64,000 nt of DNA from Bispira polyomma. Lineage: Eukaryota. This document shows positions 1 through 64,000 of this stretch, one piece after another; positions within the stretch are counted from its first letter, which is position 1, and each line of letters begins with the position of its first letter. The notes beneath the pieces were generated by a model that worked only from the letters and a program-made list of their open reading frames with translations, was not told the DNA's origin and did no database searches. The DNA is taken from NCBI GenBank assembly GCA_965649765.1, contig OZ287756.1, forward strand, positions 992,001 to 1,056,000, given 5' to 3'. The translations under genes and the position numbers were made by a program.

Positions 1-968
1 AAAATAATGCTTTCTTTGTAATTGTTAAACAATCAGTAAAAAAAATGGTAAAAAAAAATCAGTTCAGACAATTTGAGAGGCCAAAAAGTCGTTTATTTGT
101 GTCACCTTGTGGCAGTTAATACCCTTTGGAAGTATAACTAATACTCTACATTCTAGATATAGAATTTAAAAGCCGTCACTTGCCATCATGATGTCACCTT
201 AAGTCCCAGGGATCAGGTGCCAGATAGACTGCAACTTCCTAATCACCTAAAGTCACATGTGCTCTCCACCCACATTTCCCATAACGAGCCTGACGTCATT
301 CTATAATGTCTTTCACCGAGGCCAACACTAAACATACTCTAACCAACTCGACTAATTTGGCGTTCTCTTCAACTGTAGTGGGATTTATACATGCAAAGGT
401 CCCAAGTCATAAGGTTTGGCCACCTTGAAATTGTCTTTGGAGAATTGTTACTATTTTAGACTGAAAATTGCCGTTCATGTATTCTTGATGAATTAATCTT
501 TACAAGCAGCAATATTTTAATATGATTAGATATGAAATTTATTAAATATTAAACATTTTAACCATTTGCTTGTATTCTTCACAATCTTTAAATCCATCAA
601 TTAGTGTTGCTCACTCTGTACAACATAAGTATATTTTACTGTATGTTGTATTGTGTTGTTTCAGTGAGCCCAGTGGCTCATCCATTGAAGGGCTAAAAGT
701 GGTCGTCCAATTTCTGCCAACCAGCACCACTAACTGTCATTCATTTTAACTAAATACAGAGACTTTGGGATGACACCATTTATCAATGTCTAAATGGGTA
801 TTTAGCCTGCCACTGGAGAGAGTACTGAATGACAGTTGTCAAATTTGAAGTAGTCACATTCAATCTAGCATGTATCTGGCTGTACCTGGGAGGTACAGGC
901 TGGGCCTGAACCCTGTCAACCGTGTCACCCGCTAGTATTTTATTTGCCATTCAAAAACTGTCATTGAA

Positions 969-1280
969 TCTATAACAAGGGGCTGGGCTGTATTCACACC
1001 AGGTCTAAGTCTTAACTTAGTCTATAACAAGAGGCTGGGCTGTATTCACACCAGGTCTAAGTCTTAACTTAGTCTACAACAAGGGGATGGGCTGTATTCA
1101 CACCAGGTCTAAGTCTTAACTTAGTCTACAACAAGGGGCTGGGCTGTATTCACACCAGGTCTAAGACTTAACTTAGTCTATAACAAGAGGCTGGGCGGTA
1201 TTCACACCAAGTCTAAGTCTTAACTTAGTCTACAACAAGGGGCTGGGCTGTATTCACACCAGGTCTGAGTCTTAACTTAG
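969..1280. repeat. 52-bp tandem repeat, 6 copies, each containing the left end of the adjacent MITE
   Basis: Unit TCTATAACAAGGGGCTGGGCTGTATTCACACCAGGTCTAAGTCTTAACTTAG starts at 969, 1021, 1073, 1125, 1177 and 1229. Confidence 0.95.
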
Positions 1281-1462
1281 TCTTAAGCTTAAGATTTTGG
1301 CCTTAGATTTTTAATCTTAGCCCAAGTGAAAGCAAGAAGAGATCTTTGGTGTTAACATTGCTCTTAACACTAAAACTAACAGTAGACAGTCTTAAATATT
1401 CTAGACCTAAATGTTAAGCTGAATAGCAAGTTAAATGCTAAAACATTTAAGGAATACAGCCC
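1245..1462. mobile_element. MITE (non-autonomous DNA transposon, possibly Harbinger-like)
   Basis: Terminal inverted repeats GGGCTGTATTC (1245) and GAATACAGCCC (1452). The internal CTTAAC/CTAAGAC-rich sequence is shared with copies near 3712, 54200, 54645 and 55430. Superfamily is inference. Confidence 0.75.
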
Positions 1463-2599
1463 CTGGATTCAGACTGAAGCTCAAACTGACTCAATGTTTG
1501 AATTTAGTGATGAAATTCTTTTTAACAAGAAGTCACACAATTACAGGTTATATTCAGACTTAGGAATTACACACATTGCCTTTGCTTTATTTCAGTTTGA
1601 CTTCGTTTTGAAGAATATGGGCCCAGATGTTTTAAGGTAAACTATTGGTCACAGCTTTATAAGGTAAACTATTGCTCAGAGCTTTAGGGCAAAGTGTTCT
1701 ATACCTACAAACATGACGTCAAAGTCATTAACATAATGAATATTTCTTACATTTTCGTCCAGCTCTACAACTTGCTTTTTTGCCACTAGTTCTGCGTAAT
1801 AAAACCCCACCCACCCATTCTCAGTCAAAACCCTTGATGACCTAGAAGGGCTGCTGGCTATGTCCATTAACTAACACCTGTGTACAAGGGATGTACCAAG
1901 TTCATATCTGGCAGACATAATTTCATACTACAGGTTAATAGGATCCATGTATTCGCAATTACAGAAAAAGACCTGTAGAACAAAAATCACATTCCAAGTA
2001 TGTCAACAGAACCTTCACAGAATCTTCACTGCCTGTTTCTCTCAAATCCTAAAAAAATGTCAAAATTTTTAAAGTAAAATAAAAAATATACTTGTTTAAA
2101 AAGTACTTTGCTGAATAAATTTATTTAATTCATTGTGAAGCACTTTAAACAGTGCTGGCTGGAAAGATGCTATATAAAACCTTATGCTATGTGTATGTAA
2201 AAAATCAGTAACTAGCTGTCTCAACACTTTTACTTCGTCCACAGACCAGATTCACCAATAATTGTCTTAGCTGTAAGTTCCCTTCTTTCACGGAGAGATC
2301 AGAGTTTGTTCCTAAGGTTAGTGAGAAAATGGGTCAAAGGTGATCCATAATTAGGGATGTAAAACCAAGAGCAAACGTGATACAAGTGCTGACAAAAGAG
2401 AAACCTTCTACAGTTGTGTATCTTGGCTTTAAGGTAAATTACGAGCATAACCATCTTGGATTACATCTAATGTCCAGGTCCCACAGTGGCAATTTTCCAT
2501 CACGAATGCTGGCAAATATGAAATTATTTATGGTTGGAAGGAGCTTATTTAAAGATGTAGCTTCATTATAGCTTTAGACATTTGCCTATATTTCGCCAT

Positions 2600-2870
2600 T
2601 CCTCGTCCATATCTCGACATTCTCTGGTAACACACCTAAGCTTGTTCCTAGTTGGTAGCCAATACCTCATGGTTTTTCTATTTTCCACCCCTTCTCAATC
2701 CATTCAAGTATCTTATTCAATCCTCATGGTGGAGTCGGTTCTGGCATCGTGATTAACTGGTACATAGTCACCAGCATAAAAAATATGTCCCACCTTTATC
2801 ACGGAGAATGATGAAGAATCAAAATTCCCGATCATACTCGCAGCCCCACGCCACAGTAACTTGGCCATTA
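2600..2870 (-). pseudogene. possible degenerate tyrosine-kinase C-lobe fragment
   Basis: Manual translation DIFFMLVTMYQLITM...ILEWIEKGWKIEKP resembles kinase subdomains IX-X (DVWSFGVTMWEL.T ... G.RL.KP). Interrupted by TGA stops; no HRD/DFG found. Confidence 0.3.
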
Positions 2871-3261
2871 TTAAAAAGGTTTACCCCTGATCTGCGCTAT
2901 ATGCACATATTCAGCATATTCAAATGGATATTGGTATTTACGTGCAGTGGTTATTGATACAGTGGTTATTGAGATACTATTCCACTCGAATAAACATTTA
3001 AATGTCACCTCATTTCCCTTTCTCACTTGGCCTCGTTTAGTACACGAAACAATCTATCACAGATACAGCTTGGAATTGTGGGGGGAAATGAATACAGTTC
3101 CAATATGTTCTGTTTCTAATAGCCATGTTCTGTTTCCCATAGATATAAGCTAAAAAGGTTACATTTAACAATCATTTTAATAATCATTTGTTGTGGATTG
3201 TCCAGCTGTGTACATTGGGACATAAACACTAGGGATTGTACCAAAGATACTTGTTTACTGC

Positions 3262-3445
3262 TGTGTTCTCAGTGGTCTAGCGGTTAGAGTGTCTGGCTTT
3301 GGATCAGAGGGTGACAGGTTCTCGCTGCTGGCCTGGAGATTGTACCCTTTGATAAGGTACTTTACACAGAGTTGTCCCGCTCTATCCAGGTGAATAAATG
3401 GGTATATAGAGGTACCTGGAGGTATATGACCCCTTAAAATGGCCA
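3262..3445 (+). mobile_element. tRNA-derived SINE fragment
   Basis: A-box-like TGGTCTAGCGG, degenerate B box, followed by a CTCTATCCAGGTGAATAAATGGGTA body. Confidence 0.6.
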
Positions 3446-3711
3446 TACTTTGTTATTTAGGCCGATCTGGCAAATCAAATCACCTCGTGATAGTAGTATC
3501 ATTCTCAGGCATTTACTTCGATTTTAGAGAAAATACCAATTAGCAGAGAACAATTTGGACTGACAATAAGACAGTTATAACATCATTCCTTTAATCTACA
3601 AATATAGCTAGAGACACTGAACTAAAAAAGCTGGTTAAAATCAATGCAAGTAACCACAACAACTATAAACATGTCACACGAAAAGTCTTTAGCAGTAATG
3701 CAGTAGTTCAG

Positions 3712-3920
3712 TGGCCATATTCACAGCATGCCTTAATCTTAACTGTGTCTTACACTTAGGAATATAGTCTTTGATTTGGGCCAAAAAGGTTAAGATTTGG
3801 GTCTTAGTCCTGGTGAAAGTAAGAAGAGATTTTTATTTGGTGTTGACTTTGCTCTTAACACTAAGACTATAGTTAGTCTTAAACATTTTAGACACAAATC
3901 TTATAAGACTAAGTTAAGAA
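3712..3920. mobile_element. MITE copy, same family as 1245..1462
   Basis: GGCCATATTCAC end plus the shared GTGAAAGTAAGAAGAGAT...GCTCTTAACACTAAGACTA core. Confidence 0.6.
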
Positions 3921-4186
3921 AGTAATCTGCTTTTTAATAAAGATTGTATCCACCATTAACTTATATACATCAATCGATTATTGTTGTGCTTCCTATTCCT
4001 CAGAAGACCCCCCACACCATCAATATAATGCTCGTATTGTTATAGAACTAATCTATAGGTCACGTGACACCGAGTTGTTATAAAGAAAATCACCCACTTT
4101 CCGATCTTCACACAGAGATGACTGTTCTTTTTCTAGGTTTGTGAGAAGCCAGGTAAAGCAGAGGATATCTGAAGACATGTGTGCCT

Positions 4187-4430
4187 GGGGGGGGGGGGGG
4201 GGGGGGGGGGGGAATGATTACTGGAAGGAACACAGGTACCTGGTGACATCTATCCACAAACATACATTGGTACAAAGTGCAGTATTTAGATAAAGAAGAG
4301 TACATTGGAAAAGTCATACAGTCCTTTAACAGGTAACTGGTGACATCTATCCACATAGATACAAGGGTGCAGGGTGCAGTATTTAGATAAAGAAGAGTAC
4401 ATTAGTAAAGTCATACAGTCCTTTAACACA
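4187..4430. repeat. poly-G run followed by a ~98-bp direct duplication
   Basis: G run 4187..4212. The block CTGGTGACATCTATCCACA...AAGTCATACAGTCCTTTAACA occurs twice. Confidence 0.85.
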
Positions 4431-7400
4431 GTCATCTGATAAAAAAAGAGAGACAGTATAAATATATATCTACCTTCATCTGGTATTTAGAGCGCTAATT
4501 AACCATTTCCTGACTTTAAACAGTCAACTGCCAATCAATCAATCAACAGTCAATCAGTTGCTGTCATTACTTTAACTAAAGAGAGAGAGGTTTGAGGATG
4601 ACCATTTATCAAGGTCCCTGACAATATTTAGCCTACAATTGGGGATAGAACCCAGTGACAAAATGTGTGTACACCTCATGCCCAAAGATGTTATCCCACC
4701 AATGAAACTAGCAGCTGGTACTGGTAGTAGAACCCAGGACCTTCTGATTATCACCCTAACTCCCTAACCACTAGGCCATTGGGGACACTAATACATTCTT
4801 GGATAACTAACCTGTACTGCTTTTCTTTAACCAAAAAATAAAACAAACAAAAAACTTGTCATGATATAAAACAAAGATGCGGGAAGGCATCGTTACGGCT
4901 AGCACTACACCGTAATAGCCATTGGTCATATAATATGGTATTCTAACTAGTCTTTGTCTAAATGCCAAAAGGTGTTGCCACCGGTTCTTCATTGTTTTGG
5001 TACAATTTTCAAATGCATGAGGTTTAGAGATTTTGTAAATTCAGAGTCACTTTGTCTTTTTTTGCAGCCATTGCATTTAATATAAGTTTAGTCTAATTGT
5101 TGTTGTTTTGTCTGGCATTACATCTCCAGTAGTGGTAGTGAAAGCACACAAATCTAAGCATATTGCATTAAACGTATCACGGCCACTACTTCTGTTTTTA
5201 ATTAAAGCAAATACTGAAGAACAGTAGAAGTGCTGAGTCGTCATTTGATCTCCTAATTGTCACTTAATCAGTAAGGATTCTTAGCGATTACAAATCTCAC
5301 ATCACTAGTCTAAAGAAAACAAAACACCTCATTTGTGAAAATCAATAGGTGATTTCAGGCCCAGGTATTTTTGTGGCTTCTGAAACAACACAAGTGTCGG
5401 AGATCACGTGAAAATCAAGTGAAGGAGATCACTGATAGTTCAGATAGACCACCGCTGTGCTCACTGAGAAAGCATCAAAATATTGCTAACGACAGGTAAG
5501 TAGGAAAGACAAACTCATTAGTGGATTAAATGAAACTCTCCACAATGGGTAAGGGGTTGTTATCAAAGGGTGTCTGGTGTCGTGTGAGCAATGGTCAACT
5601 ATAATGAGTATATATAGATGGCATTGGTCTCTGTTTTCTTTAACTGACGACATAGTCTTAATCAGTGAAAGTTGTGTGACTATATAGCAAATCATATTCT
5701 ACATAGATGATGCTCAATGTGGTATTTATTGAAAAATTTAATAAGTGCCCCATGATGTAATAAATAAATAAATCAACTTTAATTCTATATCTGATATAAG
5801 TTTTGATTAGTTCACAAAAATATGTGCTAATCTTTTCCTTTTCGAAATTTTGTTTTAGAACTACCTAATTGTTCCAAACCATTATAAATACCAATATTGT
5901 GATACACAACATATATTTGTTTTTGAATGCTTCCTAAAAAGAAATAAGACTAAAGTTAAAATAATCCACTTTTTTGGATAATATGTAGATATAAGCAACT
6001 TCAATTTTTTATATTATGTTAGGTACAAACATTATATTATGCGCTAGATATTTTACCAATAAAGATTATTATTGTACCGATATATATCTGTTTCTTATAG
6101 TTTTCTACTCCGGGATAAATGCTTTAATCTTGTTCCATTTATTTTTAAAAGAATCCTGGTGATCAGTAATTAAAGACAGATATTCCTGCTGTTAAATATA
6201 ACGTTCCTTTTGAGACCACAGAACACAGATAATACCTGGGGATCTAAACTTTGTAGCTTAATTGAAAATATATCAAAAGGGTTTATTCCCTACCTGAGCA
6301 TGATAATAGTGTTATGTGCCTTTCTCATTAATTTTATGTGTTAAATAAATGCTGAATAAACAGGCCACAGGCCATTCACTCATTATTCATCAACACACCG
6401 CTACTTCTGATTTTGCCTTCGAAATTTTTTGGGCGAGAAACAACCGTGAATAATATTAACAATTACCGCATAAGTTATGTATTGTCATCTTATTTTGAAA
6501 TAAGTTTGTATGTAATAAGTAGAATAAATAACAGAACATTTTACATGATAGTCCAGTTGTATTTTTATTTTAACATGGGCGATAATTCAAGGTTTTATTT
6601 GTGTTGGGTTATTTTTATAAAAAATTAAACTAATCAATAATCTACAACTATTAGTATACTTAGGGTAAAATTTCCGTTTAAATGTTACTGGAGAGCTGTC
6701 ATGGTGTGCTTTGAACAGTTGTTAACAATTTAAATTATGTTAAACATTAATGTTAGTTGAATGTAGCATGTATCTCCAACATTATTCAAAACATGCAAGA
6801 GAGGAGAGGAGTACCCTAATTTGAACAAAAATATCTTCTCTGATTCTTAACATATTTTAATGCAACAAAAAACACAGTAATCGCAATAAAATAAGCTTTC
6901 TCTCCATATTTCTATAAAAACTATAAAAATAATATTTTCGCTATTTTCTGATTTACAGGGGGAGACAGCGATTCATGGTGGATAGCATTTCGCCGTAAAT
7001 ATGGTTATTACACTATTCGTATAACAATCACATGCCTACAAATACAAATATAAAGAGTATTGTCTGTTGAAAGAATTTTTAAATTAATTAGTTGTATTAA
7101 CACAGTATAGTATATATTATAACACAATTTTGTTGTGCTAATATATATATATGTTAATTATTTTCTAGGATTTCAATCAAAGTAAACCGCCAAATATATG
7201 ATGTCAAAGTATTATTTGGAACAAGGAAGGCAAGTGGAATCCAACCAAGAGGTATCAAGAGTTCTGGCTTCTGAATGAGTTGTGTATAATTAATCTATAT
7301 ACGAGAAAAACGAAAAGATTCCACAAGAACCAATATTTAAGTACATAGAAAACCTTTCCAAGCCTGTGCTCGGTGCATGCAATCTATTTTGTCTCCAGTA

Positions 7401-8040
7401 ATAGAAATTTTTTTTTTTTTACATGTTTATACTATTTTAGCCAACTTAGCGGTAAATGTTCACTGAAACTTGAAAATGTTCACTGAAACTTAAAAATGTT
7501 CAATTTTGTATTACACAGATAGACGCTTTTTATTAGTATATTATTTTATGTACATCTAGAAGTTAGATAGTCAAATTTTAACATTATGCGGTAAAATTTT
7601 GAAGTTACTTGTAGAAGTTAGTTGTAATTGTTGTCAGACTCTACTGTAAAAGTGTTATGCGCAGTCTCGTAGAATCTAGAACAGACTCACTCCCATCTCT
7701 GCAGTCGAAGGTTCCACTACTCTGCCCAGATTTCCATTTACTTGCCGGGATATAATACACAATTAACAAAAAAAAGCTAATTTCTTTAACATCTACCCGG
7801 TTAAGTAGAAATCTTGCTTTTTTCTGATAGTACTAAACATCTATTTGATTTAGTAGGTTTGCAGCAACCAAAATCATGCTCTCCCAACATGTTTGGATAA
7901 TAGAATCTACCGTAATTACTTTTATTTTCTCTGCCAAGTATGGATGAATAAAAGTTATAAGATTCAATCAATTCTCTGTTACTCAACCATGTTTCTAAAT
8001 ATTGCAATTCATATTCAACCTTGTTAAAGTTTTTTAATAC

Positions 8041-8224
8041 TGAAGTGAAGAGTGGTCTTACTTTTCCACAGGTTGTTGACACTTCAGCTTCACGTATGGT
8101 TCTGTTTAAAACTCCCTCTCTTTTTCCCCAAGTCTCACCATTCCCATTTGTAAACACCGACATCTCGCCGAGATCTCGCAAAGTGCGAGACTTCGCGCGA
8201 GATTGCCGACCGCGGCTCACTACA
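8041..8224 (-). repeat. 3' LTR of the non-autonomous element
   Basis: Direct repeat of 13710..13884, preceded by the PPT and followed by the TSD. Confidence 0.92.
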
Positions 8225-8237
8225 TTCCTCCTCTTCT
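8225..8237 (-). promoter_or_regulatory. polypurine tract
   Basis: AGAAGAGGAGGAA immediately precedes the TGTAG start of the 3' LTR. Confidence 0.88.
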
Positions 8238-8798
8238 ATGAAAAGTTGGTGGTCTATCCTGAAGTGAAGTCAGGTAGTGGATCCTATCAGGAGCTGCTGT
8301 AATCTTTAGTTGATTATTTATCCTATGGGGAGGGGTTATTAAATAAACTCATTACAGCTCACGCTAAAGCTTAATTAGTCATTGAGCTACAATTTCAAGC
8401 AAAGCAGTAATGTCTGATTCGCAGAGGTTGGTATTCAATTCATTTTTGAAACCCAATACAAGTGAACTCAACTAGGTTTCCTCATACACTAAAGGATTAC
8501 AATTTTGTCTCCCAGCTTCCCAAAAACCCAACACACAGGATTATGGCTAAATGTAGGGAAAGCTAGACAGTTTTTGTTTGATGCTCATAGAACTAAATCT
8601 AATGAGCTACCTCAGTGGAGTACAACCAAACCACATTACCGGCTCAGCTGACTTTTGCCAAACCGGAATAACCCGGCTCAGTTAATGACAACCAGGTTAA
8701 CTCTGGTTGTCCCTATTACAGACTTCCTTACTTGGTTGAGGTTAATCAGAGTAATAGCCTCTCTGATTAACTCCTTGTACAGGTTCCCTGACAAACAA

Positions 8799-9676
8799 TT
8801 ATGATTTAGGGTTCCTTGCTTCCCGGGACACTTGCGATGACAACCTATTCCTTTCACCACATTGTGACTGTTGGTGAGGTCTTTTTGATAAAAGCTTCCA
8901 CACACTGGAGTTGTATGTGGTCTGTGGTTTCCTATACAACTCTTTAGATTCTTGGTTTCCATATCCAAAAAGATCCAACAAGTAGCTTAGTACTCGCCAA
9001 TGGATTAATGATGTGGCACAATTTGGTGGACTAACTGTTGGACAATATGGTAGATTATTTCCAGAAATCCAATATTGGAAATCCTTCATCAAAGCAAGAT
9101 CATCCTCAGATATGGCACATTTGGTTTTGGGAAACCATCTTCTTCTCAGCACTATTTGTAAGAGTCCATTTATTGAGAGACAACCCACATCTTTCGCAAC
9201 AAACAACAGAAGACTTTCATATTGCTTCATCTGTTCTTTAAGAGTCATTGCCGCCTTTGATGAAGTAAATCTAGGTAGATGCCTTCCTATGACATGTTTT
9301 TTTATGTGCGATGTTTCCACTTGACAATCACGGATAAAACAACACCTCTTCCTGGAATGATTTAGATTTGGTTGTATATTTCTCCTTTTATTCTTCCTAG
9401 CATCATCAGGTTGTGTTAAGTCTGTTCTGAGATTTTCATTTTTGAGGTAGCTTTTATTCCAGAATACTCTGGTTTTAACGGGAGAGTAAATATTTTTAGG
9501 CGAATGACAACTGCCACTCTTACCTTCCCCCTCTCTTCACCATTTAAATCTTCCTGCTGACTGCTACCCACAGTGCCTCCAACTTTGAAACATATATTTT
9601 TGCCACCATCGTTGGCAATACGTCCCAGTGGTTGGTGGGTTATGGCAGAGCAGTCCATAATTGTTACGGTCTCCAT
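8799..9676 (-). pseudogene. cargo ORF B: protein with a C2H2-like motif (frameshifted)
   Basis: The frame of ORF 8799..9320 stays open up to 9536 and gives RKRCCFIRDCQVETSHIKKHVIGRHLP (C-x4-C-x8-H-x4-H), then SPPNCATSLIHWRVL. Probably joined to ORF 9676..9416 at the C-run near 9530. Confidence 0.6.
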
Positions 9677-10677
9677 TGCACATGGACTTGTAACATTACT
9701 CTTGAATACTCTTGAAGACTCTCTTTCGGACCTGTATAACAGCTGCCTCCATATTTAGTTCCATTACAACAGGTGTACTCGACAATAATGGTTTGAACAG
9801 TGGTACACCCTTAAGGGTTTAGTAACGTAAACACAAAAACACGATGGCAATAAAGTATGATGCTTTATGAATGCTTATTTCTACTCTGTATAACAACTAT
9901 GATGGCTTTAAAAGTATACTTTAGTGAGATTTTTAACTATTTTTATATGTCCAAACTAATGAAAAGGTTAACACTTTACTATAAAACTATAAAAACACCC
10001 ATATAATGATTCTTGTATTGTAACGTCACACAATTTGAAAAACTATGTAGAACGTCATATCTGTAAACAAATCTCGCAGAGAGCCCTGTCTATTTTGACA
10101 TAATAAGAGTATTGATCCAGTTTATATCCGTACAAGATATACGCTACACAACTTTATAAAACATGTATATTATTTCTAGTGATTTACATTTTTCAATATG
10201 TTTCCTAACTTTATAAAAACAAAGAATATAAAAAAATCTTTCTGTTTAGAAGAGTGTAAGTTTAATATTTTTCTAAAATAAGCCCAGTTTTTGTGCTTTT
10301 ATTGAAAAACGAATTCATTCAAAATAATGCTGATGTTTTCCTTTTTCTAGTCATGTACAATACTTCAGTATTGATCCCTTCTTGGTATATAAATTGTGTC
10401 ACGTTTGTGAAGCATGTACTTTGAAAATATTACCCATTTTTGTTACAATTTAACACACTGCTATATGTATTGTATGTCTCAAGATACCTATTGAAATGAT
10501 ACATGAAAAATATAAATTAGTATATAATTAGAATATATGTCATTCTTTATTATTTCTACTCATGCAAATGTAAAAATGTTATCTATAAATCGACTTTAAG
10601 GCCACCCCCCAAAAAATGTGCTGTTTCTGAAAAGCTCAACCTCTCATAACGTGGTTATTGGCGATCGTTTTATGCGA

Positions 10678-11988
10678 TTACGTTACTAAAGCCTTAAATG
10701 GAGTTGAACATATTTGACTCCTTACTACCTCAGCATTTGCCATTGAAGAACTACAAGACAAACTTGATGCCTCCAACTGGCTTCCTAAAGATGAATTCAG
10801 GGAATCATTTTCACTATCTAACAGCAATGTGGAATTTAGTGCAAACCTTGAGCTGGATAGGGTAGATTCTACATCTGAGCCACATGACAGCAGGGATGAC
10901 ACTCATTGCCTTCTGAATCATGGTTAGCTTTATGTTTTCGGTATTTGTTGATTTCTCTCACCAGACCTCTTTTTTGCCGAATGTAAAGTTTATTTTGAGA
11001 TTCAAACTGCTGCTCCCCCACGACAATTTGTCGTTTCAACACCTTTAGTTCATGTTGTAGGTTTTTATTAATTATGCACAGCCTCTGGTTAGAATGGATG
11101 TCAGCACTAAGCTTTTCTTTTAAATCTGAGTTTTGCTGTTCTACTACCTTCAGGTTTCCTGTTAAAGCCGAAATTTGATTTGAAGACTGTTGAAAGCATT
11201 CTAAAACCCTCATAAGAGTTTGCCCATTCGATTGTATCGATTTAAAATGGGAATTTCTAAGTTCCTCCTCAACGGCTAGGTTTGTTGTCTTTAACTCATC
11301 TATTTTTCCTTCCTGGTCCTTACATTTACCTGCGAGGAAATCGAATTCCTTCGTCTAACTGACCAGTAACAGCTTCAATTTCTCTGAGCTTCTCTTTGTT
11401 TACCTCTGTCAACTTTAAGATCATAACCTCCTGATCTTTGCACTTTTCAGAGAGGAAATCGAATTCATTCATCTTACCCTCCAACTGACCCGGACCATTA
11501 ACAACTTCAACTTCGCTGAGCTTCCCTTGGTTCACTGCTTTCAACTTCAAGATTATGGCGTCCTGATCTTTGCACTTTTTGGAGAGAAAATCGAACTCAT
11601 TCGTCTTTCTTTCCAACTGACCTGAAATTACCCCTATTTCTTGAAGACTTTCCTTATTGGCCTTTCTCACATCAATAAGATCCTCCTCCATTAGTCTGAG
11701 TACTATCTGAAGAAATGTATCTTTACCTTTTCCCTTATCAAGCCCTGCCTTTACCTTTCTCGGGACATGAGAGGTATGAACATCCAGCACAATAAAAGAT
11801 AATGCCATCGCATCTTCCCTATTGCAATATTTACCAAGTTTGTTCTCCATATCCCTTCGCTGAAAGTCCTCTACTTTACAAGAGTGAGCTATGTCTGCTA
11901 ATTTTGAGTCATCCTCTTCTAAATAGTCACAGAAAGCTGCCCTTAGTTCCTCCTCAAATTTATCCCAGTCTACTGATATCTCTTCCAT
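10678..11988 (-). pseudogene. cargo ORF A: coiled-coil protein with three ~42-aa repeats and a Ser-rich tail (frameshifted)
   Basis: ORF 11988..11326 joins by a frameshift at ~11352 (third EFDFLxxKCKDQ repeat) into the frame of ORF 11213..10869. A probable second shift at ~10900 leads into the Ser-rich ORF 10902..10678. About 435 aa reconstructed. Confidence 0.7.
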
Positions 11989-13690
11989 TTTGAACTAGAA
12001 CATTAAAGTATGTTCACTGATTCTGTGAAGAGATATTTTAGTAAGATAACTTGCTAACTGTAATTATACCCACTTATGTCAAGGTTATTAAACCTCGTTT
12101 AACGAGTCAAGAATGACACAAGTTAGATGTAGAAACTTAGTCAAGGCCTTGAACAACTCAAATTACTGAGTCATGTGCAACCGTTACAAAGTTATGTTAA
12201 GCTAACAGCGAATCACAAGTAACCTATTAAACCAATCACAAAGTTGTGACTTTGCTCTAATTGAACTTCACAGTACACCTCGTATTGTTCATGAGTCACT
12301 GTCAGTCTTGATCAGCTGTTGTTGATTGTTTGCTGTTTGACAAGAAAGTTCACCAGATGTCTCAAATTGATAGCAATGTTTTTATTTTAATAATAATTTT
12401 CCCAGTAAGAATAAAAATTTCAAGATTATTCCAGTCGACAGCTTTGTTACTGTTATTTTCAAAATACCAGGTAGATATGTAAAAACTTACAACAAGATAA
12501 TATTCATTAGAATGGCCAAAGTATTATCCAGGAATTTTTAAGTAAGACCAATTTTCACCACAAGATATAAGATATAAACTCAACACCACAAAACACACTA
12601 CTAATTCTTCCACCTGGTTTAATCCAAGCAAACTCAACTAAAACTGGAAATATAATTGTGACTTTAGACAATAACCTCTTCTAATTTGATAAAGAGTTAT
12701 CTCAATTCAATAACCTTCCACAAAATATATCTGAAATCCGTGATGCAACTTTACAATCAACAGATGTATATCTCTATAAGGTAATGGACACTGCCACTCC
12801 TATAACTATATTTATTTTATTTTTATTTTCTCCTATAAATATAACTGTATCGATGAAATACCCTAAACCAGTACAATTTATTTTATCGACACTTGCGACA
12901 AACACCCTGATTTAGATACTGTGTATATGCTACAGCCAAATTATTTCACTAAGCAACAATGGAAAACAGTACCATAAAAACATCAACAGATTATCGCACC
13001 GAACGAACAGTACAAGCGTCAATGTATTAATGTTATGATAGCAGTACAATGGGTTCAAACAGTTTATACAAACAGAAGGGATGACGCCTCCGATTTTTAA
13101 CTGTATAGTTTAATATCTGTTGCTACTAATTTTATTAAATGGTATACTTCACTGCCTAGGCTATGGTACCAATTTATCTATTTTCATTCACTGGTACTTC
13201 ACCGCCAAGCACATTTGATATTGTATTTTTTATTTGTGGACAGGATAAAGGATTGATTACCTTCTGCTGTGAGTTTATTTTATTTGTTCATGAAATTCCA
13301 ATCACAAGAAAGAGGAATGTATTGCACCTCTTTCTGATTAGTTATTTATAAATTAAAAGTACATTTTACAACAGTCAGAAGTTTCAACTAAATCTCCTGA
13401 CTACAACCACAAATAATATAGATAATATTTCAAAAACACTATATATAAATTATATGTACTAAGTATATGGTATGTGAAGTAAAGGCACAGTAGCACAATA
13501 GATTCCAAGTACCACTGTCAGTACACTGAATAAAAATATGTGCTGTTCACGCTTCACTGCACACACACCAATATTGAACAATATTAAATAGAGTATAAAA
13601 TTCACAGTTATACCAAAACTGTGGAAAGAAAAAATATACTCTCCTTTATTTCAGTTGGAACCACCAGATACCTGTGGAGTATGAATATAT

Positions 13691-13708
13691 ACCCCACTTC
13701 TGGTACCA
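13691..13708 (-). promoter_or_regulatory. primer binding site, tRNA-Leu(UAA)-type
   Basis: TGGTACCAGAAGTGGGGT, 1 nt after the 5' LTR; complementary to the animal tRNA-Leu(UAA) 3' end ACCCCACTTCTGGTACCA. Confidence 0.88.
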
Positions 13709-13709
13709 A

Positions 13710-13884
13710 TGAAGTGAAGAGTGGTCTTACTTTTCCACAGGTTGTTGACACTTCAGCTTCACGTATGGTTCTGTTTAAAACTCCCTCTCTTTTTCCCCAA
13801 GTCTCCCCACTCCCGTTTGTAAACACCGACATCTCGCCAAGATCTCGCGAAGTGCGAGACTTCGCGCGAGATTGCCGACCTACA
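13710..13884 (-). repeat. 5' LTR of the non-autonomous element
   Basis: Direct repeat of 8041..8224 with TG...CA termini, followed by the PBS. Confidence 0.92.
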
Positions 13885-16592
13885 ATACTGTCAGAAAAAT
13901 TGGGGGCAAGTACATCAGTAACAGCAAGAACATGTTTTTCTCTTACTCTTATGGGCTGTAAAATACAGAGGGTTGTCTCTGTATAAATACCAATATTTAA
14001 CCTAATCTGTGAAGAAAACATGTTTTCAAAGTTTGTAAAGTTTGTATGTTTCATGTTGAAGAATGATCATTTCTATGTTAATAGAAATGCTAAACTTACT
14101 TTAAAATAAAGTGTTTCAATTTGACACTATCAAATATTTGTAATTGAACAAATCATATTTGTGAATGTAACTGTACCTCATTCTACTTATTTAAGTTTTG
14201 TATCAACTAAATAAATGTCGAGTAGAAACAATGTATTGAGTATTATATCGTTACATTATTAAATCAATAGTTGCACTAAAATTTGTCGTTTTTACTGCCT
14301 ATTCAAAGGATGCAGCTATTCTGACCTTATGTCATAAATGTTTGACCTTGGGTTATTAACTTTAATTAATTTCCGCAGATGTGTGAAGACTTCCAAACAA
14401 AACACAAGTGGTAGAACTACTAATCTTACAAAATACTACTAAAAGTCTGGAACTGGTGAAAATTTAAAGCCTAACGTCATTTATTTGTTTTTTATTGTTT
14501 TCAAGTTTCAATACATTCATTTACAGTGTCAAAACAGGTAGTTTACTGTGGGAAGTGTTTAGAACAACAAAGTATCGATCTGTAGCAAGTGTACTGCTAA
14601 CTTTCTAATGTACATGCTTAGTTCGAGATTTGAACCTGCAACTCCAAAGGTGGGAGGCGCGTGTTGCCATTACACCACCGAGACCCCTTTATGTTAATAA
14701 ACTATTTTTTGAGTAACATTACTGTTAATCTGTAAACTTGATCAACATTCACATTCCTAAAGCAAAACCACTATGATTCATCTGTCACACACTTGCTTTG
14801 GTATGCAGAGGACCATGCAGATACAGCCCAATACATAGATGACAATTTATATCTCTGTCATTGGATCCAACCCCATGTTTAGTGTGAAAACTAGGGACAT
14901 GATAAATGCTCATCTTTAAGCTTTTCTCTTCAGGTAGGAGAATAACATTACTGGTGCCGGATTGCTGTACTAGAGCTTTCAAAACAAAAGTTAAATAGCC
15001 CTTGAATACCAGATAAAAGTTACTACATAAGAGGACAAAGTGGAATACATTACAACACAAGTGCTCAGTATTTCAGCAAGAAAGTCTTGTGGATATAGCA
15101 CTCGTATCAGCTGAACTGTCATTTCAACAGATGATTTCTACAGCTTCTGGTACATGGTGACGCTGGGTTTGATCTTTGCTAAGTACCGAAATTGCTCGGA
15201 AACTTTTTCAGGACTAGAAATAATTTACTAAGCTAAAGTAATTTTTTTCTGAAATGACAAACTATTGTAATATCCGTGTATATCAGCACATTAAACACTC
15301 AGGCTTTTGGGGTTTCCTCTTTTTCTCAACTGTTAGTCTACTGGACAATTAATCTTAAAGATCCAAAGAGCCCCAGTTCTAATCCGAGTGACGGGAAGTT
15401 ATTTCTGTTCTTTACACTATAACAAATATTAAAGAATTTGTTAAATTTCTAGCTTAAAAAATAATAGAGATATCATAATTTAATCAATGTATGTTCACTT
15501 GAAAATACCAAGTTTTTTTGTACTTTTTATATAAAACATTTTCTTTTACTTCAGATATCTGCCAAATTGTCAATATTCAGTGGATTTTACTTCTGCAAAA
15601 ACAGTCACAAAAATTATAAATAGTGATGCAGAAAAACTGATAATAAAAATAACTACCTATGTCAGAATATGATAATAAGTATACAGGTTATTTAATATGG
15701 TAAGAGTTTGTATTAAAATATACTGGTATAAAATAGGCAAGATCAAACATTTACTGAATGGATTAAAATACAAGAAGAAAAACTGTGGAGATTTAATGTT
15801 CAATCTGGGTCCTGAAACGGCCAAGATAAATATGTGGCCGTTTTCAAATTACCAAGGTTGGCATTAGGGCAGTTACACACATACCCTAGCGCCTGTGGTG
15901 TATACTTGCAGTTGCTGGATTTTGAAAAAAAGAACGCCGAATATTTATTAATAGCCCAAATCTACTGCAGATAACAATTTCCTAAAAAATATGGCGTGAA
16001 AGCTCATTTTTTTGCCATCCCTGTGCTTTTTGTTGCATCAAAATCTGTTGAGAAACAGCCGAGATATTTAAGTTTCAATATTTTTATGACCAAAATTCCA
16101 TTAAAACTTGTTCTTACATAACATTCAATACATGCTATTCCCTTTACATGGCATTCCATTGGTGTCAAGTGCCATTCCTTTACATAACATTCCATTGGTG
16201 TCAAGTGAGGTATAGCAGTCCCTAAATTCCATTCCCACATCACATTCTAAATTCCATAAATACCTTCAAAATCCTAAAATTGCTATTGAAACTATATAAA
16301 GCTTAGTCCACAGACACACAGTTAGTTGAAGTGGAGGCTGGAGTGAAGCTAGAGAGAGCCTAATAAAGATTAGTGGGAGTCAGTTGGATTCATGTAACTG
16401 TTATGGTTACATCTCTTACTTGGATAATTATTATGTAAGTGTCGTGCTGTTTACTAATAAATGTTGTGACAGTGATCAAGTTTATCTTTTCTTGTCTTCA
16501 TACTTCCTTGAGATAAAAGATCCCAGCTGATATGGGGTTAAACTGATTAGCAAGAGGTCAAGACTGACCACTGAAAATAACCTCGTAACAAT

Positions 16593-16610
16593 TGGTGGAG
16601 ATGCCGGGTA
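16593..16610 (+). promoter_or_regulatory. primer binding site, tRNA-Ala-type
   Basis: TGGTGGAGATGCCGGGTA, 2 nt after the 5' LTR end. Confidence 0.85.
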
Positions 16611-16641
16611 TTTCATAAGAAGTCATGAGACATGGACAAAC

Positions 16642-18095
16642 ATGCAAGATAATATACAATCATCCGATGTTAGTTCTACCAGCTACCCTTACGCGGACAA
16701 CGAGACCACACTTTCTAGTATCAGGGCCTTTTCCATACTTAGGTCAAACGTCACCACTACTGCATGGACATATGGCTTCCCCTACTGTAAATTTCAAAGG
16801 GTAACTACCAAGAAAGTAACAACACATATCCGAGCAGAACATGGTTGCTACCCAGTGGCAATAGAAGTGTCCACAGAATGAATTTGAACTGTGCTGACAA
16901 CAGCAACTGCAATTTTAACTGCTTATAATTTTAATTTAGCATCCTGGAAACTCAAACAAAGCCTCCGAGGGTAACAAGTTACTATCACTTGAGGACAAGG
17001 ATGGCAAATCTAGATCTAATGGCTCAAAAATATTGAAGAATTGGGGGCTGAACTCCACCGACTCGCTAATCAAGGAGACGTACAGGGTGGGCTCCAGGAT
17101 CAGCTTCAACAACGACTTGCAGACCAAAGGGATCAACAAGAGGAATATCACACCCAGCTGCAGGAGGCTATTCAACAACGTGGACCTTTTCCAGAGACTG
17201 CTGCATTACGGCCTGCTCCTTATAGAAGAACTTCCAGTGAAGGTGCCAACCGATGGATGAAACGCTTTGTGAGTTATGCAGAGTACGGTAATATGAATGA
17301 ACATAGGAAATCAAGAATGTTTCGATTGCTTTTAGAAGGGACTGCAGAGGTTTGGTATGGGAGTTTGCCAGAAGATGTTTGTCAACATTGGGACGAAGTG
17401 CACACAGCATTCTCTGAGAAGTTTATAAATGCAAACAACCTGACATGGCTTAAGGAGCAAGGGCTTTTCTCAAGGGTACAATTCCCTACAGAATCAGTGG
17501 AGAGTTATATTACTGATGTGAGACAGAGATGTGACCAACTACAAAAAGGAGAAGCTGAGACCAGGAGTATCATCCTTCGAGGATTATTGCCTGGCATTAA
17601 AGATTTTGTTATAGGCCACCAGCCAGAAACAGTTGATGATCTTGAAAGCAAAGCCAGGCTGGCTGAAAGTATTGAGAAGCTCAAGCCTAAAGACCACCAA
17701 GGTTATAGAATAAATGTCTTACAAGAAAATCACCTTACAAAGACCTTACAAAGCTAATTGGAGAGCTCCAGGAAACTATAAATCAACAGAGGAGGGACAT
17801 GGTTTTTCTAAAGAGTAGCTTGACCAGGGATAAGCCCAATCAAAACACTGCACCAGGGAGAGGAAATTTCCAAATGTTCTGTAATAGATGTCAAGTTTAT
17901 GGTCACACTGTTAGTAACTGTGTGAGACGTCCTCAACCTGGAGATTTAGTGTGCTTCAAATGCAATAGAAGAGGTCATAATAAACAGGATTGTCCACAAT
18001 TTCAAAGAAAACAACAAGGTTTCAAGCAACAGGATGCTCGTTTAAACTGGAGTGCGCCTCAGGTGGGGTCTGGGGTGCAACAGAGGAGGTTTTAG
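16642..18095 (+). pseudogene. gag: Gypsy gag (frameshifted)
   Basis: Capsid-like region (LLEGTAEVWY...FSRVQFPTESVESYI) in 17041..17757. Two CCHC knuckles, CNRCQVYGHTVSNC and CFKCNRRGHNKQDC, in 17799..18095. The N-terminal start is uncertain. Confidence 0.9.
18041..18079 (+). promoter_or_regulatory. -1 programmed ribosomal frameshift signal (gag to pol)
   Basis: Slippery heptamer T-TTA-AAC in the gag frame, 5-nt spacer, stem TGCGCCTCAG/CTGGGGTGCA. The protease frame is -1 relative to gag. Confidence 0.8.
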
Positions 18096-21000
18096 TTGCT
18101 CTCACCCCTAAAGGCACCATCACCCCTAATGACAATACAACTAGTGGACTTACATTTTTGAAGTTGAAAAAGGATAATAAGAATGTTTATGCCTTGGTGG
18201 ATTCAGGCGCTACTACATCTCTGGCAGGACCTGAACTTTTATAGATGTTTCCCACACATGAAATACAACCATACAATGGATGCGCTACAACAGTTTCAAA
18301 AGAGGTTATAAATATTAAAGGGGTGATTCCATTTTCATTTAATATAGAAAGTCAGAACATTAGTTGGGAATTGAAGTATGTTACTTGCATGCCCTACCCA
18401 GTCTTACTTGGAATAGATTTCTTACAAGCATTCGGTGTGTGCTTGGACACGATTAAAATACCAAAGACACTTGATGTGTACATGCAAGCTGATTATCAGC
18501 TGAATCCAGGAGAAGAGACATTGCTTTATGGGACTCTAAAAGAACCATTAGATGTTATTGCTGCAGCAAAAATAGATCCCTGCCCTTTTGGAATTTTACA
18601 ATCTACCAATACGAGATGTGGTATTACCAACATCAAACCAAGAAATCCGCTAGTGCCAATTGAGCTAAGGAATACAACAGATATTCCTATGTGTTTTGAA
18701 AAGGGTGATTGTGTTGCACACCTGGAGGTGCTTGGAGAGAAGGATTGTGTACAAGTCATAGAGTCAAGTGGGTATGCTGGTAATTATGAGACCCAAACAG
18801 AAAACACCATTTCAAGACAAGAATTTGAAGAACTGTTTAAATGGAGCAATGGTTCGCTTTCCGAGTCGCAAGAAAGGCAGTTAAAAGATGCTCTGTGGGA
18901 TTATAGAAACCTTTTTCAAGTACCAGGGAAAGAATTAGGATGTACCCATGTTCTTAAACACGAAATAAACCTAGGACCGGGTAATAGAACATTTAGGTCT
19001 GCTCCAGCAATCGCAGCAACCCAAGAATAAGAGATGAAATATCACAGCAAGTACGAGATATGAGTGAAAAGGGAATTATACGACCTTCTTGTAGTCCATA
19101 TGCTTCACCGGTGGTTATGGTTGAAAAGCCAGATGATTCCTGGAGATTTTGTGTGGATTATAGGATTCTAAATTCGAATACTATACCAGATAGTTATCCA
19201 ATAGCTCGGGTGGATGATTCTTTGGAATCTTTGGGAAGTTCAAAGGCCTCATATTTTTCTACTCTTGACTTGGAGAGCGGATATTGGCAAATCGAGATGG
19301 CTCAAGAATCCAGGCCACTGACTGCTTTTGTCACTCATGATGGGTTATATGAGTTTGAAAGAATGCCTTTTGGATTGCGGAATGCACCTTCTACGTTTCC
19401 AAGACTTATGACAAGTGTGCTCCAAGGTCTTTTATGGAAAATTTGCCTGGTCTATCTTGATGATATTATCATTTATTCACAGACTTTTGATGAACATTTA
19501 GAAAGATTGAAAATTGTTTTTGATAGGTTAGAGGCTGCAAATCTCAAATTAAAACCAAAGAAGTGTGTGTTCGGTTGCTAGAAGGGGCGATTTGTAGGGC
19601 ATGTAGTTAGTGCAAAGGGAGTAGAGCCCTTACCAGATACTTGCAAGGTTATTCAGGAATTCTCAACACCAACAAATCTTAGAGAATTACGCAGTTATTT
19701 AGGAATCACAAGCTTTTATCGTCGGTTCATAAAGAAGTACTCAGAACGGGTCTTACCCCTATCAGAACTTACAAAGCAAGACACTCCATTTGTTTGGGGA
19801 GAAGCTCAAGAAAGATCTTTCCAAGATTTGAAAGATGCTTTGGTAAATCCCCAATACTAGCTTACGCCAGATACCAGCAACCATGCATACTGTATACTGA
19901 TGCTAGTGGCCATACAGCTGGCATGATCCTTAGCCAGATTCAAGATGGAAAGGAGAGGGCTATATCTTATGCTGCAAAGAAATTCACAGATGCAGAGAAG
20001 AAATATGGTATCTCAGAACTTGAAGCTTTAGCTTGTATACTTGGAGTGAAACATTTTGAGCCATACCTAAAAGGTAATAAGTTCAAGATAGTGACAGATC
20101 ATATAACCTTAAAGTGGCTCTTTGATCAAAAGAAAACAACTGGTAGAATTGCAAGATGGGTTACCTATCTCCAACAGTATGAGTTTACTATTGAACATAG
20201 AGCAGGCAAGAAGTTGGGTAATGTAGATGGCCTGAGTCGGCAAAATGGTGTTCTACCAAGAGAAGACAATGATCTTGAAGTAATAGATGAAACTATCCTT
20301 CCGCCATTGACTGATGTGCCCAACTACTCTTCAAATCAGTGCACAAAAGAAGGCAAGTTACTGAATGATCAAGAACATGTAAAAGACATGTCTGTTGGTG
20401 AAGCGGTCTTTTAAATATCTGACCAGGACAAAACAGTATCTGATGACCATCAACAAAATTCCACCAGTAATAGCCCCACAAGACAGACCATTGAACAACA
20501 GCATCAGGGTATGTCTGCAATGACAAGGAACCCCTGGATAAATCGACCAAAGGCCCTTGGCGATATCAGACCTGACCTATCTACTGGCGAACTACGTAAA
20601 CTACAAGAAGCAGATCAGCATATTAACTCAACTCTACAATATTTGGAAGAGAACGTGTTACCACCTAATGCAAGAGAGGCTCGTCGATTGGCTATTACAA
20701 GTCAAAATTATGAAATCATTGATGATGTGCTATATCATATATGGTACCCAGATGGTTTGGGAACAAATGGAAGACTGATATTGCAGTTAGTGGTACCCAA
20801 AAGTCTCACTCATGATGTCTTAACAGCATCACATGGGGATGTTTCTGCAGGGCACTATGGAATACGGAAACCTATCAGACCTTGAAACTATATTATTATT
20901 GGGCAGGTATGATGCGAGATGTTACAAACTGGGTTCAATCCTGCCACCTTTGTACTACTACTAAGAAGCCAACCAAACCATACCGATCTAATCTCCAACC

Positions 21001-22304
21001 ATTGTCTTGTTTCCGCCCTGGTGACTGCTGGGCCATGGATATCCTAGGACCACTAAAAGAAACTTACTCTGGGTCAAAATATATATCCTTGTTTTCCTTG
21101 ATTATGCTACAAAGTGGGTTGAAGCTTTTGCTATTCATGACACCAAAGCACATGTCATAGCTCGACTTCTTGTTGATGAAATAGTATTTCGCTTCTCAGC
21201 TCCGAGGAAGTTATTGTCAGACCTTGGAAGTAATGTTGTGTCCCGTGTTGTTAATGAAGCAGCTCAGTTGGTAGGAACACAACGACTTGTAACCTCTCCA
21301 TTCCATCCCCAAACTGATGGTGCAGTTGAAAGATTCAACTACTCTCTGGTAAAACAACTAACTACACTTGTGGATGCTAGGGACAGGGACTGGGACAGAT
21401 TTATCAGACCTGTGTGCTACGCATATAACACCACAGTATGCAGTGATACAACACACTACCAACCCTTTTATTTGATGTTTGGGAGAGAACCATTTAGCCC
21501 AATCAGTACTACCATGCCAAGTTTTCAAATACAAATGATAAAGCCTACATTAAAGAAATGGTCCAGGGGTTGGCATTTTCCCATGAGGTAGTACAGGAAA
21601 ATATAAAACATCACAAGGAGAAAATGAAAGAACAATATGACAAAAAGTCATATTCTATTGAATATGAAGTGGGACAGCGTGTCTGGGTGTACTTTCCTTC
21701 TATGAAAGTGGGAGAAATCAGAAAATTTCATAGGAAATATGAAGGCCCTTTTATAATTGTCAATCAAGTACATGAAAAGAATTATAAACTTGTGAGGGCC
21801 CATGATCTGAAACCTTTGAAAAACATGGTACATGTTAACAGATTGAAACCATATGTATCTAGGGATGTCAAACCACCAATTGATGAAGAACTAGATGAAC
21901 TGTTAGGTACAAAGGTTACTGAGGAGGATATTGATGAAATCTGGAGTGACACAGAGCAGGACCGACATACTGTGGATGTAACAGAAACTAATATGGACAC
22001 ACCTCTTTCAGATATCTTTCGTGAAAAGGAAACTAATGAAGCTAGTGATGACCAGGGTGATGCTCAACTGGAGGGAGATCCCCTTGAAAATAGTACTCTT
22101 AACCTGACAGCTAGCAGTACAGGAAGACCGGACCAGATAGAGCAAAATCTAGCAAATAGTATGGAGCCAATAGCACAAAGTCTAGAACAACCCAAAAATA
22201 TTGAATCAGTGTTACAGCGGTCAACTCGACAAAGAAGACAAAGATTTCCACTACTAGACATTGTGGAAGAAGACAGTGAGTCTGGATCAGACTCTGATAA
22301 AGAA

Positions 22305-22499
22305 TAAGTTGTAAACCGCATAATAAAAGGAAGGTATAATAAACATGGGGACTTAGAATATTTAATTGATTTGAAGGATTACCCTTCAGAAGCTCACACT
22401 TATGAACCTTATAAGAATCTTAATAGTGTGGCTAGGGAATATATTGCTACTCATAATGTACCCATATGTGGTACAAAGCCCAAAGTCAAACAGCTCTAG
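22305..22499 (+). other. integrase C-terminal chromodomain, not in the ORF track
   Basis: In frame after the TAA at 22305: VVNRIIKGRYNKHGDLEYLIDLKDYPSEAHTYEPYKNL, matching the chromodomain pattern Y.V..I......EYLV.W..Y......WEP..NL. Confidence 0.8.
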
Positions 22500-22582
22500 A
22501 TTACCTGTCATTAAGTTGATTTTCCTTCTATTTTGCAGTGACCAAAAGAAGTGTTGGTGTTGCTAGTGTCAAATCAAGAAAA

Positions 22583-25083
22583 ATGAAGATGATGTTTTGG
22601 ACTACTCTGCTACTTGGTTATCTGGGTTTGAAATCCGCTACTTGTGATGGGAATGCTATTATAAGAGAAGACATGGGAGTTGTCTTCAAACATGTAGCAA
22701 GTGTAGAAAAGTTTGCTTCATCGTCACACAGTTGCTATAAAGTTAGCAACCATGGATGAGCTCAGGATACAGGATCCATTTTGTCATAGAAAATGGGATA
22801 TTGAACATAAAAAGTTCATGAGTAAACTTTGTGAGATGTATTCTCCGATTTTTGAGACATATGATGACGTCAGAAACCTCCTGGCCAGAGGTAAGCTGGA
22901 AAAATTCCTGGGAGTGAGGAATTTAAAGAGCAGAGTAGCCAGGTCTCCTTTTGACTTTATTGGAAGTATTTCGAAGAGCTTGTTTGGCACTGCTACATCA
23001 AAAGATGTTGATCTATTGAAACAACACATAATAGCTTTAGAAGAACATCCTGAAAATTTCAGTGGATTCCGGAAATTTGCAACAGAATTGTTTTCTATAC
23101 AAGTTACAACCAACAAGAATTTTAAAATTGTTCAAGAAGGTATCAACTCCAATAGAAGATTAATCAACTACACCATTCAAGGAATGGGAAATTTAAGGGA
23201 CTCACTTAAAGATTGTTTTAGATGATGTCAAAGCCCACATCGAACTCTTGAGGCAGGTTATTGCAATGATGCATGGAATAAATTCACGAGAAATAAGTAC
23301 CATGCTTCTGGTGACAACAGAGCTGGAAAAGTTCATATCAGGATGTGACTCTCTACTACGAGGATATATTCCAGTACAAATTATAACCCCACATGATTTG
23401 AAGGATATCCTAGATAATGTATCTAGCTATTTACAGTTGCATTATCCTAATTACCAGATAGTTTACAGGCAGCCAGCAAGCTATTATCAAATGTCTGGAA
23501 TAATTACATATGCCACCACTAAGAATCATTTATTTGTCAAAATTAAAATTCCTTTGAGTACCAATTCAGTTTTGTTTGATGTCTTTAGAGTGAGTAGCAT
23601 CCCAATAAGTTTCGGTAGAAACAATATATCGTTTACTAAGGTTAAGGGGCTACCAGATTATTTAGGGATCAGTAAAGATGCAATGTTTTTCTCTGAAATT
23701 GACAAAGTTACTTTTGATAGTTGTGAAGGTATTACTCTTAAACGCTGTAAGGTTTCTTAAAATTTATACAGTAGAAATGATTTAACATGTGCCAGTGCAA
23801 TGTATTTAGGGCATAAGAATAAGATACAGGATGAATGCAAAGTAATATTGTATCCAAATACCTCAACTATTCAAACCCACGTTATTGATCTAGATCAGGA
23901 GAGAGTTTTTGTTAGCACAAATGACAACAAGTGGATAAAAAGTTGTACAAGACAACCTCCACAGGTTTTAGAAGGATGTAGAAATTGTATCATTAAACAG
24001 TGTGAATGTTCCATTAAGGGTAGCTCTCTGTATATTGCCCCAAGCATTGAAGCATGCTCAAAGAATCAGACTAACCACTTTGAACTGGTACCAAATTATA
24101 TGGCTGCCCTGTCATATTTTAAGCATATAGATTCTGAGTTGCTGTTGAATGTTAATAATACTTTCTTCAGGAAGGTATTAGCATCAACAGTTAATTTCCC
24201 TGACATTACTCTGTCCAAGAGCCCTTGGGTACAAAAGACACTTGGCTTACAAAATAGGGAACTAGCCCTAGATTTACATAGTGCTCTTACAACAATGCAG
24301 GATAACCAAAGTTTATTTATTGACCCCCTTGATGCTTGGTTAGATGACATGTCAACTTTACCTCAATCCTCCCATTATATGATAAGCTTCGAACTGATTG
24401 CTTTCCTAGCACTAGGACTAAGTGTAGCTTTAAGTCTTGTTTTAAATCTAAGCATGAGGAGGCACCTAACATCATTGGAAAAGACTATCCACAGAAGAAT
24501 CCCTGAATTATTGGCACTAAGTACTTGTATGCCCCGTACTGCAGCACAGGAAGCCTCTTGCACTAGACAGAGAAACCTAGAGCTATATGTAGTTTCATTA
24601 TTGACTGTAGGTATTGTGACTATTGTCGTGTATCAACTAGTTAAGTGTATAAAATATGTTTTGAGGCCAGTACTTAATAATTCTGCCGCCCTTACCAGAG
24701 CCCTAGACTCCCAGAACACTCTGGTACAGTTGATTCTCACAGATTTACAAAAGACACTGTCTGTTACAGTTCTAAGATTACCCATCCCTATTGCTGAAAT
24801 AGTTTATTCCAACCCTAAGCATACAAACCATTTGTCTACAAGATTTCCTTATCTGGAAATAGATTGGAATACCCTGATTATTTCATCTAAAACGACAGGT
24901 CAACAGATTGTCCTTCCAAATGAGGTGAACTTGGGATTTCTTAACTATTTTAGATACACCCAAATAAAAGCCAGACCAATGATAATGAGAGTCATTCTAG
25001 TAAACTCACTACGGTCTGTGACCATTATGCAGCAGGCTATAAATATCCCCCTTAAGAGAAGTGTCACCATAAGTTCTTTTTGA
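22583..25083 (+). pseudogene. env: env, baculovirus-F/errantivirus-like fusion glycoprotein (2 frameshifts, 1 stop)
   Basis: Signal peptide MKMMFWTTLLLGYLGL; RVAR|SPFDFIGSISKSLFGTAT cleavage site and fusion peptide; heptad region; Cys-rich ectodomain with N-x-S/T sites; TM LIAFLALGLSVALSLVL. Preceded by splice acceptor TTTCCTTCTATTTTGCAG (ends 22538). Confidence 0.88.
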
Positions 25084-28000
25084 AGAAAATATACCTCCAC
25101 CATCCTCCATCTGTGAGCGTGACGATATTCCCATATGAAAATGGTTTTAATCAGCTATCCTAGTTCATTGTGGTGATCTTGTCACAACATGGAACAAAAA
25201 GGGTGACAACAGCATGTATTATTTAAGGTTACTTTATCACTGTAGTTCAATCCTCAAATAGTATTACCACTCCATCTTGATTGCCAATTCACAAGGACTA
25301 CTCTTATAGTAATTTGCATCTACCGTAATTTTCGTTGCCAGTAATTAACTAGCCCATGCCTGGGATAGTTTTGGTAAAAGGTTTATTTTGTTGTGGCAAA
25401 TGTCATTGCATTCCTACAAATCATGAATGCTTATTATCAGACCAATACCATCTGTAATGCAAATATTCCAGCACTCCTGCAGTAATTTAGGGTCAGCATT
25501 TCCCAGATGTTCCAATGTGACACAAATAGTATATAAACCCAATCTGGATTATCTACATTCCCCTATTCCCTGTGACGGACTCAATTATCATACTTAGAAA
25601 GCTCGCAATAAACAAGAATACTAAATACAATTCCATAACACTTCTGAAGCCTCACTACTCATTAACCTGATAATACCATCTGGAATGAACCTACCAGAGA
25701 TGTGAAACGACATATACAGAATACTAAACCATGTAATCAACTGTTATTAGGCTCATCTCGTGTAGCCATGCCTATACACATTCCTAGGATTGGGATTCAC
25801 TTTACAAGCTAATGTGCTTCAATTTATATATTTAGACACTATATGTATTGGTGTAGCTGCTGTGTTGCATGTATGTAAAAATGTATATTAGTGGTAGTTT
25901 AGCTATACACATATATATGTATTTAACATTTAAAAAAAAAAAAAAAAATCAAGAAAACAGGGTAAAACAATTTTTTTTTATAAATTTAAAGCCAGTCTTA
26001 AAGTGTTTCTCCAAGCAGAAGCTACCCCCCTTCGGGTTGTATATCTACTCATCTCTGTCCCAAATGAGGCAATCAGTACTACTAATAGAGTTTGCATGTG
26101 ATAAATTTTTGGAATGTGAGTAAACAAATTTTGGCAATTAATAACGGTCATGGGACCATCATCAACAGAACAATCTATAGCTAAAAGGTTTTTTAGACGT
26201 GACTATTATTTGTTCCTTGATTGCACTGTGTCTATATAAGGGAAACTTTGGGATGTCAGATTCCCATACACATTCTTGAGCATCTATAGTGTACACTCAA
26301 TACTGGAGAAGAGCAAAACAAAGTAAAATAAAGTTAACACTTGTGAAGTAAAATAGTATACAAGTTCTTGTTTAAAACAAAGCTGTTGTTTCAAAAGTGT
26401 TGAGAAAAAAAAAGGGGGGACAAAATAAATATCCAAGGACACCACAAAAGGTATGTGCAGATGTATTTCATAAATAAGGTAGTATGTATATGAATATGAA
26501 TAATTCAATAAGGACTTTATCTGTATTCAACACATAAGGCCTAACTTGTAAATTAAGTAAATTTGTAATTGTTTTCATAAAAAGGACAGAACGGAGGGTA
26601 ATTGTTTAATTATATAATAATAATAGATTTGTACATTTATGTTTGTGTATTTAAATACAGTATATAAATACATGTTTCGGTATGTGCTTGATTAGTTGCA
26701 TTCAGTGTTTTGAAACCTATACCAATAGCTATGATATGTTATAATAGGGAAATATAATAATTCTGAATAATAAGTGATCAATGGGGTTCTCTTTGCGCGA
26801 AAAAAAAAAAAAAAAAAAAATGTGTGTGTTTATCTTCCAAGTAGTACAATGTAATTCAGTGTACATTATTAGTACAGGTTTTATACCGTCATTATAATAA
26901 CATATAATAGATAACTTTTACATCATATTTTATAAGTGTTGTTTAATCATATATTTCAAGTTTAATGGTCAATGTCATAGAAAGGTTAGTGAGTTATAAT
27001 CATCGGCATGTTGTATTAATAGGGTAGTTTTCTGCTATATACTTATGAATGTGTGTGTATAATAATATAATATTTGGTTTCCCTGTTAAAGAGGTGTATC
27101 CATTAAGCCATAAAGGTGTAAGTATTTGCTTTTTAGGTTACATCTCTTACTTGGATAATTATTATGTAAGTGTCGTGCTGTTTACTAATAAATGTTGTGA
27201 CAGTGATCAAGTTTATCTTTTCTTGTCTTCATACTTCTCTGAGATAAAATATCCCAGCTGATATGGGGTTAAACTGATTAGCAAGAGGTCAAGACTGACC
27301 ACTGAAAATAACCTCGTAACAATACGCATACCCCTCTTTTCTGGCTTTTTTGGAGTGGGCGAAAATATAGGATTTATTTGCAAATAAGCTGGTTAAATAT
27401 TGTGTCACACAACAAAATTTGTGTAATATAATAAGAATAATATATAAATTATTTAAAAAATATATATATTCCCGATTTGCCTTTGTTAAGCTTTGGTAAG
27501 TACTATTTAGACATTATTCCAATTGTCTAGTCAGATGTTTTAACACTTTATATGTATGAATTAGTTCTCTCCAGTGTGGGTAACATTACCTGTTTTATCA
27601 AACACTCTAGATTGTTACGGAATGGAGGTGTTCTTGTGGAAAGTTAAGGTAGGTTTTGAAACACACTTCTAGACATTCCAATCTGATTTATACTGTAAAC
27701 GGAATATTGGAAACACACTAGTGGAGGTCCCACCTATTATAGACATTCCACAACAAAAGTTGTCTTAAAAAAACACAGGCAGTGTGAAATACAGTGATGT
27801 TTGTGTTCTTGTAAACTTGGGAGCCGTCCAAGTCTGAGATCTTGCTCCAAAATTTAGTATCGACGTAATGTAAATTAAGTCTTTTGTTAGTGATTAAAGT
27901 ACGGCACAATTCCACACTAACGCCTTTTGTGTTGGATCTCTATATTCCAGTGTGGCGTATGAATATGTAGAAATTCTACCATGTCTTTCATTTCCATGTG

Positions 28001-29137
28001 TGTTATGAAACAAAAGGAATAGTACCAGCAGGCACCTCGCCATTTTATTTTAGTGTATCTTATCATACTATATAGTATAGTGGTATGTTATTGTTATTTT
28101 TGCACATAAACGGGAATGCCAGCACATACAATTCAAAAGTTTTATACTCAGGTATGCTTGGCACACCTAAAAAAATTAATCTTACACGTCTCAGTCTTAC
28201 CAGGTCTTAACCAATCCATCAAGGCAATTTCCGACATGGTCGCACTATTGCCCGAATGAAAACAATATCAGGAAAATGCACGTATTTACTGACATTTTTA
28301 GGTATTATGTACATTTACTGACCAATCAGTGACTATGTGTAATAACTGGTCACACAGATTCACTGTAACGCGTATGTAAATAGAAAAAAAGTACATCAAA
28401 AAGATTGCTGCTGACATGAACAATAACTTTTAGACTTTGGATTAGTAAACATTTTGTATCCCCCTTTTATTCCAAATATTTTCTACATATTTTGCAAGAT
28501 ACTTTAACTTACAAGTCATACATTGTTCATCTAGAAATAATGTTCATCAAAGGAGACACCTTTCAGTCATCCTTGGCATAGTTTGATTCTATATTGTAAG
28601 CTTGTCACCATACAGGGAATCCAAGATGAAGTCATTGCAAGAAACATTAGATTTACTTTTACTTGTTTAAATCTACATGTGTTTAAAGGGAAGATATGAA
28701 ATATGTATACTATCGTGACAAAATATCAATATGTGTTACAAAACAATCTACTAATTTAAATTTTATAGCCAACTCAGGTAAGTTTAGGCAAAGTTGATGG
28801 AATAGCCAATTTAAAAGCAAATTTACAAATAAATGTAAAATAACAAGTTTAAATAATAAACTGATAAAATTTATTTTGTATTTGAAGAAGGTTTTTCTCT
28901 GATGGTCAAAAGACACTTAAATGTTTGTTGTCGATTCTAATTGATTTATAAGAATGGTCAAATGTGCAACTACACAAACCCACATTGGTGATAGGTCAGT
29001 GATTGTAAAGCAGGTGCTTCTAACACACTGGCCCACTGCAGTCAAAGTCTTCGGTATATCCATGGTTTTTTACTGGTTATTTCCTTCAACATACGCAAAT
29101 GCCAAATAAGATAAACACAGTAATGTAACAGACTCAC

Positions 29138-29339
29138 CTGTCTGCATGGTGAAGATAATGACTGCTGAGGTAAGGATCCAGCTGGCGTCCCGGGCTGTAA
29201 TCTCCACCAGATCCCCGGTACTGTTGGGATTTTGTTGGACTGGCATGGCTGGTGTACACAAAGTTAAGTTACCACTGTTGTCATGGAAACAGGTCCAAGT
29301 AGAACTGATTAGGTTGACTGGGGTGCTGTTGGTTGCCAT
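29138..29339 (-). CDS. amt: ammonium transporter (Amt family), first coding exon
   Basis: MATNSTP...DASWILTSAVIIFTMQTG is typical of animal Amt TM1. The exon ends at canonical donor ACAG|GTGAGT. No downstream exons were recognised in the window. Confidence 0.85.
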
Positions 29340-30549
29340 AGCAACCCTCTGTAATAGACACAAGCATGGTGATGTGTTTGTTTTACTTCACAGTCTTTGT
29401 TCTTGTTTTTCTTCATTTTAATTTAACAAAAAAAAACACACAAATATATCACAAAACTACTGATTACAGCATCACTGATCTGTTTCTCTCTGCCCCTTTC
29501 ACTGGTGTATGTAATTGACGTCTGTTTAAGCCCGCCCTTTTTGGTAGGTATAAAATCCCCTGGTTGAAAAAAACGCAAGCTGATACAAGAGGGTTGACAT
29601 CAAAAAGACACACAACACACACACAGGGAGACAAGCATCACTAATAGATTGACAGGGAGTAGCACATTACCTGAATGATGAAAAAGACACGCCAAAAGCT
29701 ACTGTGATACTCCACCCGGAACTTACACGCAGTGCTCATCTAACACTTGCTTGGCATGGCTTACTAGTCTATTGTTTTATAGATCCTGGTCAAACCTCTT
29801 TATAAATAGGCCAGTCGTTAAGTAAGGAAAGACACCCCCCCCCCCCCACTCTTATTGGAAAAAAACAAACAATTGTAGGTGTTTGGTGGGTGTGTGTGTT
29901 CTAAATATAATGGGGGTTGTACCAGTCACATAGAGAACTCTACAACACCAAAGTCTGTAATGGTAGTAAGGGGTAGTTACTGATATAAACATAACATTAG
30001 GAGTGTAACTTACTAATGAGCCTTTTCAATCCATTTTGGGGGTAATTAGAATACTTAGACACCCATTTCCCCCTAATGGGTCGTCATTTGTTTCTTACAG
30101 CAAATTAGTCCAGTAAGAAACCGTCAGTCTTTGGTACAGTTTGAATAGGATTAGTTTTACAGTTAGAAAACATCACTGTCATTGAGGGCAAAATCCTTTT
30201 TATTGCCTGAGAGTGTTCTGTGTAATAGAACTGCCATATGACCTCTAATAACATGTCGACAACTGAAAGTTTAGTTATATACACATACTCAAGAAAATGC
30301 TTTCTTTTTAACCAAATACATTAAATATACTGTGCCAAATATACTTTTGAATAGCATTGCCTAAATAATTTTTTCATGTACTGCACACTATAATTTTCAC
30401 TATAATTATTTTTATATTATTGTATTAAATTACAATTTCTGTGTATTTGTGCTTAGAATCAAATTCGTTGTTTTAATATGGACTGACATATTCAGATTCT
30501 AAATATAAATATTTTTGTTTATTTTTGTCTGAAATAAAGTTATTGTTAT

Positions 30550-31640
30550 TATAAAGACTTGATCATCTTCTTCACAACAAGCCTAAGATTCGTCCTACTC
30601 TCTCAATATCTATCACACACCAACTTGCTTTAGTTTGGCTGTTCCTTGTTTTATAATTTCTACAATAACTGTAACCATAACGCGCCCATATAAGGCCTAA
30701 GTCATCCTATTTGGTAAACGTGGTTACTGAGCCTATAATCGAGGCGGGGCTTAGAGAAGTGTCAATCAGTTTAATTGGTTAAATTGGACAGGAAGTGTTG
30801 TAATAGCTCTGACATCATCTCACACTGTGGTAAATATAGCATCTGTTACATTTCGGACCTGCTTCTCGATGAGAAGATTTTCCAGCTGATGAATTGTGGA
30901 TTCAGCTAGTAATTTCTGTATTATCATGTTGGATGTAAGTAATAATGGATTATTACGCCAAAGTAGTGTGGTTGGCCCATATCTCGGGGCTTGTTTGGGT
31001 TGTTGATGAAAGACATCTCGAGTTGCACAAAGTTCACTCCTGGGGGTCGGTTCGATTACAGTTGGTTGTTTAGGTGTGTTTGAAGTGTCCCTTTTGAGAC
31101 TAGTAATGTCTTCTTTCAATTTTGAGCCCGTTTTGACCAGCATTTCCATCATGGACTGTTGCCCTTCATAACCTTCACAATAGAAGCCTCTGTCGCTTTG
31201 GGTTTCTGCCCTCTCGAGAGTATCAATTTACCATACTCATTGACCATACTTACAGTATTGTGTGGATCGTTTTCTTCTGAATTTAACTTGCATCTGTTCC
31301 CGACGGGATGTTCGTGTATAACAGCACACCTTGAACGCAAAGCTGTATCTGTCATGTTTCTTCTCTTCCCATGAACCATAATTCACTGTTAGTAACACGT
31401 TAAATATAAAATGTATACTATAAAACCTTATTCTATAACAGAAAAAATTAAAAACCTTATGTAAAAATACTAAAAGCACTCGTGTTTCTAGAATATATCA
31501 TGAAGTCCAATATGGCTTCCTTTTTTTCCAAATTTTTACTTATTGTCTTGTTGCTCTGAGAGTTTATAATGCTAGCATAAAGGGAAAGGCGAGAATTCGT
31601 CCAGGAATCGAAGTATTTGATTGGTCTTGATTAGCCATTT
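30550..31640 (-). mobile_element. possible internally deleted DIRS-type retroelement relic
   Basis: ORF 31379..31149 has RCAVIHEHPVGNRC, recalled as resembling the C..C...H..P.G..C N-terminus of DIRS-type ORF1 proteins. No RT present; boundaries are approximate. Confidence 0.35.
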
Positions 31641-32149
31641 GATTGGTTTTTGGTTGGTATACAAATAATTTTACTGTAAACTAAATTTTAGCACCTGAAA
31701 TGCCATGCGCACTTAAGCTTTGCAGTGACGTTTAAATACATGAATGGGTACCTATGAGTTACTAAGTTCTTGTTCATAATAATTTAAGCCAATTTGTTAA
31801 AAAAATTAGTGTCCCTTACTTAATATTCCCTTACAAGAATTAGGACGAAGCATAAGCACGCATAAATGTAAGACTTTATGGTAGTAATCAATTATAATGC
31901 ATGAAAACGTCTGTAAGATTAATTACATCTAAATAAATACAATTCAATTAACCATGCAATGGTTTCCATTAAATATACATGGACAATATATTATCGATTG
32001 ATTCCAACCAATCTATCAAGGCCTTACAGATTATTTCTAAGATGGCGGAATAAAAAGAACATCAGGCATGGCTTGATAAAAACACAATGTGCCAATATAA
32101 ACATCGATCATTGATTTATGAGGGAGCTAATTGACCTGGTATATTTACA

Positions 32150-32300
32150 CACCATCACACACACACACACCTATACACACAGACACACACTGACAGACAC
32201 ACTCAGACAGACTCACACACACATACACACAGACACATACTGATACACACCTTCAGCCACTCAAACACTCACACAGACACACACTGACCAGTTACTTTCA
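32150..32300. repeat. degenerate (CA)n microsatellite
   Basis: CA/CAGA-rich tract upstream of the ATPase beta start codon. Confidence 0.85.
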
Positions 32301-32681
32301 CACCTTGATATACTTATATACTTGTACGAATGTGACTGTGTGTGTTTACTGTATGTCAGATAAGACCTATACACTGATAAGAGCCCCACCTCTGGACCCT
32401 AATCACAGAGATAACCTTCACTTCCTGTCACAGTACCTATACACACTGCTCTCTCTCTCTCTGTTATTACCTGTACAACTCTACCATACTATACAAAACA
32501 CACAGGATATTACAAATCACTACTAGTAGAATCCTTCATTGAAATATATTCTAGTGATCACAATACAATAGAACGCAATACACCGCTAGTAGATCCGTAC
32601 TGTATACACTTCTTTATGGACACTTTAGGAGAGAATCACTACTAGATCTCTTGTTACAGACACATTTCCTGGATCAGCAGG

Positions 32682-35600
32682 ATGAACAGGAGTGATTCCA
32701 GAGAGGACCTCATCACCTCCTCGGAGACGGTTAGACACCGGATCAGGCGGCTGAGGAATCAGGAGAAATGGCCGCAGTTACAGCGGTTCTTTGTGGATAC
32801 AGACGGGAAGACATTCCTAGGAGACAACATGAGTAGCATAGGTTAGTGAACTGAGGGGTAGACAGGGTACTGGGTGCAGACCCCATACAGGCGGGGAGGG
32901 GGGTAGTTGGAGGGGTTCCTTGCAGGTGTAGATGGTAGAACTTTCCTACGAGACAACCAGATCACTGGATAGGTTAGCGGTTTGGGTATTGAAGGGTTAG
33001 ACATTGAAGAAATTTGTTAAGGGGGTTACTTGTGCATATAGATGGGAGGACACTGGGCCATTATTAAATGCCGGAAGTAGTCTGTGGTATGTGGTTTAGT
33101 GACTCCAGTTATCTATAAGCTATGCTCGAAAAATTTCCTGCAGTTTCTGGCAATAGTTTGTTTATCTTGGTTTTCGAAAAGGTTTTCTTATTTAGCCCAA
33201 GCGCCACACCTCAAGCAAATTCCATGTCAATTAGTTCAATAGTTTTCAGTTTCTGGTATTAAGTAAACAGGCAGGGTGTGTGCTTGAAATATAGCTCTCA
33301 AATAGTAGGTACATAATCTAATATATTCTAATCTAATCTTTTATAGCGCTTAATCTCTATTAATGTGGATTCTAAGGTGCATATACCATGATCATATTCG
33401 TGTAAGGTCCTTTTCTGAACGGTGGTCGTTTCAATAGATAAACCCACACATGTGCACATAAATAGCCATAGACAAACAGAAGACATCCACAAGCCTAAAA
33501 CTAACTCCAACTTTCTATATATATCTCTCCAGTGAACCAGGTGCTGCTTTACTTGGCTTTCTATGGGGGCCTCTTGTTCTTTTTCACCGTCATGATCGGC
33601 TTCTTCTGCCTCACACTGGATGAGATCACACCAAGGTTAAACGGAGATGAGTCACCACTTAGAAGTCTGCCAGGTGAGGAACAGATGAGTCACTATTTAG
33701 GTGTCTGTCAGGTAAGGAACAGACGAGTCCCCACTCAGCAGTCTGACAGGTGGGGAACAGATAAAGTCCCCACTCAGCAGTCTGACAGGTGGGGAACAGA
33801 TAAAGTCCCCACTCAGCAGTCTGACAGGTGAAGAACAGATGAGTCCCTACTCAGGAGTCTGACAGGTGAGGAACAGATCCTACATCGGTTTTATATCCAC
33901 TCAGGAGTCTCCCAGGGAAGGAACAGATTCTACCTACATAGGTTTGACATCCACTCAGAAGTCTAACAGGTCAGGAACAGACCCTACATACGTGTGATAT
34001 CCATACATTAAAATAGAATACAGTGCAGTGCTAATACCAAGCGCGGAAATCTACACAATGATTTCATCGTAGTTCTTATTGATTATTATAATGATATCAG
34101 ACCTTTTTTTAACACTTACTTTTCTTAGTGACAAGTTCTAAGGCGCCAAAAACACAACCAGAGCCTTAAATCATTAAACATTGACGAAAGGAAGTCGTCA
34201 TCAATTCCACTGAAAATAGGAAAACTACTATGAAGGCAGTGCATTATTGAACATTTAGATCTTTAAACCAAAGGAATGCATGTAAAAAAGTCATATTTAT
34301 GCAAACCGTAAACAAGAAATGTATACACTATTGCTACAGTCTTAAAAGCACACTGATACAGGGAGCCAATGGAGTGACTTAGGAATAGGTGAAGCATGTG
34401 AGAGCCGAGCAGTACAACTAACCATACATTTACTGTAAATATATATCTATTGTTAGTCATAAAGTAACAATATAACTCATAGTGTTCATGCATTTCCAGG
34501 CCTAAGTTATAGACCAGTGCCAGACTTTGAGAGTAACCTTGTGAGGTTCATACAGGGGAAGCCAGAAACCTATAAACCCTTCACAGATCATGTACAGACC
34601 TTTCTGCTGGGTAAGTCCTATCGCTCACTAGGGGGCCGCCGTGGCCTAGTGGTTAGCAAGCATTGCGCTTCACAATCACTGGTCTCTCACCTCTATGTGG
34701 CGTGAGTTCGAATCCCGTCGATGCCTATTTGGGAAAGGTGGTAGTTCCTTACTGTGGGCCACTGGTTTCAGTGCAGAACCTTGATCAACTGTATGCAGTG
34801 TTTCCTCCAGCGTTTCCAACAACCCGTCCCAATATAACCTAAACTGGTACTAAAGTAGACGTTAAATATCCAAATTCAAATCCCATCGCTCACTAACCAT
34901 ATTTAGACATGTCTATTCATTTGAGTCTCTTCATATAATTTCAGTTAAACAGCGAAAGTCCTATTGTCAAATTTTCAAAGATAATTTATATATGTTTCTG
35001 TCAATTCACTGAAACTTTAATATTTGAAGGAATAGATGATTATTAAGAATACATTTTCATTTGAAGCATCTATATTGTGTTAAACTGGTAGTCCTCTGAC
35101 ATACCATTGATCCTCATCAGTATGCTAATCGGCTCTTACAGCTGACTCAATGAAATTGTTTCTCAATAACTATTATAGCTAGTCAAACTGGAGACCCTAT
35201 ACTTACCAGACCAACCCTCTAACAATTAAATCAGCAGAGATCTGTATAATTTAACATATTATAATAATGTTATACAAGGAATAGACATCGCTATAATTTC
35301 TATTCAAGTATAATAGCAAAACTCTATGACCCTCTAAACAGAAACATAGGGCAGATTATAACATACTAATTGTGATTGATTGATGTTTGTAGAATATGAA
35401 AACGAGGCTCAGGTTGGGGAAAACTTTATTGACTGCAAACCGGAGAGGCCCCCAGATAGTGAAGACAAAGTGTGTAGGTAGGGCATCTGAATCATATCTG
35501 TCTCCAGTATAGTGAAGACAAGGTGTCTGGTATTTTCATCTTTTCCGGGATCTTTTCATTGTGAAAGTGCTAATTTTCAATTTTCTATTACTAAATATTG

Positions 35601-37871
35601 CCCAAGATATAACCGAATGAACAAAACACACTAAACTTTGAAAGTGCTAATTTTTAGTCACTATGTTTCTTTGTCTACCTGGGTGACCCAAGCTGAGATC
35701 AAACCCAGGTAGCCTTCCTTTACTTTTCACCCACTGTGCCACATTTAAATCACTTTGTTCATGTGTAGTTGGTTTGTTCTCTTCTCTAAGATTTGAGATT
35801 GATGACTTAGGCGGACAGTGTACATGGCAGAAAGACTTTGGTTATGATGAAGGGCAACCTTGTATACTACTGAAAACTAACAAGGTCAGTGCTTGAAGTA
35901 TTGTATACTACTGAAAACTAACAAGGTCAGTGCTTAAAGTATTGTATACTGTTTAAAACTAACAAGGTCAGTGCTTAAAGTATTGTATACTATTTAAAAC
36001 TAACAAGGTCAGTGCTTAAAGTATTGTATACTATTTAAAACTAACAAGGTGATTACTTAAAGTATTGTGTACTATTTAAAACTAACAAGGTGAGCGCTTA
36101 AAGTATTGTGTACTATTTAAAACTAACAAGGTCAGTGTTTAAAGTATTGTATACTATTTAAAATTAACAAGGTCAGTGCTTAAAGTATTGTGTACTATTT
36201 AAAACTAACAAGGTCAGTGCTTAAAGTATTGTATACTATTTAAAACTAACAAGGTGAGCGCTTAAAGTATTGTATACTTTCAAAAACTAATAAAATAATA
36301 AAGTGGATGTTTAGATAGATGTATTGAGACTACAAAAAAATATCGGTTTGCCAAGGAATGTATTGTGTATTACTTCGGCAAGTATTTCAAGAGATGAACT
36401 ATGTACTATTCCAAAATTACTAGATAGTGTGTAAATAGATATACAATAAGGTATTGTGTTCAAATCTTGGTATGTAAATATCAGTTTATATACATCATCC
36501 AAGTTGCTGAAGTGTGCATATGTTTGTTGAACATTTGTGTACAAATAATCACAAAATCTTCAGTAAATTCAGGGGTGGTATTCACAAAAGGGCTGGGTCT
36601 GAGACATGGTTCTAAATCTAGCACAAAAGTATGCTAGATCTAAGACATGGTCGTAAATCTAGCACAAAAGTATGCTAGATCTAAGACAAAGTTATCCCTT
36701 AGCCCTTTTGTGAATACTGTGGCAGGTATTTGACAATTCATCCAAGTGTGATGACGTCCCATGCTGTGGTGTTTACTAGGTGATTGGCTGGAGACCTATA
36801 CCATTTGACAGTCTGGATGAGATTGCTGCCATAGATCCTGAGGCCGCAGAGTGGTTACGTCACAATGGACAGTTTGATACAAGACATCTACCTGTTACCT
36901 GTAATGGACGGGTGTGTAATGCTCTCTAGTTAATGCAAACTGATTGCTGATTATAGTCAGTGGAATAAGTCTTAATCTTTGCTAAATTATGTCTGACAAA
37001 AATTAAGAAAAAATTTACTCTTTTCTTGCAAAACATAACCATATCAGTAATGTAAGATTTTAACACTAATGATGCGCAAAATTAAGTATAAAACCCCATA
37101 TGTTGTTTACTATTTATTTACTATTTACTATTACTATTTATGTTCAGTATGGGTCTCTGTCCTTTTGTGTTTTAGTAGGTCCCATGCTGCTTTTGTGTTT
37201 GTGTTTTAGTTTGATTCCTGCCTTGTATTGTATTTTAGTATATGATGGGATGTCTTGTGTTTCAATATGATCCCTGACTTTTGTGTTTTAGTATGACCTG
37301 TTATGACTTTGTGTATGACTTATACTACTTTTTGGCTTTAGTATTACCCCTACTTGTTTCGTGTTTTAATATAAATCACATTTCATGTTTAAGTATGATC
37401 TATGTTTTGTGTTTTAGTATGACTTCTGCTTTAATATGTGACTTTCTATGGCCCCTGCTTTTTTGTGTTTTAGTACCATCCCAGCATTGTGTGTGTTTTA
37501 CAATGATCCTTGTATATCTCATTTTTCAGTAACACCCTGGTCTTGTTTTGTGTTTTAGTGTGATCCTTGTTTTGTGTTTTAATCTTTTTGGTCTTTATTT
37601 CATGTTTCGTGTTTTTCTTTGTGTGTTTTAGTATGACGCAGACATTGAGAACTTTGGTAACATCACGCTCTACCCTAAGACGGGGTTCAATGGCGACTTC
37701 TTCCCTTACCTCAACCAGGAGGGTTACAGATCGCCACTGGTCATGTTAAAGTTCATCAGACCTATTAATGGAGTGGTCATCAATGTGATGTGTAAGATCT
37801 GGGTGAAGAACATCCAGCATATACCTAATGATGGGGTGGGAGTCATAACGTTCTCTTTACTGGTGGACTGA
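32682..37871 (+). CDS. atp1b: Na+/K+-ATPase beta subunit, 7 exons, 320 aa
   Basis: Exons 32682-32841, 33533-33673, 34500-34610, 35393-35477, 35791-35884, 36780-36911, 37632-37871: all GT-AG, phases consistent, 963 nt. Motifs: TFLG, LLYLAFYG TM, PGLSYRP, FGYDEGQPCILLK.NKVIGWRP, FFPYLNQEGYRSPLV, six ectodomain Cys. Confidence 0.95.
33325..33500 (-). mobile_element. L2-type LINE/SINE 3' tail fragment
   Basis: CACCTTAGAATCC...GAGATTAAGCGCTATAAAAGATTAGATTAG resembles the LINE tail at 59250..59310. Confidence 0.55.
33646..33985 (+). repeat. 38-39-bp tandem array duplicating the atp1b exon 2 end and splice donor
   Basis: About 8 units of GATGAGTC.CCACT.AG.AGTCTG.CAG|GTGAGGAACA, degrading distally. 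Confidence 0.9.
34631..34884 (+). mobile_element. full-length tRNA-derived SINE with TSD
   Basis: A box TGGCCTAGTGG, B box GAGTTCGAATCCC, TSD ATCGCTCACTA (34620-34630 and 34885-34895). Inserted 20 nt downstream of the atp1b exon 3 donor. Confidence 0.88.
35860..36292 (+). repeat. 41-bp tandem array (~10.5 copies) duplicating the atp1b exon 5 end and splice donor
   Basis: Unit TGTATACTACTGAAAACTAACAAG|GTCAGTGCTTAAAGTAT; the first copy is coding. Confidence 0.95.
36570..36725. mobile_element. short MITE with an internal 39-bp duplication
   Basis: 17-bp inverted repeat GTATTCACAAAAGGGCT (36578) / AGCCCTTTTGTGAATAC (36701). Confidence 0.75.
37140..37636 (+). repeat. degenerate array of splice-acceptor-like units upstream of atp1b exon 7
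   Basis: Many TGTGTTTTAG|TATGA-like copies; the last one is the functional acceptor at 37631. Confidence 0.8.
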
Positions 37872-38989
37872 GGACTTTATGGGTGGTTTTTACAAAGTAG
37901 TGTGTACAAACACTTCCATATTTACAACAGTACTTTAACAATACAGGATGTGTACAAACACTTCTATATGTACAATAGGACTTTAACAATACAGGATGTG
38001 TACCTCTATCAGCCAGTTGTATTTTAGTCGATCTAATCTACGTGATCGAGGTGATATTGTCTGCTTTGTTTGTTTATCTTTGTCATTCACATGGTCCGTT
38101 CCTCCAAAGTGATTTTTTATGAATTATAATAAAAGTTAACTAGATAAAACACAACATATTAATAAATAATATATTTGTCATGCTGCATAGCAAACATTGT
38201 ATCTTATTAAAGGTTATTTATCAAGACTGAACTGAGTCAATATAACTGTATGAGAAGATTGAATATACAATGTTTATCCTTTAAATGTAAATGTGTTGCT
38301 TGAACTCCTTTCTATTTAATCCTATCTATAAACTCAGAATAAATAATGTTATATTTCAATTGAACAAATATTGAAAAAGTTATAATTATTCAGCTCTGAA
38401 CTGATCTTTTTTGTAGGTAATGTAATAACATGTATGCATAAAGTGTTCCTAGTTGTTCTTTTCTATGTCTTTTTTACATTTGTAAAGTTTTGTAGAAAGG
38501 CTTACAACCTCATTAGAATATTTTGTTGTATTTTAAGAATTAAATTTAACCATCAGTGACATATTTGTCTTAGGAGAAAATGATTACAGGTATTTGTTGG
38601 GCGGTATCTACAGTCACAATCAACCAGATATTAATTCATTGAATGTAATAGGACCGATCTGTTTCCTCGACTAAACCCACCAAGAGGGTTGGATCTAGAG
38701 CTTTCTCGCTGGCCTTATATTATGGAATAATCTTTCTGTTGAGTTTAGATCACTTCAGACTCGCATCCCCCACCTTAATTTCCCCCTGTACACCCTCACA
38801 CTCTTACATATGACTTCTTTCTTTGGACTTCTCAATATGTTGATTGATACTGTTGTTGCACTTTAAAAGATGCATCAAAAATTGAAAATGTTGAAATCAT
38901 ATCTAATAAGGTTTTATCTGATTTGATCATTTACATTCTCCGAGTGGGTCTTGCTGGGAGGGCAATTACTACCAAGACTGCCACATAAC

Positions 38990-39200
38990 AGGGGGTTCCA
39001 AGTGGCCTAGTAGTTCAAAGCCTCAATGTGGGTTTGAATCCTGTTTGTCCATCTATGTGTAAAAGTTTGTCAGGTACTTGCAGTAGGTCAGTGATTTACA
39101 GTGGCTTCAGCACTGATTTTTTCCATCATTAAATCTGGCCATGGTGATATAAGCTCAGCTGTTGAAGTGGTGTACAACTGAAACTAACATCAAATATATT
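38990..39200 (+). mobile_element. degenerate tRNA-derived SINE
   Basis: GTGGCCTAGTAG and GGTTTGAATCC boxes plus a body shared with ~49500-49690 (-), 52045-52280, 53430-53750, 57090-57220 and 57770-57880. Confidence 0.7.
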
Positions 39201-40449
39201 TAAAGCTAAACACAAGCACCAATACTATTTACAACCATTACTGTACATTATTAAATACACTTTGAATGTAGTACCTAGTTCAAAGATACAATCTTCGGCC
39301 AACAGCGAGGATTCTGGCTTAAGGCTCTCCTGCACAAGACAAAATTGTCCTTTTTGTTTTCTGATATATGTAGCTTTTTTTCTAAGATGCCTGTCAAGTT
39401 GTGATCTATTTTAAGACATAGATTTGTCTTTTCTCTTTTGCACAAAGCATGTACCTACCCCTAAATCAAATGTTTGACAATCACTGTTTTCCTTCATTAG
39501 AATTCAATGTATATCCCAAGGGCGTTATGTTGTTAGCTGTGACTGTTGGAGGGAAATAGGCTTATGTAAATGTGTCTAGGTGTACAGTCTGATATCACCT
39601 CTATTGAGTTTAAATCCCCAGCCTGGGTTCTTCCACTGGTCAACCAATTGTTAAGTCTCGGCTCACTCAGGAAGCATACTAGCCGTGCAGTCACATATGG
39701 TTCAAAGACTAACACCCATTAGCAGCTAGGTACGAACTTATACACCTCGGTATACAGGGTCAACTTTGTGTAATGCACCAAGGGTACAATCTCTAGGCCT
39801 GCAGCGATGATCGAACCAATGAATGAACAATTACATTTTAGAGCAGATCTGTTTACAATTGATGAACAAAAATCCATGATAATAAAGCCTTTGATTCAAA
39901 ACAAAATAAAATGAATGCCAGCTATATAATAAAAAGAGAAGGTTACTGATTAGGTTCTACAAAACCAAATATTTGAGTAATATATTCCCACAAACAAAAA
40001 CCAAAGGTTAAATGAGAACGGCATTGTTAATAAGAAATAAAATGATGTTGTTATATTCTATTTGCTAATGAGTATTTAATGTACACCAAATACAATGCAC
40101 TGAATCTATATTGCCTTTATATACACTAATTGATAAGTAGTTTGTTATATGTACAACTAGGTACACTATTACAAAGTGTCTAATTAAATCAGACATTGAT
40201 TTTAACAGAACTGTCAGTGATCAACTCAAGTATGCCACCATATTTCTCATACACAAAGGCACTCGAGAATCTATTTGAAGTTTGATGTTAGTTTAAGTCA
40301 CGAGATATTTAATACATATGGTACACACACCCAATCCTTGGGCCATATGGACACTCTATTCTATATGCTTATACACATATGCCAAAGATGGCCCCTGATA
40401 CTATCATACTTTTACTAGTGTCTCACCACCAATGCCAGAATATCCCAAA

Positions 40450-41240
40450 TATTGTCTAAGTTAATTCCACTTGCACTTATTGATCTGTGATAATTCCGAT
40501 TATTTCACCGGGAGAAATACACACCATGTTAGACACTTCTGTTTGATTCAGAATATCCTATATATTATACATTTGTTACACATTCATACCAATGTATTAG
40601 GCATTATACATACTGTATGAGATACCAATTTTATGAGGTATGAGGGTCAACTAAAGAGAAATGCATCCAATACGGTTGAGCTCACAATAAATAGGAGACA
40701 TATTTGATGTTCCCTGCATGATTTTGCAAAACGTGGGATATTTCACAAAAAATATGTACAAATATTTATAAATAAATGTACTCATTTCCTCTCTCACGAT
40801 TCCATGATGTGGCATCTCACCATGTAAGAGCCAGATACGTCCAATACACACCATGTTAGACTCATTTTGATCCTATACATTATCATTTTGACACATTCAC
40901 CACACAAATCTATTAAGCTTCAAACGCACTTTATCAGACACAATTTTTATTCAGATTGTCTTCCCATATAGTGTACACTCATTGACTCTGTCACAAATCC
41001 GCCATGATATCTCACTATGGGAAGAGTCATATAAGCCCTTTACACACTGTGTCAGATACATTTGATTTTAGAATATATTTCACTCTAATGCTTTGAACCC
41101 TACTAGATAAACTTGATTCAGGAAATTCTATACATTATATACGTATTCACACTAATACATCTTAAGCCCCTATACACATTGTATCAGACACCATTTTTTT
41201 CTGATTATATCCCATCTGGTGTACACTCGATTTCCACGAT
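40450..41240. repeat. degenerate 200-300-bp tandem duplications downstream of the nAChR-like stop codon
   Basis: Recurrent TACACACCATGTTAGAC, TATCAGACAC and GTGTACACTC blocks. Confidence 0.6.
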
Positions 41241-41245
41241 GACCT

Positions 41246-44200
41246 TTACCGCGGGAATAGCCAGATGAGTGATGCTATAATGACGAGTAGGTAGAGACAC
41301 ATGAGGAGTCTGTCCATACGTGTGGCCACCTGACCCCACTCCTGCTGGATACACACAGACTCCTGCTGTCTCTTCTCATCTTGTCTTCTTTGGCTGATAT
41401 ACCCGTGTAGAGCACAACACAGCTTGTCTGTGGCTGGAGAGACAGCAAGCCATATCAAATATTATTATTATTATCAAATGTTTTAGCTCCTGTTTTTGAT
41501 TATATCTTAATTCTAAGGTGCTAAATGAAAATGACAGAAACTACAACTGATTAACCCCTTTAACCTTTAGGTTGCCAGCTAATATTATTTTATTTTCCTG
41601 CCCTGTTGGTAGTCTGTGGTGTGTTTTAGTGACTATATCTGTAACCTATTACCCAAAAAATCTCAAAAAGTTCCCGGTGATAGTTTTTTAATGTTATCGT
41701 AAGGGTCAGGAACAATATGTTTTTAACTTGCATCAAAAGACATATGAGGAAGGAGAATATTATTATTGCCAGACGTTTTAACATGTATTCGTTATTATAT
41801 CAAATTCTAAGTCACTAGAATAACTGATAATCAGAATCCAAAAATCACAATTGAAGAAACAGCAAAAAAGTCAAAAGACCAAATCATACCTTAGTAACAG
41901 CTTTGGGGAGAATGCGTCATTAAGCAAATAGCTTTTATCAAAAGGAAACGAAAACAATTTATAGATTTGTTTGAGTGCTATTAACGCTGCATTTGTAATA
42001 ATTTAACTATAGATCAAAATATTTTGGCAAGCCACAGTAAAAAAAACTTGTACGCAATTGCGGCAGTCTTCAATTGACACTGTGTCTAGTAGGAAGCTAA
42101 TAGAAAAAATTTGGAATTGGTGAAACATACCTGAACAACTAACCAAATGTGCTGATCAGTTTTGAATGCAAAGCAATTAGGTAAAGTTTCAAAATCTAAA
42201 ACAATAAATATTACAGTTTTTATCATTACTGGCACTAACCAAACAAGTAGCAACTGTAATTGTAAACTATTTTGGCAGACATTATTTTACAGTCATTATG
42301 TTAACTTTTTTTATTTCAGACCGAAATTAGTTTATATAAACAAACAGAAATAAACTGCACATCGTGGAGGATAAACAGGATACAAACTATAGCTATACCC
42401 ACATCAAATAATCAGTATCCAGGATACAAGCTATAACTTTACCCCCATCAACCTATCAGTATCTAGAATACAAGCTATAACTTTACCCCCATCAACCTAT
42501 CAGTATCTAGAATACAAACTATAGCTTTACCCCCCATCCCCCCATCAACCTATCAGAATCCAGGATACAAGCTATAGCTTTATCCCCCCCCACCCCATCA
42601 ACCTATCAGTATCCAGGATACAAGCTATAGCTTTACCACCACCACCCCCCCCCCCCCCCATCAACCTATCAGTATCCAGAATACAAGCTATAACTTTACC
42701 CCCCCCCCCCTCCCCATCAACCTATCAGTATCTAGGATACAAGCTATAACTGTACCCAACCCCCCCCCCCCCCCATCAACCTATCAGTATCTAGAATACA
42801 AGCTATAACTTTACCCCAATCAACTTATCAGTATCTAGAATAAAGCAATAGCTTTACCATCCATCAGTTTATCAGAATACAAGATACAAGCCAAAGCTTA
42901 ACCCCCAATCAACCAATCAGTATACAGGATACAAGCAATAGCTTTACCCCTATCAACTAATCAAAATACAGGATACAAACAATAGCTTAACCCCTATCAA
43001 CCAATCAGAATACAGGATACAAGCAATAGCTTTACCCCCATCAACCAAATAGTAGTGCTTGCGTTGTTTTCCAATGAGTATTTTAGGCCCACCTGCTCAT
43101 TAAAATAAACACTTGCAGAAAAGCAGGCTAGCAAAATAAGAAAAATAAGTACTGCAAATTTAGCTTACAGTTCCGCCATATAAGGTAAGGGTGAAGGCCA
43201 TTTAGGTTATAACATAGAATGTTGAATGTAGTAGAACAAAATGGCTCAAAGGTCTCAAGTTGCTATTTACAAACAACAAAATGGCTTAAAGTTACTATTT
43301 ACAAACAGGAATAAACTTTTAACTCTAATAATCATGTCACGTGGATTAGTTACTGAAGTTATCAGCCGATATATATGAATTAGTTCAATACTTACTTCAT
43401 GACTGTTAAGCGTCACCCGAATACAGAGACATAAGTATTACTGACGTAAATTAGCGAAAAATAAATATTGACACGCCACTCAAATGTGGCTAGTATTTAG
43501 GGTAAAGCTATAGCTTTACTAACCATTAACCAATCAGTATCTAGGATACAAGCTATAGCTTTAGCTCCCATTAATCAATAATAATGTAGGATACAAACAA
43601 TAACTTTACACCCATTAAACAATCAGAATCTAAGATACAAGCAATAGCTTAACCCCTATCAATTAATCAGAAGCTGGCATACACACTTTTGCTATTACCA
43701 ATCAACCAATCACTGTACCTGTTGAGCCCTCTGTAGTACTAGATTTAAAAATATCCAACAGTTGACCTAGTTCATCGTCTGACCTTTGACCTCTGACACA
43801 CGTAAAATAGACACTACCATTGGCTGTTTTATAGACATTCCCAGAGGGCAATCGGAAAAGCTGTAAAAAGTAAGATATCATCATTGGACTTGAAAATCTT
43901 TTAGATTATAGTACATGTTTTATTACTATTATCAATAATAATTTTAGAAGTTTTAGCAAAATGGCCACATTTACTGCTGGTCAAGCAAACCGATACTATT
44001 GCAATTTGTTTTTGAATACAGTAAACCACCACCCTACCTCAAGTACCTCACGTATTTCTTTCTCTATATAAATATATTAGTGGGATTTGAACAACTGAGA
44101 AACAATTGAGTGAACAGAAGATTTTGTTGAACACTCCACCCCTTGGACTGAAGTTTATCACAAGTGTACATTAAGACAACACAAACATATGTAACATATT

Positions 44201-47200
44201 ACTAACACTTTAAAAAATAATATTTAAATCCATGTAATTATATATTTAATATATGGAACTTTAGTTCCAAGAAATAAATAATAAATATACAGAATCTCTC
44301 CTTCACCTTTTTGATCCAGATAGGGACGGTTCTCCGAGATGACTTTCCCATCCCACCTATGTGTGTGATCAGAGAGGACAGGAAAATCGACAGCATCACT
44401 ATGACTATGTTAAAACAGTAGTAAATACCTGGCGAATAGAAGAGAACATATTTATGGCCACACTCGTTTCAGATATGAGACTTTATCCACTGTGTCATTG
44501 TCCTCCAAAAACTAGATATGCTATTGGACTACTTTACATTTATTTAGTTATTTTTGGTTTGAGGTAAATTTAAACAATTAGCAATAACATTGTGACAGGA
44601 AGTTATTTGGTGGAGAAAACCAGAGGAGGGTAGTTACTCAGTGAATCACATGGCTGAGACTTAAACCAGCCTCTGTAGTGACAGGGACACTGTTATCCCC
44701 AGAGTGCCAGTAAATAACATATATGGCCCTGTAGCTTTCAGAACAATTCTGTTCTTCCCCTACCAGTGTATGAATACATATACTTCCGTGTAGGAATTCA
44801 TGTATTATATATATTTTCCAAGATTTAGTTCCTATATATATCTTAATATATAAGTCGACAGGTTGACAGGCTGAGATGTTATGAAATATAATTAGGTTGT
44901 CAGGTTGACAGGCCGACGGGTCGACAGGTTGATAGATATTTGATAAAATATAGTTACTCTAAATATTATCTGTAGAAATAGGTTGTCATGCAAAATAATT
45001 AATGACCTATAGATATTTGATTAAAACATAGTTCCTTCATATTATCGTCATATAGTCATGGAAAAAAAAAAATAAAAACCAAAAACAAAATTCTTGGAAA
45101 AATGTTAATGACCTGTCGACTCATCGACCTGAGAAGCTGTCAACCTGTCTATTGGTATATATTTTTATAATTATTTGACATAACTACTTTTTTGGTACTA
45201 CTTTTTAAAATGGTGGCAAGGTAGGGAAATTCTAGAATTTAGCCTAGCTTTCTGTACAAGACAACACAAGATGTGTAAAATAGGATTGCATATTTGAGTT
45301 CCTAAATTCAATATGAATGGTAACATGTCTAGCTATTCAAATTAATTTCGACATGTAATTTCAATAGTTGAAGACCTTTGATTTTATATGACCTTGGGGT
45401 TCCCAATTATCTCACAGATTACCAACATAATGAAACATAATCAGTGTGTGGGTGTCACATTGACCTCGGAACAAAGTTAAAAAAGGTCATTTTTCAAAAG
45501 ATTCCTGACCCTGGCATGATAATTCTGTTGTAAAATTAAATGTGAAATATTTTCATGACACACAGAATATTAACTGAGAATATGAATTTTGTCTAAAAAA
45601 TAACAACATACACTGTTTGTATTTTTAACCCAAACAAATCTACTCCTAGAATTAATCTTTCTTTATATTTTTCAACATAACCACGCTTTCTGGAAGTATT
45701 CCCTTTGCAATATTTGCACAGTTTTATTAAATGTGATCATACTATATGTCTTTATAGTTTATTGTCTAAGATTTAAGGTCTGGTCTCATTAATATGTTTG
45801 TCAAATTCACACAATGTATAAGGAAGAAATTGTTCATGTTTCTGTCATGTTCCTTTGCTAATAGATCAAGGAGATGTCACTAACATGGAACGAGTGAACA
45901 CTTATGGTCACCAATCCATACTTTTACAGACAAATGCCCACAAAAATGAAATATGTTTCCTCATGTTTGCACACTGATGCAGACATATGGAAATAAACCA
46001 AAACATTTTACACGTACTGCAACTTTTACGAAGCACACTGCCACTTTTAATGAAATTTGGGAAAATCCCCGCAAACCAGCCGTGAATGGTAGATCTGTTA
46101 CAATTGTTTTAAGCAAACTTTCGCTACTAATATCCACTTATCAAGACGTTTTTGTCAAACTTTTTTTCACAGATTTATTTCTTATACAATCAGGGTGGAG
46201 ATTCTTCTAAAGGAGGCCGAGGTATTAATTAGCAATATGAAATATGGTAAAGTATGTCTTGTTATGACGGTATGGCTTCATGTGTTAGGTTTAATAAAAA
46301 AAATAACTTTCAAAGGTATTACACAAATGGTAATTGGAGCTGGATTTTACAAAATCGAGTTTAACAAATGTTCATAAAAATAGCCTGTACAATGCTTTCT
46401 AAATGATTTTCTGTGATAATTCAGTTATATTAATAAAAACAGACCAAACAGCATAACAGTCGATATTTTAAAGCATTTTTCAACTTTTTGAAAACTGTTA
46501 TTTGTTATGTATTTTCTTGCTAGTTTTCTTCATTAGAGAATTACTGTCAGTGAAAGCTTTCTAAAAAAATTGAAGTAAAATAATATTTTAAGCCAGAAAA
46601 CGTTAGAAAACGTTAGAAAATAGAACCCCAGATCTGGGTATGAAGCTTTTTGTGCTTGTACAGTTTTTCCATGCAAATGTACTTTGGTAAAACAGTTATA
46701 AAACAGGCCACACATAAACTGCTGATAAGTGGCTTGGTATTCATTGTATCTGATGTGGTACATTAAGAGAGATTGCTAAAATAAAGAAAATGCTATATAT
46801 ATAGAGAGATATATTCACAAATATTATCATTATTGAAGTATTTATAAAGCTCCTTATTGATATTTTATCCTCTAAGGCGGTTATTCCACAAAGGGATAGT
46901 CCTACAAGGATAGCCTGGGTCATCATCACTAGGCAATAGCATTTGTGGCATGTTCTTGTGGTATGCTCTTGGGTTATATACCAGAGACTCACCCAGTTTG
47001 GGAATGGCAGCACTGGTGGGCGGAGCAGACTCCACCAGGATTAATAGTAACAGCAAAAGGCTTCCAAATATAGTCATACCTGAAGATTAAAAACAAAGAA
47101 ATTAAAGCAGAAAATTGAGACAGGGTTTAAATTTAGAGCTAATTAAAAAGAAATATTTGTCAATAAAATGCAACAAATATGCCACTGTGACAAAATGAAA

Positions 47201-50200
47201 CATCCTTACCTAGGTTACTTATATCTTAATTCTAACCCCTCACCCAGGTTACTTATATCTTAATTCTAACCCCTCACCCAGGTTACTTGTATCTTAATTC
47301 TAACCCCTCGCCCAGGTTACTTATATCTTAATTCTAACCCCTCACCTAGGTTACTTATATCTTAATTCCAACCTCTCACCTATGTTACTTATATCTTAAT
47401 TCTAACCCCTCACCCAGGTTACTTGTATCTTAATTCTAACCCCTCACCCAGGTTACTTATATCTTAATTCTAACCCCTCACCCAGGTTACTTATATCTTA
47501 ATTCTAACCCCTCACCCAGGTTACTTATATCTTAATTCTAACCCCTCACCCAGGTTACTTATATCTTAATTCTAACCCCTCACCCAGGTTATTTATAACT
47601 TAATTCTAACCCCTCACCCAGGTTACTTGTATCTTAATTCTAACCCCTCACCCAGATTACTTGTATCTTAATTCTAACCCCTCACCCAGGTTACTTATAT
47701 CTTAATTCTAACCCCTCACCCAGGGTACTTATATCTTAATTCTAACCCCTCACCCAGGTTACTTATATCTCAATTCTAACCCCTCACCCAAGTTACTCTT
47801 GTCAGCATGGTCAGACGGTAACCAGAAAACCAGCAGTGTGAGGAAGGACATGAAGATGACAGGAAAGGTGAGGATGTAGCTGGAGAAGATCATACGTCTC
47901 TGTAAGTACAAGGTGAAGGTCAACACAGCCATCTCATCGACCAGACGATTTGCCAGCACGCCCGTAATATCCCACTTAGACGTCTCCTTGAAGTCAGACC
48001 GGAAGGTGGTCAAGTCAATGCCTTCAGCAATGTCAAGGTGAAGGTCGACCTGAAAGGTCAACAGATAAAAGGATTTTTTGTAACATTAACATTTTTTGGG
48101 CTACACTGATTTCTTCCATCATGAAATCTGGCCGTCATGGTAGGAATGAATCTGTTGAAATATAAGTAAACCCCAACTAAATTTGAATATAAAAGATGCT
48201 AAAAGATGCTGATACTTTTTTACTTATAATCTGTATACTTTTTGGGTGATATAATCGCAAAGCGGATGAAGTATTGTTTTTAGTAGAGGAAATAGAATTG
48301 AATTTTAACAATCAAAATTACTATCCGTGTACTGTATTTAAAATATTACTTGAAATATTTATTATCTTTTGTTTGGTATGCAAAGCATTATTTTAACTGT
48401 TCAGGCTGATCCGAGTACAGCCAACTGGGACTGGAATTCTCCTAACTGAAGAACAAGACTTGAGGATGATCAACGTCGCAAATGTTCTTCAGCCTGGCAT
48501 TTGCAAATAAATCATTTTCAAGCTACTACGTATGTGTCTGTACCTAATCAGCCCCCACTGGGATCAAACCCACTTTCTGCATTTTCCCAAGCGAATGTGT
48601 TCAGTATAAAAGTAAATTCTTTTCAATCTGAAAAAGAGAACAATTTAATCTATAGCAAATCTTTAGCAAATAATATATCCAGGCTTTTCTTAGAGTGACT
48701 TTCACTATTTTTAAATCTTTTATGATACAAAACTACAGAGGTAGAAAAAGCCAAGTTCATTTCCCATGTTCATGTGATCATTAATCAAAAGAACACACCC
48801 AATATGACACAAAAATGTGATACCATTAGAGCCATTTCTAAAACTGTGGATTCCTAGAAGACTAATTTCTGATGAAACCTATAATTGTTCTCTTCTTGGA
48901 ATGATAAAATGCCACAAACCCTTAAGATGAATGCTTTTAGTGCAGTAATTACTACCTTGTCAATAAATAATATAGAAATGTCATCTCTTAATGAGTTTCC
49001 TTGTAACAAAAGTCTCAGTAAGATGTATTTTTTTTATGTGGTTAGCAATCTTTAAACTGCAAAAACAAAACAGGCTAAGAAGCTTCTGTGTGTGTTTAAC
49101 AAGAAGGATTACTGCACATCTGTCAGTATGAGGTTATTTGAAGTTTAATGACACTGAGGATTAATGTGATGCCAGTCACTGGGCACTCCCCCTCTAACCA
49201 CTTCCCTCTTACATCCCCCGACCTCCTCCCAAACCACTTAGTATAGCAATAATGTTACAACCTATGACGTCACTGACAACTTATTGACAACTTATTGGAG
49301 TTTGATTTACAGCCGGGGTGAACACTGGACTTGACAACTATCTCTACACTGGAAACAAGGCCTTAAACAGTGTTCTGGTAACACTCCTGCATCCCACATC
49401 TGCCACATTTTAGGCCTTCCCTCAAGAAGCCATAACAGATTACTTTGAGGCATGGTTATGCCTTTATTCTCAAACATGTGGTCTAGATAGTTAAGAATAT
49501 AACATTTAGTTGGGTTTGAAGTCGCTTCCAACATTTTTGGTCATGATGAAATATGCCAGATTAAGAAACCAGTTATGCACTGTGTAAGTCACCATACTAT
49601 GGCAAGTACCTGACAAACTTTTCCACAGAAAAGAAACAAGCAGGATTCAAACCCGAGGCTTCTAACCACTAGGCCGCCACGGCCCCTAGATAGATGGTTA
49701 GGAAGTTAATCTATTTGATAAGAGGGTCCCTGGGTGCCACCCACGTGGTCATTAGAAGATGATATCCTTTGGAGAGATGTGAACACACAACTGCCCAGTG
49801 ATGGCGACCAATGTTACATTATAGAACTTTATCTAGTTTAGATTATAGGATTCTATCTAACTTTGAGAAAATGTACTTTGGAGAAGGGCATTGCCATCAA
49901 CTTTGACTATGTAATTGCTTCTAACTAAATTTCAAACTATGTGTGTATAACTTACATACTGAGAGGCAAACCAAGGTGTACAGTAAAGCTTACATACTTA
50001 CATACTGAGAGGCAAATAGTGTACAGTAAAGCATAGTCACCAATTTAACAATTTGGGCAAATCGACTTTAATTTATGGGGAAAAATAATAATATAACAAT
50101 CTATTCGACTATTAAAAAAATAATATTTTGCCCGATATAAAGACAGTGTGTACCCTGATACACCCCTTTCCATATAACAGACATACACTAAGAAACTTGG

Positions 50201-53200
50201 CTACAGTTTGACACCACTAAAACAACCAGTCCCCTTGTGATTAATTACCAAACAACCCACAGCTCGTGATATCACACAGTTAGAGGGAAATGAACCATTC
50301 ATTGACATTCTGGGAATTTCCTGCACAAAGATCTAATAAAGAAACATTGTCAAGCAGTTAGTTTTTGTTTATTGCTGTGCTACATCTGAACGAGATTGCA
50401 TGCAAATGTTAATCATAATGTGTCTGACATTTAATGAAAATATATGTTCTAAAAATATAATTTAATATGTACTTTCAAATATAATTGTTACTACATTGTA
50501 TTTTACTGTTGCATTGTATTCAAAGTTATACTTAACACATTTCTCTTTGACTTTATTGGGTATACAAAGCACTAATTACCCTTTTGATTGGACAACACCA
50601 GCTCAGACATCCAGTATTTGGTAATCCACTAACTGAACAATGAAAGGCTTGTGGATGACACCATTTTATCAACTATCCTCAAAGATATTTTACTTGTCAC
50701 TAGAGATAGGACAAAATGAGAGAGGAACCACCATTTTTAGGTTGCCATTTAGACCACTATAAATCTACCTGTACTTTCTCAAGCTGGAATTGAAACCAGG
50801 ACCTCCTGGGGTCTTCCTAGGTGGGTTTGGTGGTCAGTAATTATTGCTTTCTGTGTGACTACTTCTATGCCTGACATAATAGATGAGATTTCAAATGTTT
50901 TTATCAAAGTATTCATGAATACAAATACATTTGGAATGTATTTGAATACGAATAATTTTAAACTATTGTGAATGTATTTGAATATGAATACTTTGAAAAA
51001 ATCTATTAGAATTTATTGGAAGTTGGGTAACTTGATAAAAGGGCCCCCAGTCCCAACTCTTGGAATATTCACACTGATACTTAATACTAATACCCCTGGT
51101 CTAGTACCCACTATGCTACATGGAAACTTAATACAAGTACCCCTGGTCTGGTACCCACTATGCCACAGCATCAAAAGCATACAAAAAGAATGTGGCAACT
51201 TTGAACCTACCGCTGAGACTTTATGGGTCCAGGAGCCAAACCACAGGTGACAGGTCTGGTTGTCAAAAGGGAAATCCTCGACGTCAATGGAGCAGGTGCT
51301 GTAGAAAATTCTGTGTGGGAACCACCTGACTGTACCATTAAAGTCCACCACTAAATGGACCGCACGCTCAAAGTTCTCTGTACTCGCTCTGAAAGGGGAT
51401 ACAATGTTTTTTACTTCTACAGCACCAAAAGCGCTGACCAGGCATTTTCTGTGGCACACATCCCAGTCAGTATACAGAAAGAATGGTTTGATAGGGGAAA
51501 AAGGCTCGTCATCAGAGTTTAGATGTAACCAGCAGAAAAAACGTTAAGGCATTGTTGATACAAAAAGTGAGTTGATACAGATGTGTTTTGAGGGTTTGTT
51601 TCAAAATTGTGACCATCATAATGTTTTACTTCTATAGTGTCACATGACCAGACATCCTCTGTGACCACACATCCCAGTCAGTACGCAAAACAATAGTTTA
51701 AAAAGTGTTCAAAAATTCAGGCATAACCAGCAGACGAATATTAAAGTGGAAAAACAGGCTGATGTAGATGTGTTTTAAGGTTTTGAGTTTTTTGTGGAAG
51801 CCTGTAGTAATCTTTCAGTATGAAGACTATTCTATTCAGCAGGTGCTGCACATTTATTAATGATTTCACCTTGATTTTTTAGACAAGAGGTGGGAGGCGC
51901 TTTCCTCTGGTGAGATTGCTGCAAGATGCTAAAATTGGCTGCTGCACATGGACAGTCATATATGTAATGATATAAGTACAGTGTATATATATATATGTGT
52001 GTGTGGATCAGTGTATGTATGTATCTATAAACAAGTGTATATCGGTGTCCTCCGTGGTTAAAAGTGCTAACATACTTGCCGGCCACCTCTGCAGTTGCAG
52101 GTTTGAATCTCGACTCTGATATGTATCTGGGAAAGCTGGCAGTAGACTTAAAGGCCAGTGATTTATATAGCAGAAAACCTCACTAAACTAACATGTTCTA
52201 CTTTTTTCCTTACCAGTCCACTGCCCATTGTAATGTGACACAATATTTGTTGAAAGAAACATCAAGTTTAAATTAAATTGTAAACAAGTAAATAAAATAA
52301 CCTTTGGAACAAAGCCATTTTATCTTTAATGATTGGTATATGGTGCATAATTGCTCGCCAAACAGTACCCATTTTTTTAAATTTTAAAATGTCATTTAAA
52401 TTGCACCAGAACTGTGTTTATATATACCTAATACTGTACAGGATTGTTCCAATAATTGTATATTTAATAGGCCATCCATTTTACAGATGAATATCATAAA
52501 TTGTGTTTTGGCAATACCATCTATTATTACCATTTTTACTTAGATCTTGTTTGCTGCTTCATTACTTTCCAATTCTTAGACAACTGTCTCATAAATTTAA
52601 GTTCAATACTGACATAGGACAGTGGCATTAACGCCATAAACGCCTGCCCTATTAATTCTCTGAGTCTGTAAATCACATTTCATGGTCTGTTGTCCTCAGA
52701 ACTTCCCGTCATACATCACAGTGGACTTGTCCTAATCACTCATGGTACCAACGAAACTGTGACAGATAATAGACTGAACAAAATACTGTACTGGCTTGAA
52801 ACAGACTGCTTTACTGATTGATATCAGGACAATGTCATCTACATACAGGACAAGGGATATTTTTCTGCAACTTGTGCATTTTCATTGTGTTATATTATAG
52901 TTATTTATTAATGTGACACATCTTCTAAAGTGCAACAACTCAATCGATGAAGTCGGGAATGGTGTGTTCACATCTTGCACAACAAGGTTTTTGCATTAAT
53001 GAACCTAGCACCATTAGCCGAAGTCAACCCATGTACCTTCCTATCACTATCGGCTACAGTGATTTATTTTAACATAGAGCCAATACATGCCTATTTCATT
53101 AAGTAATATTGTTTATTGACAATAGATATAATATCATTCTAGATGTCTAAATGTCTTTAGTGATACCAGGAACTTCCCACCTTGTAATGAATATTCAATC

Positions 53201-56200
53201 TTGTTTATTGACAATGCATTTAATAATATTCTAGATGTCTAAACTTCCTAGTGTTCAATGAATATTGCACAAAATATGATAAGGTTAAAGCGATGTCAAA
53301 TGTGAGTAACAGGGAACCATAATACCTGATTTGCATATTGATCAGTGGAAAGCAGTTGCATTCTCAAGTGTATTTTGGTAATTTTGAGTATTGACTTATG
53401 CTTACTTATTTGTTCTATTATGTACACCCACAAAGGCCGCGCTGGTTAGAAGGCTCCCACCAATGTGGTTTGAATCCAGTTTGTGCCTTAACGTGGGAAA
53501 GTTTGCCGTGTACTTACCTGTAGGTCGGTGGTTTACACTGTTTCTGCACTGGCTTCTTCCACCATTCAATCTGGTTATCATCGTTATCATCGTTACCCTT
53601 TTCTGTCCCTTGATTTTGGAAATTGGATAACTGTCTTTTGTGCTGGTGCGCCTTAGAGTCCCCTTTGTTAAGGCGAGATTAAGTGCAATAAAAGTCTAAT
53701 TACAATTACAATCATTATGATATAACCTAAACTTGTAAATCAACGTAAATCCAACGAAATTCCAATTGATACATATTACATCATTTCTATGTTGGATAAC
53801 ATAAATGCTGTGTTTGTGTGTGCGTAGGTAAACCTCACTCACGTGTTGTATAACATGATATCTGGTATCCAGATGTGTTTAGGATCCAGACCCACTTCAG
53901 TGATGCCCCCGTAATCCTCAGGGTTCCAGGTTAGATACTCGTCTCTCCATCTCTGGAAAATAGTAACAAAAAACCCAATGTATCTCTATAGGAAACTCTG
54001 TCGTATTGGTAGGTGACAGGTTAACAATGGGACATTCAGTTAGATTATATCTCTGGAAAGAGTAACAAAAAACACAGAAGAGATATTTATGGCTGTTGTT
54101 ACAGGTGACAGGGGTGAGAAGCTGTCATGGAGACAGTCAGGACTAATATATGGGAAAGTTGGCAGTCGATTTTCTGAATACCGGTGATTTATAGTTTCTG
54201 GGGGCCGTTATTTACAAACGGTCTTAGTCTTAACTTAGTCTTAACTTAGTCTTAACTTAGTCTTAAGCCTACCATTTATGTCTATCACAATATTTAAGTC
54301 TGCCTACTGTTAGTATTTTGGTTAACAGTAAAGTTTAATGCCAAAGTATTTTCTTACTACAAAATATTAACCTTCTTGGACAAAACCAAAAACCAAGATA
54401 TAAAGTTCAGGACTATGTTAAGACATTTGATGAATATGGCCTCAGTTAATTTACCTGGATTAGTCTTCACCTTTTTTTGACTGTACTGGGACTAAGACCA
54501 AAATAATAACTATTTTGACCAAAATCACAACCAAAATAAATAAACAGATCTTAATCTGGACCCCTAACGTCTGGTGGATACATTAGCACACTAGGTTAGA
54601 CACGTACAGGATCTGGGTTAAAACAGATGAAAAAAAGACATTGAGCTAAGGTCTTAGTTTTAACTTAGTCTGAAGTTTTATACTTTGGTCTTTAATTTGG
54701 TCAGGTTAAGATTTTGGTCTCAGTCCCAGTGACAGTAGGAAATAAGTTTGTTCTTAACAATAAGATTAACAGTAGGCAATCGGAACTATTTAGACCTAAA
54801 TGTTAACCTTGCTCATAACACTAAGACAAATAGCAGGCAATCTGAACTATTTTATACCTAAATGTTAACCTTGCCCTTAACACTAAGACAAACAGTAGGC
54901 AATCTTAACTATTTTTGACCTAAATGTTAACCTTAAATCAAAGACTAAAACCTTTTTTTCTGAATCCAGCCCCTAAATATTGAATACAATGATGACTGCA
55001 GTCAATGTAGTCACATGTCTCCAGAGGATTTATATCACTGAGGTCAATTACTAGAAGACCCCATTAGGACAATCCATTCCTCTTCATAAATCATTCAAAC
55101 AAAAATAGTTTGTAAAAACATAAAGCAGTGAAATACCCTAATATAGAACATAATGACCTGATTCCTAAACCCTTCTCCCCCATATGAGCTGTATATGAAC
55201 AAAATGACTTTGTTTGGTATTACTCCTAGTGACAAAAAAATTTTGTCTTCAATTGAGGATATTGTCGAGTTCAGAATAAAGTCTAAAAATAACCCAATTT
55301 AGATATGTAGTGTTCTAGGCTTTGATGTGTAAATTAGAAAAAAACAGTAAATTAATCAACAAAACTGTATATGTCACAGTCTTTGAAGTTAAAAAAATCT
55401 TTGGATTTGTACACAAAATATTCTGCTGTCATATATTCTTAGTGTTAACTCAGGCTTAAGCTTGGAATTTGGGTCTTTGATTTTAGCTGAAATGGTTAAG
55501 ATTTTGGTATTAGTAACAGTGAATGTACGATATTTGCTTATTATAAACTTTACTTAAAAGATTAAGACTACCAGTGGGCAGTTTTAGATATTTTAGACAT
55601 AAATGTTGAGCTTAAAATTAAGTTAAAACTAAGACCTTTTGTAAATACGGCCCCTGGAATTATTATATTGCCAAATCATGCATATACAAAGTTCTCCCCT
55701 AAAACAGCACAGTGCCAACATATAATTCCTTAAAAAATTGAATGTTACTCTCTTGAAGTAAAACTGCAATGCCATCCATTTTTACCCTGGTTAATTTCCT
55801 GCCCCATTTCTTCCATACTCTAATATCCATCCTCATCTCCAGAAGAACCCAGCCCTTATTTTTTTTCTATTGAAAAAAAAAAAAAAAAAATAAAACCAAT
55901 TAAATTTGAGTTAGGCAGACTGAGTATCCAATTCCCTGTTTTCTGCTATCAGTAGAGATCCCTTCTGGCTTTGGGTTTCCTGTTTCATTATTGTTGCAAG
56001 TTGTTTGTTCGGCTTTAAATTGAAAATGGTGATTTTCACTTAAATTTGGGCTGTTTAGTAAACCAAAGAACCTGTCCTTTTACAAGACATCCTTAAAGCC
56101 CCCTGGTATCTGGCCCTGACCTATCTGGTGGTCCTTATGTTCCTATCAGTATATACCCATCCATCATTGCACTGCGCTAATCTTGACATAAAGGTAACAG

Positions 56201-57526
56201 AGTTTGGGGTTTATCGCAGAGAACTACCTAATAATGTCAATAATATTCTTAGCGAAGAACAAACATTTTTTAGTGGGAAACTTCAGAGATAATAGTTTTA
56301 CTGCTACTGTATGGAATAAGTATTACTATGACTTATTTAATGTAAAATGTAATAATAAATAAATTAAACACACTCATTGTTATTTTATAGTATGGACCTA
56401 AGCATTTGTCATTTAACAAAGACAATAACATTTATAACACAACTGCAACCCATGTTTTGTTCTATTACAAAGCCCCTCTTACAATCATCCCACACCCGCC
56501 TTCTATAGGGTCACATGACCTTTACCCTTGAATGTAATTATGCTCCTGTCGTTCTTGATGTCAGCCTTCTTGCAGATAACCAGAGTATGCGCAATACTCG
56601 ACACATCACAGACAGCAGACATATGGAACATATGAATAGATTCCAGAAAGATCCCAGAATGGATTCTCAAGAGATTTGCAGATTTTTTAAAAAGATGTTG
56701 ATGTCACTGGAAAATGGTTTGGCCAAACTAAAAAAGAACAACGTACTGTATCTAGACTTACTTGTTTGTTAGGGGGGGGGGGGGGTGAGGCCAAAAAGAA
56801 TACCAAATCATTGGCCAATCATTTTGGAAGTGTGGACCAGGCACTATTAGATGCTGGTGTAGGTCCATATAGAGCTCAGTGAGTATTAAATGTATGGTAA
56901 TGGGTGTTTACCTGCAAAAGACTACTATAAAAGAGCTATGTTTATTAATTCGTACGGCTGTTTTGACTTTTCTTTGATATTTAACTTTATGTTAAACTTG
57001 TTGATTTACATGTTTACTGTATATATCTAATTATTTTACGCATATTTTACCCCTTGTTTAAAAATATGTTTATCCATATAATTACTGTAATAAAGTTTGT
57101 CAGGTACTTGCCAAATGCTAGTGGTTTAGAGTACTTTAGTACTGCTTTCTTCCACTATTGAGTCTGGCCATCATGATATGACCTAAGCTGTTGTAAGCGA
57201 GCTAAACAACCAACTAAATACTATAAATTCTCAACATTCATCGAGATATTCACTCTGTGTATACCTTGTTTACACACAAATTGACAATTTATCTAAATAT
57301 GTTACCTGTAAAATGTACACCATATGAAACCTGTTCACTCACATATTTACTCCAGGCACTTAGCACCAACATGTTAGACTTTTCCTCCACATCCATGCGA
57401 ATCAACCCCAGGGCAAAGCTGATGCTGACTGAATCGGAGGAATTCTTGATGGGCCGACCGAAGGTAGTGATGATGTCATAATGGCTCAGCAGGTCTGTGA
57501 TTAGTCTTTTCTCGTCAGAAATTTCA
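41246..57526 (-). CDS. nicotinic acetylcholine receptor-like Cys-loop subunit, non-alpha (5' exon missing)
   Basis: Exons 57526-57343, 53952-53843, 51388-51211, 48049-47788, 47079-46993, 44428-44307, 43860-43719, 41433-41246: all GT-AG and phase-consistent. Motifs: WRDEYLTWNP, IWIPDIMLYN, Cys loop CSIDVEDFPFDNQTC, FGSWT, M1-M4, EW..VA..MDR. Confidence 0.95.
42370..43715. repeat. ~43-55-bp minisatellite with a variable poly-C core, interrupted at ~43050-43500
   Basis: Unit GCTTTACCCC(n)ATCAACCTATCAGTATCTAGGATACAAGCTATA; the array runs up to the splice donor at 43718. Confidence 0.9.
44825..45175. mobile_element. foldback/MITE-like element
   Basis: GACAGGTTGACAG motifs on the left (44857, ~44900, ~44922) and inverted CTGTCAACCTGTC / CCTGTCGAC on the right. 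Confidence 0.55.
47207..47796 (-). repeat. 34-bp tandem array (~17 copies) duplicating the nAChR-like exon end and splice donor
   Basis: Minus-strand unit AGTAACCTGG|GTGAGGGGTTAGAATTAAGATATA; fills ~580 of the 708-nt intron. Confidence 0.95.
53595..53715 (+). mobile_element. isolated 3' tail of the L2-type LINE nested inside a SINE
   Basis: TGTGCTGGTGCGCCTTAGAGTCCCCTTTGTTAAGG.GAGATTAAG matches the reverse complement of 59265..59315; ends in (ATTACA)n. Confidence 0.85.
54200..55657. mobile_element. cluster of three MITE copies (54200-54445, 54645-54975, 55430-55657)
   Basis: GGGGCCGTTATTTACAAA and TTGTAAATACGGCCCC / GAATCCAGCCCC ends, shared core, internal 12-bp and ~59-bp tandem repeats. 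Confidence 0.7.
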
Positions 57527-59234
57527 CTGAAAAATATTAACTTTACAGATAAAATCGATTGCATTGTTTCATGGAAAACAGTTCTTCATGGCTTAAGATT
57601 CTCAGTTATGCATTGGATAGTTTCAGAAAGTAGCCAGTTCTCTTTAAGTTTATACTTTGGCAAATGTGCTATATCATAATGGTACAATTTGACAAATTTA
57701 ACCTTGTATATGACTTTTACTTTATAATCAATTGGACGTGTGTATTTTTTCAAGGGCCTTGTTTAATAGGTACTTTGGCGTAGGTCGGTGGTTCAGCACT
57801 GGTTTCTTCGACTATTAAACCTGGCCGTCGTGATATGACCCAAGCTGCTAAAAGCAATGTAACACCAACTAAAGTCTAACTAACATCTGCATCTATTGGT
57901 TATATTTGCATTTTAAAAACTGCCTTATTAATGCAAGGAATTTTCTAAATCGTGTACACGGAGGGCACTAATGGGAGTAAGCAAGTTTGAGGATATAAGT
58001 ATTGAGTTTTCTCCTCATCACATTTTTTGGGATTCTGAGAGCCAGATACGATTTAATCCAATCAAGGTCAATGCCATTTAGTATAATGTATATACATTGT
58101 ACTACAAATAATAGAAATGATACACTCTATTAGTCCTTGCTTGTGTTATAACTTCCAAACATAGTCTGCAGGCAAAGTCAGAAAAAAGAGCATTGTACCC
58201 TGGGCGATTATTGTGTTAAGTAAGGGGTTGGATGATTAACAATGACTGGAGTCACTAACGGCAAACTAAGATAGATGAACTTGCTCTGATATATCCAGAG
58301 AGAGGGGATGTTACAAATGCCACTTGAGCACGTGCATTAGTTTGATGAGGTCCAGATTACTGACAATAATGTAATACATGACAAAGTTATATATGGATAA
58401 ATAATTTTCAAGAACATCAATGGGTGGTCAGATTCTAATCTTTCAGAAGAAAAAGTTTGATTTCTAATATGTTTGTAATTGTGGTGTTCTGATGTTATAG
58501 TTAGAACAAAAAGGAAAGATGTCATTGAATAAAGTCAGTTCGAAGTACAACATTCATTCTTGCTTTTGTAGTAACCAGTAAAAAAGTTGGTCTCGAGAGC
58601 AGATGGTTTTTTACTCATTGTTTTCAGCAAAATCAAATGAAGCCATATTTTGTAGGGTGTTTTTATTGTTTTAAAGCTGTTGTTTGAGAATTCCTTGTGT
58701 CCTTGTGTAGTTGATGATTAATCCATGTTAAACAATATCATAGAATTGCATGCCTTCTGTCTGAAGTGATTTTTTTTCTGTTTTGTTGTTTTTTTTCTGT
58801 GAGAATCGGGCTACTCTCTTGCAATAGTGACTGCTACAACATATAAAAGCACCCACTTACTCATAATCAACGTCCATAGAAAAAGGGTTCATAGGTCAAA
58901 AATCTTAAACTTAAATTCAAGCTTAGACTCAAAAATCACATATTTATCAATGTCCTTGTTGCTGACACTATACTAGACATGTTGTCATTTAACAGAGCTT
59001 TCAGCAAGCAACTCAAATATATATTCAGATTTTATACATCTTTTTTGAAAAATGTCTATTTCTCACTGTAAAACATAAAATCTATGGAAATGTATTTGGG
59101 GCATGGCAGAAAAAGATGCTTTCGTGAAATTTTTTCATCATGTCCGAATATTCTCTGATACAAATTTTATGCATGTTACAATATGTTACATCACCACAAT
59201 ATACTTTGCCGCAATTGCCTCATTGGGGATTCCA

Positions 59235-60190
59235 TAATAATACAAATTGTAATGAAACTTTTATCGCGCTTAATCTCCCCTTAACAAAGGGGACTCTAAG
59301 GCGCACCAGCACAATAGACAGTAATTCACTTTCCAAAATCAAACGACAGAAAAAGGTCAGCACAACAGAGCGCGCCGGGGGATGTTTGAGACTAAGGTGG
59401 ATATGCTTTAGTGTACAAGTGGGTTTTAAGCTGCTTTCTAAAACAGGCTAGTGAGGGGGAAGCACGAATCACATCAGGAAGAGCATTCCAAACAATAGGA
59501 GCATCAAATGCAAAGCTGTGACCAAACTGTTTAACCGACTTAGATGGGTGGAACTTCGGAACAACAAGGAAAGTACTACCACTCTGACTACGTCTGGTAT
59601 TATAGGAACTACTGTAAGTGGAAAGATATGGGGCAAAATACTTTGGAAACCCAGTGTGAAAAAACTTATAAACAAGTGTACCTGTCTTAAACACTGAACG
59701 CTGTTCAACAGGGAGCCAATGCAATTTCTTAAGAACAGGAGTTATACTAGTGTATCGACTGGTGTTTGACACAATTCTAGCTGCACTATTTTGAATGGAT
59801 TGTAATTTACGTAAATTAAACTTTGAGAGACTCCTGAAAAGCGAATTGCAGTAATCCAGTCTACTACTGACAAAAGCATTGGCCACAAGTATAGAAGCAT
59901 CATAAGTGAGAAACCGCCTGACACGTCTAAAGTCCCGGAGTTGCACAAAACAGCTTTTGCAGACACTCTGGACGTGTTTAAGGAAAGAAAAGTCAGAGTC
60001 AAACCATACACCCAGGTTCTTGACAGAATCAGCTGGGCTGAAAGGGCTACCCAGGATGTAAACTGTAAAAAATGCTTTCAACTTATCTCTCTGTTGTTTT
60101 GAGCCAAAGATTATGAACTCAGTCTTGCCTGGATTAAGTTTGAATTTACCAGTTGACATCCACTCTTTCACATCGTCAAGGCACCTGTTA
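59235..60190 (-). mobile_element. L2/CR1-group LINE, 3' fragment (RT thumb/C-terminus plus 3' UTR)
   Basis: ORF 59392..60171: KLNPGKTE, VKNLGVWFD, SRLDYCNSL, QNSAAR, LHWLPV, WNALP, FRKQLKTHL, followed by the tail. Confidence 0.93.
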
Positions 60191-63100
60191 AAGCATTGAA
60201 ATGTGAACTTTTTCTAGAGTGAGGTAGAATACACAATATCATCATATATGTTGGATCAATACTCGTATTATGTCACAACAGAACGGCTCCTGTCTGAGAT
60301 TTGTTTTCAAATTGTGTGACGTCACAATACAAGAATTGTTATATAGGTGTTTTATAGCAAAGTATTAACCCTTTATTGTAACCCTTTATTTGTTCGGACA
60401 TCTAAAAATGGTTAAAAGCCTTTGAGAATATTGCCCTAAAAACCTGAGGATTATTTATATCCTCACAAGCCTCACTCAGTTTTGTAAGTGTATCCACATC
60501 CATGATGTTTTGTTTTGAGATTGTCATGGGTCTATTTATTTTCAACACAATACCTGATCTTAGGATGCTCCAAGGTTTCAAATTGCAGATCATAAAACAC
60601 ACACATTGCCTTTATTGCCGACACGTGGTTATTGACCATGTGAACAGAAACACCATTTATGACTAAATTCTCCAAGTATGACATAATGTGATCAACTGTC
60701 AGATTTTTAAACTTAATCTTCACACATATACAGAAACCAATGAATGTTCTATACAACATGGCATAGCACTTTCTTGTTTTGGGTCTGAATGTTGTGTCCT
60801 CAGGCTGGCTTTTTGCTTTAGTCCCTGAAGTACCTTTGCATCTAAAACACAAAGTATAGTATCTAGTACCATTTGTTATTACTTATATTTCTACATCAAA
60901 CTCTGTCATTTCAATATTTGTACGTAGCCACACTGGCTTGTCAACCAACAAATGTAACTTAGTTAAATCTTGTCTTGAATTTTGCCATCTTGGAAACAAG
61001 TCTGCCACCCCATTGTCTTTGCCCAATATGTGCACATATTGGAGATCAATATCAGCCACAGCCTCTAAGTGCCAAATATTTCTTGCGCACGAAGCTAGGA
61101 AGGGATCTCTGGCTCTGCCAAACTTAAGTACATTTACCACTGCATGGTTATCACACTTGACTAATACCTTGACATCTTTTCAATAAGTTTGATACAATTT
61201 CAATGAGACTATTATGTTGGCCATCTGAAGGTGAACTATTGTCAAACTTTTAAAATTCAAAGGTATTGGTAAGTGGTATACAATGTTTCTCCATCTGACA
61301 CCTAATCCCACCAAGCACGCGACCAACTCCAATGTGTAATCTATTACCTTATGATCATACATTGACCTGCTATTGTATAGGGGCAAAAACTTTTGAAAAC
61401 ATCTTAAGTCCCTTCTGAACTCTTTAGTAAGTAACACTTTGTTTACATTTGTAATACCTCTAAGTACTTCCAGCATCCTGTTTAGAAACACCCTTTCCGG
61501 TTTCACACACTTGTGGAGGTACAGTAATTGACCAAGCAAAGACTGCAATTGCTTTTAGTGCAATGGGTCGTTGCTTGGGAGTCCTTGACTGTCTGTTTTA
61601 TCTGGTCTAATTTTGATTTTGGTATAGAAACTGTACCTTGAACAGTGTCCATTAATATACCTAGACATACAGCCTGAGTACAGGGAGTGACTGTTTTCTT
61701 TGTATTAATAGTCAGACCTAACCTTTCCATGACGTTATATAAGCAATCAAACTACTTTTTTGCAATGCTGGGCTTACCGTACCCAAGGACATTGTCTATG
61801 TAATTAATGACGCATGATGTGATGCACTGCATCACTTATTTTTTGGAAAAACTGGCTACCATGCCTACTCCCGAACGGCAAGCATGTGTCCAGATATGAA
61901 CCTTGCCAATTCAAGCCGAGTAAATCATAATCTATGAGATCAATTTTCAAATGCCGGAACGCCCGGCTGACTTCCAGCTTATATATGTGGGCTCCTTTGC
62001 CCGATTTTGTAAGTTCTTCTGTCAAGTCGTCTATAGTTGGGATGATGAGATTAAACTCAGCCCCCAGATAACTGTTTTTAATCAACTCCAGCATTGACTG
62101 ATTGGTTTTTCAGCCAGCTTAGGTCTATAATGACCTTTCTGTTATCCGAATCCAGTTTATTACATGTCATACAAGGTGAGGAGGGACAATTATCAATGGG
62201 ATTATTTAAAAATGGGCCAATTAGGGCTCCATGCTTACACTCTTCGTTATTAAACAAATCCACGTCTTTGTGATATTATGTTGGTGATTTATGATTATCT
62301 GTGTCCCAATGTAATTCACAACGTCTATTGAACCCTAGTGGGAAACCAAACTCTTTCAGTTGCAGCAGTTGTTCATCTCAATAACCATCAAGCATTGTTT
62401 TCCATCGACATTTAATTGCTTGTGAACTGGAACATGTGCCCCCATGAAATTAGATTAGCTATATTTCTTTTCCGCTTTATGCAACTCTATTGGGCACTAT
62501 ATGGGTGATTGTCCACCCTCAATTTCAGACAATAATGGTTCCGTCAAGGGCACAAAGCCAAATAAGAAATCTGACTGCTCACAGCAATGCGTAAAACTGT
62601 CACAGTCCAAAAATATTTGTTTAGAACCACCAATATTGGTGTTAAATAGAAGGGAATTCACAAATTTATTATCCCTATTTATGTCAAATAACTTCTGACA
62701 ATCATTATGGCATTGTGATTTCACTTCATTCTAAAGTCTCATTTCGAGTTCTACCTTATGTACATCGCCTTTAATTGCATTTTCATTTAAAGTGTCAGAT
62801 TTATCATCGCTCAATCGCATATCAGTTTTCTGCTTGACCTGATTTTTGTTGGGAGTGGTTTTCTTGCTCAAGTGACTTGTGCCCTTTTTCAGAATTCCTT
62901 TTGTATCACTCTTAGTGCTTTTGAATATCCTGTCAACTGTAGGAAACAAAACCTTTTTGACCTCCGTTCTGCCAGCATACTTAATTTGAACACCTTTCAC
63001 TGCATTAGCTTAAGTTTTTCTACTCATATCACAATCAATAGCCCTGAATACGCTCAACGAATTAGACAAAGGACGTGCAAATAGACTCTCAATTTCAGCT

Positions 63101-64000
63101 TGCCTACAACCAGCATTATACACATAACGACTTGTACGTTTTATCATATTCAGCTGAAAGACATTTTGATTTACAAATTCTTTAGTACTATTATGGCCCA
63201 CACTATAACCAGTAGCTTTTTCATCCACACTAAAATTTTTAAAAACATTGTTTTTCTAACTTTTTACACCTGGAGCACTACTGTAGCTGCCATCCTGGTG
63301 TACACGTGGGGAAAAGCTACCTATTCGTTTTCTGTCTGTGCCTTCTTGGCAAAGACACAGTCTTTTTCTGGGTGCCCTAATAATCTACCTAAGGCTACAC
63401 AGAACAAATATGCCTATGAAGTTTGCTATTGATTTCGTGGTCTTTCTGATGTTGGCAAGTGCCATTCTGAAAAAATTTACAGAACCAATGTTTCTTTGGA
63501 ATTTGGCTATCATCACTTTTAACCCAACTTTACCATTACCCCCATTACTATAAGTACTGGAATGTTTCTGGGCATGTGCCTGCCTAATCCTATCAATTCT
63601 GTTAGTATCATGCCAATCAAGGGTCCCTCTCCATTTTACACAATAATACCACGTGTGCTGCCCTAGCCCCTTACCAGTTAAAATCAGTGGCATCCTCCAT
63701 GAGGTCTGATAAGTAACTCGTCATTTTTTCTCTCTTTTTCTCATCTTTTTCATCTAACATATTCCTACTAAAACCTTGCACCCATTGGGACATGGACAGT
63801 TGATCATATGAAAGACGTGTTCTGGTGTTACCACCCAAAATAGACTCATGAGGCCAAGCTACCTTGTGTTTCACAACTACATCTACAGCACCCCCGCGTT
63901 TAGATTTAATTTTACTTAAACATTTTATACCTGAATTATGACTGCATTGCTGTAGTTCTCTGACCCTAGTATCTATTTTCTGCTGAATGCTAGCAGAACT
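60190..64000 (-). mobile_element. DIRS-type tyrosine-recombinase retrotransposon, decayed, continuing beyond the window
   Basis: gag-like ORF (WPHESI...LSYDQLSMSQWVQGF and a Cys/His finger near 63480-63360); RT (IIDLSW..NQSVN, SRAFRH, CLPFGSRHGS, NYIDN for YIDD); RNase H (LQSLLGQL, CDNHAVV, N.VAD); N-terminal part of the recombinase ORF at 60852..60402. Confidence 0.9.

What the first reader, a model, noticed from the sequence alone, without database searches (positions are those of the whole stretch)
8041..13884. LTR vehicle with all cis signals but no gag/pol, carrying two unknown genes
Seen: ~97% identical short LTRs, an 18-nt tRNA-Leu PBS, a PPT and a 4-bp TSD. The 5.5-kb interior has no retroelement enzyme motifs and instead holds two sense-strand cargo ORFs separated by AT-rich spacers. 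Established: non-autonomous LTR elements (LARD/TRIM) are mobilised in trans and are usually non-coding. Inference: a satellite-like retroelement that spreads accessory genes using a Gypsy helper, possibly Gmr1-like given the Leu PBS and 4-bp TSD. This is the strongest candidate here for an undescribed system.
Basis: partly seen in the sequence, partly recalled or inferred. Interest (0 to 1): 0.82.

Follow-up and report, generated by a model that had tools for sequence, protein, structure and literature searches.

The report
Pol-less LTR element with own gene
This is a dead copy of an abundant jumping-gene family that has lost the usual retrotransposon enzymes. It keeps one conserved protein gene of its own, part of which it shares with an extra gene of the Gypsy elements that probably copy it.

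Summary
The element lies on the minus strand at 8041-13884. It has 175/184-bp LTRs, an 18-nt PBS that exactly matches this genome's tRNA-Leu(UAA), a PPT and an ATAC target duplication.

It is not a one-off deletion. Eleven other copies, two diverged subfamilies in this genome and a contig from another public assembly all lack gag/pol.

The "two cargo genes" are fragments of one ORF of about 770-860 aa. Here it is broken by frameshifts and by a nested 879-bp piggyBac-type MITE. The ORF has an N-terminal domain, a coiled coil, a Ser-rich linker and a zinc-finger plus helical module. Between subfamilies dN/dS is 0.14-0.30 in the module, 0.33-0.37 in the N-terminal domain and about 0.8 in the linker.

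The module also heads the zinc-finger-TatD nuclease ORF3 of two Gypsy families in this genome. Both use the identical PBS. One has similar LTR tips and the same 4-bp ATAT-type target duplication. That clade is the likely helper. It shows the canonical RNase H to integrase order, not the Gmr1 order.

The protein's function is inferred only. No copy examined here is intact.

Verdict: new variant of a known kind, of moderate interest. Earlier notes of this scan record the TatD-Gypsy elements elsewhere in this genome.

The parts
13710..13884 (-). 5' LTR (175 bp). It starts TGTAG and ends CACTTCA. It has a private 9-bp deletion just inside the outer tip.
13691..13708 (-). 18-nt primer binding site for tRNA-Leu(UAA), after a 1-nt spacer (T at 13709)
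13734..13742 (-). U5 arm of a 9-bp stem that brackets the PBS
   Evidence: Conserved in subfamilies A, B and C; also read in L045.
13670..13678 (-). Leader arm of the U5-leader stem. It also reads as a possible splice donor, CAG|GT.
11989..13690 (-). 1.7-kb non-coding, AT-rich leader. It has no gag/pol relics and is patchily conserved with subfamily B.
11326..11988 (-). ORF piece 1: ATG, conserved N-terminal domain, and the start of the coiled coil built from 132-bp (44-aa) tandem repeats
10678..11213 (-). ORF pieces 2 and 3 (rest of the coiled coil, start of the Ser-rich linker), in two further frames
9815..10693 (.). Nested piggyBac-type MITE, private to this copy. The TTAA duplication is at 9811-9814 and 10694-10697.
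9416..9814 (-). ORF piece 4 (Ser-rich linker continued)
8799..9500 (-). ORF piece 5: zinc finger plus helical module (about 8937-9353) and the C-terminal tail. The stop codon is at 8799-8801.
8225..8237 (-). Polypurine tract, abutting the 3' LTR
8041..8224 (-). 3' LTR (184 bp)
8037..8040 (.). Target-site duplication ATAC. Its partner is at 13885-13888.

Best explanation
Window 8041-13884 (minus strand) is one decayed copy of a multi-copy, non-autonomous LTR retrotransposon family.

Architecture:
- The layout is short LTR, 1-nt spacer, tRNA-Leu(UAA) PBS enclosed by a U5-leader stem, a 1-1.7 kb non-coding leader, one ORF of about 770-860 aa, a PPT and the second LTR.
- There is no gag, protease, RT, RNase H or integrase.

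How it moves (inferred):
- Replication is done in trans by a clade of Ty3/Gypsy elements in the same genome.
- These use the identical PBS and carry a zinc-finger-TatD nuclease ORF3.
- One of them (L022) has similar LTR tips, a 1-nt spacer and a 4-bp ATAT target duplication.

The ORF:
- It is the family's own gene: a conserved N-terminal domain, a long coiled coil, a Ser-rich linker, then a C2H2-like zinc finger fused to a helical domain.
- The same finger-plus-helical module heads the helper clade's ORF3.

Proposed function (inferred, about 30-35% on its own):
- The protein acts as an oligomerising, nucleic-acid-binding adaptor.
- It would use the shared module to place the element's RNA or cDNA complex into the helper's particle or pre-integration complex.
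- This would stand in for the missing gag, much as LINE-1 ORF1p or the hepatitis delta antigen serve their RNAs.

This copy: the ORF is broken by at least four frame changes and by a nested TTAA-flanked MITE. That breakage produced the appearance of two genes.
For: Shown:
- LTRs, PBS, PPT and TSD are as stated.
- Eleven other copies are collinear at 93-97% with no extra coding block.
- LTR search gives 185 candidates. There are 42 exact LTR-end-plus-PBS sites. Protein searches give 571 candidates (subfamily A) and 635 (subfamily B).
- Matching 4-bp TSDs of the RTAY type occur in 8 of the 10 copies checked.
- Subfamilies B (L012, L013, L018, L021) and C (L044) have related LTRs starting TGTAGTGA, the same PBS and stem, and the same ORF architecture.
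- Contig L045 from another assembly shows ORF, PPT, LTR, PBS, a 0.94-kb leader and the ORF start, with open frames of 604 and 170 aa.
- dN/dS between subfamilies is 0.14-0.30 in the module (0 of 500 bootstraps with pN>=pS), 0.33-0.37 in the N-terminal domain and about 0.8 in the linker. Within subfamily A it is 0.67 and not different from 1.
- A profile of the module finds 78 proteins, and the long ones carry TatD_DNase.
- L022 and L046 are Gypsy elements with RNase H then integrase, the identical PBS and a finger-TatD ORF3. L022 ORF3 matches our module at E 8e-31.
- L022 has LTR tips TGTGGTGA and TTTACTTTA, a spacer T and TSD ATAT.
- The module folds confidently, pLDDT 96.4.
- In the module tree the non-autonomous rows form one clade (support 90/87) among TatD-linked rows.
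- The MITE is shown.
Against: - The helper link is circumstantial. Every helper copy examined is itself defective: L022 lacks the gag-to-RT region, L025 lacks ORF3 and L046 is fragmented.
- LTR bodies are not alignable with the family beyond the tips and the PBS.
- No intact copy of the family's ORF was seen in this genome, so present activity is doubtful.
- The protein's role is inference only. No RNA data could be obtained, no binding test was run, and the module has no solved structural relative.
- The coiled coil is called only from marginal Pfam hits and repeat composition.
- The module tree is midpoint-rooted, so the direction of transfer is not established.
- The organism behind contig L045 is unknown. 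It could be the same or a close species.
Confidence: 0.62

Rival explanations
1. The ORF is a highly divergent Gag, so this is a 'gag-only' non-autonomous LTR element. It would supply its own particle protein and borrow only pol.
For: It is the first and only ORF after the leader. It has an oligomerising coiled coil and a zinc finger, as many Gag/NC proteins do. It is under purifying selection.
Against: There is no Pfam gag, capsid or zf-CCHC hit. The finger is C2H2-like, not CCHC. The finger module is homologous to the head of ORF3 in the env position of Gypsy elements, not to their gag region. The N-terminal domain has no PDB sequence relative. The N-terminal half was not folded.
Confidence: 0.18
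2. The ORF is an ORF3-derived accessory factor that acts on the host or on the helper, for example against silencing or as a competitor or regulator of the helper's TatD protein. It would not be part of the copying machinery.
For: The module is shared with an accessory gene and is promiscuous across protein architectures. The TatD domain has been lost without trace.
Against: Nothing specific. This reading explains the selection equally well, but not why the element can do without gag.
Confidence: 0.15
3. It is a one-off internal deletion of an autonomous Gypsy at this locus, or a captured host gene carried as cargo.
For: None beyond the absence of gag/pol in this copy.
Against: All 11 other A copies, 4 B copies, 1 C copy and the foreign contig share the gag/pol-less layout at different loci, and 8 of the 10 whose flanks were compared have matching TSDs. 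All genomic matches examined lie in element copies. No intron-bearing host paralogue was seen.
Confidence: 0.04

Closest known systems
LARD / TRIM non-autonomous LTR retrotransposons
   Same: They have LTRs, PBS, PPT and TSD, lack pol, and are mobilised in trans by an autonomous partner that shares the PBS and LTR tips.
   Different: LARDs and TRIMs are defined as non-coding inside. This family keeps one ORF of about 800 aa under purifying selection across subfamilies.
TelKA2n and the ORF3-bearing LTR elements of bdelloid rotifers (PMC5408684)
   Same: LTR retrotransposons there carry varied non-env ORF3s (DEDDy exonuclease, GDSL esterase, coiled-coil types). One non-autonomous family lost most of gag-pol but kept its ORF3.
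   Different: The host group and ORF are different. Here the retained ORF shares only one module with the helper's nuclease ORF3 and has no nuclease. The gag/pol-less form has itself split into subfamilies sharing only 39% amino-acid identity.
Gypsy elements with a zinc-finger-TatD ORF3 in this genome (L022, L046; earlier scan notes)
   Same: They have the identical tRNA-Leu(UAA) PBS and a homologous finger-plus-helical module. L022 also has the 1-nt spacer, similar LTR tips and a 4-bp ATAT-type TSD.
   Different: They encode pol and a TatD nuclease. Their LTR bodies and leaders are unrelated to this family. They have no N-terminal domain or coiled coil.
Mouse ETn/MusD and IAP deletion variants
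   Same: A non-autonomous LTR family out-numbers and depends on a coding partner.
   Different: ETn has no conserved ORF of its own. IAP variants encode gag-pol fusion products.
LINE-1 ORF1p / hepatitis delta antigen (works-like only)
   Same: A coiled-coil oligomerisation region is joined to a nucleic-acid-binding domain, encoded by an RNA that depends on other proteins for spread.
   Different: There is no sequence or fold relationship. The analogy is functional and untested.

Membership tests
LTR retrotransposon (structural definition) | Two direct LTRs with TG..CA tips | tested here: met
   The LTRs are 175 and 184 bp, 97% identical, and run TGTAG...CTTCA.
LTR retrotransposon (structural definition) | A tRNA-complementary PBS next to the 5' LTR and a PPT next to the 3' LTR | tested here: met
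   There is an 18-nt exact match to the genome's own tRNA-Leu(UAA). A 13-nt purine run abuts the 3' LTR.
LTR retrotransposon (structural definition) | A target-site duplication of fixed length at independent insertions | tested here: met
   4-bp TSDs are present in 8 of the 10 copies checked.
Non-autonomous LTR element (LARD/TRIM sense) | No RT, integrase or protease anywhere in the interior, in the family as a whole | tested here: met
   Pfam and tblastx are negative. All 12 A copies, 4 B copies and 1 C copy are collinear.
Non-autonomous LTR element (LARD/TRIM sense) | A non-coding interior | tested here: not met
   There is one conserved ORF with dN/dS 0.14-0.37 in two domains.
Non-autonomous LTR element (LARD/TRIM sense) | An identified autonomous partner with matching LTR ends and PBS | tested here: inconclusive
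   L022 shares the PBS, spacer, tip motifs and TSD, but its LTR body is unrelated and the copies are defective.
Ty3/Gypsy (for the putative helper) | Domain order RT, RNase H, integrase, with an H2C2 finger and an rve core | tested here: met
   In L022 RT_RNaseH comes first, then Integrase_H2C2 plus rve, then Integrase_p58_C. L046 has the same order. The RT core itself was not seen in L022.
Gmr1-like Gypsy | Integrase placed upstream of RT | tested here: not met
   RNase H precedes integrase in L022 and L046.
Retroviral/Gypsy Gag (for the ORF) | A capsid-like domain and/or a CCHC knuckle | tested here: inconclusive
   There is no Pfam hit and the finger is C2H2-like. The N-terminal half was not folded.
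Zinc-finger-TatD ORF3 family | A finger-plus-helical module followed by a TatD_DNase domain | tested here: not met
   The module is present (E 8e-31 to L022 ORF3). No TatD relic was found in any family copy.
piggyBac-type MITE (nested insert) | TTAA duplication, terminal inverted repeats, no coding capacity, high copy number | tested here: met
   TTAA is present on both sides, the inverted arms are 29 nt and there are more than 5000 candidates. The transposase partner was not sought.

The most novel reading that the evidence does not exclude
This is a lineage of 'satellite' LTR retroelements that has done without gag and pol for a long time. It has diversified into several subfamilies and appears in at least one other assembly. 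It survives because it encodes its own adaptor protein. That protein would use a module borrowed from, or shared with, the helper's nuclease ORF3 to enter the helper's particle or pre-integration complex. This would be a retrotransposon counterpart of a satellite virus that carries its own antigen.
Probability: 0.3. Interest if true: 0.8.

Novelty: new variant of a known kind. Interest (0 to 1): 0.55.

Why it matters
Non-autonomous LTR elements are usually treated as non-coding passengers. This family keeps a single non-gag, non-pol gene under selection through subfamily splits. That gene shares a confidently folding but structurally unmatched zinc-finger module with a nuclease gene of the likely helper. 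This suggests that hyper-parasitic retroelements can evolve their own proteins to exploit helpers.

It also marks out an undescribed domain family: 78 relatives, often fused to TatD nucleases in retroelement ORF3s. And it gives a concrete handle on what that ORF3 does.

For annotation, it shows that two 'unknown genes' can be one ORF split by a MITE.

Tried and rejected
- Pfam scans of all ORF pieces and of the least-interrupted ORFs of subfamilies A, B and C gave only marginal coiled-coil noise.
- A word-index protein search with the 739-aa open frame of L010 found nothing.
- An ESM Atlas feature search was uninformative.
- The first fold, with a 9-row alignment, failed at pLDDT 36. The second, with 34 rows, succeeded.
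- Foldseek against the PDB, VIA wide search and Atlas shape search gave no convincing fold relative. The best Z was 4.3, and only the small finger resembles C2H2.
- PDB sequence-profile searches for both conserved domains were empty.
- The neighbouring Gypsy at 16398-27323 was considered as helper and rejected, because it has no matching PBS.
- Gag/pol relics in the leader: none.
- TatD relics downstream of the module: none.
- Similarity of the ORF's N-terminal half to L022 or L025: none.
Expression, splicing and small-RNA targeting are therefore untested.
- No complex prediction was sent, because no intact helper partner was in hand.
All comparisons used natural copies.
Full report
**Observation**

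The window is G000:C9:992001-1056000 of a 1.04-Gb assembly. Direct repeats lie at 8041-8211 and 13710-13880 and are 97% identical.

Reading both ends and comparing other copies places the element on the minus strand. Its LTRs start TGTAG and end CACTTCA.
- The 3' LTR is 8041-8224 (184 bp).
- The 5' LTR is 13710-13884 (175 bp), with a private 9-bp deletion near its outer tip.
- One spacer T follows the 5' LTR, then an 18-nt PBS at 13691-13708.

The genome holds 12 sites with the matching tRNA 3' end. ARAGORN calls those examined tRNA-Leu(UAA). The pattern is unique in the window, where 0.04 matches are expected by chance.

A 13-nt purine tract at 8225-8237 abuts the 3' LTR. ATAC flanks both ends, at 8037-8040 and 13885-13888.

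**It is a family, not an accident**

- An LTR search of the genome gave 185 candidates. Many sit in pairs about 5 kb apart.
- Eleven such pairs were fetched. All are collinear with the window copy at 93-97% over the whole interior.
- An exact LTR-end-plus-PBS pattern occurs 42 times.
- Protein searches with the ORF gave 571 and 635 candidates.
- Independent copies have their own 4-bp duplications, mostly of the form RTAY: GTAT, ATAC, ATAT.
- Within copies the two LTRs differ by 3-10 substitutions, so insertions are moderately old.
- None of these copies holds any retroelement enzyme.
- The 1.7-kb leader shows no gag/pol relic by tblastx.

**One gene, not two**

In copy L010 a 739-aa frame stays open across the region that the window copy splits. 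Its last 80 or so residues are out of frame, after a deletion of about 219 bp inside the C-terminal module.

The window's minus-strand ORFs are successive pieces of that one ORF in different frames. They are 11988..11326, 11213..10869, 10902..10678, 9676..9416 and 9500..8799.

The window copy alone carries an extra 879 bp at 9815-10693.
- This is a member of a repeat with more than 5000 candidates.
- It is flanked by TTAA on both sides and has 29-nt inverted ends.
- It is therefore a piggyBac-type MITE nested in the ORF. It is the AT-rich 'spacer' (GC 0.28).

The window copy is dead. It has at least four frame changes, the MITE and the LTR deletion. None of the twelve A copies has an intact ORF.

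**Subfamilies and spread**

Subfamily B comprises L012, L013, L018 and L021.
- Its protein is 39% identical overall to that of subfamily A.
- It has the same LTR start (TGTAGTGA), the same LTR end and the same PBS.
- Copy L012 has a single in-frame stop.

Subfamily C (L044) is a 3.8-kb element with related LTRs, TSD ATAC and a 689-aa open frame of the same architecture.

Contig L045, from another public assembly of unknown organism, shows the same layout. It reads ORF, PPT, LTR, spacer T, identical PBS, a 0.94-kb leader and then the ORF start. Its open frames are 604 and 170 aa.

A 9-bp stem between U5 and the leader brackets the PBS in A, B and C. The same two arms can be read in L045.

**The protein**

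The architecture is as follows:
- a conserved N-terminal domain of about 80 aa;
- about 200 aa of probable coiled coil, partly built from 44-aa tandem repeats;
- a Ser-rich linker of about 250 aa;
- a C2H2-like finger fused to a helical domain with an SPPN...HWR motif;
- a tail of about 100 aa.

dN/dS between subfamilies:
- module: 0.14-0.30, with 0 of 500 bootstraps reaching pN>=pS;
- N-terminal domain: 0.33-0.37;
- linker: about 0.8.

Within subfamily A the ratio is 0.67 and not distinguishable from 1, as expected for decay after insertion.

With a 34-row alignment the module folds at pLDDT 96.4. It has no convincing solved relative.

**Link to a helper clade**

A profile of the module found 78 proteins in 1.84 billion. 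The long ones carry TatD_DNase after the module, including a Pecten maximus protein. In another assembly the module sits between an integrase gene and a TatD gene.

In this genome the bare PBS occurs 63 times. One site lies 6 kb upstream of a TatD match.

That locus is L022, a Gypsy-type element.
- It has RNase H and then integrase domains.
- It has a 750-aa finger-TatD ORF3 whose head matches our module at E 8e-31.
- Its PBS is identical and its spacer is T.
- Its LTR tips are TGTGGTGA and TTTACTTTA.
- Its PPT is purine-rich and its TSD is ATAT.

A second Gypsy family (L046) shares the PBS. Its RNase H and integrase are 60-65% identical to those of L022, and it also has a finger-TatD ORF3.

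In a tree of the module the non-autonomous rows form one clade (support 90/87) among TatD-linked rows. The root is midpoint only.

No TatD relic remains in the family. The rest of the ORF has no counterpart in L022 or L025. The neighbouring Gypsy in the window has a different PBS.

**Interpretation**

Shown: this is a long-lived, gag/pol-less LTR lineage with complete cis signals and one selected ORF. That ORF shares a module with the ORF3 of Gypsy elements using the same primer. One of those elements (L022) also has similar LTR tips and the same TSD.

Inferred: those Gypsy elements supply RT and integrase. The protein acts as an oligomerising adaptor or nucleic-acid binder that replaces gag.

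Rivals are a divergent Gag, or an accessory factor unrelated to copying.

The Gmr1 idea is not supported, because RNase H precedes integrase.

The closest precedent is the bdelloid rotifer case. There LTR elements carry varied ORF3s, and a non-autonomous family kept its ORF3 (PMC5408684). Full-text searches found no paper that links TatD to LTR retroelements as an ORF3.

**Limits**

- RNA evidence could not be obtained.
- The helper copies examined are defective.
- The organism of L045 is unknown.
- The N-terminal half was not folded.

Noticed in passing
window 9815-10693: An 879-bp piggyBac-type MITE with a TTAA duplication and 29-nt inverted ends. More than 5000 candidate copies at 84-98% identity occur in the genome, so the family is very abundant and fairly young.
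   Followed up: partly
window 13670-13678 and 12040-12050 (minus strand): The leader arm of the PBS stem reads CAG|GT in all subfamilies, like a splice donor. A pyrimidine-rich run ending in CAG lies about 40 nt upstream of the ATG. The 1.7-kb leader could therefore be an intron of an ORF3-style subgenomic mRNA. This was not tested.
   Followed up: partly
L001, L002, L005, L006, L008-L010: In 7 of 12 subfamily-A copies the two LTRs of one element differ by a roughly 11-bp indel in addition to point changes. This may reflect template switching between co-packaged variants.
   Followed up: no
P0005, P0011, P0013, P0026, P0027, P0038: Other proteins carry the finger-plus-helical module at their C-terminus with no TatD. 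They share a different upstream motif resembling a CUE/UBA-like helix pair. The module is therefore promiscuous.
   Followed up: no
P0074: A TatD protein with two tandem copies of the finger-plus-helical module.
   Followed up: no
L022 vs L025: Copies of the same Gypsy family are complementary deletion forms. L022 lacks the gag-to-RT region but has ORF3. L025 has the 5' part and integrase but lacks ORF3. A pair of LTR hits 11.6 kb apart on C2 may be a longer copy; it was not fetched.
   Followed up: partly
L012 763-1983 (minus strand): A 406-aa ORF of an unrelated element lies near the subfamily-B copy. Pfam was not run on it.
   Followed up: no
L019 1448-2618: A non-LTR (LINE-type) reverse transcriptase fragment is inserted just after the LTR and leader start of a family copy.
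   Followed up: no
L017 (G000:C3:12384014-12387034): A tandem array of tRNA-Ser(UGA), tRNA-Leu(UAA) and tRNA-Ala(UGC) genes. It supplies most of the genome's copies of the primer tRNA.
   Followed up: no

Follow-up and report, generated by a model that had tools for sequence, protein, structure and literature searches.

The stretch of Bispira polyomma DNA analysed here (GCA_965649765.1, contig OZ287756.1, positions 992,001 to 1,056,000, 64,000 nucleotides; hereafter the window) raises the question of whether a chromodomain-bearing integrase and an F-type envelope (env) gene belong to one and the same LTR element, and what kind of lineage such an element represents. A sequence-only reading had placed this combination at 16405..27321, with the chromodomain behind a premature stop, and had taken it as the sign of a potentially infectious, chromatin-targeting lineage. 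On comparison with related copies, the locus is very likely a dead copy of a multi-copy Ty3/gypsy element with an integrase-chromodomain fusion and an F-type env, whose family likely encodes helper proteins behind env. Infectivity and chromatin targeting of the lineage are properties that we infer.

Boundaries and Family of the Element

The following features delimit the element and mark its main loss:

16078..16081, no strand: left 4-bp target-site duplication, three of its four bases matching 27322-27325
16082..16590, + strand: 5′ LTR of ~509 bp, placed by alignment to sibling TG...CA LTRs of ~520 bp
16593..16608, + strand: primer-binding site complementary to the tRNA-Ala 3′ end; the matching motif closes tRNA-Ala genes of the host
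26810..26823, no strand: deletion junction, ~1.9 kb lost together with ORFs A, B and C; siblings keep the segment (e.g., L014:4657-5884)
27136..27321, + strand: 3′ LTR remnant, ~430 bp including the LTR front missing at 27133/27136

Comparison with sibling copies gives 27321 as the end of the element, in agreement with the earlier span. The start had been misplaced at 16405 because only the 186 bp common to the truncated 3′ LTR had been seen; alignment to sibling LTRs moves it to 16082. Perfect 4-bp target duplications flank five of the six siblings examined. The TG...CA LTRs, a gag gene, and a pol gene ordered reverse transcriptase (RT)–RNase H–integrase are those of Ty3/gypsy elements (Metaviridae). 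Reverse transcription would likely be primed by tRNA-Ala; when loci with the primer motif were inspected in the host genome, a tRNA was present at none of the first eight and at three of four further ones. The window copy itself, with its many stops and frameshifts and its truncated 3′ LTR, is dead.

The genome holds 11 other matches, eight of them at 93-95% identity, and the sibling analyses cover 10 of the 11. In the five siblings measured, the two LTRs of a pair differ at only 0-8 of ~520 sites, so the family has moved recently. A further 22 chromodomain loci are more distant. Of these, 17 were retrieved, and the 14 in which env follows represent at least four families; seven loci carry the same Ala-type primer site. 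The deep nodes of the RT tree, which includes no named references, are unresolved.

Gag, Pol and the Chromodomain

The first two genes and the end of the pol frame are arranged as follows:

16935..18095, + strand: gag, broken, with a capsid-like domain and two CCHC knuckles (Pfam Retrotrans_gag and zf-CCHC; three pieces against the sibling frame)
17984..22499, + strand: pol, comprising protease region, RT, RNase H, integrase and chromodomain, with five frameshifts and at least four stops
21858..22304, + strand: acidic linker of 149 aa after the integrase SH3/GPY-F region; similar linkers occur in the outside relatives P0001-P0004
22305..22307, + strand: premature stop, private to the window copy by sibling comparison, at the first aromatic-cage position
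22308..22499, + strand: chromodomain and end of the pol frame (Pfam Chromo, PDB matches)

In the siblings gag and pol overlap, with pol in the −1 frame; RNA driven by the 5′ LTR is proposed to be translated into Gag, with Pol likely produced through a −1 frameshift.

The chromodomain that had been recognized behind the stop and a ~150-aa acidic linker is borne out by profile comparison. The segment 22308-22496 scores 32.5 bits against Pfam Chromo (E 8e-8, cut-off 25.1), so that the region read as chromodomain (22305-22499) passes the family threshold, and its PDB matches are the chromodomains of CDYL and LHP1 (best E 3e-5). It lies in frame with the integrase C-terminus, beyond the stop at 22305-22307, and the linker between them contains 40 acidic (D/E) against 14 basic (K/R) residues. 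The position of the stop, exactly at the domain boundary, would suit a programmed read-through switch that yields integrase with or without its chromodomain. However, 10 siblings were compared and all nine that could be scored are free of the stop, which rules this reading out; outside relatives, moreover, are uninterrupted integrase-linker-chromodomain proteins. Together with the proposal that env is a separate insertion, taken up below, read-through is left with a negligible probability. The stop is decay, as the nine stop-free siblings show, and one of many lesions of the window copy.

Of 29 chromodomain loci given to the cage comparison, three had no match and 26 were scored; all three cage positions are aromatic in 22 of these 26 other chromodomains, and two of the three are damaged in the window copy. 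Judged from its sequence, the domain is of group I, as its three aromatic cage residues indicate. In MAGGY a group I chromodomain binds H3K9me2/3 (PMC3350952). By analogy with this type, the chromodomain of the present family, carried on a long flexible acidic tether, would likely bind methylated histone H3 and bias integration.

The Envelope Gene

Two features follow the pol frame:

22520..22538, + strand: splice-acceptor-like pyrimidine tract and AG, 44 nt upstream of the env ATG, with a putative function
22583..25083, + strand: F-type env with two frameshifts, one stop and a short deletion, identified by Pfam, the sibling frame, relatives and a fold search

That an F-type env follows pol had been claimed from the window, whose two env pieces stay below the Baculo_F cut-off (21.3 and 20.1 against 24.1 bits); the natural frame of a sibling exceeds it clearly (40.8 bits, E 1e-10), and the claim holds on that frame. 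The protein comprises a signal peptide, a basic cleavage motif, a fusion-peptide-like stretch, two hydrophobic segments and a C-terminal domain. Ten env relatives, six of them from Mytilus, as are the nearest named ones, have in common an invariant arginine and, after it, a hydrophobic stretch that is conserved. A structural model, poor in itself (mean pLDDT 48.6, pTM 0.26) and with low TM-scores in the fold search, matches the F proteins of paramyxo- and pneumoviruses first, namely those of RSV, Newcastle disease virus and henipavirus (best E 6e-6). Assignment to the F type thus draws on Baculo_F, on the basic site with its hydrophobic stretch, and on an F-like fold in a low-confidence model.

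Env starts 83 nt past pol and lies within one LTR pair. The same position is found in 14 of the 17 more distant loci that were retrieved, and these two observations rule out a separate insertion, the possibility on which the sequence-only reading had made its interpretation depend. An env after pol inside the LTRs is also the operational mark of an errantivirus in PMC13524379. In two of 10 siblings the env frame is open over 889 codons, and in four of nine the integrase C-terminus and chromodomain start share one frame. As the acceptor-like site precedes the env ATG by 44 nt, Env is proposed to be translated from a spliced RNA; it would likely be cleaved at the basic motif and, as a class I fusogen, mediate spread between cells.

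Likely Accessory Genes behind Env

Between env and the 3′ LTR, six of eight close siblings carry three ATG-started ORFs, here named A (108 aa), B (150 aa) and C (129-131 aa), and each of them is full length and stop-free in five of the six cassette-bearing siblings. The cassette is missing from three of nine close copies, that is, the window copy and two siblings, the latter being both copies with an open env frame. These two siblings share one cassette deletion and occupy different genomic sites, so the cassette is not needed in cis. Counterparts of A and B, their order unchanged, lie within the LTR pairs of two other families of the genome, at 24-28% identity for A and 24-26% for B, with env at 32-34%.

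Coding constraint can be followed through codon positions. Against diverged relatives, the distinct differences are distributed 56/42/93 over the three positions in C (P 8e-6) and 19/12/30 in A (P 0.0075); in B of the close family no significant bias is seen (13/10/18, P 0.1), and three non-coding controls give P values of 0.1, 0.26 and 0.56. The dN/dS ratios are 0.26 for C, 0.32 for A and 0.56 for B, as compared with gag at 0.36, pol at 0.44 and the controls at 0.62-0.69. Young copies show no selection signal (dN/dS 1.48, 0.69 and 0.90 for A, B and C), although their counts were all taken against a single reference and hence lack independence. An 84-aa ORF after env was dismissed as a gene, as it has a dN/dS of 1.2 against older copies and spans a poly-A tract.

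Outside the genome, a profile of B retrieves 13 proteins, nine of them at E < 1e-10; 10 of the 13 were examined. Among the 30 members listed, seven sit on contigs equal in size to those of env or chromodomain-pol relatives, one such contig measuring 16,123 bp; this linkage in other assemblies is indirect, being judged from equality of contig size. By tree and contig size, the outside protein nearest to the family's B goes together with the nearest outside env. For C, sequence and word searches returned no relative beyond its own family. A, B and C have no Pfam match, and PDB sequence and Atlas searches gave nothing usable, the Atlas matches to DUF6698 being of low recognition value. In seven metagenome env loci, most of them short, neither the A nor the B profile matched, and among contigs of sequencing runs over the 3′ end none spans the deletion junctions.

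These data can be set against two other readings. The element could be an ordinary three-gene errantivirus with an extended 3′ untranslated region in which the small ORFs have arisen by chance, a reading that would fit the missing Pfam matches, the young copies free of a selection signal and the repeated loss of the cassette region. Yet A and B keep their order and frame, and B its cysteine motifs, across three families at 24-28% identity. The third-position bias of A and C, the 13 outside relatives of B and the confident fold predicted for B (pLDDT 85-98 over residues 90-180) also speak against chance, and we consider this reading very improbable.

The cassette could instead be a passenger, a host or viral segment captured to no benefit of the element. 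Its dispensability in cis agrees with this, and so does the variety of ORFs elsewhere in the genome: one other family has an additional cysteine-rich ORF of 306 aa, and a fourth lineage carries a different ORF set, the last member of which, B-like by eye, was rejected as a B because its match is not significant (E 0.24-0.8). Decay would, however, be expected of a passenger, whereas A and B have diverged as deeply as env, and the pairing of the closest outside B and env points the same way; a passenger appears very improbable.

We favor, with a probability close to that given above for the element as a whole, an invertebrate errantivirus lineage in which the region from env to the 3′ LTR contains accessory genes that are conserved. 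Their products would likely work in trans and regulate expression or host defence. Within 400 nt upstream of A, B or C no acceptor-like motif is present in the family.

A Possible Fold for ORF B

In the alignment of 17 B relatives the N-terminus varies and is of low complexity, whereas a CxxC motif and other cysteines are shared; these cysteines suggest that B may bind zinc. The model mentioned above was built for the B of another family. Viral eIF2-beta/eIF5 proteins make up seven of its top 10 fold matches (best E 0.006), aIF2-beta is found at E 0.037, and eIF1 at Z 6.4 (72 residues aligned at rmsd 2.6), a rank that unrelated folds share. In none of these fold searches did a match reach E 0.001 or Z 8. 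None of the 17 B members matches the Pfam families of eIF1/SUI1 or eIF2-beta/eIF5, and the B profile, shallow and thus of low power, scores 9.9 against three host SUI1 domains, a value equalled by 28 of 100 shuffles. The modelled B weakly resembles eIF1/eIF2-beta, a lead that involves a common fold. If it were followed to its end, the complex errantivirus lineage would have captured an eIF1/eIF2-beta mimic, a zinc-binding alpha/beta protein steering start-codon choice or re-initiation on a multi-gene RNA. This model-based scenario is unlikely.

Comparison with Known Systems

The closest published counterparts are the 'ancient errantiviruses' of Chary and Hayashi (PMC13524379), chromodomain-bearing F-env elements of molluscs, annelids and cnidarians that resemble the present family in gag-pol-env order, chromodomain after the integrase, F-type env and non-insect host. 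By our own count, 28 of the 139 elements in the supplement of that paper are flagged there as having a chromodomain, and env is of the F type in all nine of these that were looked up. A chromodomain C-terminal to the integrase, as found here, is a feature of their chromodomain clade, which they place basal to the chromoviruses and not inside them. The pairing, which the sequence-only reading had held to be unexpected, had thus already been published, and the same work makes the view of F-type env as typical of insect errantiviruses outdated. In this respect, the present family adds only a host to a described group.

The cassette sets the family apart. Two chromodomain elements of PMC13524379, Mare_1 and Gmag_4, which are likewise assigned a tRNA-Ala primer site, measure ~8.6 and 9.3 kb between the LTRs, against ~12.2 kb in the cassette-bearing siblings, and so likely have no room for such a cassette. 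The main text of the paper contains no occurrence of 'accessory', 'extra ORF' or 'downstream of'.

Chromoviruses such as MAGGY share the chromodomain at the integrase C-terminus and its three aromatic positions; the family differs from them in its env, its tRNA-Ala site and its 4-bp duplications, those of the plant elements in PMC3350952 being 5 bp. Drosophila gypsy-type errantiviruses, whose env splicing and infectivity are summarized in PMC13524379, likewise have a Baculo_F-type, likely spliced env after pol. Unlike them, the present family has a chromodomain, small ORFs after env, and an env of ~890 aa with two hydrophobic segments and a C-terminal domain common to the Mytilus relatives. 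Additional ORFs are also known from LTR elements of bdelloid rotifers, where, according to the abstract of PMC5408684, the third position is taken by one ORF3 or another; the present family, in contrast, has several ORFs besides env, and none matches any family in sequence.

Our literature searches found no cassette downstream of env in a gypsy element, with the proviso that subscription journals, Repbase entries or the figures and GitHub files of PMC13524379 may mention one, and the A-B-C cassette is likely a new variant feature. Cer1 CERV is reportedly an LTR element with an additional ORF. Complex retroviruses carry accessory genes at the 3′ end, and the layout of foamy viruses and deltaretroviruses, in which small ORFs follow env, is similar to that of the present family. 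With conserved small genes after env, these invertebrate elements would be 'complex' in the sense used for some vertebrate retroviruses. A, B and C would be defined orphan proteins whose partners can be sought, and as a single genome contains both cassette-bearing and cassette-free natural copies, the role of the cassette is approachable by comparing their expression, age and copy number.

Accessory cassette and related families

The whole cassette of accessory ORFs A, B and C is deleted in two close siblings of the window element, on different chromosomes and with identical breakpoints (the region equivalent to L014:4013-6302 in the cassette-bearing close sibling L014); this deletion differs from the window copy's own.

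A distant lineage that also combines a chromodomain with an F-type env (about 21% identical) was found in the same genome at C9:17.46 Mb, C9:17.49 Mb, C1:94.9 Mb and C2:31.7 Mb (G000; loci L069-L074 and L079). Its members carry ORFs of their own kind 3' of env (168, 176-177 and 156-192 aa), which are unrelated to A, B and C and gave no match in a Pfam search. At L060, a locus of another A/B-bearing family, a cysteine-rich ORF of 306 aa (L060:3582-4499) lies ahead of A and B; fragments of it are present at two further loci, and a Pfam search returned no match.

Other features of the window

Minisatellite arrays of the window
917-1332, period 52 bp
35778-36351, period 41 bp
42325-43683, period ~44 bp
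47102-47933, period 34 bp

Two copies of a 171-bp direct repeat (97% identical; 8041-8211 and 13710-13880) lie 5.7 kb apart and enclose minus-strand ORFs (8802-11994) matching no Pfam family; together they possibly represent another mobile element. On the minus strand, 51016-51543 gives an exon-like match to the neurotransmitter-gated ion-channel ligand-binding domain (E 2e-15). Judged by eye from its motif, 29073-29387 (minus strand) resembles an ammonium-transporter N-terminal exon; a Pfam search of this stretch found no match.

Pol and env domains

A dUTPase-like domain, now decayed, may lie between protease and RT (window 18245-19027): one outside relative has a weak score for it (E 0.004), and the window piece itself gave no match. 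In env, window 24375-25083 covers two hydrophobic segments and, after them, a beta-rich domain of ~110 aa, modelled at pLDDT 55-82 and also present in Mytilus relatives.
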